NCBI GenBank assembly: GCA_050084515.1
Contig: CM114271.1
Span: 28,334,001-28,398,000, forward strand
Direction of reading: 5' to 3'
Origin: Blasia pusilla
Lineage: Eukaryota
DNA length: 64,000 nt
Shown: piece after piece, positions 1-64,000 of the stretch
How positions within the stretch are numbered: position 1 is the stretch's first letter
How the letters are laid out: every line of letters starts with the position of its first letter
Position numbers and translations under genes: made by a program
The notes under the pieces: generated by a model
Databases searched by the model: none
Seen by the model: only the letters and a program-made list of their open reading frames with translations
Told to the model about the DNA's origin: nothing

Positions 1-2779
1 AGGGAGTAGACTTTGTACGCCACACTTGGATTCCAACCCGAGATTCACTTCGTGTGAGTCTCGGTTAGGGCCTCATGGATGTCCATTGGACAGTTGGAAC
101 CGCCACGCGCAAAACGTTGTTTGAGGGTCTTGAACCGATTAGAAAGTCTGTCCCAAGTCTTTTGAGACTTGCCCGTGTTGTAAACCGCGAAACAAGGAAG
201 GTTGAGCTTGATGAGAGACCAAGACAAGAACTCAGAAAGTAAGTCCGCTGCTTGATCCAAGAACCGACTGAACAAAGTGTGTGTTTGGATGCAGATCAAC
301 GTTGAGAGCGTGACGAACTGAACGTACACTTCTGCAAAAACAAGATTAACGGTCAATGAGAGTAGGCGCACGATAATCACCAACACTTAACGACTATGGC
401 ACTCCATCAAAGGCAAAGGTACTACAAAATTAAAACTCCATCTATAACCTAAACCCATTATCGAAAGTGGATGCAACTGTGGAGTTGGAGCATTAAACGA
501 TGCTCGGACTCAATCACACACCATGCATCTGGCAACAAACTGATGAACATCAGTCTGCATGTCTCGCCACCAATACTGAATCTAGAGCAAGATGTACGTC
601 CACTTCACTCCAAAATGACCCAACTCCTCTTGGGCATGACGCATCAAACGTGCTCTCTGCGAAGGATGAGGCACTACACGCACTCTACCATCCTCCCACA
701 CCCGCAATACATATGTCCCCTCCCATCGAAACCGTCCGGCTCATTGTAGGATCTGATACCGCTCTCTAGCACCCGCTGTGCTCACAACGCTGCGAGTACC
801 CAAGTACTCCAAGACTACTTTGTCGTCGTGAACATCTCGGCCACTTATCGTCTCCTCACCGGCCTCTAGATCTAAGGATTCTCCATCAGACCTTGCCGTC
901 GAAGTCTCCGCAATCTAGCTCTCCACAGCCAACAAGCCCAAATAGGCTGACGGATGCCATCATAGTACCAACTCCTCATCACTGTCACCATGCCAACGAG
1001 CTCCAATTGCATCTCGTTGACTATGGCATGGGTTATGGCTCAAACCGTTTGCATCTTGGTTCAGCATCCCTGGTCTATGCACCACTAGGAAGTCATACTC
1101 TTGCAACAAAAGAGCACCTTGCAAGCTTCCCTGTAAGCTTGTCAGACTCCATCAACCACTTAAGTGGCTGATGATCAATAATGATGGTAAGGGGATTTCC
1201 GCATAGATAACATCTGATATGTGCGACAGCCCACACTGCAACCAAGCACTCACCCTAATACGAGCTATACTTCGCCTCTATAGCGTTGTTCAAGCGACTC
1301 GTGAGCCACCACAAACTCTCTACCATCATCGGCATACTAGGTAAGCACGGCTTCAAGCCCCAACATGCTCCAATCGGTATGAAAGTGGAAAGGACGTCCC
1401 CTGAACGGTCTCTTCAATATGGGTGCGGACGTCAATCTGTCCTTGAGCATCTGAAATGCTCATCCCCCTAGTGCCACTCCTGATCCACCTTGGTCAACAA
1501 GGTCAGTGGCTTTGCAATCGAGCTGAAACCCTTGATGTACTGTCGATAGAAGTTCACCAATCTCATGAATGCACAAACTCGACTCACATCTGTAGGGCAT
1601 GGAATGTGTGAAATAGCCTCTACCTTCGTTTGTTGCACACCAAGGCCACATGGGTATATCGTATGACCAAAGTACTCAATCTGGTCGTAAAAGAACTTGC
1701 ACTTGCCTAGATGTAGCTTCAACCCATGTAATTGCAATTGTCAAAATATCTCCTCTAGGTGTCGCTCATGCTCCTCAACCATGGCGCTAAAGACTACAAT
1801 GTCATCAATATAACACCTAGAAAAATCTAGACCTGCCAAGATCCTACCAATGACCCTATGAAACTCAGCCGGGGCGTTATTTAACCCAAATGGTAAGAAC
1901 CTCCACTGGTACAAACAATCCTTCTCGTGAGGATCGATGCCCCAAAATGCCGTCTTCTGCCTCTCCTCCAATCTGATAGGCAGCTGATGGAATCCGACTC
2001 GCAAATCCAATGAATTGAAGACCTTTGCATGCCAAATCGCGTCAAAGATCTCCTCATGAGTGGGCATGACATACCTATTGCACTTTGTCTGCCGATTGAT
2101 AGGTTGGTAATCTCCACACATCCACCTATCCGTCCAGTTGCCATGCACATCCTTCTTGGCGTGCATGATAGTGGCAGATTCATACTCTACATGCGACATC
2201 TCCACTACTCCTGCTCCAACCAAATCGTGGCTCCTACTCTAAATCAGAGCCCTCTCCATGTGATTGTATCTGTAGGGTCTTCGGAAGATTAGCATGTCAC
2301 TTGACAACTCAATGCGGATCCCTTGACCCTTCTACGTACCCAAATCATGCATACTAAATGCAAAATAGCTCCTTTAACTCCAAAGGAACTGGTGTATCCG
2401 GCGTCGCTCTCCTCCTGTCAACTTGGGGCCCATATCTGGCTCCGAAGTCTCCATCGTGACTACAATAGGACTCTCCTATGCGGATTTCGGTGGTTGCTAT
2501 GGTGCAACCCCGTCTTGGAAAACAAAACTTGATTGCTCCTCTTCAACCAACTGCAAAATTGAATCTCCATGTGTAGTACCCGGGACCACGTTGGATGTTC
2601 TGGCTACCATCTCATGGCATACATGCAGTCCACGGGTGTCTCTCTTGATCACCCTTGGTGTGTTGATCTCCTCGGGTCTCGCCCCGAGCCACTACCTCAA
2701 CCGTCTCGGTAGGCATGGGGCTCACCAACGCAACTGCTGTGATCTGTCCCATCCTCAAACGACGATGCTCAAAAACTCC

Positions 2780-3745
2780 TAAGCTGAAACTCCATGTCAA
2801 GCAGTTCAAGTCCATCCCAACATATCGCGTGACCCAAGATATGACGTCGTGATGCCTCTGATAGTGATGGTATTGCTGTCACTCCTATAGGGAATCCCAT
2901 CGCTCCCTCTCGCTCATCGATGTTGGGCTCCACCAACCTCTATACTTGGTCATCCCAAACCAAGCCAGGTCCGGCCTCCTTGAATGCATAGGAAGCGGGA
3001 AAACTCACCATTGTGGAAAAGGTTGCCCGTGGCATGCCAATCCTGTTGACCACAGTCAACTGCGGTCGATCATCTAGCCTCATTGCCTGTGATCGACAGC
3101 ACGGACCCAATATAGAATCCATCGACAAATTCGAGGGGTGCTCCACTCTCGCATATGCCCTCCGCAACACCTCGTGTGGTACCAAGTTGGCCCACCAAAG
3201 ATGTGGGCGATGTGCTCATGAATCCACACTCGCGGTATCCAACAAAACTGCCAAGCCGATCCATGCGCGCACATGATGTGAACTTGTCACCACATGGGAC
3301 CTCGAATCACCCAAAATCAGTACATTCTCCAGAATGTATGCTGGAGGACAAGACTGATGCTCTTGCAAGTGTCGCAAAATCCGCGTCATCTCCCAAAACA
3401 ACCTGGACCGAGAGTCAACTAATCCGCTACCCTGTCCAACACTCGACTGGCCCTGACATTGCCAACTAGCAATGACCAAGACTATGGTCCCTATCCGCTC
3501 CAAGTCCTACGTCCCCAACAATGAAATGTCCCTCGGTAGGGAACTCTGGTAACCTTGAATGACGGACCCAGACAATAAGTCAAGAAAATAGAGGCATAAT
3601 TGCGCCACATGGTGAAGTGAAGTGCGCCTCGCAACATCGTCAATCTCCACATACGGGTACTGCTGCACGCGCACTCCAGCCTGAAAAACAACAACTAAGC
3701 GAGTGTTGATCCCTCCAAAGAGATCCAACACCCGAATATCCTTCT
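2780..3745 (-). pseudogene. DNMT3-like C5 cytosine DNA methyltransferase domain inside the gypsy pol region
   Basis: Same-frame fragments: IRVLDLFGGI (motif I), YVEID (II), IVLVIASWQCQGQS (IV, catalytic Cys codon 3456-3458), DSRSRLFWE, AYILENV (VI, ENV 3321-3329), LLDTASVDS*AHRPHLWWANL (VIII), EREGAMGFP.GVT (IX), SRRHILGHA then frameshifted MDLNCL (X). Stops at 3507, 3216, 2940. Confidence 0.9.
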
Positions 3746-6700
3746 TTGGGATGCACCACACAATCGGGGTGGTGTCCAAAGGGGTCATAGCTGCACTCTT
3801 GGCAACATGGGGTTCCTCTGACCCATCACACTCTCGTGCAAATGTCTCACTCCACGCGGTCTGCACATGCTCAATGGCATTGCGTCGAAGCTCCTCAGTT
3901 GAGCCCCAAAGCGGCACCTCTCCTCCACAGACTGATGTGGCTACCATGACACTCCTCTCCATAGAAATTTCAGGAACAGGAGTATCCTCAGCATGGACAT
4001 GTTCCTCAATCAAATCACTACACCAAGTGATGGTATTGCTAAATGCTACTAAGGTAGCCATCTCTCCTGGCCGTTGCTCGATCACTGCATCTGTGAATCA
4101 AACGAGTAATGAGCTAAGGCACCCATCACGTGACTACCATCCTGGTCTATAACATGCTGACTCCTCCCAGTAATCTAGGGAAAACCCCATCGGATATAAT
4201 ATTTCTCCACCAACCAAAACGTCATAGGACTCTGTGTCAGTTACTATCGCCTCGGCTCGCACCACAGTCTCATTTGTAGGATGTCCCAAGCGAATCCTCA
4301 CCACGACCTCCTAGCGGGTGATATACTATGTGGTACTTGCTCCACCCAAGGATGTATGTATCCAGAATGGACAACGCTCCACATCGGCTCTCATCAAGCC
4401 CAATCCTTTGAATAACGCTTTCATCAACATTAGGGGTTACCCTCCTGAATCCAACAAGACGTGTTGCGGACTAAAAGCTCTACCTCTAGGACTCACCGAT
4501 TGGAAGACCTCTCCCCGATTAAGCAGCAACACAACACTAGGAGAAGCCATGGCATGCTCTATCACGGGTCTAGCGGGCATCTCCGCCATCCTAGCAGCCG
4601 TAGTCTACCATGAATCTGACGTGGACGGCCCCAGCATCCGTTCTGAGGGAAGGTCCATCATCTCCTCTGAACGTGATGTAGGAACTCCAACTCCACGCTC
4701 CCATAATGTAGCGGCCAGCTGGAACATCTCGGTGGGCGTACCTCCCAATGTCATAACATCATAAGCAGAAAATAGCGAAGCACGGTACACCATTGTGGCC
4801 GCCCCCAACATTGTACTCGACACATGCTCCTCCTAAGCATCAGCAATAGGAGTCGTCATACTCTTTTCTCCCATTTCCCCCGTGCCTGCACACCAATAAC
4901 ATCACCAACTCTCCGAGAACTCAGATCCGGACCCATCGATGGGATTCTCATCGCCTCACACAACGTAAAAGATTGAGGAAGTCTGGTGTATTTCCAAGCT
5001 TCCCCTCGTAGTGGATCCAACTCTGCGGTTGCTCCACGCTTCACAACTACAGAAGCCTCCATCTGGGCAACCCCGCACATCCAACCAGGATCCTCCATAT
5101 TGTGGATGCTCCATATGATGTCAATACCACGGATCCGGCATCGGGTAACCTCAATGTCGTAGCGGCAATCTGCTCATGTAGCTACTGTATTTGAGCAACC
5201 ATCCCAACCTCACACGCGGCATCTCCCTCGATGCGTCTAGGTGGTGGGATTCTACCTCCTCCACGGGTAGCTCAACCACCCTGTCGGGCAACTCCAGCTC
5301 CTCATCCCCCAACGGGACCACCTGGTGCACGATCTCTAGCTCCACCTAGACCGGATACTCACTCTAGTTCCCTCTCTGGCCCTTGGTCCGGACGTAACTC
5401 AAGATATGAACTGAAACACTTGGCGCATGTGTGACCATACCTCTAACAATAGTCACATTGATAACCTCCTAGTGCAGCACCATCTCCTCCTCTATGCTGA
5501 GGCACCCGTCCATGACCCTGACGAGTGCAAACACGATGATGATGGGCTCCACCATATGACCAACAAGTAATTGTAGGCGGCTGCTTCTGAGCCATATATG
5601 AAGGCGCAGATCTCTATGGCATAACCTCTTGGTATCCTCCCTGAGCTCGTGGTGCCACAGTCAACCTACTTCAGAGTCCATGTTATTGCACTGTAGACAA
5701 TCGTGATTGCTCTCGCCCATAACCTATGGTGGCTACGCTCTCCTCCACCATGTTGCGCTCAACGTTCTCAATGGTCCTAAAAACATCTCTCAACGTAGGG
5801 GAGGTATTCATAAGGAGCACTCCCTCCCGAACCTATATCGAGCATTGCGTACCATGATTGGATAGCCTGAGCCTCTATCATCCCTGAGTGACGTTGATCA
5901 ACCAATGCAAGGGAGTGTAAGCCTCACGCAAACTCTCACTCGGGCGCCTCTGGCAGTCGTGGATGCTCCGCAACTTCTCCATCCATACCCCCTGGTAGCT
6001 CGCCCTCAACTCAACGAAGAACTCAACCACATGGTTGAACTTGGGACGAACTCGACTAGACGGTGCAACTGCTCTTGTGCACTGACCCCTCCTAAAACAT
6101 CTTTAGTGGAAGAGGAAGTAGCCTCTCCTGACTCCTCCTCCTCATCTGGGAATGGCTCCGTCCATGACACATAGTGTGGGTCTTAGTAGAGTCGCCATGC
6201 CTCAATCTCCTAGGCATATTTGTGGAAGAACTCATGATAATCGTCCATGGATCCCCCCTCTAAATGCTGGAACATACCTTTTCATGTTGTGAACGGGTTG
6301 AACGCTCTAGATTTCCTAGCCCGTTATGAGTCACACCAACTCCTAGAATCCGCAATGAAGTCGTGTAGCTCTATAGTGCCTTCAGCACCCGAAAACCTAC
6401 GCGGTCCTCTATCCCGGTCGTCCATCTCGTACGCCCAACTAGTAGGACCACTCAATGTGTACGGTGGATCACTAACACACTCCTCTACATGCTCTCCCTT
6501 GTTTGAAGACGACATAGAAGGAGATCGAGGTGGTCTCTCATGTGGAGCCCCTTGAAACCTCGCACCACTCCGGGTAAATCTTGCAGAGCTACTCTCAGGT
6601 CCACTACCTCGCCTCTCAAAATACCGAAAGGACACCGTGATGGCCCTTCTTCCCCTCTCATACGATCACTCTCAATCACTCAAACTAAATATGCGGCACT

Positions 6701-8158
6701 CAATCTACACTCTCTCATTGAGACGTGTGTTATGCGGCAATAAGCAACGTGGTCCGGCAAATCAATTGATCTATCGTCTCATCGACAAACCATCCTCAAC
6801 TCTTGACATCCCACATAGGTCTATGTCTCCTAAACCCATACATCATGCTCTCAGCATCAACATGAAACCCAATATCTCAAATAACTTCCCAATATCAGGA
6901 AAATCCCTCACACGTGTAGGGTAAGAGACTATAATGGATAACTTGACAATAACATCAATGTCGCTCCTCAGCAACTGCAAATCTTGACCCCAACTCGGTC
7001 GTGAAGATAACTCCCCCAATTAACAAGTTGTACGCTTCTCGAACTGATGCTACTCAAACCTCCTCGATGTGCGGTGCAAGTCCAGCAGTCTATTGCGGCA
7101 CTGGCGGCACAGAACAGTTACAAACAACACGACACTTGGAAATGGGGCGCGGCACTCGGCGGCATACCCTCCTCAATTAGAAATTCAAATGCTCTGCTCC
7201 TTAGTGAAGAAGCGGCTCCGTGATTGAGACGGTGCGGTGCGGCCACGAGCGACAATCGGCGGCGCGTTACGGCTATGGGCGTCACGACATGGTACTCAAT
7301 CATCGTAGAGCGGCTATCAATCACAACATAGCAACATCAAATGAAAACTCAAACACCATAACCCAAGATTACCTTCCATCACTGGTTGATGATGAGACTG
7401 CGATGACGGTGGCGGCCAAAACAAAGTACGTGGTGGCGGCGCAAGTTAGAGAATCATTGGTCGTCATGGAAGACCCTCCACTCCTTAATGGCGACAATGG
7501 CATCCAAGGGTGGACAACGGCCGAACGCAGCTCTAAGCAGCACTAGGCGATGGTGGTGGCTGACGATGAATGGTGGATGGTGGACCATTGGCGGTGACTA
7601 TGACGGCTGGTTTAGGGTTTGAACAATTTAACCCTAAAAATCTCTTAGCAATAAAAGTTTTTCAAGATTGATCATAACTTTTTGCTCGCAATCCAAATTA
7701 TGCACCGTCTATTGCACAACGTGCATAGCCTCACGATATACAACAATATCAAAAAATATTTTGAATTGGACATTCCAGCAAAAACTGACGGGGATTGTCG
7801 TAAAGCCCAACTCCTCTTTCTCCTACAGAAATTTTGGCAACGCTTCCGCGCTGATTTTTCCCGACGAAAATGTAAAACCTGTGAAAATAAAAATTAGCAA
7901 GCTACATGGTGCTCCCAAGAGCACCAACATGGGGAAATTTTCCCCCATACTCAATCCCTGTCAAAAATTGGGCAGCACTTTCGTGCGCCATTCTTCCATA
8001 CAAAAAATCGGCAAAGGAAACATAAAAAATGAGTGGCTCTAGCTCTGGTGACCACTCCCATAAACCGTTGAATGGGAAATACGATCCCCAACCTGCAAAA
8101 CCAGCGAGTGACTTGTGAGCTCCCCCATGAAGCTCTCTCACTCATCTCATTCTCTCTT

Positions 8159-8675
8159 TGTAAATCAAAATCGAATCTCTCTCACAACACCATAGTTCTC
8201 ACATGAGTGCACTCTCACAAGTCTCTCTCAATGTCAAACCAAACCTACTCTCCTAATAAGAGATTTGGATTACACTCACAAGGCAAGGGACCATAGCTCC
8301 ACCGCCTTATGCCAAGAGGTTCAACAAAGAGAGAATAAGCTATCAAACTCTCTCTCCTTGAGGTATACCCCTCCCCTCTCCCAAGTTCTCTCCATGGTAA
8401 CCTATGCTCCCAAGTCACCTCTTTGGATCTTAACCTGATGTAGGAGATCAAGGTCAATTACCAGAAATACAAAATTGATCATATACTCAAAATTGTACTT
8501 ACCTAACATAGTAAGTTCCTCAATATGGTTCCAAATGGGTCGAAACGAAGGGAGAACCTACTCTCTCAGGTTTCGCGCGGCATCAACAGGTCATCCTCGA
8601 CCTGTTGAGGCTCTCCTCTACTACTTGCGACGGCGCTCTACTAGATCTCACCAATCTATCCAAAAAGACATGATA
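8159..8675 (-). repeat. 5' LTR of gypsy copy 1 (~517 bp)
   Basis: Aligns by eye with 31901-32413 and partly with 41245-41698. Left end TGTAAA on +; right end ...GACATGATA is a decayed version of ...GACGTGACA. Confidence 0.8.
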
Positions 8676-11235
8676 ATTCAAACAACAATATATGGTCAAA
8701 CTCGCCAATAAGTCACAAGTCTAAATATATGGTATAAGAGAATTGGACATATGAATCTTCAAAAACTACAGAGTCTTTCATCATCTAATATAGTAATAGG
8801 ACTTCCTAAATTAGCGAGTCCTGCTACATTAGAGATATGTCCTCCTTGCCAATTTGGAAAACAAGCTAGATTTCCTTTTCCAAAGCAAGGTAGAAGAGCA
8901 TCCAAGATATTGGAGTTGATCCATAATGATGTGTGGATAACATCACAACATAGCCTTCGTGGTTGTGAGTACTTTGTTTCATTTATTGATGATTCTTTAG
9001 GTATATATGGGTATACTTTCTCAAAGCCAAGTTAGAGGTATTCTCAATGTTCAAAATATTCAGAGTTCTAGCAGAGAAGCAGACTGGAAAACATATTTTG
9101 AAATTGCGTTGTGATGGAGGAGGAGAGTCATCTATCTTAAAAAGTCTTCATAGGAAGTAAACCTGATTTTTCCCTCCTGAAAGTATTGGTTTTATTTATT
9201 ATGCTCTTGTTCCTTTTGAGAGACGTAAAAAATTAGACCCCAAATTTGAAAGATGTATATTCATTGGCTACGTTGATGGAACTAAGGGATATAAGTGCTA
9301 CATTCCATCATCTAGGCATCTTATTATTAGTCGTGATGTTATCTTTCATGAGCTAAAGTCATAGTATGCTCCATGTGAGCCTATTCTACCTCTAAACTCC
9401 TCTATTGAGGGGAAGAATATGATTGTAAACCAACAGATATTGTCGTCAAATTCCCCAAGACCTAGTGTAGGATTAGAAGAGGTCATAGATTCGCCAGTTA
9501 AATCTATGAGTCCATGGACGGAAAGAATACGTAATCAGTCTGTTGACACTAGTCAGAGCTCAAGTCAGGTGTTAGAGGCATCTACCTGTGAACAACAACT
9601 TTGTAGATCAAGTAGAGTCATACATCATATTCATAGATTTATAAATGAAGGTTTTCTTGTGACACATCATGCATATATGATGACTACCCTTCAAGAATAG
9701 GAGTCGAGTTATTTTGAAGAAGATGTAAGTAAAATCGAATGGATTGAAGCTATGAAGGAAGAGCTTGCTCCATTAAGACAGACATCAACAAACCTGGGAG
9801 CTGGTTGATATACCTTCCAGTAAGGAAGCTTTTGGTTGCAAATGGGTTTACAAAATCGAGCGCAATCAAAATGGTATAATTAACAGATACAAAGCAAGAT
9901 TGGTGGCTTAGAGCTATGCACAACAATATGACATCGATTATGAGGAAATATTTAGCCATGTTGCAAAGATGGCGACTATGAGAACAATGGTTGTAATTGG
10001 AGTAAGTAAGAAGTGGAGATTACATCACATGGACGTCAAGAATGCCTTCTTGAATGGAGATCTATATGAGGAGGTATATATGACTCAACCAACTGGATAT
10101 GAACATCCCGAGTTTCCATTTTGCGTATGCAAGTTGAAGAAAGCTCTGTACGGGCTCAAATAAGCTCAAAGAGCTTGGTATTTGAGCTTCCATAAATTGG
10201 CTCACTGTGGAAGCACCTCAAAAATCTCACCTTGATGTTGTGAGGAGGATTATGCGGTAAGTGAAATTCTCTATTCAATTTGAACCTTCTCAAAGTTTAC
10301 AATTATAGGGATTCACAAATGTTGATTGGGCAAGAAGCGTATCTGATCGACACTCCATATGTGGTTATTCGTTTACTTTGGGAAGCGTAGTTATAAGTTC
10401 GGCTTCGAAGAAGCAACCTACATTTGCTTTATCTTCAACAAAGGATGAATACAGAGGAGCAACCAATGCAATATGTGAGGCGGTGTGACTTCATCAATTA
10501 CTTGTTGAGATTGGTGTTAGTAACTTAGGACCTAGTGTAATATATGTAAACAATATTAGTAGCATCAAACTTGCTAGACCTTGTGTTTCATGCTTGTACA
10601 AAATATGTTGAGGTGCACTATCATTTTATCAGAGAGAAAGTGCTTGCAAGAGAAATTGTTCTTATGTATATAGGTATAGATCAACAAATTGATGACATCT
10701 TTACAAAGGCATTGTCTAGAGATAAGTTTGAGATGTTTAGAAATAATTTAGGCATTAGAGATATCGATATGAGCTTGAGGGGGAGTATTGAAGATTGAGT
10801 TACAATCAAGCTCATGAGACACGTGAACTGCTACATTTGGTACTCACACGAAGTAGGGAAGCTTAATCTTGTTTAGTTAGTTAAGCGCGATTATCTTAAC
10901 TAGGGTTAGTTAATCATAATTAGTCTAACTTGAAACTGTGGTTAAGATTAGGGTTAGCGTTGCTTGTACATACCCTATATAATTGAGAAGGGGACCAGCC
11001 TCCACTCATTCTCTCATTGCAAAATTTTGTTCTCCATAATGGTGTGTGAGAGCCGTTTCCCATGAGTTATGCATCTTTAGCAGCTTTCTACAGATATAGG
11101 TGTAAATAAGTATGTGTATGATCTCAATCGATATATATTGTGAGAAGAATTTGAATGAAGGCTTGGCTAGCATTACTTCTACAATGTTTGAGATATTGTG
11201 TTTTGTACCAAGACATAAAAAACCACCATATAACA
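8676..11235 (+). mobile_element. Ty1/copia LTR retrotransposon, decayed 3' part (GAG-pre-integrase, integrase, RT, RNase H, 3' LTR), interrupted upstream by the gypsy element
   Basis: WYKRIGHMN...CPPCQFGKQAR...LELIHNDVW (integrase); HHMDVKNAFLNGDLYEEVYMTQP, KLKKALYGLK (RT); KYVEVHYHFIREKV...QIDDIFTKAL (RNase H); PPT GAGGGGGAG at 10777-10785. Confidence 0.93.
10786..11235 (+). repeat. Putative copia 3' LTR
   Basis: Begins right after the PPT with TATTG (decayed TGTTG), contains TATA-like CCCTATATAA (~10973) and ends TAACA. Confidence 0.6.
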
Positions 11236-13407
11236 ATAGAAAATTTCTTTGGTAGTGTTTGTTGCTTTATGAATGTGTTCCAACATAGATATTATGCACA
11301 TGGATTATGCGAACGAAAATAGTTGGATGGCTTGCAACATTATATATGAAACCATACAATGTCCAAAGGGGGGAAGTTGCATTGGCAGATCTATGTTGAG
11401 CGATATATTGTTGCTTGCCTTTGGATATATGGACAACCATACAATTTCCTTATTATCAAGACATGTCTTGTGTGTCGGATTGAACATCATTGTGATTTGA
11501 TAGGATAAAGGTAATAATAGTTACAATGTAGTTTTTATGTCATCAATGTTGATAGAGAACAAGCATTTATGAGAGGTATGGATGTCTAAGATGAACTTCA
11601 CATCGCTTATTCCAACCAAATCAAATCTAGGAAATGGTGGCACTATCTCTTTTGGTTTGGCATATATATATATTGGTGTAACACATGAATGAATTTGATG
11701 ATGTATGTATTAGAAAAGTCATAGAACAAAACAAGATAAACACCAAAGATTTCGATAAGAGATAGCCTAGGTGGTAAGCTATCGTTAAAGAGAAAAAGCC
11801 ACACAAATGATGGATAACTTCTTCTTTCCACTATGGCTCAAAGCTTCCTAATAGATTCTTGTGTATTGAATGTTATGCAACGATTTTTTTTCTTGTCCAA
11901 ACTGCAACGAAATACGTTTGTGTAAAGGGCTCTGCTTCGGTGGTCTTAATGAGCAAATTGAGTGTTGTGCAAATGTTTTGAAGTCCTGTGGTGGTATTTG
12001 GGACTAACAAAGTGAATGGGGCACAAAAGCGGGTAATAACTTGGAATATTTTTAATTCCATGCAATTGTGAAAGTTCTTTTCCTATCACTTATGAAAGTT
12101 CTTTTCGAAGAGTGATAGGCTAACATTGAGATATATGGATCTACCTAGTGCAAAGTTTTGTATGCAATAATAAGGTGGAAAATCACTCCACTTCCTTCTC
12201 TCTCATTGTGTTGTTGTGATGTTCTCATGCTGGTTTTGAATGATGACACATCATTTCAACATTTATGCTATGATCGGGTTGTATGAATGCATTCATATTA
12301 TCGTTGAATGGGTAGGAAAGCATTTTGCATTCCCTTTGGAGGCTTGGTTTGGATTTGGTCACATCTCTTGAGTAACTAGTGACAATCTAATGGGTTTAAA
12401 TCCCAAAGGACTCAATAGGTTTGGATGTGGATAGAGGGAATCTATATTTTGGTCCCGGGAAAAGAATGGGTTATCCCGAAAACTGAATTATTGGCAATCT
12501 TCCAAAGCCAAAAGAAAAGAAAAGAAAGTCCAAAAATGATCCTAACCCCAAATGATGGAAAATGTTGATTGCATTCCCCATTGAAAAACAATTTCACTAG
12601 TATGCACATGAACTAGACATCTAGAAACTAGAGGGTGAAGATTAATTTTTGACGGTTGGATATGGAGCTATAAATAAAAGAAAACTCTCGGTTGCATAAA
12701 TGGCCGCAATAGCCCAAAAGATGTTGGTCCTTAGTGGTTAAAGGGTTGCATAACTTGCATCAGGTAGTGATAGGTGTCTAGTTGTGATGTGGCGGGGCAA
12801 GAAGAACGCGACTTTCTTCGGAAACCAGTTAGTTCCTCCTGTTCATTCGGTAGGGGTTTAGGGTTAGGGTTTTAACAAGAGGAGTACACTTTCCCACGAT
12901 GTAATTCGAATCGAGGAATGACGGAGCGCGAGGCGATGTCTCACAATTCGAACGGGCGCTCTGCGCAGTTGAATGCGGGACAGGTGTTGAGTTGAATTAC
13001 AGATGGCAGTTTTGACACACAGTTTGGAGCGGTGATCTTGATGCGGAGGAGGGATGGCGCACGGAAGTCTGCCCGAGTTCAAGATTTAGGACTCGGCGGG
13101 TTTTAGGGTTTAGGGTACTTGGGCCATTTTTCTTTACGTTTGCTGAAATGGATTTTTTGGGTGTGGTGGTTGACTGGAAGGAAGCCTTTGTATTTCCAAT
13201 CTGTTGAGGTCATGGGAACACTCTTGCGAAGACCTACTTCACTCATTGACGACCTAATACGGGAATGAGAAACGCGAGAATGTGTAGCTTTAGGAGTTGA
13301 AGTTCACCAAGACTGGTCGTCTTGGTTGTTTTTTAAGCTGCACAACAAAAACCAGATAAATGTTCAGTACTTGCTGAAATTGCTTCCGGAGAGCGTCTAC
13401 CGCCGCA

Positions 13408-16400
13408 ATGTCAGGGTTTCCTGCCGCTACGGGCGGTGGGTTTTCTTCTTTTTCGTTCGGAACGGGTTCAGCCCCATCGCCGGGCTTCGGTAATCCTGCT
13501 CCCAGTGCTGCTTCTAGTGCGTCGCCATCAGGAGGTTTGTTTGGATCAACTCCACCTACATTCTCGTTTGGCAGTGCAACAGGATCGTCCTTCAGCGGGG
13601 GTTTTGGAACTCTAGGCGCCGGAACTGGAGCCTTCGGAGCATCCACCGCTGCTGCAACTTCAACTTTCGGAGCATCCACAGGAACCCCTGCCTTCGGATC
13701 ATCCACAGGAACTCCTGCCTTCGGAGCATCATCAGGAACTCCAGCATTCGGAGCGACGACTGGAACTCCGGCTTTCGGAACGTCTACTGGAGCGCCATCA
13801 TTCGGTGCATCTACGGGAATTTCAGGATTCGGAGCAGCCACAGGAACTCCAGCACTTGGAACATCGTTGGGAACTCCAGCTTTCGGGGCCTCCACGGGAA
13901 GTTCAGCCTTCGGAGTTGCAGGGGCAGGATCTCAGAGCGGATTCGGATCGGCTCCTGCTACAAGTGCTGCAGGGAGCTCTTTTGGTACCCCTGCTACCTC
14001 ATCCTTGTTTGGAGGAGCGTCGACGCAGCCTGCAGCCTCTGCCCCTAGTTTCTCTTTTTCCCAGCCTTCGGGTTCTGCTGCCTCCCCTTCAATATTTGGT
14101 GCACCTTCTGCTCCGTTCGCTAGTCCATTTTCTCAGAGTGGTACTGCCAACGCCACTCAGTCTTCATTATCTGTTTTTGGTAGCGCCGTTAACAGCGGAT
14201 CTTCGACATCTGGACAATCTGGTTTTTCGTTTGGGAGTGCGCCACTTAACTTCAGCTCGAAGCCTCTGATTCCTTCCTCTTCACAGCCCTCGTCCACCAC
14301 TCCTGCTGCTGGGTTTTCAGCCCCTGCCTCTAGTTTCGGATCTGGTAGTAAGCTCGGGATTGCGACGACTCCGACGTTCGGCGCCAATCCCCCCGGAGGA
14401 TCTCCGTCGGGTGCTTCTCCTGCGAATCCTGTCTCTGCTCCTGCTTTCACAGCCGCTTCATCATCTGCGGCGGGAGTGACATCTAGCTTTGGATTTGGAA
14501 GCAATCCTGCGAATCCCGTCGGGGAATCTTTCAATGCCAATCCGAGTGCAGCCCCTTCGAATATCAACTCAGGTGGCACATTTTCTGGATTCAGCTTCTC
14601 GGGGAATTCTTCTTCCCAACCTGCTTCTACATCCACTTTCGGAACGCCATCCAGCGCAGCCGCCGTGCAATTTCCTTCTTCTGCCACCCCAACTTCTAGT
14701 TCTCTATCTACCTCAGGTGCACCTCCAATGTTCGGTTCCGCAGCTTCTTCCGCCCTTTCTATGCCTTCATCGTCCGCACTTTCAGTCAATCCCAGCGCTC
14801 CGTCCTCAGGTCCTTCTCTATTCCCTTCTGGACAACTATCTTTTTCCACATCTGGGCTCAGTTCCAGCTCGGACCAGTCGACCTTAGTAGCATCTGGAGC
14901 TTCTCAACCAGGAGAAGCGAAAAGTGGCTTCTTTGGTGGAGCTGGGTCTGCGTCATCTCCATTCAGCTTCTCAGTGCCAGCTAAGGCAATTGGTCAATCC
15001 ACTCCAGCTGGATCAACCGCTGGGTCATTGGTCACTGGTAAGGGTTTTATCTTTCGACTTGGGAGGAAATACCCGAACAGCTAACTCCTTCCTCACGAAA
15101 TTTCATACGGGTTTTCCGTGGGACCAGACTTGTCAGGAGACGTCCAGGTCATTTCGTTTGAGCCGCAATGTCTGTTGCCAGTCTTGATAGGTGGTTCTGG
15201 AATAACCTGTTGGACTTTGTCACAATCGTCAGTTTTCCCCTGGAAGTCACTTGTCCAAGACTTACCTGGATTGGACTAATAAGAGAAGCTAGTGGCCTTT
15301 TTTTAAAAGAAGTTATTGTTGGGATTAATTTTTATTTTATCTGATTATTGGTATGACTTGAAGTTCTCCCGGAAATGTTTCTTGGCAGTGTCTCAATCAA
15401 GTACCAGTACTACTGGAGGTGCACTAGGTTCCTTCAAATTTGCTGTAGGTGCCAGTTCCTCAGCTCCAACATCAAACACTGGAGTAGGATCTTTGACTGG
15501 AACAGCAAGTGCACCTGCTACGACGTCTACTATAGCCACAATTTCCCCAGGCTCGCAGTAAGCATGTTTGCAAGTTGGAACCCTGTCAAATGCCAAAATA
15601 TAGTCTGCAATATTATGTCATTTTAATGTAAATTAAGGTTAATGCTAGCATGTCAATTGCTGGTGGATATCCCTTTTACTCCCACCTTGGAACTGGAACT
15701 TCTCAGTGAAGATTGTGTCAGTTACACAGGGATTGGAAGTAAAAAACTCGAGTTCCTATAGTAAACTCCAGTTTTCAGGTTTTTTAGAGAATCACCCGGT
15801 GTGTGGAGGAGTCCTCATGAACAATTTAAATTGTGTAAATTTGGGAAGATTTAAGATGTGGAAGCTTCAATCTATCAGTCGGAGAGGATGAGGATACAAT
15901 GAGGTTGATAGATAAGCTGATCCTCTTGTGAAAGCACTCAGAGATTGACTACCCAATTGACTTTCCTGATATGTAGGGGTGAAATGGGTGCTGGGACATG
16001 GGAGGGTAGTGAACTACTATTATTATGTGTGCAAAATTTGAAGGTTTTTGACCTGTTCTCGATGTTTGACATTGGCTATGTTGAAGATGCAATGGATATT
16101 GGTGGAGTTTACAGTGTCAGCGCTTCAATTTTAATACTTCACTTGAATGACACATCTTCTGTGGATGTTGAGCAGGACAGCAGGAAGTTTAACTCCAGCA
16201 GTCCAGCGCACACCTCGACCGCCATCAGAAATAACAGGAAAAACTGTAGAGGAGGTGAGGGTCGTCTTTAAGAACAATGCCAATTTCTGTGTTCTTGCAG
16301 ACACCACAGGTTGCGAATTCAGATTCTCTCCGTTGTATTCCTGGTTTGAGTTTTTATTTACCCATCAGGATTCATTCTCTTCAATACACATCTAGGTGTA

Positions 16401-18611
16401 AAACTAAGGGGACTACAAACTGAAAATTCTGAAATCTGGTTTGCTTGGGAGATCTCATCCCAGCAGTTTCTGATATGTACTTTGGAAACAACCTTGCCCT
16501 CCATGAACATGGGACTCTCTTCCATTTGTATGTTGGATAGATAATCAAAGAGTGGACTCGGGAGCTCCAAGACCGAACAGGAAAATTCAGGAAACATGCC
16601 GAATCACTAGGTGAATGGGACCGGAGGATCATCAGCAACAGAAATGTACTCATCAAAGTGGAGGTGTGCATTCTTTGTCAAACAGCACGTTTTCTAGTTG
16701 TGGGCTGAAACGAGTGTTGACAATTTTGTCCTTCAATTTCATATCAGTGGAGCATGATTGTGTGGTCCTAAGAAGGGTTTGTTGTGAATTTCTTGTAACT
16801 GATTCCCACTATTGAGTGGTAGACTTTCCCTCAACAGTATTCTGGTTGAAGAAAAAATCACTAGTCTGGAACTCTTTTAACTTCATTTCATGAGGTGGAT
16901 AGCTTGAAAAAGGGAACCTTTAGTTTGTTAGTACTCCCCTGCCTCATATATACCTTGTAGCTGTGTTGCCTTCGACCAAGCTGTCACACTGTTTCTAGCA
17001 ATTCACGTGTCTTAGGTCATTTCCTCTTTCTGCGTTTCCCCTATCCAAACAGTGCTGGAATCAATGCCTGTTTACACCCTGCAGTTCATTCTGAATTTTA
17101 TTTTGTGGTCTCTGCTTATGATCAATCAGTTTGTCTTTCCTCTCTGTGCCTAGTGACTGGGATGGATGTGTTATACAGCTCCATATTGTCTTGATGTAAA
17201 GGGACAGGATGCTGAAGGGTGTTGGCTTGTGCAAGATGGGAATGCCAGTAAGCTAACTTTTTTGTTTTTCCTGGTCAGGAATTTCTAGATTTTTGTCAGT
17301 GATCTTCTTATTCCCCCTTTAACATTCTTCAGATTTTGAGGAGGTTCATCTTTCTCTGTACGGCCTATTGCTTTCCTTTGTAAGACGTATATACTTTATG
17401 TTAACATCCAGATTCAGGTTATTATTTGTGACCTTTTCCCCACTTTATGACTTTCTGTCAGCCAGTAATGGACTATTTTATGTCTCTTCTACATTGAGTT
17501 ATGTGGTAAATGACTGAAAACCCTTCCACCTTTAAACTTCAGTCAAGAATTTACCACTATTTTATGACTCACATGCTGCTCATTGTGACTGTTTGCAGAG
17601 TGAGGTCGCAAAGGTTGTAGAATCCCAGCATAGTCTTGAAAGACAACTGGAGCTGATTGAGACTCATCAACAAGAGGTAACATATTCAAATTTAATTTAC
17701 CATTTTGAACCTACCAGCTTACATTGATTTTAGTTTTTTGAAGTTCTCCCATTTCAACTGAAGGTGAAGCTTATTCTCTTACACCCTGGAATTAGAGGAA
17801 AGGGGGCGGAGCAATGTAGTGAAGTGGGAAGAGGCCAAATATCTTCTCTGATTCCAACCTTCAGGGTTGGGAAGGTGCAGTCAAGTTCACCTAATTTTGA
17901 ATCTTATAGACTTCCCCTCTATGTTCCATACGGTTTCAGCTAACTGGGCTCCTGTAGAATAATTTGGCCAAATTAATAGCTGAAGTTGTGTCATCAATAG
18001 TTTCAACGTATGAGTCTTATTAGTATGAGGAATCCTGTGTCTTATGAAGGGAAAGCTTGACAGTCTTCTTTAATGAACATGTGCAATGACACCATTCCTA
18101 AGGGCTATTTCTTCCGAGAGATTCCTGTGTGGGTTAGCTCTAGGTGAGAGGATCTGCCTATTGACTAAAGGCTTGTGACATGTACCTGTTAACCATGTTT
18201 AGCCAAATACCTTCTTGGTGACAGGTTGAAAAAGCACTGGAAAGTATGGAGGATGAAGCTGAAAGACTGTATCGTGAAGAACGGGTTGGTCTTCTGGAAA
18301 ATGAAGCTGCGGCAACCAGGGACAGGATGTTCCATCAAGCAGAGTTTGTGGAAAGAGAATTGGAACGTTTAGGATCTAAACTTAAAGACACCATTCAAAA
18401 TATCAATGCAACTCAGGGTGGGGATTTACATGTGGTGGATGGAGCGAGTCCTTTGGACTTAGTAGTGCGAATTCTCAACAATCAGTTAAGCTCTCTACTG
18501 TGGATTGATGAAAAATCTGGGGAGCTTGCTGATCGCATACAAACCCTGGTGTCTGATCAAGCGGCTCATCATGACCGAGGTTTTGCTGGTTCCCGCATCA
18601 GAGGAGCTTAA
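13408..18611 (+). CDS. NUP62: Nuclear pore FG-nucleoporin NUP62/Nsp1. Exons approx 13408-15037, 15389-15557, 16176-16254, 16541-16663, 17599-17676, 18225-18611
   Basis: Long FG/FxFG-repeat N-terminus, then Nsp1_C coiled coil: PSEITGKTVEE|IIKEWTRELQDRTGKFRKHAESLGEWDRRII...LERQLELIETHQQE|VEKAL...PLDLVVRILNNQLSSLLWIDEK. GT-AG junctions keep the frame. Confidence 0.95.
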
Positions 18612-20599
18612 GATTATGTCAAAGGAGAGACTGTTGAATTGGCATGTTACTCTGACAGCGTTTGCACAGAACACTGCTGAAGTCTGCTCCATATGGCGTG
18701 CCATCAAAATAGATGGTGAAGAGGATGTTTAGAAGGCCTCCAAAGCAAGTGAGATCCATGCATCCCTTGCAAGTACTTACAGCATTGCAGTCTGTTGGCG
18801 TTCGGGTCAAGGGAGTTGTCAAGGTGAGAACATGATCGGTAGATGCATGTTCGAAACCTAGGCTTTTCTGCACCTTTCCGCCAGCTCCAAGGGCCTCTTC
18901 ACTATAATCATGCACTTGGGAAAATCATGAGCATCTATTTCAAATCCCAGGTATGGTATTCACCATTTGAATATTTTGGAATGCAAGATTCACCTCATCA
19001 ACACTTTGATTGACATGAAATAGGTCCATTTTGAGTCTACTCTCTGCATTCAGTTCTTGTATCCGAGTGCCCACGAGGCTGTAGATGTTAGCGTTGGAGA
19101 AATTTCTGAGTTACCTTTGGTAGTGTTAGCTGGTAGTGAAAGAAACCCCATTTCCAAAGGTCAAGTTAGACGGTTAGAATAGTGATGTTCATGGGCAATC
19201 TACAGAAACTTAGTTATCTTCTGGAAATGTCCAGCGGCTCATATGTACCTGAAGAATATGGGCGTTACTCTAAATGCTAAGCAGCATCTTTGTACCTGAA
19301 GACAAAGGGCTAAACTCAGAGGGTGAGAAATTAGAGGTCCCCTTCAGAGAAAAGGAATGGTGTGCAAATTTCAAATGCGAGACCAGGCCGATCTTTTTTG
19401 ACTTGAAACTTAAGTGCTGTGTAGTTTCTTTGGTCATCCCACTACTAGATTTCTCCAAATCTTCAGTGCTAGTAAAACGGTTCATAGATTGAGGGTCGTT
19501 CCTCAAGCTTTCACCACTGTCGTTTGCAAGAGATCTTGAAGGTTTTTGTCACGACCTTCAGAGTGGTGGCCAACAGCGCGTTCATCATTTCAGTGGTAGA
19601 TGTGAAGTCATTGGCCATTATGTATAACTATTTGATCTATTTTCAATGAAATATTCGAAAGTCTGATCTATTCATATAGTAATGCGACACTAGTGCGATG
19701 ACCAGGTAATAGGGATGTAATGGGACCTGGGACGATGAAACTCCTATCATTGAATACTGTTTCCACCATTGTGGTGGGAAACTCTAAGAAAACTAACGTA
19801 AGAAGGAAGAAGCCTTTTTGTACATAAAACAATTCCGCTTGGAGACTTCAGGCTGGATATTTCATGCCCAGGAGACGGCACATTACACTGAAAACTTCTG
19901 TGAGGAGTAAAAGCTTCGGGGCCGAAGTTTCAAACGCGACATTAATTAGGCAGACTGCTTAAAAACTGAGTGCCGTGTACTTTGTACGCACATCGCAGAT
20001 CGTGTACAATACTCACCAAAATTGTGTAAACAGTGCATCGAAAGTGGCTTGTTTAGCCAGCCGATATCCTACCTCTGTATTTGACCAGCGATGGAACACT
20101 GGCCATAGCCACTCACGCACTCGTCTCAAGGAAGGCTCATATGGTGAGTGCTGGGAGTAATAGTGTCCAACTCTTCGGGAGGCTTTTGCAAAGTATAGGA
20201 CTATTACTGGAATAAGTGATGTTTTAGGGGAAAGTGGAAGGTTTTTACCTTTCATTTTACTTCCGGAAAATTTTTATTTGACAATTAAATTCTGAATTTC
20301 TTTTTTCCTTTTCCATAATTCCTGCTTTTGGCGTTGCCTAAATTTTAGCGAATACTTGAGCTAAACATAGATGATTTCTTTTCTAGAGGTAACGTTAGGA
20401 AGTCACTCATATTCACCACAATCCCAAATCTGTTATACCTTCTAAATCACTTCTTAAAGTCATCTTTAAGAATTGTCAAAACTCCCACCAATTGGAAGCC
20501 AAGGTTACTTCCCCTCTTAATACTTGGAGCTTTGTGGCTCCAAGTAATCAAGCACGGTCCTACTTCTTAAAGTCTTCTAATTTGTAGATACTTGAGTGG

Positions 20600-22640
20600 C
20601 TTTCACTTCTTCACCAAAATCAGAGGAAGATCAATCCTCAAAACAACATCTAAGTACTTGGTGGTCAACATGTTGCGAGAGTTAGTCTTTATCATTTTTA
20701 TGAATGGTCTCATATACGGCAGCCCTAACAGAATTGGACTCTAACTATATTTGCCAAAATCAACAAATTGGAAAATTTATATTGTATGGAGGGACTCTAA
20801 CTTAACATAGTCCACAAGTATGTGAAATTACGATAATTTCATTTAGTGGTAGCCATCAATTTGAAAGACTGAAACTCTTGTTTAATAATTGGAGAATTAG
20901 TGACACTTGGCTGCAAATGACCGTGTAATGGAGATTGAGCTCCGAACAGACCACACAAGTCATCTAAATCTTTACGTCCCCAACTATTCACTCCTACTTG
21001 CAGAGAAGGCATGTGTAGAGGGTTGAGGATTCTCATTGGACCATTGGGGTTGTTATCTCGAAATCGTTCTTGTAAAGTTGCACACACCTTTTCAGCAAAC
21101 TTTTTATTAAAGAATAAGGTAGTCTCCAAGTCCCATCTTGTCCGATCTTGACATATTTATGCTATGAAATTTGTTTCCCCTCATCTGAGATTGTCAGTGA
21201 TGAAGATAACCACCAGGTGGCCTGAAGTCAAGAAGTCAATGGTAACCTGTATCTTCAGAGAAGGTTGAAGCGTTCAAGTCATGAGTTTCCATGGCAAAAT
21301 TCATGGTAATCCTAGCTATCTCCACATTGACAATGCTCCCTATAGAGCTAACATCCACAAACTTGTACTGAAATATCTTACTCAAATTTGCAAGCATGGA
21401 AAGAATATCAGCCAAAAATTACAATTGATTGATCATTTGGAATGATGTTGAATAAATTCACACCATTCCCATCGTCCTATAAAGGGGAAATACCTCTAAA
21501 GTATGTTATTACTGATTCTAAAAAATCACACAATGTGGTTATTGCTTGCCAATGGGATAACCATCGAATCTTGTGGTATCTCTTCATGACTCGCTGAGAG
21601 TCTTCCTGCAAAGATGCTAGAATTGTTTTCCTCCTAGAAAACCTTGTAAAGTAACTAGCTACAACATTGAGAATTGAATCAACTTTTGAGGATATTAACT
21701 TGCAATCAAGAGCTTTCGCAATTGACAAAGCAACCATATTAGTTCTATGGGATACACAATGAATTGAAAGAATATATGGTTTACCTTCTGCCTCATTTGG
21801 GATATTACCCCTATCTTGCTACCTACCATTTTTTATGCACCATCTGAACCAAATGCTATCATTTTGGAGAATTCCAACCCTCCATCTTTAATTAGTTGCA
21901 GCAAGGTTTCAATAATAATATTAAAACATTTTGATTCACAGCGAAGTAATTCTAGAAAACAACATTCTGCTTGGCCCTCTTCAATGAAAGTGGCAAACAC
22001 GACCAAATGCCCTGTTACAGATATGTCAGTTGACTCATCGATCGTAATTCCAAAGAAAGGAGAGGCTTGAACTCTAGCGAGAGTTCTTCTATGCAGAACT
22101 TGGCTAATGAAATAAGACATTTCACTACAACTCTTTTCATCTTGGTATAAGTCTTTGGCAATAGGAACATTGACAAAAATTAGCAACTTACAGATTGGAA
22201 AATTTTAAAAATGGCATAGCCTCCTTTGCAAGGAAGTATGCGCATTTAAACAATGTCAGGAAAGCGACTTCGTAAGTTCGGTTGGTTGTGGCAATAGCCT
22301 TTGCCATCCACTTCTTACCCCCATTTGCACCCTATGAAAGCTTAATGTGCTCGTTGGACTTGGCATGATGAGTAAAGGCTGAAACCTTGCAATTAATTGC
22401 TCAATCTCTAGCAAAGACACCCTTCCCCTTTCCCTTCCTACAAAATTTACAAAACATTCTACCAAGCACTCATTCAAAATCAATCCAATCAAACATTGAG
22501 TACTAGACATCCTTCCATGCTACACGAACTTTTTCAGATAAAGTTGCACCACTTCTGGATGGAGGTTGCTTGTCTCTTTCATCAGATGAGGTAGAAAATG
22601 TGATAATGTTAGGCCCATCATCTATAGGTTCCTTACCTAG
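20600..22640 (-). mobile_element. Decayed hAT-superfamily (ZNF862-like) transposase
   Basis: SPFFGITIDESTDIS (catalytic D), FGSDGA, SIHCVSHR (CxxH), RWLS, and a C-terminal dimerisation-like IKTNSRNML segment. Many stops and frameshifts; TIRs not identified. Confidence 0.85.
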
Positions 22641-23229
22641 AAACGCAATCATTATCTTTTGTCTCTTGGCCATGTGCACTTATGAGCAACTACCAACCAA
22701 TGTCTAACCCGATCTAGACTAAAATCTGTAAACCTCAAAGTAAACCCAACAACGAGGAGAGTTAATGAAAAGATTTGGCTCGTTGGATAGAGAGTGCAGC
22801 TAAGCAGAGCATCGGCAATCCAAAACTCAGAAACCAAAATTTTTTTTTTTTTGGGGGGCACATACAAAGAAATGTAGTGGAAAGTCTCGCTAGAATGTCC
22901 ACGCTACAAATATAGCTGCCCTAAATCCATCCCAAAATTGCGTATAGAGCCCCAAATCCACCCCAAAGATTCATGGAAAGCCCCAAAGATTCGCTGCTCC
23001 GAAAGTGTGGCAATACATAATGACCCTAAAACGAAGCAAAGCACGAAGCGAAGCAAGAGCGGCGGAAGCAAAGCAAGAGTGGCACGTTCAATGGAAGTGT
23101 GGCACTACCATGTGTGCAGTGCGGATCGGGATTCGCAAGACTCCAAGTCCAAGAGCAAAACAAACAAAGCAAAGTTTGGATTGGCGCATTCAGATCTTGA
23201 GAGCCCGCAATTGTGCAATAGAAAACAAA

Positions 23230-23600
23230 AAGCAAAGGGAATGACGGTGAGTTTTGTGACAAAGACCGTAACTCAGAGAGAGCAAGTGTGTTGCGTGTAC
23301 TAGGGATCATAGCTAAAATGAACAAAGTAGGCCCCGTAGCTCGAACTCTGCGGATGGGCACGTTCGAAACTGGAGAGCCCATAACTGTGCAAAACAAAAC
23401 GAAAAGCGAAAGAACAGAGGGCCCGCAGCTCGGCCTCTCAGACTCTGGGGATGGGCCCATTCACAATAGGAGAGCCGTAGCTGTATAAAGCAAAAAGAAT
23501 AGAAAAATAACGGTGACTTTTTAGACAGGTCCCGCAACTCGGACTCTCGGAGAGAGCAAGTGTGGTGCGTGCACTAGGGCCCCTAGTTCGGAGAGAGAAG
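23230..23600. repeat. Diverged direct repeat (~270 bp spacing), probably subterminal TE sequence
   Basis: ACGGTGA...AGAGAGCAAGTGTG(T/G)TGCGTG(T/C)ACTAGGG occurs at ~23244-23305 and ~23510-23580. Confidence 0.5.
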
Positions 23601-26600
23601 TATGCTACCTGCATTCTGCAACAAGGAAAAGAAAAGGTTTCAGACGGGGTCCGCTGCTCGGAGAGACAAGAGTGCAGAAGAAAGAAAGTAAGGGAATGAG
23701 CCGTGGAGAGCCCCGCGGTGGGTCTCTTGATAGCTTCTCCCCTAAGCCACCCCTTCGTATGGCTTGTTTGGCATAGAGCCATCCAATCAAGATCTGACGG
23801 ACCACATTAGGCCCATTTAGGGCAGGTAGGGCAGATGTTTGAATGAATGGCCATCTCCCCTCAATGCAACCATGCCGTCCATAACCCTAGATAATCACAC
23901 TTCATAATCAGTTTTTCGGCTGTTGGGAAGTAATTCGGCCACAAATTGTCCATATGAAATCTCGTCTCAGACAAAAACCGGCAGCCCATCCCGTCTGGCT
24001 ACATTTCCTGGTTAGTTCTATCCAGAAATCAATACTATTCCAGCGTCGTACATGTATGCCCGTCAATTGTCGGAATCCTCTTACATTCTGCGGGAAACCT
24101 TGCCAGTAACCTAACAATGAGGTCGATAAATCTCAACAATTTCTAGTCGGGGTTACTCGTAAACTCGGATCTCTCCATAACAACCCAACTTTGTCATTAA
24201 TCAAACCTCCGAGAAGGGTGGGGAGAGAGCGATACGTGGATAGGCTACATGCATATCAAATGTGTATGTTGGATCAAAATGTGCATAAGAGACATGGATA
24301 AATTTTTTTTTGGGAATAAGGGACGTAGTAAATAGGATTTTACATGCTTGTATTCATTTTTGAAGAATTTAATTATTTACAATGCAGATTTAAAATTGTA
24401 ACACATACTATATTAAGACCTAGTAGTTAGTATACTAGAGGATTTTTGGTTGAGATTTCTATTACGGGAATTATTCAACCAAAAGATAATTTAAGCACAT
24501 TGGGTACGCTTACACATTGGGCACTCTTCTCAATCTACCAGTACTCATGTGTGGGTGAGATGTCATTGGGCATTGGGCATAAATTGTCAATATGTTATAT
24601 TAATTAATGAAATGATTGTTGATGTTTGATCAAACATTCAAATCTATAATTTACTCAATTAGTAATTTAGGGTTTAGGGCAATATACCTAGATGAGAGAA
24701 TGAAAATGAAAAAATACATAATGAAAAGGCCTACAAAATGGCAAGGACTCTAATGCTACCCATATATACCAATGAATTCCCAAAGATGGAAATATGATCA
24801 TGAAAGTTTTGGGGTTGAAATTTGATTTCATACGAGAAAAAATTGGATTGGATGTTTCTTGCTGAATATTTCAATCAACCAAAATTTCATCTTAAAAACT
24901 TCCAGATAGATATTCTTGGTTGAATAATTCCCAAAATAGAAATCTATCTCACCTACAAAATTCCACGTAGTATTCTTTTTGTGAGCTCAAGAAACGAATA
25001 CCTACAATATGCAAAATCTTTTTCTAGGTCTCAAATTTCTGGACCTTAAAATATCTTAAGCTGATACAAATAATAATATCATTAAATGAGGAACACCTAT
25101 CTTGTTATTTGTGATCCTATATGCACAATGAGACAAAATAGTACCAAGCTTACAATTTTATCTCTTAATTCACATTTGGTATTTTGGGAAAGCAAAATGA
25201 ATTTGGATCAAAGAGGGAAATGATTTCATTAATTAAGATTAACTGAGGATTTAGTTCGGGGTATTATTTTGTTGGGGGAGTGGAGGAAGAGATGTTGTTT
25301 AAACTTTTAAGGAGAGGCGGAATTATTTAGGGGAGTGGGACATTATTTAAATTTTAGATGAGGAGTAGAATGTTATTACTCCCTTAAAATTTACAAAAGT
25401 GGACATTAGATTTGAATTTTGAAATGAAAAAAAGTATAGCTTATTTGAAAAAAATCATTTCCATTATTATGTAGATTATTTTGCAAGCGAAATTTTCCTG
25501 TGAAAAAAACACAAGGAGCAACATTTCTTTTAATAGACACAGAAAAGGAATCATAATATTACATATGAGGACATATGTATGGAATATTTAATCATTCCAT
25601 TTTGATTTTAATTTGAAGACAGGAGGCTATTTCATCTTGGAATATTTGAAACTAAATCAATTTTATAATAGAATGATGAGTGGTATCTTTTTGGGTTGAG
25701 CTATTTCTAGGATAAATTTTAAATAAAATAAATTGAAAATTTGAAAAAGTTCCATCATCTTAAAAGTTGAATATGTGCTTAGGAGAGGCCATGGCATTTC
25801 GCAAGCATTCTTAAATTTTTTCTCATTAAAAAATAAAAATCTTCATTCGAAAAAAAACTATACAAATTCAGTTTTTTCTTTTATGCCTAGAAATTTTCTT
25901 ATTTATAAAAATTCATAATATTTAATAAGGGAAAAAATAATCATAAGTAATGAGAAGTAATATTTGTATTTGAATAAAGGGAGACGCATTTAAATAGTCA
26001 TAAGTTGTACATTCCCTAATCCTAATTTCTCTTACAATGTAGAGAAATCTCATTCTCTTTGATTTTCTATGTTCTTTTTTCTCTTAGAGTGTACGATGTA
26101 GCAATATTTTCTTAGATTTTAATTTTAAATTAAATTTCTCTTTTGTGGGAAATTGTCTTCTTATGTCATGTGCTCTTAAATTCACAAGACTCCATGAAAA
26201 AAATGTTTAATGTTAACTTTGTAATAGGGAAGGGAAGAGATAATAGGATGAATTTCTAATAAGAGAAGGCCTCAAAGGAAATCTTTTAAATATATACTTT
26301 TAATAGTGGAGGAGAGAAGAGATAAGGATTCATTTTCAATATGATAGTAGAGGAAAAATAATGAAGAAAATTTAATTGGGGAGTAAGAGATGTAGAACTT
26401 TCTAACCCCGTGATTCATACTCTCTCATGCACAAATCCTTCCTTCTTTATTTCCTTATTTTTATATATAACTATATAAATGAAGGCACAAAGAAAGAATG
26501 ATATCATCCAAGGAGTATCATCTTAAACTAAAATAAATCCTTCTACGGTGCATGATTGAAACACTTTAATTTTTTTCATGGAAGGTAATTGTCCCGTTGG

Positions 26601-27940
26601 AACAATCTATATCGATCTCTCTTGCATTTTTAAAATATTCCAGAAAATCCTCTAAAATGTAGAAAAAGTGAGAGGTATCTCATCATTCTACCTCGAATGT
26701 TTACCTCTTTTAGAATATGCTTTCCATAATAAATAGTCTAATCTCTTTCAATTTAAAATGGATTAAACAACACAATGTTCCATTCATACATTCAGATTTG
26801 ATTAGCTTCATCTTGTGATTTGATTGTTGACAAAAGGGGCATACTTGTGAGGAAAGAAGCCAATGAGCCATCATATGAATCTTAATCATAGCTTTGAAAT
26901 CAATAAGTGGAGAGACTTTAGATGGAAGACACAAACCTTGTTGTGAGAGGAACTTGACACCAATGTAAGGATTTGTCAACCCTTGCAAGCCCCAACGGAA
27001 GGGTTGTAAGACAACTAACCTACAAAATCATGATTTTTTGCCTGATTTTTGCAAGGACTTACAACAAGCTTGCATGTGAATATATCATATGCATTTTTCT
27101 TTTTGCGCTTTAAAGGCATGTGGATTTTTCTTCTTCCAAGACATTTCAACAATCTCTCTTTCCAACATAGGTGATGTTTTGAAGGATAAGCGAGTGTGAT
27201 GGAGCTACATCATGATATGAATGATATTATATGTTATTCAAATGATGTCCAAGAACTTCCTTTCTTCCTTCTTGTTGTAGTAAAACTGATAGTGAAATAA
27301 AAAAATGTGGTTGGTTGTGAGAATCAGGTTGAATTGGATGTCGTTGATCCTAAAGTTTCATAGAGTCATATAGAGGAATGCGATACCCAATGTTGGGAGA
27401 ATTTTTACAGCAAAGTTATCATAAGCAAAGTGCACATAAAGGTTTGGAGATTTTAATGAAGAAACTACATATTGAAGACAAAAGAACTGTAAACCTTTGA
27501 GGAACATTAGAAGCAACTCAAAATTGATCTCTTGGGATAATTGAAATTGCACATGTGATGGATAAAGCTTACAAAAAAAAGAGGTTTTGTAAACTGAAGA
27601 GAGACAAGAGGAATTGGATGAAGAGGATATTGAGATGATAGATCGGGATGACATTTTAATATTTATGATATGTAACTTTTTTTCCTAGAAGTGATTATGT
27701 TGAAGCATGTTAAATATCACCCATATGAGTGGATCATGTTATTTTACCATATCTAGTTCCATTTTAGATTGCATTGTGTCCATCTCTTAGAGGGCGTGTA
27801 AACTACGAGGATCATGCACCACTTGAAACTTCCATTCCCCAAACTATGGATGTTCCCAAGGATGTTCTACCTAGAATCACTACTCCACTTAGGAGGGAAA
27901 TACGAACGGCTAATCACTCTCTTGCTCATCTCGTTCAATA

Positions 27941-30900
27941 ACCCAAGGATTTCTGTATCCGGAATGGACAACGCTCCACATCGGCTCTCGTCAAGCCCAA
28001 TCCTCTGAATGACGCTTTCCCCAACATCAGGGGTTGCGCTCCTGAATCCAACAAGACGCGTTGCGGACTAAAAGCTCTACCTCCAGGACTCACCAACTGG
28101 AAGACCTCTCCTTGGTTATCTAGAAACACCACACCAGGAGAAGCCATGGCATGCTCTATCGCGATTCTAGCGGGCATCTCCGCCATTCTAGCAGCCGTAG
28201 CCTGCCATGAATCTGACGTGGACGGTCCGAGCATCCGCTCCAAGGGCAGGTCCATCACCTCCTATGCAATCATCTCTGAACGTGATGCAGGAACTCCAAC
28301 TCTGCGCTCACATAGCGACGCGGCCAACCGAAAAGCCTTGGCGGGCGTACCTCCCAACGTCATAACATCGGAAGCAGAAAATAAAGGAGTGCGGTACACA
28401 ACGGTGGCCGCCCCCAACAATATGCTCGACACATGCCCCTCCTGAGCATCAACAATAGGAGTCATCACACTCGCTTCTCCTATCGCCCTCCGTGCCTGCA
28501 CACCAACAACATCACCAACTCTCAAGGAACTTTGACGAGGACCCATTGATGAGGTCCTCATCGCTTCGGACAATGTGAAAGACTGAGGAAGCCTAGTCTA
28601 TTTTCTGGCTTCCCTTCGCTGTGGATCCAACTCTGCGGCTGCTCCACGCGTCACAACTACGGCGGCCTCCATCTGGGCAACCCCGCACATCCAACCAGGA
28701 TTCTCCAGATGTCTAGCTGCTCCATATGATGTCGATGCCACGGATCCGGCATCGGGTAACCTCAATGCCATGGCAGCAATCTGCTCATGTAGCTGCTGTA
28801 TTTGAGCAGCCACCCCAGCCTCACGTCCGGCGTCTCCCTCGACGCGTCTAGGTGGTGGTAATCTACCTCCTCCACGAGCAGCTCCACCACCCTGTCCGGC
28901 AACTCTAGCTCCTCGTCCCCCAACGGGACCACCTGGTGCACGATCTCTAGCCCACACGGACCGACTACTAGCTCTGGTGCCCTCTCTGGCCCTCGGTCCG
29001 AACGTAACTCAGGATGTAAACTGAAACACCTGGCGCGTGTATGACCATACCTCTGACAAAAGTCACACTGATAACCTCCTGGTGCAGCACCATCTCCTCC
29101 TCCATGCTAAGGCATACGTTCATGACCTTGACGAGTGCAATGGCGCCGATGATGGGCTCCACCACATGACCAACAAGTAATAGTAGGCGGCCGTTGTTGA
29201 GCCGCATATGAAGGCGCAGGTCTTTGTGCCACGGGCTCTCGGTATCCTCCCTGAGCTCGTGGTGCCCGATTGACCTATCTCGAGTCACGTTCTTTGCAGG
29301 TGGTGCAGCCAATCGCGACTGCTCTCGCCCAGAACCCATGGTGGCTACGCTGTCCTCCGCCATGTTGGGCTCAATGTTCTCGGCGGTCCTAAAAACATCT
29401 CTCAACGTAGGGGAGGTGTTCATAAGAAGCACCCCCTCCCGCACCCGTGGCCGCAGGGTCTGGTCTAGCATCGCGTACCATGACTGGATAGCCTGAGCCT
29501 CTGTCACCCCCTGAGTGACGTTGATCAACCGGCGCAAGCGAGTGTAAGCCTCATGTAAACTCTCACCCGGGCGCCTCTGGAAGTTGTGGATGCTCCGCAA
29601 CTTTTCCGTCCGTACCCCTTGGTAGCTCGCCCTCAACTCAGCAAAGAACTCAACCACGGGGTTGAACCAGGGACGAACCCGACTAGACGGTGCAACTACT
29701 CTAGTGCGAGTGACCCCTCCTAAAACATCACTAGTGGAAGAGGAAGTAGCCTCTCCTGACTCCTCCTCTTCATCTAGGAACGGCTCCGTCCATGACACAT
29801 AGTGTGGATCATAGTAGATTAGCCATGCCTCAATCTCCTGGGCATATCTGTGGGAAAACTCATGGTAATCGTCCATGGGTGCCCCCTCTAAATGCTGGAA
29901 CATACCGTTCCATGCTGTAAACGGGTTGAACTCTCTAGAGTTCCTGGCCCGCTGGGAGTTGCACCAACTCCTAAACTATGCTATGAAATCGTGCAACTCA
30001 ATCGTACCTACTGCACCTGAAAACCTACGCGGTTCTCTACCCCGGTCGTCCATCTCGTACGCCCAACTGGTAGGACCACTCACAATGTGTGGCAATGTGC
30101 TAACAAATTCCTCTACACCCTCCCCCTCGTCTGACGATGACATAGAAGGAGGTCGAGGTGGTCCCTGAAGTGAAGACCCTCGGAACCTCATGCCACTCCG
30201 CGTAAAACCTCTAGAGCTACTCTCGGGTTCACCACCTCCCCTCTCAAAGTCCCGAACGGACGCCGTGATGACCCTCTTGCCTTTCTCACTCGATCACTCT
30301 TGCCTCGCAAGTAATCCCTCAATCACTCATCCCAAACATGCGGCACTCGATCTACACTCTCTCTCCCCGAGACATGTAACGTGCGACAATAAGCGGCGTG
30401 GTGCGGCAAATCGACCAGACTATCATCTCATCGACAATCTACCCTCAACTCTGGACATCCCATACAGGTCTATGTCCCCTAAATCACATACATAAATGAT
30501 GCTCTTAGCATCCACACACCCAATATCCCCAAATAAACTACCAAAATCCCAGAATCCCTCACATGTGCAGGATAAAGGACCAGAATGGATAACCTGAACA
30601 CATGTCGATGTCGCTCCTCAGCAACTGCGAATCTCGATCCCAACTTGGTTGTGGAGACAACTCCTCCAATCAGCAAGTCATACTCCTCCCGTACTGACGT
30701 TGCTCAAAACTCCTCGATAGACGGTGCAGTTCCAGTGGAACGGTGCGGCGTTGCAGGCGGCACGGAACGACTACGAACGGCACGGCCCTCGATGATGGGA
30801 TGCGGCACTCGGCGGCATACCCTCCTCAATCAACAATAAACCCACACTCTGCTCCACAATGCCGGAGCGGCTCCGCGATCAAGACGGTGCGGTGCGGCCA

Positions 30901-32413
30901 AGAGCGGCACAGCGCGGCAATCGGCGGCGCGTTGCGGCTACGGGCATCACGGCACGGTACCTGATCGTCGTTGAGCGGCTACCAATCACAACATAGCAGC
31001 AGGAAATCAAAACTCAAACACTATAATAGGAGGTCATATGCCATCACAAGTTGATGACGGTGGCGGCCAAAACAAAGTATGTGATGGCGACGCAAGTCCA
31101 AGAATCAACAACCGTTGTGGAAGACCCTCCACTCCGTAACGGTGGCAATGGCAACCAAGGGTGGACACGGACGGTGGACCATTGATGGTGACGGTTGACC
31201 GTTGATGATGACAGACGAACGGTGATGGTGACGGTTGACCGTTGATAGTGATGGTTGACCATCGACGGTGAAAGTGGACCGTTGATGGTTGACGGTGACT
31301 ATGACGGCGATGGCCGCCGCCGGTGTGGCGGGTGGTTTAGGGTTTGCACAATTTAGCCCTAAAAATCGCCTAGCAATGGCAGTTTTGCAAGATTGACCAG
31401 AACTTTTTGCTCGCAACTCCAAATTGCGCAATGTTTATTGCATACCGTGCAAAGCTTCATGATCTACGCCAGCATGAAAAAATATTTGGAATCGGACATT
31501 CCAGTAAAAACTGACAGGGACTGTCGTAAAGCCCAATGTCTCTTTCTTCTACCCAACATTTGGCAGCGCTTCCGCGTTGATTCCTCTCAACAAAAATATA
31601 AAACCTGTAAAAATGCAAATCAGCAAGCGACATGGTGCTCCCGAAAGCACCAGCATGGGGCAACCCACCCTCATACTCAATCCCTATCAGAAATTGGGCA
31701 AGCGCTTCCGCGCGCCACTCTTCCACACGAAAAATCGGCAAATGCAAGGAACAATCCAGGCAACCCTTGCTCCGATGAGCACTCCCATGAGCCGTTGAAC
31801 GGGGAACACGGTCCCCAACCTGCAAAAATAGCGAGTGACCAGCGAGCTCCCCCATGAAGCTCTCTCACTCTCTCATTCTCGCATTCTCTCATTCTCTCTT
31901 TGTAAAGTAAGATCCAATCTCTCTCTACACAATCTCACACCATAGCTCTCAAAGGTGTGCACTCTCTCTCATGTCAAACCAAACCCACTCTCCTAATGAG
32001 AGGCTTGGGTTACACTCATAAGGCAAGGGACCATAGCTCCGCCGCCTCATGCCAAGAGGTTCAACAAAGAGAGAATGAGCTCTCAAACTCTCTCTCCTTG
32101 GGTACCCCTCCCCTCTCCCAAGCTCTCCCCATGGTAACATATTCTCCCAAGTCACCTCCTTGGCTCTTGACCTGATGTAAGAGGTCAAGGGCCACTTACC
32201 AAAAATAGAAAGTCGATCATATACTCAAAATAGTACTTACCTAAAATAGTAAGTTCCTAAATATGGCTCCAAATGAGCCAAAACGAAGAGAAAACCTGCT
32301 CTCTCAGGTTTCCCGGGGCCTCAACAAGTCACCCTCGACCTCCTAGGCCTGTCCTCCACTACTCTTGAAGACGCTCTACTAGATCTCACCGATCTATCCT
32401 AAAGGACGTGACA
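27941..32413 (-). mobile_element. Ty3/gypsy copy 2 (same family as copy 1): 5' LTR, long leader, gag, protease; truncated at the protease
   Basis: Colinear with ~4345-8675. Gag ORF 28968-29903, two zinc knuckles (CWSCGGAHHRRHC, CDFCQRYGHTRARC), protease RVLLDSGAQPLMLG. Similarity stops at ~27941. Confidence 0.93.
31901..32413 (-). repeat. 5' LTR of gypsy copy 2 (513 bp, TG...CA)
   Basis: Sense strand begins TGTCACGT and ends ACTTTACA; homologous to 8159-8675. Confidence 0.82.
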
Positions 32414-33252
32414 CATCAGATTGAGGTTTGCGAACTTCCGACATGGCATAACCCCTATGAGGATTGGGTTTCTTGTGAGATTCCAACCATTCTATTTCCT
32501 GAGGGCACATTTCTACCACAAATTGGACACTACTTATGCGTTGGAACTCGACGGGAACAATTGACACAACATCTTGATGTCAAGTGTGCTACACGAAGCT
32601 CATATTCCATGGAAGGGATACACCCTACTACTACTGGTGTAAACTTTTGAGAATTGCCATTGGTTGGTAAATTGGTAATGGACTATGGAGTTCTCAAGGC
32701 ATACTTATCCATTTGAGGCATGATAGAGTAAATTGCTATGATTTCAAGAGTATAAATGTAGGAGGAATGGAGAGAAAAGACAAGCCAACTGCCACCTATA
32801 TGGTTGTGAGTTTGGGGGCATGGATGAAGGTTGGGCGAACAAAAATGCCAAGACTATGCCCCTTATTTTGAGAACATCACACTTATCCAAACCATTGCAA
32901 TTGTGCCACGTGTCCTCAATGTGGACGAGATGTGCTCCAGAGGTGTACCATTTTAAGGATTAATCCACGAAAAAATTGAGGAGAAAATGCTTTGTGGTTT
33001 GGCTGTTACGTGGCCACACACAGTGAGTGACTGATAACCGCAGGTTGGCGGAAGGAGGGAGTAGGAGTGGGAGGCCTAACCGGAGTGACAGCCACACGTG
33101 ACGCGGGGTAGCTTATAGGCGAATATTCGCATGGCTTAAAGTTGTCGTGAGCTCCAGGAACCGGAGGGAGGAGAGCGGAGGGGAGTTATCTGGAGTTATC
33201 CGGCTGGGGTCCAGAGTGGCCACTACGCACGGGGTACCGGGGAAGAGATTAT

Positions 33253-33270
33253 CCTAAACCCTAAACCCTG
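33253..33270. promoter_or_regulatory. Telo-box (AAACCCTA) upstream of EF-Tu; G-box CACGTG at ~33095
   Basis: CCTAAACCCTAAACCCT. Telo-boxes are common in plant translation-machinery promoters. Confidence 0.5.
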
Positions 33271-33791
33271 CTGTGAGAGAAGGAGGGTTGGTCGAGTCCA
33301 CCTCAGCGGAGGCAGGAGCCGAGGCAGCCAATGGCGAAGGCTTTGGGCATATCCGAATCGGAGGGCCGAGTGGATCAGAGCCTCCTTACGTGTACGTCGC
33401 GCGCGTGCGTTCCCTTCACCGTCGTCCACATCCCATCCACTTGGCCCTCCCGCGCCTTGCGTGGCTTCCTCCCCTCCTCTCTCCTGCCCTTCCATCCGAA
33501 GGCGCTCCTGCTCCTGCGCCCGGCGCTTATCAAAATCCTTGGATCTGGCGACGGCCTCACATCTCGCAATCTGCTCGCGGGTGCGACACTGAGTAGTAGC
33601 GGTTCATCGACCCCACCTGGGGCCTGCGCGCCTTACTGCCTTATCATAAGCTCCTTTCCTCGGCAGCTCATTTCTGCTCCCTTCGTCTCTCTAGTCCATT
33701 CGCTCGCTCGCGACTCAGCTCAGGCAGTTCGCTCTGCGTCTCCGGTGCAGGTGCGGGTGTGTTGCGGTTCTCGGCAGCGAGGATTGTGGCA

Positions 33792-35514
33792 ATGGCGGGC
33801 TGCACAGCATTCGTGGGTGTTGCGGTTGCCCCGGCTTCGGTTGCAGGTTGTGTTGCGAGGGCGCAAGGTTCCCCCACGGAGAGCGGTGGGTTGAAGGTGA
33901 GCCCCATCGGCGCCAGCGTCGGGCAGAAGTTGAGCTCCAGCGCCGCCTTCTCTCAGCTTAGCTTCGCCGAGGCGTGCCGTCCCGTGGCATGGAAAGATTC
34001 CAGGTGAGGGGACATCCGCGGCCTATTTTTCGGCTCGAGTCTTGGCAAATCGCTTTCGGTGGTAATGGCTATCGCAAACGCGTTTCGCGTCTTTGTGCCT
34101 GAGTCTAGGTTTTTTCGCGCTTGCGGCCGTGTAGGTATTGGCGATCTTGTGTGAGCGAAAGAAGGGAATGACTGTCAGTGAATGTACCGTTTTGCGGCCC
34201 TTAGTTTCTGCATGGCTGAATGTTTTCTTTCCTGTCAGCTCCAGCGCTGGTGGAAGGAAGGGAACTCTTGTCGTTCGTGCCGCTGCACGAGGAAAATTTG
34301 AGAGGAACAAGCCCCATGTGAACATCGGTACCATCGGCCACGTTGACCACGGGAAAACCACTCTTACGGCCTCTCTCACTATGGCGATGGCTTCTAACGG
34401 AACCGGTAAAGGCAAGAAGTACGACGAAATTGACGCCGCTCCCGAAGAGAGGTCCAGAGGAATTACTATCAACACTGCCACAGTAGAGTATGAAACACCT
34501 AACCGTCATTATGCCCATGTGGACTGCCCCGGACACTCCGATTACGTTAAAAATATGATCACCGGTGCGGCACAGATGGACGGAGCCATTCTCGTGGTGT
34601 CAGGTGCCGACGGCCCCATGCCCCAAACCAAGGAACACATCTTGCTGGCCAAGCAAGTAGGTGTTCCCAACATGGTCGTTTTCCTGAATAAGGAAGACCA
34701 GGTCGATGATGAGGAAATTCTTGAGCTTGTAGAAATGGAAATAAGAGAGCTTCTGAACGCCTACGAATACCCAGGAGACGACGTTCCCATCATCTCAGGA
34801 TCTGCGCTGCTTGCTATGGAGGCTCTCACCGAAAACCCTGACTTGAAGAAGGGTGAGAATGTCTGGGTTGACAAGCTCTTCAAATTGATGGAGAGTGTTG
34901 ATAGCTACATTCCCATTCCTACCAGACAAACGGAGTTGCCTTTCCTCATGGCTGTTGAAGATGTTTTCTCTATCACCGGACGAGGAACTGTTGCAACCGG
35001 GCGTGTGGAGCGCGGTACCATCAAAGTGGGTGAGGTTATTGATATTGTTGGTCTGAGAAAGGAAGTGAAGACTTCCACCGTTACAGGTCTCGAGATGTTC
35101 CAGAAGCTCTTAGACGAGGCCCTTGCAGGTGACAATGTCGGTGTTCTTTTGAGAGGAATCCAAAAGGCCGACATCCAAAGAGGAATGGTGCTTGCAAAGC
35201 CTGGATCCATCACCCCACACAGCGCCTTTGAGGCTTCGGTTTATGTCTTGAAGAAAGAAGAAGGAGGCAGACATAGTCCATTCTTTCCGGGCTACAGACC
35301 TCAATTTTACATGAGGACGACTGACGTAACTGGTTCAGTATCAAACTTGGTATCTGACAAAGGTGAGGCCACGACTATGGTTCTGCCCGGCGATCGTGTC
35401 AAAATGACAGTAGAGTTGATCCAGCCCATTGCCTGCGAGGCGAAGATGAGGTTCGCTATCCGGGAGGGAGGCAAGACAGTCGGTGCTGGTATCATCTCTA
35501 AGGTCTTGGATTGA
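33792..35514 (+). CDS. tufA: Nuclear-encoded plastid elongation factor Tu with transit peptide. Exons 33792-34003 and 34239-35514
   Basis: [35 protein letters not shown], plastid-type [18 protein letters not shown] segment, [15 protein letters not shown]. Ser/Ala-rich N-terminal exon joined by a phase-2 GT-AG intron (34004-34238), ending ...LVVRA. Confidence 0.96.
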
Positions 35515-36904
35515 GACCTGAAGATACTGCTGCCCATGTGCATCTAATTTTGGGGAAACTTGTTGTAATCTTATGTGAGACTTGGCTCCCTCGGGCTGTG
35601 TAGGGGAGAGAACAAGTAAGGACTTGCAAGGCCCTTCATTACTAATTGTAATGTAGTCGAAGTTAAAGTATTGTTGTAACCTGTAAGTTGGTTGTCTCTC
35701 TTTGTGAGTCCAAGCACTTGTCATAGATCTAGGTGAATCCACCGATTGGAGAGGAAATGTAGAGGAAGGTTGTAGACAAATTTAGGAGTTCTCATTAGAA
35801 GTAAAATCCATTCTTTACTGGGGTGATACCACACTTTGACTCGACGTTGGTGCACCATAATCATCAGGGGTTCAATCTAATTGAATAATGTCATTTCACT
35901 GAGTGGCAAAACAATGTGTGGCAATTTACTGTCTCATGCGACATCGTGGACTCCCGTCGGTCAGTTCATGGCTGAATTTCCAGGCATATCTCAGAAAGGT
36001 AGGAAGTCCTTGGCATCCTTGACAGATCCTGGTAAAGAACAGCAGTTTACACCTGCCTCTATTGCATCAGGCGTTTGAAGCTGGAGTAGCATTTCATCGC
36101 TGGGGATTTTTGAAAAACCTAAAAATGAAATCGATTTTGTGAAACTGCATTCTTCTTCGTTATGGATGTATTGAATAGGATATTTGAGAGAATATGGGCA
36201 AACAGTAATAATTCAGAGCACGGGTCTAGCCTGGCTCGGATAAACGATTGATGTTAAGTCCCATGTTTGCTTCCAATAGCATGTTGATATGGCGTGTCTC
36301 TTCTAGAGAAAGTGAAGGTCTATAGTTATGAAATCCTGATTGGAAACTGCAAGCAAAATACGAAGATACAATTAGCATTTGACACCTCAGCCTCTTCCCT
36401 CTTCCTGTTACACCACACTGAACACTTCCCGACGTTCTGTGTTGTCCATGACCCAGAGGAGTAGTCCAATTTTCCGATGTGTAGAAATATAACGAAATAA
36501 CGTCAGTGAGAATCACGATTGTATGGAGTAACAATCTCAACGACTTTCATTGTCTATGAATCGCGGTGGACATGATTTTCTCAGTAGGTGTAACTGTCTC
36601 AGTGTAAGATTTGTAATCACAATGTCTTTATTCGTCGTCAACATTACTATATTTATCAGATAGCTAATGTTGTCCCCTATGAAACATATCCAGTCAACGC
36701 TGGACAGCAGGGGAATCGGGTTCACATATCTTTGTTTGGTAGACTACCAATGTTGTTTTCTTCAAATTTGAAGAAGATTGTGTGTTTAACCCTCTATGGG
36801 TCCAATTTTTTTTTTAAATACTGAGAATTGGTGTGATGTTTGTGTATGAGTATACGAGATTAGTATGCACATTCATTTACCACACCTTCACATCATGATA
36901 CTTA

Positions 36905-37182
36905 TATGAACAAATTTGGCTATGGTGTACCATTCATCAATGGTAATTTCGAGAGAAGCCAGGTCAGCCCGTGAATGAAAGTTTCGTGAACAAAGGTGGC
37001 TATGGTGCAGCATTCATCAATGAAAGTTTCGTGAACAAAAGTGGCTATGGTGCACTATCAATGGTAATTTCGAGAGAAGCTAGGTCAGCCTGTAAATGAA
37101 AGTTTTGTGAACAAAGTTGGCTATGGTGCACCATTCATCTATGGTAATTTCAAGAGAAGCTAGGTCAGCCCGTGAATGAAAA
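36905..37182. repeat. Tandem repeat of ~80 bp units with one internally shortened unit
   Basis: Repeated GAACAAA..TGGCTATGGTG.ACCATTCATCAATGGTAATTTCGAGAGAAGC.AGGTCAGCC.GTGAATGAAAGTTT. Confidence 0.85.
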
Positions 37183-37753
37183 TGGCCGATGAAGAAAAAT
37201 ACACATGATTTGCAGTAGCCAAATAGGGAAGTTCATGGGCCTTGCAATTTGTGCATGTAATTATCAAGCCATGCACACTACATACCATATTCAATTGCTA
37301 TTTGATTGCCCTTAATTTGAATATATTCCATATGTTGATGCCGGAAACGAAGTTAGGATTGCATTACCAATGTTATTTGAGACTTCTACTAAAGTCAAGA
37401 AACATAAGCTTTCTTATCATGATGTAAGAAAGATTTGTAGAATATCAATTAAGGATGTTTTAAGGATAAAGAACAATATGGATTGGTTAGGAAATATGAG
37501 AGGGATTATAGATCATGATTTTTTAACTCTCGAGGGCGTTTCGTAATATGACAAGTTCTTTGAAACCTTTTTTTTTTCTATATTTCAAAACATGTCATGG
37601 GAAAATCACATTCTACCAAAGCATGACCAAGAAAGACTCCATGAACTATCATGACATTGATTTTAATACATCAAACCAAATGACATTTTGATTTTAATGG
37701 TTCACTTTTATGGAGCCTAAGAAAGATCCCACACTTAATAATTGTAGGAGATG

Positions 37754-38355
37754 TGTCATACGTATAGACATTGCTGCCAACATACACCGGTTGTTATGCA
37801 CACAAATTATACACACATTGCATTCGCAATATAAGATAGTTTACAATGAACTCTCAATATTTGTGATCTGCTATCAATCCTAGCCAACTCTTCAAGAGAG
37901 AATTCATGTTCAGTACATGCAAACTGCACTGTATCACGGATCCCAACATAGGTTTGATGTAAGGAAGATGAGTTATGAATGAGCTTCATCCCATATATAT
38001 CCCTTGGACATATCCATGAATGACATGCACAAATAGGTGACCTCCTCCTAGTAGGTCACCAACAATAAGTAGTACATAAGATTCTAACTCCCGAACAACT
38101 ACATACACGGTCCTCTCATAAGACCAACTACTACTCAACTACTAACTAACCCTCGAACCCAAGTGGCTCCATATAAAGGTGAGAGGATCAACCTCTCCAA
38201 AGTTGTCACTCCTCATAAAAGGAAAGGTGATCTTCGCTCTTAGGTCACCTCCTAAGAGCATGTCATATATGACCTCTAAAAATAGGGAAATACAAGACCC
38301 CTCTAAGGTTTCAATGCTATCTCGTCTCACGTCTCATCTACCATGATAAATGACA
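37754..38355. repeat. Possible solo LTR
   Basis: TGTCAT...ATGACA termini, internal TATA-like CCCATATATATCCC, two AGGTGA.CT/AGGTCACC hairpins. No clean TSD. Confidence 0.3.
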
Positions 38356-38679
38356 CAAACAACAACGCATCAATCATATAGATAAGATTCCCATGGTCTC
38401 AGAAGGATTTTAATTTTGGATATACTCTCGATATATCGTTGGTGGGACAAATAGAAAAGCGAGATTAAAAAAATAAATTCAATAAGATTTAATACTTTAT
38501 TGAATCAATATATGACCATAGATTAGAATTACAAGGGTAATCATGTATCTGGGAGAATCTTCAAGCTATATATTGCAATGTTAATTCTATACTTATTGGA
38601 AATTGATGGAAAGACATACAAAAATATGTGCAAACAACAACATGGGATCAAATTAGTTAAAATATCACTAATCCCAACA

Positions 38680-39200
38680 AACATGGTTTATTTACAAGTG
38701 GGCAAGAAAATTCTTAACTTCAAATTGGTTTTCTAAATTTTTTTAAAATAAATAGGATACATTGAGCAAATACAAACTCAATTTGGTATGCAAGGGTTAC
38801 AAATAACAATATGGTATTGATTACGAAGAAATATTTTATCAAATTTTTAAGATAGCAAGAACAAAACCATTGAAAGTTATCTTACATAGATGTCAAGACA
38901 ATCTTTCTGAATGAAGATCTTCAAGAAGAAGTGCATAGGATAGGATGCAGCCTTTTAGATATGATTCATATGAACAGGTAGAATTTCAATCTTATGTGTC
39001 AAGGTTTAAAAAAAAATTAAAAGATGCTCTGCATGGACTCAAGAAAGCTTCAAAAGCTAGCTTTGACATGATCTCATAAATCTTGCTAGAGCTACGTACA
39101 CTATTTTTTATTCTAATTTGTCACTATATTATGAGAAAGGAGGGACAATCTTAGAATACCAAATACGTTGTATGTTGATGATCTTCATATGTTTATAGTA
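38680..39200 (+). mobile_element. Highly decayed Ty1/copia RT fragment
   Basis: YGIDYEEIF, DVKTIFLNEDLQEEV, LHGLKKASKA and LYVDDL remnants in the correct order. Confidence 0.75.
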
Positions 39201-41244
39201 TGATAAGATGTAAAACAATTTCAATTCATTAATGATGTGATTATTCCACTTTTGGAAGAGTTGTATGCATGGAACTTACTAGGCATGTTCCAAACATACA
39301 ACCTTGACGTTTGTTTCATTCGTTATCATTCATGGAAGTTTGAAAGAGATCCTTTCATAACTCAGAGTGTCTAAGATCAGTAGTCTAAATTTGGATCTTG
39401 ATTATTTCCTTCACTTTATTTTATAGTGTCAAACTGCTTTTGTGTATCTTTGGATCAGTTGGTGTATAAATGGTTTGGTTGGCCCTATAGTTTAAGCTCC
39501 AAAATCTCGTGTCATTTAGATGAGAATTTAAAGTGGTATTAATATTCCACTTTACCTTATGCTTGTTTAAGTGCATAGATGATTTTCTCCATGGCAATAG
39601 GAATGTCTCTTTTGGGGATTTACCATATCTTGCCATTCTCATCAGAAATTTTTGTCGTAAAATTAAACGTGCATATCTTTCATAAGATCAACAATGAGAT
39701 GGGATCTAGATGTGTGAGGCCTCCATGTCCTTAAAGAAAAATTAATTCATGAACTTTAAAGAACCAAAAAAAACCAATGTAAGTTTCATTTTCTACTATT
39801 AAATATTTTGGGAGACTTTTTTGAGAGATCTTCTTGAAATCGTATTTTGCGTTTTTCTTTTGTAGTGAAAATTCAGAGAGAAAATTTGGGTTTCAATAGT
39901 CTTTAATGTGAATATAAGCATGGCATGTCTTAGTACCATATTTATGGATATGAATATACATGATACTATATCAACAAAGAGTTTTAAAAAAAACACAAAG
40001 AATGAAAGAAAATCTCCTCATATTATAAAAACTAGCAATTGCAATAGGGAGTTAATGTCGTAAGTGAAGTTTTCTATTTCTAATTTTTAAAATTTATAGG
40101 TCCGACCTAAATTAATGCTTTATCCATGCAATGGAGGATAAAAGAATTTGGATATTTAAAAGTCTCCACTTCAAAAATCACTTAATAATTCTTTTGTGAA
40201 TAAATTTTCATATAATAGAAAAAAATTCAAAAGTATTATAACTGATAGAGTAAGTTACAGAGTATAAAAGTGTATTATTTAGAGAAGGCTAAAGAATAAG
40301 AGGATTAGGACTTGCATAAGGATAAAGAGATGATGTAGAGAATAAGATTAGGATAAGATAAAGAGAATTTTAGTATCAAATATGTAGTGCACATAAGGTC
40401 GTGCATATAAATAAGAGGCACATAACAAGCATGTAGTAAATATATTGTATGGTTATTGAAAAAGAAATGAAGCTTAAGTAGACTCGGTCTCATTAATCCT
40501 AGATGTAGGAGTCAGGGATCACTTGAGAGTATATAAGGAAGGGAGAAAATACTTATGAATAGTCTTACCCTTTTTATACTCAGATTTTTCTATTAGTAAA
40601 TAAGAGTCTTACAACTAGATATATTATGCGCTACAGAGGAGGAGAATTTTAAATGATTGATGATCAATCTAAATCTAAATTTGCAAAGATACGGCTTTTC
40701 TTATGAACAACCATGGTATGTTTTTCTGTCTGTGCTTTAATGAGTTACTGGGTAACAAGAGGGAGAAAAATATTTAAATAAATTAAAATATTCCAAGAAA
40801 AATATTTTATGCATTTTAAATTTAATGTCAAGTATCATTGATTTTTTAATATAAAAAATTGAGCAATCAAATCTAAAATTCACCTTTGAAAGGAGTATTT
40901 AGTGAGAACTAGGATGAGAATGTTTATCAATTTCTTGATACTCAAATCTCCTTGAATTATGAAAAAAAAAAGGTAAGAAGTTAATTCAAAATTAATTGAA
41001 TATTCACTTATATAGAGTATCATTCCTTGTAAAGATAGTGAAGATGATCAAATTGCATGTCTACCACAATAGAAAATGATTCCTACAGAAATTTCAAGGA
41101 TTTTGTGGTCGTGCGCATACACATCGCTACACAACATACATCGCTATCAACGAACATACTCACAAACACGCACGATCCTACGCTAACTCATGACATTCAA
41201 ACAATGAGACGAGAAGTACCAAAATATCTCCAATAAATCAATGA

Positions 41245-41698
41245 AATCTCACACCAAGCTCTCCATGGTGTGCACTCTCTCTCATGTCAAACCAAACCCA
41301 CTCTCCTAATGAGAGGCTTGGGTTACACAGACAAGGCAAGGAAGATCATAGCTCCGCCGCCTCATGCCAAGAGGTTCAACAAAGAGAGAATGAGCTCTCT
41401 TGGAGATATACCCCCTTCCCTCTCCCAAGTCCTCTCCACGGTAACCTATGCTCGCACGTCATCTCCTTGGCTCTTGACCTACGGTAACGGGTCAAGGGCC
41501 ACTTCCCAAAGTGGAAAGTCAGCTATACTCCAAATGGTAACTTACTCAAAATAGTAAGTTCCTAAATATGGATCCAAATGAGCCGAAACGAAGGGGAAAC
41601 TTGCTCTCTCAGGTTACCCGTGGCCTCTTGAGACTGTCCTCCTGTATCTTTGAAGGCTTTCTACAAGATCTCACCAATCTATCGTAAAATTTGTGACA
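41245..41698 (-). repeat. Solo or partial LTR related to the DNMT-gypsy family
   Basis: Matches 31930-32413 (TGTCAAACCAAACCCACTCTCCTAATGAGAGG...GTGACA); diverges leftwards of ~41245. Confidence 0.85.
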
Positions 41699-42036
41699 TT
41701 GTAGGCTATAACATAGTCATGTAATTGCTCCCATGATTAGGACTTAGAAACTCCAACATTCTTGGATAGATGGCCTCATATGAAGATGGCGATGTGGAAA
41801 TTATGAAAAGATGAACGTGACCACTTTTATCTTCAAACTCCTTAATTCTTGTGATGATGGATTTAGAGCTGGATATTCAACATCCATTGCTTGACTTGAA
41901 TCCTTAATTTTAATGGCCTCCTCTATATAAGGAGAAGCCTACACTTGTAGTTTTGTGTTAACATTAAAAGGACCATAGTTATATGTTGCATGTGTTGTAC
42001 GAAGTGAAGGGTTGTTAGGATGGTATATCCTATTTG

Positions 42037-43035
42037 TAGGGTTGCATACAGACAAAGTCTGTGTCCGCGGACATTTCCATGTCTGCGGACTTATGTCCGT
42101 CCCATCTCTCACACCCGAGCCCATACTCGTTGCGTGGCCCGCAACTAGGCCCGCAAGGCGGGATTGGCCCCCATTGGGAGGGCTCCTAGTCCGCCCCCAG
42201 TGGCCATGCAATGGGTGCGGGCTTGAGTGGGGGCCATGCATGTTCGTCGACACGTCAGGCCCACACCTGAGCCCTTGCCTATTTGGTATCAAGGTCATCG
42301 AGAGTCATTATGGGGATCTAGCTCAAATATCCTATTTTTACTCAAATCTAGTTTTAGATTTGGATATAGAAATCTAGTTTCTTCATGTGGACATGTTTTT
42401 CTTAGTATCTTTGTTCAATAATATCCAAACAAGATGGGATGGACAAATGAATGTAGGATATATGTGGAAGAAAGCATTGGAGAGGGAGAGGGATGGAGAA
42501 GGATAATTCATGCATGGGAAAATATGATCAAAATTTAGATAATTTGATCTATTATGGGAAAACAACTAATTTTCCTCACAATATAATAAATCTGTAAAAA
42601 AATCAAAAAAACTTCACCAAGGAAGTTGAAATTTTGAGCGCAAAGGGGGTGGGATTGGATCACTATTGAATTTGATTGGCCCAAACAACAAGCGTGGATT
42701 TATTTAGCATGGTTGCACAAAAAAAGGAAGTCCGTCCCTAGGACAGATATGGACGGACAAGTTTGGACATGTCCACGGACATGGATTGCAAAAAGTGGGG
42801 CCCACACTTATAGTTCACGGTGGAAGGCAAGACAAGGATGGACGAGACAAGAAGGGGGAGGGAGTGGAGGTGGGAGAAGAAAGAAAGGAGAAAGTATAAA
42901 TCTCAAAGGCAAGTGGGGAGGATGAGAAAGAAGGGGGAGATGGAGCCCATTTGGACAAGTCCTTCTATACGACAGACGTAAGTCCACAAACATGGACATG
43001 TCCGCGGACACGGAGTTTGTCCATATGCAACCTTG
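42037..43035. mobile_element. Non-autonomous TIR element (MITE, hAT-like termini)
   Basis: ~60 bp imperfect TIRs: TAGGGTTGCATACAGACAAAGTCTGTGTCCGCGGACATTTCCATG... versus ...CATGGACATGTCCGCGGACACGGAGTTTGTCCATATGCAACCTTG. No coding capacity; TSD not evident. Confidence 0.85.
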
Positions 43036-43649
43036 TAATCGAGTGAATTATCTATCGTGGCACTTCATCCACATCTTAGTATGAAGCTTGTTGTCAATTA
43101 TAGGGTGTCTCAAACTATGGTGAAGGATAGAAAAAATAAATTGAAACATTACACTTTTCCACCTATGGATAACTTATGTCAAAGGAGATTAAACGTCTTC
43201 TCCATCATCTTTACGAGAGTTGAAACACATGTGAGAGTAGGAAATTCCAATAAGGTAAAATGTGTTTTTTCCCCAATCTGCTCTTCTAGGCGGTTTTTCC
43301 TAACCATCAAGTCTAGTAACAATTTCCTATATTATATAGTTATTGGCAAGAGGCCTTTCCGAGAGGCTTCTAGAACTCCCAGCACGTGACGCTTTAATGG
43401 AGGGAAAGCACAGTAACTCTCCAATTTAACTAGTATTGGGCCTTGGTGAGGACGATTGAAATGCGTTCATGGCAGTTGTCTGCACCCGACTATGCTTATT
43501 GTTGTGACATCTCAAAAGAGGAGTCAAAAAATGCTTAATGGAATGCAAAAAGAAAATGGCAACTAGCCAACACAAACACAAACTCAACCAGCTACACGAT
43601 TGATAGCCTGAAATAAATCTGACAAGATCAAACATGAACGGACGACGAG

Positions 43650-46620
43650 GCGAGTGACCCCCCATCACCTTCACATGACGTATCAATGCCAGGCTTGTGC
43701 ACGTTGTAAGGCCATTGAGATGCATTGCTGAAAATAAGTAGTAACTACATAGAGAGAAAGACTATACGAAGGGGCAAGGTGATGATTCTCGAGGGAGTGG
43801 TGAGCACATGTTTTTAGGAAAGTATCAAAAGACACATGTAAATGATTGAAAACTTCTGCTGCAAAAGGAATAAATCCATTAGTCGCATGTCTCACATCAT
43901 AACTTAACTCCTTGATTCTTGCTACTGCTTCGACCGCTGAATCTTTGGTATGTACGGCTCAACACACCAAGTCAGAATGTGTTGGATCTGCAACCACCAC
44001 ATCACCTAGTGTCTGGAATCCACCTCGAGACATAACAAGATCAACTCTCCTACAAGATATTGCTTGTGTGGTTGAAGGTAGGAGATGGAGCTGCTCTTGT
44101 CCAATGAAGTAGCCTGGAGTACAAGCTACCAATGCTATCGCCTCTCTAATGACATCATGTGATCGTTCGTTCTCCACAATGTGCACATCGGAGAATATGG
44201 ATACCCTTTACATCAATGGGATCTCTGCATACATAATTTGGCATATCTAACAGAGAAGGATGGGGAAGTGGCGTAGTCGTAAAGCTGTCAAGAATATACT
44301 TTGAGGAAGAAGAAATGGAAGAATAAGAAGATTTTCAATAATCCACGCCCCCACTCCTATACCTGCACATGAATGCATAAGAGTTCGATAAGCCTCAAGG
44401 GATGCCTCAAAGAGAACGTTGGAAAAGTTGATTTGGTGCAAATTCTTGAAGATATGCTCTTGAAGTCGATCAAGCCCTTCTGTAATCAATTGACTGAAAG
44501 GGCGTAGAATTTCTTGTGTAGCAAGAGGAAGAAGAGCTCGGGAAAATCTCTGTTGTTGTTGAAATAATAGGTCACCCTCTGCTACATGGGCGACATCATC
44601 CATCAATGTAGGTGTATCTCCTTGGAGAAACCTTGAGGCCATAATCGGTGCCACAACGCCCAACTCCCCAAAAAAACTGCTAGAGCAGATGCAACTATGG
44701 AGGAAAGCCCCATCCTTCCAAAAGAAATAGGCAAGATAGCTTGTCGTGAAGCCAAGACACCATCCTATCCCTCAAATGTATTCGGGCCAAGAAGTTGAAC
44801 AAAAGTTGCAAAGATAGAAGCGTCAAAAGAGGCCAACCGATGTAAGAACCTTGAAATGGAAGGACAACTGCAAAGAAGGTAGGAAGGATTTCATAGAAAA
44901 CATAAGCCACATGGGGATCCCCTAGATAAGGTAACAAATGGAGTCATTCCACGTCTTTCAAAAGAACCTCATCTAAGAACTTCGAGATATAGTCAATGAA
45001 GCCAATTGGAAACCTAAGAACCCTAACCCCTTCAATGCAGATGGGAAAATCATGAGTAGGTGTGATGAATGTTGAGGGAAGGCATGAAGGAGACCATACC
45101 CGATATTACTAGGTTTTACTTTAAGGTTTAAGAAAGAGAGTTGCTCCACAAAATGGGTATAAGCAGGACCTATAATATGAGTCTCATCAACAATAGAAGG
45201 GAAAATACAAGATGGAAATGCTTGGGTTGATGCTCGGAGGGTAAAAAAATGGACAGTAGCAAAGAGTGGGCCCTCCATGGGATCACCTTAATGCGTGTCA
45301 CAAGTTGATTGGATAATACTATATATATTCCTCGGAAGTAGCATGATGAGAATAGATAATGGGTGTATCATAGGCATAGAAGGAGCGGACAGATGGAATG
45401 AGACTCGCAAGTTGTCCTCCTGCACAAGGTGACTCCTCAAAGATGGCCACAAGAGAAACTAAATTGAATGCGTTAGCCACATCTACTTGAATTGCTATCC
45501 ACCCTGGATGGTTATCAAGAGTGGAGCGAATCCCATGTACCACAGCATCACAACCACTAGGGGTTGCCACTCCAAATTGATGAGGAAATAAGTGGGCACT
45601 AAAGTGAGGACAAAATTGCAAGCATAGGGATCGACTAACCAAGTGGTATAAAACCTCTCCAATAGCCAAAAGGTGGACACCTAAAGAAGGCTTATCCATT
45701 GCCAACAAACGACAAGCCCATAAGAGCCTAGAGATAGAGAATGGAAGACGACCTATCGTAATATGTGCATACACCTTATATAGAGAGAGACAAAGCCATT
45801 TGCCGAATGTGCCGGGATAAAGCAATTGGGGAGATGCTCAGTAACCATCCCCTTGACTTGTCGCACCATCCCTTGGAGGGAGGACTAAAACCCTTTGTGG
45901 GAAGAGTAATAGGAGATACCAAGCATTGATATTTGTGGGATCACGCGCTAACCTTTCTAATGGGAACAACAAAGTTTGTTGGATGATGGGGCAAAGAGCA
46001 ATAGGAATGCGAGTGTAGAGTCTATGACGAGGGAGACATGGATGGAAAGAGCAAAGGATATCAATTTGGCTTAACCACGTCCAAGCACTTGTTGTGGGGA
46101 GTGCAGTAGGAGGTGGTATTTGGTTAGAGATTGAAGGACCATGCATGGATTGATAGTACCGTTGATGTCTTTTGATCCCATTAGGAGCGAACTCCTTACC
46201 ACAACGTATTTAACGAACCTTTGGCACAAATGCAGAAGTAGAAGGGTTACAAGGAGAGGAGGTGGGAGGTGCATGAGGTGGTGATGGACGACGATGAAGG
46301 GGTAAATAGGTTGGGGGAGGAGGAGCAGGGGAGATAAGGGTAGAATATATGGGAGTTGGAAGCAAGGGCACAGATGAGATATGTGAGGATGGCAAAGTAG
46401 AAGGATTCAGCAATAATGGATCAAGATTAGGCTCAATAGGATGAGACGAAGTGGGGAGAAGAGGAGAATCTGGAAGAAATGTAGCGAAAGTATTAGTATC
46501 TGGAGGAAAATGGCGAGATCTATGATGAGGAGAGGAACCAGGGGGAGAGGTTACGGTTGTAGGGGGGTGTGTAAAACTAGAGAAGCGAGTAGATGGATTG
46601 TCCAACCCATGCTCTCATGG
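43650..46620 (-). mobile_element. Decayed non-LTR retrotransposon with RT and C-terminal restriction-like endonuclease (CRE-like)
   Basis: Pro-rich N-terminus, degenerate zinc finger (CGKEFAPNGIKRHQ). RT: LAIGEVLYHLVSR, PHQFGVATPSGCDAV, QVDVANAFN, GDPMEGPLF, SIVDETHIIG. Then YVC...HILRC...HDVIR, RRVDLV...GDVVVADPT, FIPFAAE (RLE). No APE domain seen. Confidence 0.85.
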
Positions 46621-48365
46621 CAAAGGTAGGCAAGTCATCGGAGACAAGGGAAGACATATGAAACATAATTTTGAGAAAGCATAAGGGTAACGACCAGAAC
46701 AAAAGTAGCGGAATCTGTCCAAAAGATATTTAGATCGAGATTTAGATGGAGAGAATAAGATTAGGCAATGATAAATTTATAATTGAAAGTTACTTTAAAA
46801 AATATACAAAGCAATTGAAAAGGAAAAGTGACATATATGGTATCGAAAGAAGTGGCTAAAAAATATGAATCTTTAATGTCCTTAAGGAGATAGTAAACCC
46901 ATGTAGGGGTGAAACAATAAGGTAAAGAGTTGAAAGAGCAAGGAAGACGTTTGAGAGGAATTGACCTAAAATAAACCCCTACACAAAAATAGGCGATACG
47001 GAGAAGGAAGAAAAACTAGAAAACCTACTTGTATGAAAAGAATGAGCTCGTCAAGATGGTTGAAACAAGACCAAACCTGTCCAAAATTAATATTTCAGGA
47101 TAAAATTATGAAAGCAATTGGAAACACCAAAAAAGAAGATATGATGAGAAAGTGAGCCCCAACAATGACTGTTATGAGGGAATGAGGTTGTAATGTTGGG
47201 CCAAGCCCGTATCAAAAGATCGAGAAAAGCAAGAGGAATCCCTAAAACTGATGGTTACCTGGTATTACTCTAGTAATCCGGTATCAAGAGCGTTATGTGT
47301 GAAATTGCGTTTAAAAATCTATGAGCATATTTAAGAGAGAAGGAGGCCTCAAGATCCCAAGAACTTTGAAAAACTCCATCTTAAAAGGAAAAAAGAAGAT
47401 CCAAGAACTTTGAAAAATTCTATCTTAAATGGAAAAAAAAAAGACCCCAAATTCAAGCTGCAAGGGGATAAACAAGTTGGGCCTTCAATTTCAAAGATTG
47501 AAACACAATGGAAATAAATACAAACAAAATCTTCCAAAAAAAAAACTCCTCCGTAATCCTCCCAAAAAATCTCGAAAGAAATCTTGAAACTTGATCCGCC
47601 ACCGTTTCACGTCTGCCGTTCGATCATAAGATGAAATTCCAATCTCTGCGGCCAGCGCACTGTACTCTGCCCGGATGGAAAAAGCGGCGGGTTGCGAAAG
47701 TTCTGATCCTTGAGCCAAATCACGGGTCTGTAGCTCCCCACATGTAGACAGACGGATGTCAGGAGGCCAGTAGTGGGGTTTTAGCGGCGGGGGCGAGAGG
47801 GGCCCGGAGCTGAGGAAGACGTCGCTATAATAACGGACACGGGAGACGACGCGATCGGAGGAGGGGCACGCGAGCGTGAGAATAGAAAACGGCAGAAGGG
47901 GTGACCGACTGGGCTGGTAAATCGCGGCAGATAGTTTGGTGGAGCCCTGTTGATCGCGACAGGCAACTTGCTCCCATCATCCATCGCGCCAAAAACCCCT
48001 CGCGAGCGCCACGCCGCCCGACGGTGACAACGAACCCCACCCCCTAACCGTGGCTAGATCCCCCCACTGCACCTTACACCTCCAGTCTAGCAGGTTGACT
48101 GATCTCCCTGCCTACAGTCACTCAGTCAGTCCATTATCCACGCATAGGAGTGACTGCTTCCGCGGAGGGGATGCGAACGCATATATATATACATATATCT
48201 CCATGGCAGCGCGCTGTGGTGACTACGTATGAAGTAGCTGGCGCCGGGTGTGCGATTCGTGCTCTCGCGGGATCGTCGTGATCCGAGTCTACGTGCATTG
48301 TGAGATTGATTCGGGGGTATCGGTTGTTTGGATCCGGGTAATTCCCCCTCGCTGTTCGATTTTGA

Positions 48366-50009
48366 ATGGCGTCGGTCGTTGGCTCGAGCTCCTCCTCTCC
48401 GCCTTCGGGTGACACGTCTGATGAGGCTGCTGGCACTACAGATCCCGATTCTGAATCCGGGAAGAGTTTTGCACTCGTCGAAGCCACGATCCCTGGAATT
48501 CGACCTCTCGGATCCCAGCGCGGCGCGCGAGAGTGGACGCCCTTCAGCGGGATTCAGCTCCAAGGTGCGCTCGCCCGCGCCAGACGGGGGAACGTCGAGG
48601 CAGAAGACGATATCGACGACGAGGTTCTGGTGATTTATGGTGCCCCCATTTTTACGAATTCGGTGGAGGAGCTTGAGAGAGATGACAAGAGTAAGCGGGT
48701 AATTGCGAGGCGCAGCCATTCACAGGCGCTGTCAGCGCAGCGGAGTGGATCGAGCTCTCCCAAGAGGACCGGCGACAGTGGGAGCTCGAGTGAGGGCTCT
48801 ATGATGTACCTGTACAATAGCAGCACACGGACCAATTCTCCGACCTGGAGCACAATCTCCCCCGGATCCAGATCTCCTTCGATTATCGGCAGTGGAATTT
48901 CGAGTCAGCCGTCCTCTCCAACGTTGGATCCACTGTGGCCCAGCGGTGCCGGAGCTGAAGGCAATTCTCTGTACAAGACGGAAATGTGCAGGCCGTATCA
49001 GGAGACCAATCAATGCAAGTATGGACACAAATGCCAGGTGAACTTCGAATTTCATACGCCCACTATCGGCAGCTTTCTACGCGCTCCACGTCGCTGATCG
49101 AATTGCTTTCACTCGCTCTTAGACTAGTGTATGCGTGCGCCATACATGGGGTAGTGGAATCGTGACAATCGTCTGGAAATATGTCCTTCGTTTACCGGGA
49201 TTTCATGTTGCTGGCCTTGCCTAGCTCCGTAGTGGTGTTGTTTCTGCTCTAACCTGAACATGATTGCATCCCCCTAGCTCAAATTTTAAGTAGAGGGTTT
49301 TGGGTGGGATGAATGTACAGTTTGCACATGGGATAAGGGAACTGCGACAGATCCCTCGACATCCGAAATATAAAACAGAGGTGAGAAGAATCGAAGGAAG
49401 CGTGGAGTGAATTTAGGAAATTTGCGTGCTTTGAATACATGGCAGTCTTGTTCCTTTCATGTTTTGACCTTCGCGGGATCACGTGTCAAAGTGGAGGCTA
49501 TGGGGTAAGCTCCTGACGCTGAAGCTGAAATTTGCGCTGCATATACTGTGGACATACGTGTTCCCTCGATTTCAGGCTTATACTGTAATGCTGCATTGGC
49601 GTAACAGTGCCTTGTTTGCGTCTATTTGATGACGGCTACGGCGTTTTTAATTCAGGTCTGCCGCTCCTTCACCACCAGTGGCACTTGTCCATATGGCACC
49701 CGATGCCGTTTCATCCACCCCACGATCGGGCTGGAGGCGGAGAACGGAAGCGCCAATTCCGACGACTTCGAAGTCGTGGACTCGGAGGGTCTCGCGCTGA
49801 AGATTGGGGAGGAAGCGGGACCATCGCACATGGAGAGAAGAAGAATTCTCCGGCGTCTGCCGGTTTTCGAGACCATCTCCGGCATCGAACACAACGGACA
49901 GCGCTTTCAGGACGCTATACTCCCTTCTCCCCCGGGTGAAGTCGCCGCCTATGGTATTGTCCGCGTTCCCTATCAACTGAACCAGTGGACCTCCATCCGT
50001 CGACTCTGA
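48366..50009 (+). CDS. Tristetraprolin/TIS11-type tandem CCCH zinc-finger mRNA-binding protein. Exons 48366-49037, 49321-49380, 49656-50009
   Basis: Spliced: YKTEMCRPYQETNQCKYGHKCQ|FAHGIRELRQIPRHPKYKTE|VCRSFTTSGTCPYGTRCRFIH, i.e. two CX8CX5CX3H with an 18-aa spacer. C-terminal RRLPVFETIS. Confidence 0.92.
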
Positions 50010-50294
50010 TCAGCCCGTCGCATTCCATTCATCCGACCACGGCTGTGACATTCCTGGCGTTCATATGCTCCTGCAGCTGCACGTCTCATTGCATCACGCG
50101 CCTCATGCATTTCCCGTTTCCCTGGAAAGCAATCGGAATCGGCGGCGGGGGGCTCCATGGATCCGCGCTCACGTACTCTGTCCAATCTGGATTCTGGATG
50201 ACTACTTAAGAGTTCGCCTGCTTGCTATCTTGCTTGCTTCGTACTGTAGCTTGCTCGCTGCACTGAATTTCTCCTGTGGGTATAGGATCCGGTT

Positions 50295-50640
50295 TCCCGA
50301 GCTTAGAGCACTGGCTGGACAGGTTCCAGTGCGAAGATGCCAGGCGGAGTCCGTTTCACTAAATTGCCGTGCTTAGAGCGCTTTAAGGACAGGCACCAGT
50401 GCGAAGACGACAAAACGTAGTGCATTTCGTTAATTGCGGGGCTTAGAGCTCGAGCTGGGCAGGCACCAGTGCGAAGACGAGAGACGTAGTCCGTTCGATG
50501 AATTCCCGGGATTGGAGCGATGGCTGGACAGGCGCCAGTAGGAAGACGACAAGACGTACTGCATTCCGTTAATTTCCGGGCTTAGAGCTCTAGCTGGACA
50601 GGCACCAGTGCGAAGACGCGAGACGTAGTCCGTTTCACTA
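50295..50640. repeat. Five ~70 bp tandem repeats downstream of the CCCH gene
   Basis: GACAGGCACCAGTGCGAAGACG-like core at ~50318, 50388, 50458, 50527 and 50597. Confidence 0.9.
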
Positions 50641-53584
50641 TGAACGGGTTTCTCGAAATAGAGGGCTCCGTGTAGAAGACGATCTTAAGACAGTCTCAAT
50701 ATTATCACCGTTGCCGCTGGCAGCAGTGGATATTCAACTGAGTTCACCGGAACTGTCAATTTGAGCAGAGTAATTATAATTAATTATCACGCTCTTGGAT
50801 TCACAGCCGCTGTCATTATGATAAGTGTGGTGAGTTTGCATGTTCTTATGCAGTACGCTTTCTTAGCTTGCGTTTCGAAGTAATTTAGTGGAGAAAATTC
50901 CTGAAGTAGGACGTAGTAGAGGAGAAGTATTCGGACACATTCTCATTTGCCTTCCTCTACTGCAATTCTCTTAGATACGAACATTTGAGAGGATGGTTTT
51001 AATTTTGGTTTGAAAAACGAAAATGGAAATAGAATGGAAGAAATTGTGAAATGAGATAAATCAAACTTAACTCTTCTCCCGCAAAATTCTTAATTCATCA
51101 TTTCATATGATAACTAAAAATAGAGATTTACATCATTTCCACGGGGAATGCATAAGAACCAACCTCAGGGTAATCAAATCAATACATGTAAGTGTATTTA
51201 TATTTTGGATCAAAGAACATTTTTTAATTAAAAAAAAAATTTGTGAAAAAACTCTTTGGGGGTTTTAAAAAAAACCTTTGAATTTTCGGAACTCCTACCT
51301 CCTTTACTCCTTTGGGACCATAAGAAGATCCAAAGAAATCAATTTGTGATAAACACTTTATTTTTATAAATGTTCATAATTTGATCCTTGGTATGTAGTA
51401 AACCTAAATGTACAAAGAGTGTGATGTGTTTGCTTGTAAGGCCCAAAAGTGAAAGCTATACTTGTAAGACCAATAGATAAAAATATAGCAACAGTATTGC
51501 AAGCTTTTAGTAAGTTTACTTTTCATCTCGTCAATTCTTGACATACTCACTCTTTATAAATTTTTGAAAATATAGTTTATTTACGTTTACCCCGAAAGAC
51601 GCTGCAAAACAAATGTATGGGAATAATTTCATAGACGAGAAAAGATAAAAACATCTTGTACTTACAAAACAATGAAAAATCTGATTACTCTGCCCGGAGA
51701 ACACAAAACAAATACATAAAAAATCTTTTCCGTAAGATGCAATGAGAGATCTACTTAATCTTCTGCTGGTAAACTTAATCCTTGTAGGAAGAAGAAATTC
51801 TCTACACTATTGCTTGATTCCACTAAAATTAGATCTTCCACGATAGGTCAACCACCCGGGGTGAGAGTCATCACTCAAGAAGATTGTATGTCTAAGAGTT
51901 GGGAAAGTAGCGAAGAGAATAAGAGTGCTCGGGTGAACCTCTTTCAAGACAGTTCTTGGCTTACTTCCACCCTAAAGGTATTAAACAAGACTAAAGGCGG
52001 CTATGGAGAAATCGTGAATGACTACATAACAATCCTCCAAATGCATTCTTATGAACACATAGACCATAACTTTGGAAAGTAAGAGTAAATAGTACAATGT
52101 GAATTCTGTTCCTGATATCACGGTTGCAATATCTGCGTAAAGGCCATGAATGATACAAAATGTATGCCTAGAGACTCCAAAAGCATTCTGGCGGCATTTG
52201 CTACCAACGACAGATGACTGGCTCGGGGAGAGCTGCTTTCAAAGGCAAGTAATAATAGGCATTTGAGTGATTTCTCGCAGCACGAAGCCGTGCTTATCCC
52301 CAAGGACAATCATGATCCCAAGAAGCTACACAGCCTTGATGGATGAATCATTAGTATGAAGAGGGCTTTTTCTCAAAGTAAAGGCAGTGCAACTAAGAAT
52401 AACGTGATGTTGAGAAAAGAAAGACGAAGATCACTATATATGGCAGGGCAAGTTAGCCACTCCAAGATATGACTACAAAATACACAATCACCACTAAATA
52501 AAATTAGTTTATCAAAATTTACATGATGGAGCTCCACCAATTTTTTTAAGCCAGAACACCAAGTAACATTTGTTTTGCTTTCAGCCGACTCTTATTCCCT
52601 CTATTTGCTTGGCTGGTAAAGGTGATGAATCTGAATACATTCTAGAAACAATCCTTGTGATAGATCCTGGACATAATCCTGAACACCTGTCTGCAGCAAG
52701 CTAAGGTTCTAGCGGCAACTATCCAAATCACGTAATGTATAACTTGCAGTCTGTACAACTCATAAGACTTACTGATTTTTACCCCAGTCGGAATCTCCTG
52801 TACCCGGACATGAGAACGACCAAGCCCACTTCCCCAGTCGATTCTCCCTGCAACTCTACAGCTCTAGGACTTGATATATGGTGAAGGATCAGAGCTTAAA
52901 TGTGAACTCATTTGTAGGAAAACGCCCATCAGATGGCACGTGGCCTTTGATAGGACAACCAGCACGTTGGGAGGACTCCAGTGGCCCAATGTCTGATGTG
53001 AACATGATTTTGAGATCAGCACCGTTATCTCGCTCAAAACTGGACCCAAAAGTAGAGTCTAACAAGTGAAACTTGACTGATGTCACCATTCACTGCAGCA
53101 ATCCCACCACAAAACGCCAGGTAGAGTCTGACTATATCTCTTGGGGTGTTTACCATCTTATGGCAACCTCGAATGTCAATCCTGCATAGGGAAAGACAGC
53201 TATCACAGTTTGCAAAGTTGATGGCCACGATTTTGTGTCGAATATGGGCCAGGACGTCCTTCCGCTAACTCCCAGTCATAAGATCTGGTGGCGTATAGTC
53301 AATCTAAGCATTTTTGCTATCAAACCCTTAGCCTCATCACAGTCACCAAAGAGGTTCCCACCCCTTAATTTCAGCGAAGAAGATTCACACGCAAAAACGA
53401 CAGGAAAATCGCCTCATCTTTCAAGTTAAGCAGCTACTGTCCATTTTTTCTCCCACACCATGTAACATGCTTCCCAACAGCGCCAGATTAATCCCTCGTT
53501 ATTCTGACGAGTAAAGAGGAGTACTTGGCTTCTCCTCCCCGACAGCTTCATGGCCATTCTGAAACTTGTTGTACTCCCACAGAA

Positions 53585-56500
53585 CTAAACAAGAAGATGC
53601 AGTTGACATGAACACTCTGAAACCTGGCTCCGAAGTCTGGCCCTAGTTGAGAAGGAGATATCTGTACAGCGAAGGTCCAAGATGAATCTGTTACAGCCAT
53701 TCTCAAGTAGGACTTTTCCTCTCGAAACGCTTGCATTTATAATCTGCAAGAAGGGACACAGATCAACCGTCATGCAAGGAGAATTAGCTGTGCTGACTAC
53801 AGAGAACAGTTACTAACAGAGACAAACACGGCAGAAAGTAGGCCCCTGATACATCAGCTAAACATGGTTCACAGAAGACATGACTTATTGCACTAGGCAT
53901 AAGTCACCTTCTGGAAAAAAAATTGAAGGCACATTCTCCAACCAAAGAAAATCTCCTGTCAATTGGGATAAGATGCTGGAAGATTTAGAAGACTCGATCC
54001 AGATTGCTGCTGTGGTAGGGTTTGGATTCACCCTCACTGGATCCTGCCTGCTGTCAGTCTGTTGCACACATCTCGGGGTGCCAGGTCTTCAAGGACAGTT
54101 AAATAATTCTATTCAATTATTAGAATACCTATCTCCTATTAAATACAGAGCAAGTTGATTTTATTCTCTCCAGGTTAGGAAATTCTCTCGTTCATGTGAG
54201 TTCCTTGATCCAACTATGTCAATCTGCCAACAGTCAATCGTTGTGCGACATCCAAGTGGCATGCAGTAGGAGGGTAATGCAGGAAAAATACCTCCGGTAA
54301 GTTACCTTCACCATAGTAATAGTTTCCGCTCATCGAAAGCTACAAAAACAAGAAGATTTCATAGGTACGAAGTTAGTCTTCATTGCAAACAGACAAAGGC
54401 TTTGGTGAGCATGAAATTGTAGCAGACCATGCCGACCGAGGCTTCATGTCCTTTGCAGGAAATCAAACTCAACGATGTTTTGCAGTACCATGGGGGACAC
54501 AGCGATTGACAAATCTCAAGTTTGAGATGGAACACAAGCTTGATGTAAAATCTGTGCTCCCCTTACTCCACATTTCCTATTGAAACTAAAGCAGTGAGCA
54601 AATTTGTGGGTTGCAGCACACAGTCAGAGTTCATAAGCATAACCTTTTGAAGACGTGTATGAGTTTCAAGGATAGTTTTTAGCACTCTGGAGCATGAGTC
54701 CGTAATTTTGTTGTTTGCAAGGGAAAGCTCCAGAAGTGATGTGTTTTGCTGCAACACAGAAATTTACTTTTGTGAGGACCCTAGGCAAGTGGACAGGAAA
54801 CTTGAGATTTCAATATTTTCTCCAAGCAATGCTTGCTCCCTCTATATATTTCATAAATGACAGCAGACTAAGACACCTCAAAGACCGAAGTGCTCAGTAA
54901 GGTTTCTAAGATCCTGGGGTCCTACATATAAACTGTGTAATAGATACCCACCCAGTGGATTATGTAATATCTTCTAAATACCACTTTCATCAGATTTGAT
55001 GGTCCAGCCTTCTGTAAGTGTATTCATTCAGAATGGAATCCAAACCTGGAGCCAATTGAAAATTACGACAGCACCAGCAGCAGTTATTTTGTTGTCACTC
55101 AAGTCAAGCTCCTGCATCCAATGAAAGACCCACAACGAAAATATGAACATTAAAGTCAAAATATGAAATAATGAAAAAAGTATCAGCAGCTTGCTTACTC
55201 TCTTGTTTGTTGAGAGTGCAGTTTATTCCAAAACACATACATGTATACTGCATTGTGTATAGATAAGGCAGGAACTATGTTGAGTGACCATGAACTACTG
55301 CTGCTTTAGACCTGACCTATATTTGTGTCTAATGTTTAACCTATTATTAGGTAACTGTCATTTGTTGCTCTTATGATAGCCTTCGCTAAACTATGTTCTA
55401 AACGTATGAAGAGCTATTTCTGGGCAATAAGCTAATAAGCCAAACAAAACCGGCTGATTATAGTGGGAGTTTATGCTCTCAGGAGTTTATACTGCTGGGA
55501 ACTGTGAACGCTGCTGTTTTCTCTCGCCGATGATCTAGTCCCTCATCTCTCAAACTTCATCGTTGCTGCCTCTCAACCATGTCATGGCACTACCCTGTTT
55601 TCCAAATAAGGAAGAGTTTCCAAATGCTTCAAGAACCAAGTGTGTTGCTCAGTTAGTTGTAATAATCTCCTTACTAAAGAAGCTCTGACGTGACCATATC
55701 AATCACTTCTAGTTTCTGATAAAGGAAAAATGGGCTATTACTCACATTCCTTATCAAGGCCAAAGGAAGATTTGAGACATCGTCTGCTAGTCACAAAAGT
55801 AAGGTTTCAGAGATGTGCACACACGCCTGTCATTTGCTTAACATCTGACAACACAGATTCATAGCAGATTTACTAGCTAGTAAATGAGATGGAAAATATC
55901 AAGGAATCCCCAATCCTTCTTCTGAGAGTTTCTGTTATGCAGGAGCTCTGTGCAAGTTCATATAGTTTTCTTCCATTTCCTAACCTGGATAGAGTCATAT
56001 TGACTCATTGCCTGCATTAAGATCTCCACATCAGTATCCAGCAAGTCGCATCTTGCAAGTTGCAACTTTTTCAGATTCAGAGGGACCGCACTCAGAGCTG
56101 GCACCAGAAGTTCATAAGGAACACCCTGAGCCTTTTCAGGTTCTGGTACTGCAATCCAATTGCCTTGTGAACTGCCAGATTCAGTAAAGAAGGTGCCATT
56201 ACATGCTTTACCAATGTGGTCTGCCTTAGATGAGATTCTTTTACACGCTTTCAAGTTTCCTGCCATCCATCCAACAAGACGTTGTTTCTTCAAGATGGGT
56301 CTAGCACTTCAAAATATAGCTCACGAGTACTCTGTAAATAGATGTATTCAGCCCTTTTATATTCTATCACAACTCATCAAAACTTGGCAAGAATCTCCAT
56401 TTACAAGTCCAAAAAGTATAACGATCAGCATGCTTGTGAGGAGCTGTCAAAAAGAAACTATTGCATAAAGTGAATCATCCCAAGTAATTACCCTCCAGCA

Positions 56501-59500
56501 GAAGCTCCTCAAGGGAACTCGCTTGTATGGAGGCCACCGCATCTTCTGCCATAGATGATCGTATCTCATTCTCACGCACATCTAACATCTTCACAGTCCT
56601 ACACGGAGTAATTGGACAAATCAGGGTTTGTAAAACTACATATTTAGTTCATAAAGAGTGAAAAAAAGCTTCAAACAATAGACAGGAACGCCTTCATAAC
56701 TGAAAGAATCAAGATAAAGGAAGGGATCGAAAAAAATAAAAATTTGATACACCCAGGCAACTGAAGACAGTCGTCCCGGTAATGGATTGATTCTTGTAGA
56801 AATGAGATCCAATTTGGAAACAACTAAGAAGATCGGAAACAAAATGCCCCACTATACTAAAAGCCCCAAAATCACAGAATTGTCAAACTCCTGCAAGCCA
56901 AAACAGAAGTACCTGGCAAAAGGGAGAGCTCGTGCAATGGCTGAGAAACCTTCAGTCTTTATTCCGTTACATGCAAGGCGGAGAACCTGAAGCCTTCCAC
57001 GTTCCAACACACACTTCAACTGTTAGAGCGGAATTACAATGAAATGCAAAGAAAGCTGTATAAAAACACAGGTGTACACCTAGATGCAGGAGTAAGGCAA
57101 GATGGATACCTAGAGTGTGACTGAAGGCTCTTGCTCAAATGAATGGCAGCCTCAGCTGTAAGTCCTGTTTCACTGCAAATTTCACCCACACTTCAAGATT
57201 GGACAACGCTTCATAAAACCCAACCCATTTGAATATCCAGAAAGTTGAATTAGCAATTCTGAACTTGGGTAAAAATCTCAGACTACACAAACTACAATGC
57301 ACAATTTACCCCTCCTTTCCTGGTCCGCTAGGGAAATGGAGACAAATCTCATCAGAAATTTGGTAAGGAAAGAAAGGACTACAGGAAATACTCCTTCTAA
57401 ATCCAATTTTACAAGGTGTGGTGCAATGTAGCTTCAAGTTCAAGGGATCTTAGAAACTCCAAACTACACGATAATGCATAAAGCAGGTATCAGCTGACTA
57501 AGGTCTTCAAAACCAGGTGAGGAGGATCACTTGAGAACAAAGACGATCGAGAGACATTCCAGCTAAACTACGAGATCAGGAATGCCTAGCGCGAACATTT
57601 GATATTCTTACTAAATCAAAGCAAACTCAAATACACTTCAATAGTCAGGTAAGCCCGTGCTATGCACAGGCTGTGTTTTTTCTTAAGAGGTCTCCTCCCT
57701 ATTAGTAGGGGTAGAGGTACCTAAAGGAGTCCCTTGATTCTTCCCTAAACGCAGATCACCCTAAAGCTGAAAGGTTCTAGCCTCAACATGATTCTGGGCT
57801 GAATTCATCCTAAAGGTTACTCTGCACACATATAGAAGTCTTCAAATGCAGAATGAAACAAAGCTGAAAGGTTCTAGCCTCAACATGATTCTGGGCTGAA
57901 TTCATCCTTAAGGTTACTCTGCACACATATAGAAGTCTTCAAATGCAGAATGAAACAAAGAAAATAATTATATAGATGCTAATCTGAAAGAATAAGACTT
58001 GAACTTTTGACTCAAACCAATCCTTTTATCTTGAATTGTTAACAAACCATGAACTATTAGCTAGCACTGCCCAATGATACTGAACCACTTCATAAACAAG
58101 GCAAGGCCAGCACAGTAGATACACGACGCATTGATATAACCTCCCTAATGCCAGACTCACACTGTCAACATAAAATCAAGAAGTCCAGCAAAATAACCCT
58201 ATCATGTCAGAAATAGAAAGAGGGTTCCCTGTGAGAAACCTAAAATTGTAGTCCACATGTGTTTGTTTTCGAGATAAAACAGTTTCCCACACCATCTCTT
58301 TTCTTTACAGAAAGTTTAAGGTACTACTGTCACTCACCTTAAATCTAGAAGCTGCAGGAATGGAAGACTCTGTAGAATCTCTCCAATGACCAAGCACGGA
58401 ATACTTCCATCAGTTAAAGGTTTCCCCAGAGGCAGTTTTGCAAGATCTGTTCAAAATACAAGGTTAGTTGATGTAGCAGCATAAAGTATTTACTTTAAAC
58501 TCTCACTGAATGTCCTAACAGGATTCACGTGGCATTCATAGTCCCATATGAAAGATCTGAAATGTTTTGAAAGTATCAGATATTGATATGCTAATCAAAG
58601 TGGTCATCTAACACGATGAAATGGTTGCATTTTTAAAGGCAAAATAGACCCAAAATCCTCTGAACATGCGGTCAAGTTGTGCAATTTGTAAGAGAAGTGA
58701 ATTCATGAGAAAAAAATTTGAGATGTCTACAATTCAGTTTCAAAATTTCAAGATAAAGAGAAAGAAGATGACGTACTTAAAGATAGAAGACTTGGAAATA
58801 AAGCTAGATATGAAACTAATGACAAGCTCCCAGGAGCACTCATAACCCATTCATAAAACATGGGTCGTACCTGCAGATAAAATCAAAACAAAAGTACATT
58901 TCGAGTGACAATATAATTCAGTAGACTCAAAGTCGTAGTCAACTGCTTACACCACAAAGTTTCAGATGTCTACAATACCAAACACCTAAAAAGATCATAT
59001 GCCATGTTTAGATGTCTGTTTACAGAACCACTATTTGACACGCCACTTCTTCCAGGCTACCAACCGGAAATTAATATACATCTAAGAAGTTAATCTATCA
59101 AAGATCAGGAATCAAAGTTTGTGACAGTACAACCACTCGATCTAGCCTTGGTGCAAGCCAAGGAAATGTTTATGGGGCATCACTAACTTACCGTATGACT
59201 GTATGCATACTTTCCTTTGTGCTGCACTTCTTCAAAGAAGAGTGTGTTACCACCTTCACAGCAAACACCAATCTAGTGAGTTGATTCAGTGGAAGCAATC
59301 TCTTCCATGTAAAAGGGGCCATCTTTTCTAGTTTAAGTGAATGAACACAGGAGTGCCATACAGTTTCTTTAGAATGACCGTAGCAACATTCTGTCTTATT
59401 TCACAGGTACGGTTTGAGAGTGAAAAAGGTGAGCCAAATGATGAAGGTGACCAGCAGACTATTGCGATGAATGACCACTGATTTAAAAAGAACCTGGTCA

Positions 59501-62430
59501 CTTTTACTCTGCTATCACCCAAGCTAAATTAGAGGCTGTCACCCACTAAGTCATAAGGGAACACAGTCACACCAGATATTTACCTCCATCTTGGCGATCA
59601 GCAACTTGCTGTAGCGCAAGTGCAATATACAAGGATTTCCATGATGTAGGTGGTGGACCTTCACACAAACCCCATCCATCATAAGATGGATATCTTGCTG
59701 AGGCCGAGATAGGCATGACAATGTCTTCAAATAAAAACTTCTTGCAGTGCTTCTCCCACAAAATCTCAGTGCCTGCAAAGAGATCATAGTTTCCAATCCA
59801 GCATTTCAATGTACATTGACAGTATCCTTTGACAGCACACTGATGGAGCGTCAAATTCACCATTGGCAGTAAATCATTACGCATATTCTTATGATGCTGT
59901 GCAATGGGGATCCATTGAGTTGTCAAGTCCAACAATATGAACTTACTGAGATTTAGGCCAAGAAAATCCTGTCGTTCTTCTGCATCATAAAGCTCTTGGG
60001 CTGTGAACTGCTCAGCCACACACCAAGCTAGATCCATGGGCATGGACGAAACATCTGGGACATCTGCAGACAACACCTTGGATCAGCTTTTTAAAAGAAA
60101 GCTCTCTCGGAAAACAAAGGTGCAATCTTCTGAAGAAAATCTTTAAGAACGTACAGAGAGTATCAAATGTTGACAAAGTGCATCACAATCAAGAGAGAAA
60201 TCAGCTAAGCCTCTCTGAGATTTATAGTGGACTGGAAACCAGGTCAATCGATTAATCGATCAATCAATCTCACCGCCTCCATATAACTCATATGCTAGTG
60301 CAGAGAGGTATCTTCAATCTTAGATTTGAAAGTGTCAACATCCCATAACCATGCAGATACAGATCAACAAATGCTAATTGAAGCACAAAAATATGCAATC
60401 TCTTCATGACGTATAACACCAGCCTCCAGGTTTTGATAAACCAATCAGTCCCACAAGGATTAGACTTGTCTAATCCTATACCAATCATCCGATGTTACCT
60501 CGCAGATGCCGTGCAACCATAGTTGCACCCACATTGAGAAGATCTTTGATGCCTAGGAAGTGTGCGACATAAATGAGATCCATCACCTGTTCTGGTTTCA
60601 CCTTTGAGTCCTCAAAAGCCAGGGAAATTATGTCAAGTTTGACAAGTACACACATTTGTGCCCAAGTGAGATTATCCTCTGGTTAGTATCTGAAACAGCT
60701 GGAATGCAAGAGAATGAGTACATGGAAGTGATATTCATACTGCTTTTCCACCTTAGACGTTTTAAGAAGCTGGAAGTACCCACATTAACTGCATAGAGCA
60801 TGAATTCGAGATCCAACAAAAATCACAACAAAACAAAAAGTCTAGCTCGCGATGCTGTTCCTATTAGATCAGCAGTGGGAAAAAAAAGTGCAGCAAGTAG
60901 GTTCTAACACAGCCACATTCTATCACATAGAGCAAGAACGCTGTCCATTTCAGAGAACATTTGAGTCTTACGTTAGAGTTTGTAACAAAAGAGTGAAGGT
61001 CCTGGGACATGCCCAGTGCCAAAGAAATGGAGGGCATACATGAAGTCAGGGATACAAAGCAGTTCCGAGTTACAGTACTTGCATAATGTCAGTTCTACTG
61101 ATGAATTAGAAAGAATTAAGAGCTAAAAATAATGGGATGGGGATGCCATATAAGATTAACGAGCAACTCAAACAATCCTGATGGAATCAACGTATTCAGA
61201 GATTCACCTCAAACTGGAAAACAAGGCGCGGTGTATTTGCGCCACCCCAATACTGTGCAGCCTTCATCTTGTTCAGGTGCTCCATGAAAACAAAGCGAAT
61301 CACACAATCCATAACCTGCCCAGTAAAAGGTGCGACTTATAATCACCATATAGAACAGGTAATTAAATTAGAGAACGATAACAGATCAGGTCATCTTCAG
61401 CCGTAATTCTAGCAGGTACAACTGATTTTGCAGGATGAAAATTACACTAGTCACCTCGGGATGAATATCAGGGAATCGTATGATATTCTCCAATTTCTCC
61501 TTGAAAACAGCTGTCAAATTGCAGCCACCAAACAACGTATATCAGGAGCGCGGCAGACACTTTACAACAGAAACACACAAATACAGGGCAGTCAATCAGA
61601 ACTAGCTAAGCAACAAAGTCAAACCTCTTTGCCAAGAACTGGGAAGAACAGTATGAAAGCCATTCACTTTCCAAAGAACAAATGTGAATCCAAAGATACT
61701 TCGATTAAATGACAATGACTTTTTGCCAACACTGGCAAGAACAATGAATGACGTGATTTGTTGTCCCAGGGGGGCCCAAGAGGGAGACGGTAGGTGTGCC
61801 CGGGGTTGAAATTTACCCCCACAAGATTGCACATCCTTGGAAGATCGAGCGCGCAAGACCCCAGACCAGACTCAGCAAATAAAATCAGGATGCCTTCGAT
61901 TTATCCTATGTTCGACTTATTTTATTTGTTTGACTGATCCAGTGACTTAAAACCACTGCCTTTGCCAGTGTGGAGTGTGTGTAGACAGCATTCTAACCAT
62001 CGCTGTGAAGAATCACGTCCACGCACTGAAAGCATTCCACCACCTTCCGCGGGACAACAAACTCAAATTCCCCTTTGCAGATTATGTTGAGGTAGCCATC
62101 TTCAGGTGACGTTATCTCCACGGAGGGGCCGCTAGCCGAAGTCCTTCCTTCAAATATCTCAATATCGTCACTGGCATTCGCAGTTTGGGCGACTTTTTTC
62201 TTCTGTTTCCAGGGCTTTACTACCTCCGTAGCTTTGACTTTATCCGTATGGGTCACTTGAGGACTCATCTCTTCCGATCGAATTCGCTCTCGAGGTCGTC
62301 CCCTCATCCGACCATCTTTTCCACTTATACGGACTTCATTCACTATCGCTTTATCTAATTGCGGATTGTCAAACTCTCGAGAGGTACTGGCACCTCGACT
62401 AGCACCTTCGCCCTCCCGATCTTGCAACAT
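53585..62430 (-). CDS. Multi-exon gene: Elongin C/Skp1-like domain + Elongin A-like BC/cullin-box domain + RNI-type leucine-rich repeats (exon boundaries partly uncertain)
   Basis: Exon translations: YLNIICKGEFEFVVPRKVV; VMDCVIRFVF...FQFE; VKPEQVMDLIYVAHFLGIKDLLNVGATMVARHLR; DVPDVSSMPMDL...TAQELYDAEE; TEILWEKHCKK...SWKSLY. LRR exons: LKKLQLARCDLLDTDVEIL, ELDLSDNKIT, TSLLELSLANNKITDSC, LSMSGN. Flanked by GT-AG sites. Confidence 0.8.
57763..57960. repeat. 97 bp tandem duplication within an intron
   Basis: AAAGCTGAAAGGTTCTAG...GAATGAAAC starts at 57763 and again at 57860; one mismatch seen. Confidence 0.92.
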
Positions 62431-63236
62431 ATTTTACAGAGTCCGATCGTGAACGACTGGACGAAAGTCTTGGCAATCTACTCCGAGAATCCAATGACGA
62501 GAGTCCTTCCTCGAGAGCACTCTACAATCCGGGAATCAGCTAAAAGAACCTTCTCAAGGCAGAGTCCATCCCTCTGCTCTTAACAATCGGGCAACTCCTC
62601 CTACTCCATCCGAAATTCCCGTGGGACTTCTCGACCCGGCATCCACATAAGTAACTTTTTTAATCTTCAAAATGCCAAATCCGAGTCCCTCCCAGCGTCC
62701 GCCACAAGGCGCAGTGAAGCAATTCCTGTCGCCAGACATTGCAATCAAATCTCCTTCCGATCTCTGCCAACCCTGTCTTCATCATACTCCTCAATCTGAA
62801 GAACGTCGATCCGTCGATCGATCCATCAATCGCCGCCAAAAGCCTGTTTGCATTCCAGAACCCCCTCCCCCACTCCACACACAAGAGCGGAGTAGTGCAT
62901 GAGTAGTGCAGAGTACACGTTCAAATGAACCTGCGTAACAAACGACACGAATTGGAATTCAAAGGGGAGATCTCCGCCACTTTAAATTTTACGAAAGGGA
63001 AGAAAAAAGGATGCTCGTGATGCCTTCTCGCCAATTTCCCTCCCCCCATTTTTTCTTTTTATTTTTTCCTAATATTCTTCCTTTCGCCGGCCACTTGTGA
63101 CGTTTCTAGTCTCCTCTGAATTTTTTATTTGATAAATTAATTACTAAGTTATCAATTGAGGGAGACTAGCTTTGGCCAAGTGAAGTATGGAACATTAATA
63201 ATTAGTGAATGCCTTACTTATGGTACTTCAAATTAA

Positions 63237-64000
63237 CTAGTAAGAATGCCCATCTAAGAATGGCATCTAACTTTAATATTCATACTATAATCATATTTTT
63301 TCAATGAGAATTTTAGAAAATTGTATAAATTAAAAATTTCACACAAATGAGTTTTTATTTTTATTTTAATTTAATACTTCATGATATACAACATTCCTAA
63401 TGTAAACATCCATTTTCTTGATGGGATGTTCACTATCTATCATCATATGAATGAAATTCCTCGAACCTACTCTAGATAAGGCAACATATAATTGCCCATG
63501 AGAAAATACAAGGTTTGGCAAGTAGATGCCGACTCTCTCTACTCTTTGACCTTGAGACTTATAAACCGTCATTGCAAAAGCAGAACGGACAGGAGACTAA
63601 AATCATCGCAAATCAAAAGATAAACCATAATGAGATGCAATCAATGGGATGCGTGGAATGAACACTCAAGCTCCAATGTTTTTTCCTATAATGATAATTG
63701 CAGCTATAAGATGTCGACTAAATCCAACAATCGCCATGCGAGTCTCATTCGCTTGTCCAAAAGATCTTTAGTTGGTGGAACTAAGAAATGTTCCCACACC
63801 ATAGCTAGGAGAGAAGGTGTGTTATATAGAAGAATGATTGCAAAGAGTAGATGCAATGAATACCCTATACGAATCACAACTGCCTCTTCAAAGCAAGAAA
63901 ATATCTCTCTGTCATCCTCCAAAAGTCCCATATGAATAGTTGTTTGTTTGAAGGTAGGATAAACTACATCATCTATAGTTCTCAAATCTTGATATGATTG
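63237..64000 (-). mobile_element. Helitron 3' portion (internally deleted Rep/PIF1 helicase) with terminal hairpin and CTAG
   Basis: AFAMTVYKSQGQ...VFSHGQLYVALSRV...RNVVYHEVL (PIF1 C-terminus) and LRTIDDVVYPTFK...GLLEDD. Minus strand ends ATGCCATTCTTAGATGGGCAT-TCTTA-CTAG|T at 63237. Confidence 0.92.

What the first reader, a model, noticed from the sequence alone, without database searches (positions are those of the whole stretch)
2780..3745. Ty3/gypsy retrotransposon carrying its own DNMT3-like cytosine methyltransferase between protease and RT
Seen in sequence: ORFs 3507-4085, 3216-3503 and 2940-3185 share one frame with each other and with the protease LLDSG. They are broken only by single stop codons, so the domain was part of the polyprotein (gag-PR-DNMT-RT-RH-INT). 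All C5-MTase motifs are present in order: VLDLFGGI (I), ASWQCQG (IV, Cys kept), ILENV (VI), AHRPHLWWANL (VIII), EREGAMGFP (IX), RRHILGHA (X). Established knowledge: AHR..(Y/L)(F/W)W.NL and E.ER..GFP..T...R...LG are DNMT3-family signatures. The unpermuted motif order excludes plant DRM. DNMT-bearing retrotransposons have been described in dinoflagellates and the charophyte Klebsormidium; I do not know of a characterised land-plant family. Inference: the enzyme may be packaged in the particle and methylate nascent cDNA or new insertions (self-marking or camouflage), or may have exchanged DNMT3 genes with the host. This copy is a pseudogene.
Basis: partly seen in the sequence, partly recalled or inferred. 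Interest (0 to 1): 0.93.

Follow-up and report, generated by a model that had tools for sequence, protein, structure and literature searches.

The report
Retrotransposon carrying a DNMT3-type DNA methyltransferase
This is a dead copy of a very abundant, transcribed plant jumping gene whose own protein includes a DNA-methylating enzyme of the kind cells normally use to silence such elements; the kind was known from an alga, and here it turns up in a liverwort-like land plant.

Summary
On the minus strand of window 1-8670 lies a decayed Ty3/gypsy element: LTR, gag, protease, DNMT, RT, RNase H, integrase. It runs off the window start. The segment 2615-4097 encodes an unpermuted C5 cytosine methyltransferase. 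Pfam finds PF00145. Sequence, profile and fold searches of PDB all rank DNMT3A/B/C first.

The DNMT is not a one-off insertion:
- Whole-genome reads cover it as deeply as gag-protease, about one copy-equivalent per Mb.
- RNA reads cover it on one strand.
- Relatives at 43-58% identity occur in Marchantia, Calypogeia and Sphagnum.
- All 35 metagenome contigs of 9 kb or more place the DNMT between protease and RT where flanks allow.
- Codon-level comparison indicates long purifying selection.

This copy is dead. It has three stops, at least two frameshifts, and PC changed to QC in motif IV.

New here: a conserved in-frame stop (TAG CAA CCA, 2499-2491) separates gag-protease-DNMT from RT-RNase H-integrase. 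It is a stop in 49 of 52 related copies. So the DNMT ends the major Gag-level product, and RT-integrase probably needs readthrough.

The kind is known from Klebsormidium (KnitGypsy-Dnmt3, 2018). My searches found no paper describing it in land plants. What the enzyme does is still inference.

The parts
8057..8670 (-). 5' LTR of the element (boundaries approximate; the 3' LTR lies beyond the window start)
   Evidence: The minus strand starts TG at 8670. WGS read depth steps from about 1305 (7801-8100) to about 3335 (8101-8400). 1024 reads run on into unlike sequence behind 8673. The stretch is shared with the second copy and a third fragment.
8042..8054 (-). Primer-binding-site-like TGGTCACCAGAGC just inside the LTR
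   Evidence: Read directly. The likeness to the initiator-Met-tRNA primer site of plant LTR elements is recalled and was not tested.
5416..6407 (-). gag remains, spread over two frames, with a CCHC zinc knuckle (CDYC-stop-RYGHTCAKC, 5416-5457)
   Evidence: GPRRFSGAEGTIEL at 6366-6407 aligns with the N-terminus of Marchantia P0025.
4098..4604 (-). Aspartic protease (VLLDSGG at 4440-4460), same frame as the DNMT
   Evidence: It aligns with the protease region of Marchantia proteins.
3753..4097 (-). Linker between protease and DNMT (about 115 residues), conserved in the liverwort-type clade; mostly disordered, with one long helix
   Evidence: Relatives match from query residue 7-13 onward. In the AF2 model pLDDT is below 50 for residues 1-58 and there is a helix at 67-90. 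No Pfam family matches it.
2772..3752 (-). DNMT3-type C5 cytosine methyltransferase core, motifs I-X in normal order, with three in-frame stops (3507-3509 TAG, 3216-3218 TGA, 2940-2942 TAG)
2615..2815 (-). C-terminal continuation of the DNMT product in a shifted frame (MDLNCLTW... to ...HPW); frameshift at 2816-2825
   Evidence: BLASTP E 3e-15 against P0025 residues 1184-1240; coordinates.
2491..2499 (-). Conserved in-frame stop with its downstream context, TAG CAA CCA, at the DNMT/RT junction
   Evidence: The homologous codon is a stop in 49 of 52 related loci. L046 has TAG CAG TTA.
1657..2421 (-). Reverse transcriptase (YIDD 1801-1812)
   Evidence: PF00078 E 8.2e-23; coordinates.
1111..1459 (-). 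RNase H, in two frames
   Evidence: PF17917 E 1.5e-11 and PF17919 E 8.1e-8.
504..665 (-). Integrase zinc-binding (H2C2) domain; the integrase core was not detected and the element runs off the window
   Evidence: PF17921 E 3.5e-10. 1312 reads diverge from this copy before position 376.
27941..32411 (-). Second, 5'-only copy of the same family (LTR, leader, gag, part of protease), cut inside the protease
   Evidence: blastn gives 81% identity to 4344-8673. It says nothing about the DNMT.
41276..41689 (-). Third fragment, matching the outer LTR part
   Evidence: 75% identity to 8222-8666.

Best explanation
Window 1-8670 (minus strand) is an old, mutationally decayed copy of a high-copy Ty3/gypsy LTR retrotransposon family. 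The genome is a land plant whose nearest sequenced relatives are liverworts. The family's coding region includes a DNMT3-type, unpermuted C5 cytosine methyltransferase domain directly after the protease. SHOWN: the domain is real and DNMT3-like by sequence, profile and fold. It belongs to the family and not just to this copy. The family is abundant and transcribed. The same gag-PR-DNMT-RT-RH-INT order recurs in Marchantia gene models and in many metagenome contigs. DNMT-bearing relatives also occur in Calypogeia, Sphagnum and a Closterium alga. The DNMT reading frame evolved under purifying selection. A stop codon at the DNMT/RT boundary is conserved. INFERRED: the main translation product is Gag-PR-DNMT, made at Gag levels. 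RT-RH-INT is made as a minor extension by readthrough of the UAG, whose CAR-YYN downstream context resembles the leaky-stop signal of tobacco mosaic virus. After protease processing the DNMT uses SAM to methylate cytosines in DNA. The most plausible substrate is the element's own newly made cDNA or new insertions; action on host DNA in trans is possible. The copy in the window makes nothing.
For: Domain identity.
- PF00145 E 3.5e-7.
- PDB phmmer hits with E below 0.1 are DNMT3A/B/C only.
- A 37-sequence profile scores DNMT3A 6e-28 (101 bits), DNMT3C/B 75-93 bits, DRM 53-64, M.HhaI 35, DNMT2 33.
- The AF2 model has pLDDT 81.5. In Foldseek every chain shown down to rank 50 is DNMT3A/B/C, and against the isolated catalytic-domain chains TM is about 0.8 when normalised by the target.

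Family-wide presence.
- About 1% of WGS run X12 was read, and reads at least 80% alike were laid. Mean depth is 1831 over the DNMT bins (2701-4200), 1868 over gag-PR (4201-6600) and 2857 over RT.
- 145,929 of 12,434,590 records laid on the 9 kb.

Transcription.
- In three RNA runs the DNMT bins average 47-61 in one direction against 1-4 in the other.

Relatives.
- 22 near-length and 16 longer proteins at 36-58% identity come from Marchantia polymorpha, Calypogeia fissa, Sphagnum and unnamed sources.
- Pfam shows DNMT followed by RVT_1 and RNase H in P0031 and P0037, and CCHC-PR-DNMT-RT-RH-INT in the 2188-aa P0056.
- Of 35 metagenome loci of 9 kb or more, 19 show all six parts in order, 14 are cut by contig ends but consistent, and 2 are rearranged.
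- L056 has a 342-bp LTR pair at 92% identity.

Trees.
- The window sits in a 13-row clade with Calypogeia and Marchantia, support 100 in FastTree and 99 SH-aLRT in IQ-TREE.

Selection.
- Window against 37 loci: pN 0.32, pS 0.71, differences by codon position 31/23/47%.
- Among the loci, dN/dS is 0.81 for close pairs and 0.20 for the 36 deep pairs.

Intact relative.
- L046 has one stop in a 2417-codon frame and carries AGWPCQG, ENV, AHRPR, ERERAMGF.

Junction stop.
- Window: TAG CAA CCA.
- In 52 loci the codon is TAG 29, TAA 20, TAC 2, GAG 1. The next six bases are CAACCC in 49 of 52.
- L046: TAG CAG TTA.
- Marchantia P0025, P0026, P0030 and Calypogeia P0003 end 92-94 residues after the DNMT match, which is the same site.
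Against: - No intact copy was shown in the window's own genome, because no assembly is held.
- The read table was cut before the stop positions, so I cannot say what other copies carry there.
- Most reads are under 90% alike (119,617 of 145,929). Depth and RNA therefore describe the family, and some reads over RT may come from other gypsy families.
- Most related copies are also dead: only 4 of 80 loci have no stop in the matched frame.
- Enzyme activity is untested. The one Gypsy-DNMT3 domain tested in yeast, from K. nitens, gave no methylation, which the authors called inconclusive (PMC5890265, passages).
- Readthrough is inferred from conservation and context only. In the metagenome family the third downstream codon is CCC, not the YYA of the recalled consensus, and P0056 has no stop.
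- The sense orientation of the RNA rests on the tool's statement that in most stranded libraries the first mate reads the opposite strand.
- dS is near saturation in the deep comparisons, so the 0.2 values are rough.
Confidence: 0.85

Rival explanations
1. The family's DNMT domain is no longer an enzyme. It is kept as a non-catalytic module, like DNMT3L, that binds or modulates host DNMT3, chromatin or nucleic acid.
For: The K. nitens Gypsy-DNMT3 domain produced no methylation in yeast (PMC5890265, passages). The window copy itself has QC in place of PC.
Against: Across the 12 rows of A1, the Cys and following QG of motif IV, ENV of motif VI and FGG of motif I are invariant. The Pro of the PC pair and AH of motif VIII are nearly invariant. 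In the 37-row A2 the Cys, EN and AH..R..W.N stay at 90% or more. L046 has a complete set. DNMT3L-type proteins have lost these residues (recalled). The Gln in the window fits the general decay of this dead copy.
Confidence: 0.12
2. The conserved stop is real but is not read through. RT-RH-INT would be expressed another way (a spliced or subgenomic RNA, or reinitiation). Alternatively most copies are non-autonomous gag-PR-DNMT elements that borrow RT and integrase from stop-less relatives.
For: Readthrough was not measured. The downstream context CAA CCC departs from the recalled CAR-YYA consensus at the last base. A stop-less 2188-aa relative exists (P0056). RNA depth is about twice as high over RT-INT as over DNMT-gag, which a 3' subgenomic RNA could produce; cross-mapping from other gypsy families could produce it too.
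Against: ORF2 stays in the same frame as ORF1 in 7 of 13 loci printed. In L046 an open 1047-codon RT-RH-INT-PHD frame directly abuts the stop. The two codons after the stop are as conserved as the stop itself (50 of 52 CAA). L046 has the exact UAG CAR YYA form. In-frame UAG readthrough is the known gag-pol strategy of murine leukaemia virus (PMC5009743, passages).
Confidence: 0.25
3. The DNMT segment is a one-off: a host DNMT3 gene fragment captured by, or a gene interrupted by, this single element copy, or an assembly chimera.
For: Only one DNMT-bearing copy lies in the window. The second copy in the window is cut before the position where the DNMT would be.
Against: Read depth over the DNMT equals that over gag-PR. 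The same order is seen in 33 of 35 long related loci and in Marchantia gene models. The DNMT is in frame with the protease. Host plant DNMT3 carries a C-terminal DUF3444 (PMC6453930, passages), and Pfam finds no such domain here.
Confidence: 0.01

Closest known systems
KnitGypsy-Dnmt3 of the charophyte Klebsormidium nitens (de Mendoza et al. 2018, PMC5890265; passages read)
   Same: A Gypsy-type retrotransposon with an unpermuted DNMT3-type domain inside its coding region. Key catalytic residues are conserved and copies show purifying selection (Ka/Ks below 0.2 there; about 0.2 for deep pairs here). It is a streptophyte host.
   Different: The host here is a land plant and the copy number is far higher; the paper says K. 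nitens has few copies. The paper's text says the K. nitens repeats are arranged as in DIRS elements, whereas the relative L056 has an ordinary LTR pair. The domain order of the K. nitens element is given only in a figure I could not see. No K. nitens sequence was in my trees, so common descent is untested. The conserved DNMT/RT stop is not mentioned in the passages I read.
SymbioDIRS-Dnmt3 of Symbiodinium dinoflagellates (same paper)
   Same: A retrotransposon-encoded DNMT3-type domain. Two copies methylated CG de novo in yeast, and this is the basis for the cDNA self-methylation idea.
   Different: It is a DIRS element with a tyrosine recombinase, not a gypsy element with a DDE integrase. The host lineage is unrelated and the capture was independent.
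Host DNMT3 enzymes: animal DNMT3A/B/C and plant DNMT3 (PpDNMT3b; PMC6453930, passages)
   Same: Best sequence, profile and fold matches. The motif order is the same, as are the DNMT3-style motif VIII (AHR..W.NL) and motifs IX-X.
   Different: There is no PWWP, ADD or DUF3444 domain. The domain is fused behind a retroviral-type protease. Identity to DNMT3A is only about 20% in the structural alignment. The region between motifs VIII and IX appears longer.
Leaky in-frame UAG between gag and pol of murine leukaemia virus (PMC5009743, passages) and the UAG CAR YYA signal of tobacco mosaic virus (recalled: Skuzeski et al. 1991)
   Same: A single in-frame UAG separates an abundant upstream product from a polymerase-containing extension. 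The downstream codons are CAA CCA (window) and CAG TTA (L046).
   Different: The stop lies after protease and DNMT, not after gag, so protease and methyltransferase would be made at Gag level. No downstream RNA structure was examined and readthrough is untested.
A second lineage found here, in the order RT-RH-DNMT-INT-PHD (for example 'pol' of Scenedesmus sp. PABB004, P0077)
   Same: Gypsy-type polyproteins with a related DNMT3-type domain.
   Different: The DNMT sits between RNase H and integrase. In the IQ-TREE subset all 19 such rows form one side of a branch, support 99, away from the window's lineage.

Membership tests
Ty3/gypsy LTR retrotransposon | Domain order protease - RT - RNase H - integrase, with integrase last | tested here: met
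   On the minus strand: PR DSG 4440-4460, RVT_1, RT_RNaseH and Integrase_H2C2 in that order. The DNMT is inserted between PR and RT.
Ty3/gypsy LTR retrotransposon | Two long terminal repeats in direct orientation flanking the coding region, with a target-site duplication | tested here: inconclusive
   Only the 5' LTR (about 8057-8670) is inside the window; the 3' end lies beyond position 1. The relative L056 has a 342-bp pair at 92% identity around gag...INT. No pair of 150 nt or more was found in L023, L033, L015, nor one of 60 nt or more in L046. Target-site duplication was not examined.
Ty3/gypsy LTR retrotransposon | gag with a CCHC zinc knuckle; integrase with a DDE core | tested here: inconclusive
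   A CCHC knuckle is present but broken by a stop (5416-5457). The integrase H2C2 is found but not the rve core; it is off the window or decayed. L046 has both rve and H2C2.
C5 cytosine DNA methyltransferase (Pfam PF00145) | HMM score above the curated cut-off | tested here: met
   30.4 bits against a cut-off of 22, read through three stops with X. L046 scores 51.1 bits.
C5 cytosine DNA methyltransferase (Pfam PF00145) | Catalytic residues: FxGxG (motif I), Pro-Cys (IV), Glu-Asn-Val (VI) | tested here: not met
   The window copy has FGGI and ENV, but Gln-Cys in place of Pro-Cys, plus three stops and a frameshift. This copy is therefore not a working member. Relatives have all three motifs.
DNMT3 family | Catalytic domain closer to DNMT3 than to DNMT1/MET1, CMT, DRM, DNMT2 or bacterial enzymes | tested here: met
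   Profile against PDB: DNMT3A 101 bits, DRM 64, HhaI 35, DNMT2 33. No DNMT1 or CMT chain scored at E 0.01 or better. In Foldseek every chain shown down to rank 50 is DNMT3A/B/C. No tree with named host DNMT3, DNMT1 and DRM sequences was built.
DNMT3 family | Motifs in the unpermuted order I-X (DRM has them rearranged) | tested here: met
   Order I, IV, VI, VIII, IX, X along the frame. It is collinear with DNMT3A.
DNMT3 family | Family-typical reader domains (PWWP and ADD in animals; DUF3444 in plants) | tested here: not met
   None was found by Pfam in the window frames or in relatives. The relation is to the catalytic domain only. A PHD finger follows the integrase in L046.
Gypsy-DNMT3 retrotransposons (KnitGypsy-Dnmt3 type) | A DNMT3-type domain encoded inside the coding region of a gypsy element, in many copies, under purifying selection | tested here: met
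Gypsy-DNMT3 retrotransposons (KnitGypsy-Dnmt3 type) | Common descent with the K. nitens elements (one capture event) | not tested
The nearest named alga in the window's lineage is Closterium sp. NIES-68 (P0064).

The most novel reading that the evidence does not exclude
Bryophytes, including the model liverwort Marchantia polymorpha, carry an ancient and still transcribed lineage of LTR retrotransposons. Their principal translation product would be a Gag-protease-DNMT3 fusion, with RT-RNase H-integrase(-PHD) made only by readthrough of a conserved UAG. The element would thus deliver an active de novo cytosine methyltransferase at capsid-level stoichiometry. That enzyme would mark its own cDNA or new insertions, and at about one copy per Mb it could add measurably to the host methylome.
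Probability: 0.35. Interest if true: 0.85.

Novelty: new member of a known kind. Interest (0 to 1): 0.62.

Why it matters
DNA methylation is the main weapon plants use against transposons, so a transposon that carries the weapon itself is a paradox. The published cases are in algae that are hard to manipulate. There the question of what the enzyme does for the element was left open, and the one gypsy-borne enzyme tested gave no activity.

This work adds three things:
- The same kind of element is abundant and transcribed in a land plant.
- Close relatives sit in annotated gene models of Marchantia polymorpha, which has transformation, CRISPR and methylome resources. This would make the question directly testable.
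- The conserved stop codon puts the DNMT at the end of the Gag-level product. That suggests a concrete mechanism: a high dose, possibly delivered with the particle. It also gives a simple reporter test.

It also warns annotators that 'DNMT3-like genes' counted in bryophyte genomes may be retrotransposon ORFs.

Tried and rejected
- No whole genome is held for this window, so there could be no census of copies in the source genome.
- tblastn of the DNMT against the window found only the one copy.
- The second copy at 27941-32411 is cut inside the protease and says nothing about the DNMT.
- The look-up of sequencing runs: no RNA holder listed. Six rows hold small shares (0.04-0.14) of the sampled words. 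I did not lay those runs and draw nothing from them.
- Read laying showed only the 40 best-supported base differences, none inside 2700-4100. It therefore could not tell what other copies carry at the three stops.
- The first IQ-TREE run on 113 rows returned no answer. I used FastTree on all 113 and IQ-TREE LG+G4 on a hand-picked 47 of the 113.
- CpG observed/expected is 0.66-0.71 in the element against 0.64 for the whole window, so CpG depletion does not single the element out. The excess of T and A in this copy relative to reads and to copy 2 does fit C-to-T decay.
- Direct-repeat search found no LTR pair in L046, L023, L033 or L015.
- Named hits could not be pushed further: of 30 representatives looked up, only Scenedesmus sp. 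PABB004 and Closterium sp. NIES-68 carry organism names.
- I did not identify K. nitens or host DNMT3 sequences, so the 'exchange with host DNMT3' idea was not tested.
- Literature searches found no paper describing DNMT-bearing retrotransposons in land plants.
- The search for readthrough in plant LTR elements gave nothing specific.
The supplements of PMC5890265 and PMC12344493 may list further streptophyte elements.
Full report
**What is there.** The minus strand of window 1-8670 carries the remains of an LTR retrotransposon. Reading downward from 8670, the parts are:
- an LTR of about 610 bp, starting TG at 8670, followed by a primer-binding-site-like TGGTCACCAGAGC at 8054-8042;
- a leader of about 1.6 kb;
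- gag (GPRRFSGAEGTIEL 6366-6407; CCHC knuckle 5416-5457);
- protease (VLLDSGG 4440-4460);
- a linker of about 115 residues;
- a cytosine methyltransferase domain (motif I at 3708-3731 to motif X at 2826-2849);
- RT (YIDD 1801-1812), RNase H, and the integrase zinc-binding domain (504-665).

The element runs off the window start, so its 3' LTR is not seen. Pfam finds RVT_1 (8.2e-23), RT_RNaseH (1.5e-11), RT_RNaseH_2, Integrase_H2C2 (3.5e-10) and DNA_methylase in the three minus-strand frames.

**Checking the observation.** They share one frame with each other and with the protease. The stops are TAG, TGA and TAG at 3507-3509, 3216-3218 and 2940-2942. Read through with X at the stops, the 514-residue translation hits PF00145 at E 3.5e-7, 30.4 bits against a cut-off of 22. 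In PDB, hits with E below 0.1 are DNMT3A, 3B and 3C only, the best at 1.1e-8. The alignment runs from motif I to motif VIII, and a second stretch covers motifs IX-X. All six quoted motifs are there, in the unpermuted order.

**Corrections to the observation.**
- The Pro of the catalytic Pro-Cys pair is Gln in this copy. Relatives have GWPCQG.
- After motif X the homology jumps to another frame: 2615-2878 matches Marchantia P0025 residues 1184-1240 at E 3e-15. So there is a frameshift at 2816-2825.
- RT is in a third frame.
- gag is also split over frames and holds stops.

The copy is thoroughly dead.

**Is it DNMT3?** A profile of 37 relatives searched against PDB gives DNMT3A 6e-28 (101 bits), DNMT3C and 3B 75-93 bits, tobacco and Arabidopsis DRM 53-64 bits, M.HhaI 35 and DNMT2 33. 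No DNMT1 or chromomethylase chain scores at E 0.01 or better. An AlphaFold2 model built on a 48-row alignment has mean pLDDT 81.5 and pTM 0.75, with the core (about residues 101-441) mostly above 90. Residues 1-58 are disordered and 67-90 form one helix. In Foldseek against PDB every chain shown down to rank 50 is DNMT3A, 3B or 3C. Against the isolated catalytic-domain chains the TM-score is about 0.8 when normalised by the target, at about 20% identity. No PWWP, ADD or DUF3444 domain is present. The last of these is what host plant DNMT3 carries (PMC6453930, passages). So only the catalytic domain is DNMT3-like.

**Is the DNMT part of the family or a one-off?** The window holds only this one DNMT copy. 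A second copy of the element (27941-32411, 81% identical to 4344-8673) is cut inside the protease, so the window alone cannot answer. Reads can.

I laid about 1% of a whole-genome run of the same (coded) species on window 1-9000, accepting reads at least 80% alike. Both directions summed, the mean depths are:

| Region | Bins | Mean depth |
|---|---|---|
| DNMT | 2701-4200 | 1831 (range 1518-2242) |
| gag-protease | 4201-6600 | 1868 (range 1539-2238) |
| RT | 1501-2400 | 2857 |
| neighbouring Copia-like piece | 8701-9000 | 501 |

The DNMT is therefore as abundant as the rest of the element. In all, 145,929 of 12,434,590 records read (1.2%) lie on these 9 kb. The DNMT bins alone take about 0.14% of the letters read, which is roughly one copy-equivalent per Mb of genome. 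This is my arithmetic and does not depend on genome size.

Most reads are under 90% alike (119,617 of 145,929). Where the window differs from the reads, it has A for G at 326 places and T for C at 343, against 162 and 138 the other way. The same bias appears against copy 2. This copy is an old member with an excess of C-to-T type decay. All three DNMT stops are TAG or TGA and align with Gln, Arg or similar residues in relatives.

**Transcription.** In three RNA-seq runs of the species, depth over the DNMT bins averages 47-61 with the first mate on the + strand and 1-4 on the other. By the tool's note on stranded libraries this means RNA of the minus strand, which is the sense strand of the element. 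Almost all these reads are under 95% alike, so they come from other family members and not from this locus.

**Relatives elsewhere.** The word-indexed protein search found 22 proteins of similar length and 16 longer ones at 36-58% identity. Named ones come from Marchantia polymorpha (at least 15 gene models), Calypogeia fissa and three Sphagnum species. Pfam shows DNMT followed by RVT_1 and RNase H in two Marchantia models. The exhaustive representative search found 1098 clusters at E 0.001 or better and 111 at 1e-30 or better, many of 1000-3400 residues.

I located protease, RT, RNase H, integrase and PHD pieces by phmmer in 201 proteins:

| Group | Count |
|---|---|
| PR-DNMT(-RT-RH-INT) type | 28 |
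| RT-RH-DNMT-INT(-PHD) type | 82 |
| DNMT alone (mostly short fragments) | 89 |
| Other | 2 |

P0056 (2188 aa) is a continuous CCHC-PR-DNMT-RT-RH-INT protein. Named algae are Closterium sp. NIES-68 in the first group and Scenedesmus sp. PABB004 in the second.

In a FastTree of 113 DNMT cores the window sits in a 13-row clade with Calypogeia and eight Marchantia rows (support 100). That clade lies inside a larger group holding all 14 rows of the first architecture. An IQ-TREE (LG+G4) of 47 rows that I picked from the 113 gives 99 for the 13-row clade, and puts all 19 rows of the second architecture on one side of a branch with support 99.

**Host organism.** An intact single-exon chloroplast-type EF-Tu gene with an N-terminal extension lies at 34135-35514. 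Its best matches are Calypogeia fissa 84%, Marchantia paleacea 83%, Diphasiastrum 82% and Riccia 82%. So the host is a land plant, nearest to liverworts among what the database holds.

**DNA-level relatives and selection.** A scan of metagenome contigs returned 80 loci. Among the 35 of 9 kb or more:
- 19 show gag, PR, DNMT, RT, RH and INT in that order;
- 14 are cut by contig ends but consistent;
- 2 are rearranged or nested.

L056 has a 342-bp direct repeat pair (92% identical) around the coding region, as an LTR element should. Most copies are dead: only 4 of 80 have no stop in the matched frame.

Nei-Gojobori comparison of 37 near-full DNMT segments gives a median dN/dS of 0.81 for the closest pairs, which fits neutral decay after insertion. 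It falls to 0.53 at dS 0.2-0.4 and to 0.20 for the 36 deep pairs (L003 against the rest). There, third positions take 47% of the differences. The window against the same 37 loci gives pN 0.32, pS 0.71 and codon-position shares of 31/23/47%. Stop-bearing codons were skipped and dS is near saturation, so the figures are rough, but the direction is clear. The frame was maintained by selection over most of the divergence.

One natural relative, L046, has a single stop in a 2417-codon frame. Its first part carries protease and a DNMT with AGWPCQG, ENV, AHRPR and ERERAMGF. Its second part carries RT, RNase H, integrase (H2C2 and rve) and a PHD finger.

**A conserved stop between DNMT and RT.** The single stop of L046 is not an accident. 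Of the 13 loci printed in the DNMT frame, 8 are readable across the junction (the others have shifted frames). In 7 of these 8, all from the metagenome family, a stop lies at the same place ('...PKVFA*QPMA...'), and the eighth, L046, has its own single stop at the corresponding junction; other stops are scattered. Aligning the junction in all loci that cover it gives TAG in 29, TAA in 20, TAC in 2 and GAG in 1 of 52. CAA follows in 50 of 52, and the next six bases are CAACCC in 49 of 52.

The window has the homologous site, '...GVAP*QPP...', TAG CAA CCA at 2499-2491. L046, a subfamily only 41% identical in protein, has TAG CAG TTA. Marchantia models P0025, P0026 and P0030 end 92 residues after the DNMT match and Calypogeia P0003 ends 94 after it. 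This is the same site, counted from the shared HPW motif.

So in this lineage ORF1 is gag-PR-DNMT, and RT-RH-INT follows in the same frame behind a UAG. In-frame UAG readthrough makes Gag-Pol in murine leukaemia virus (PMC5009743, passages). I infer readthrough but did not test it. The CCC third codon in the metagenome family and the stop-less P0056 count against a strict reading.

**How it most likely works.** Shown: the anatomy, the family-wide presence, transcription, selection and the conserved stop. Inferred:
- The element's RNA is translated mainly into Gag-PR-DNMT, and at a low rate through the UAG into Gag-PR-DNMT-RT-RH-INT.
- The protease releases the parts.
- The DNMT, produced in Gag-like amounts and probably present in or near the particle, methylates cytosines of the new cDNA or of fresh insertions, or acts in trans on host DNA.

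The cDNA self-methylation idea is that of de Mendoza et al. for Symbiodinium elements, whose DNMT3 domains methylated CG in yeast. Their K. nitens gypsy domain gave no signal, which they called inconclusive (PMC5890265, passages). Nothing in my data says which sequence context is methylated, or whether methylation helps the element (camouflage, or gene-body-like marking) or restrains it.

**Comparison with what is known, and novelty.** The kind is known. KnitGypsy-Dnmt3 in Klebsormidium nitens is a gypsy-type element with an unpermuted DNMT3 domain under purifying selection (PMC5890265, passages). A 2026 preprint refers to 'streptophytes (Gypsy-DNMT3)' (10.64898/2026.05.21.726589, passages). 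[quoted passage not shown]

Seven full-text searches found no description of such elements in land plants. Nor did passages from three Marchantia, Physcomitrium and land-plant papers. The library lacks most subscription journals and supplements are closed, so this is not proof of absence.

I file it as a new member of a known kind, with three additions:
- land-plant hosts, including a model species;
- very high copy number with transcription;
- the conserved stop that makes the DNMT the C-terminal domain of the Gag-level product.

Whether it shares a single capture event with the K. nitens elements is untested.

**Verdict.** The locus itself is a pseudogene; the value lies in the family it reveals.

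Noticed in passing
L046:5086-8226; proteins P0054, P0058, P0070: A PHD finger follows the integrase in the intact relative L046 and in most proteins of the RT-RH-DNMT-INT-PHD lineage. It sits where chromoviruses carry a chromodomain, so it may direct integration to particular chromatin. The window's own integrase C-terminus is off the window.
   Followed up: partly
proteins P0054-P0190: A second, larger lineage of gypsy-type polyproteins has the DNMT3-type domain between RNase H and integrase (82 of 201 proteins examined). It includes 'pol' of the chlorophyte Scenedesmus sp. PABB004; most members are from unnamed metagenome sources. It separates cleanly from the window's lineage in the DNMT tree.
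   Followed up: partly
window 3059-3499: A joint that skips 439 bases inside the DNMT, with 21 other letters between, is seen only in RNA runs (1, 4 and 8 reads). It is absent from DNA reads at depth of about 1500-1900. On the sense strand the skipped part starts GC and ends AG. It may be an expressed deletion variant or a processed transcript; unexplained.
   Followed up: no
window 8712-10800, + strand: A Copia-like element fragment abuts the outer end of the gypsy LTR. Its ORFs look like a gag-pre-integrase region, integrase and RT. This was judged by eye and not scanned.
   Followed up: no
window 34135-35514, + strand: An intact single-ORF chloroplast-type EF-Tu gene with an N-terminal extension. 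Its best matches are liverworts at 82-84%. I used it only to place the host.
   Followed up: partly
window 13378-15084 (+) and 13625-13921: A 568-residue open frame rich in FG, S, T and A (nucleoporin-like by eye) contains eight 27-nt tandem units.
   Followed up: no
window 48366-49097 and 49605-50009, + strand: Two open frames hold CCCH-type zinc-finger-like strings (C..C..C..H), probably exons of one gene. Not scanned.
   Followed up: no
protein P0024 (Mp_7g09570, 612 aa): A Marchantia gene model matches the element's linker plus part of the DNMT (residues 64-333, 40% identity) and ends in a PHD finger. It could be a decayed element, a chimeric model or a domesticated gene.
   Followed up: no
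window 376, 1115-1121, 8231: More than 1000 reads at each of these places run on into a shared different sequence. So this copy has local rearrangements or replacements relative to most of the family, including in the integrase region below 376.
   Followed up: no
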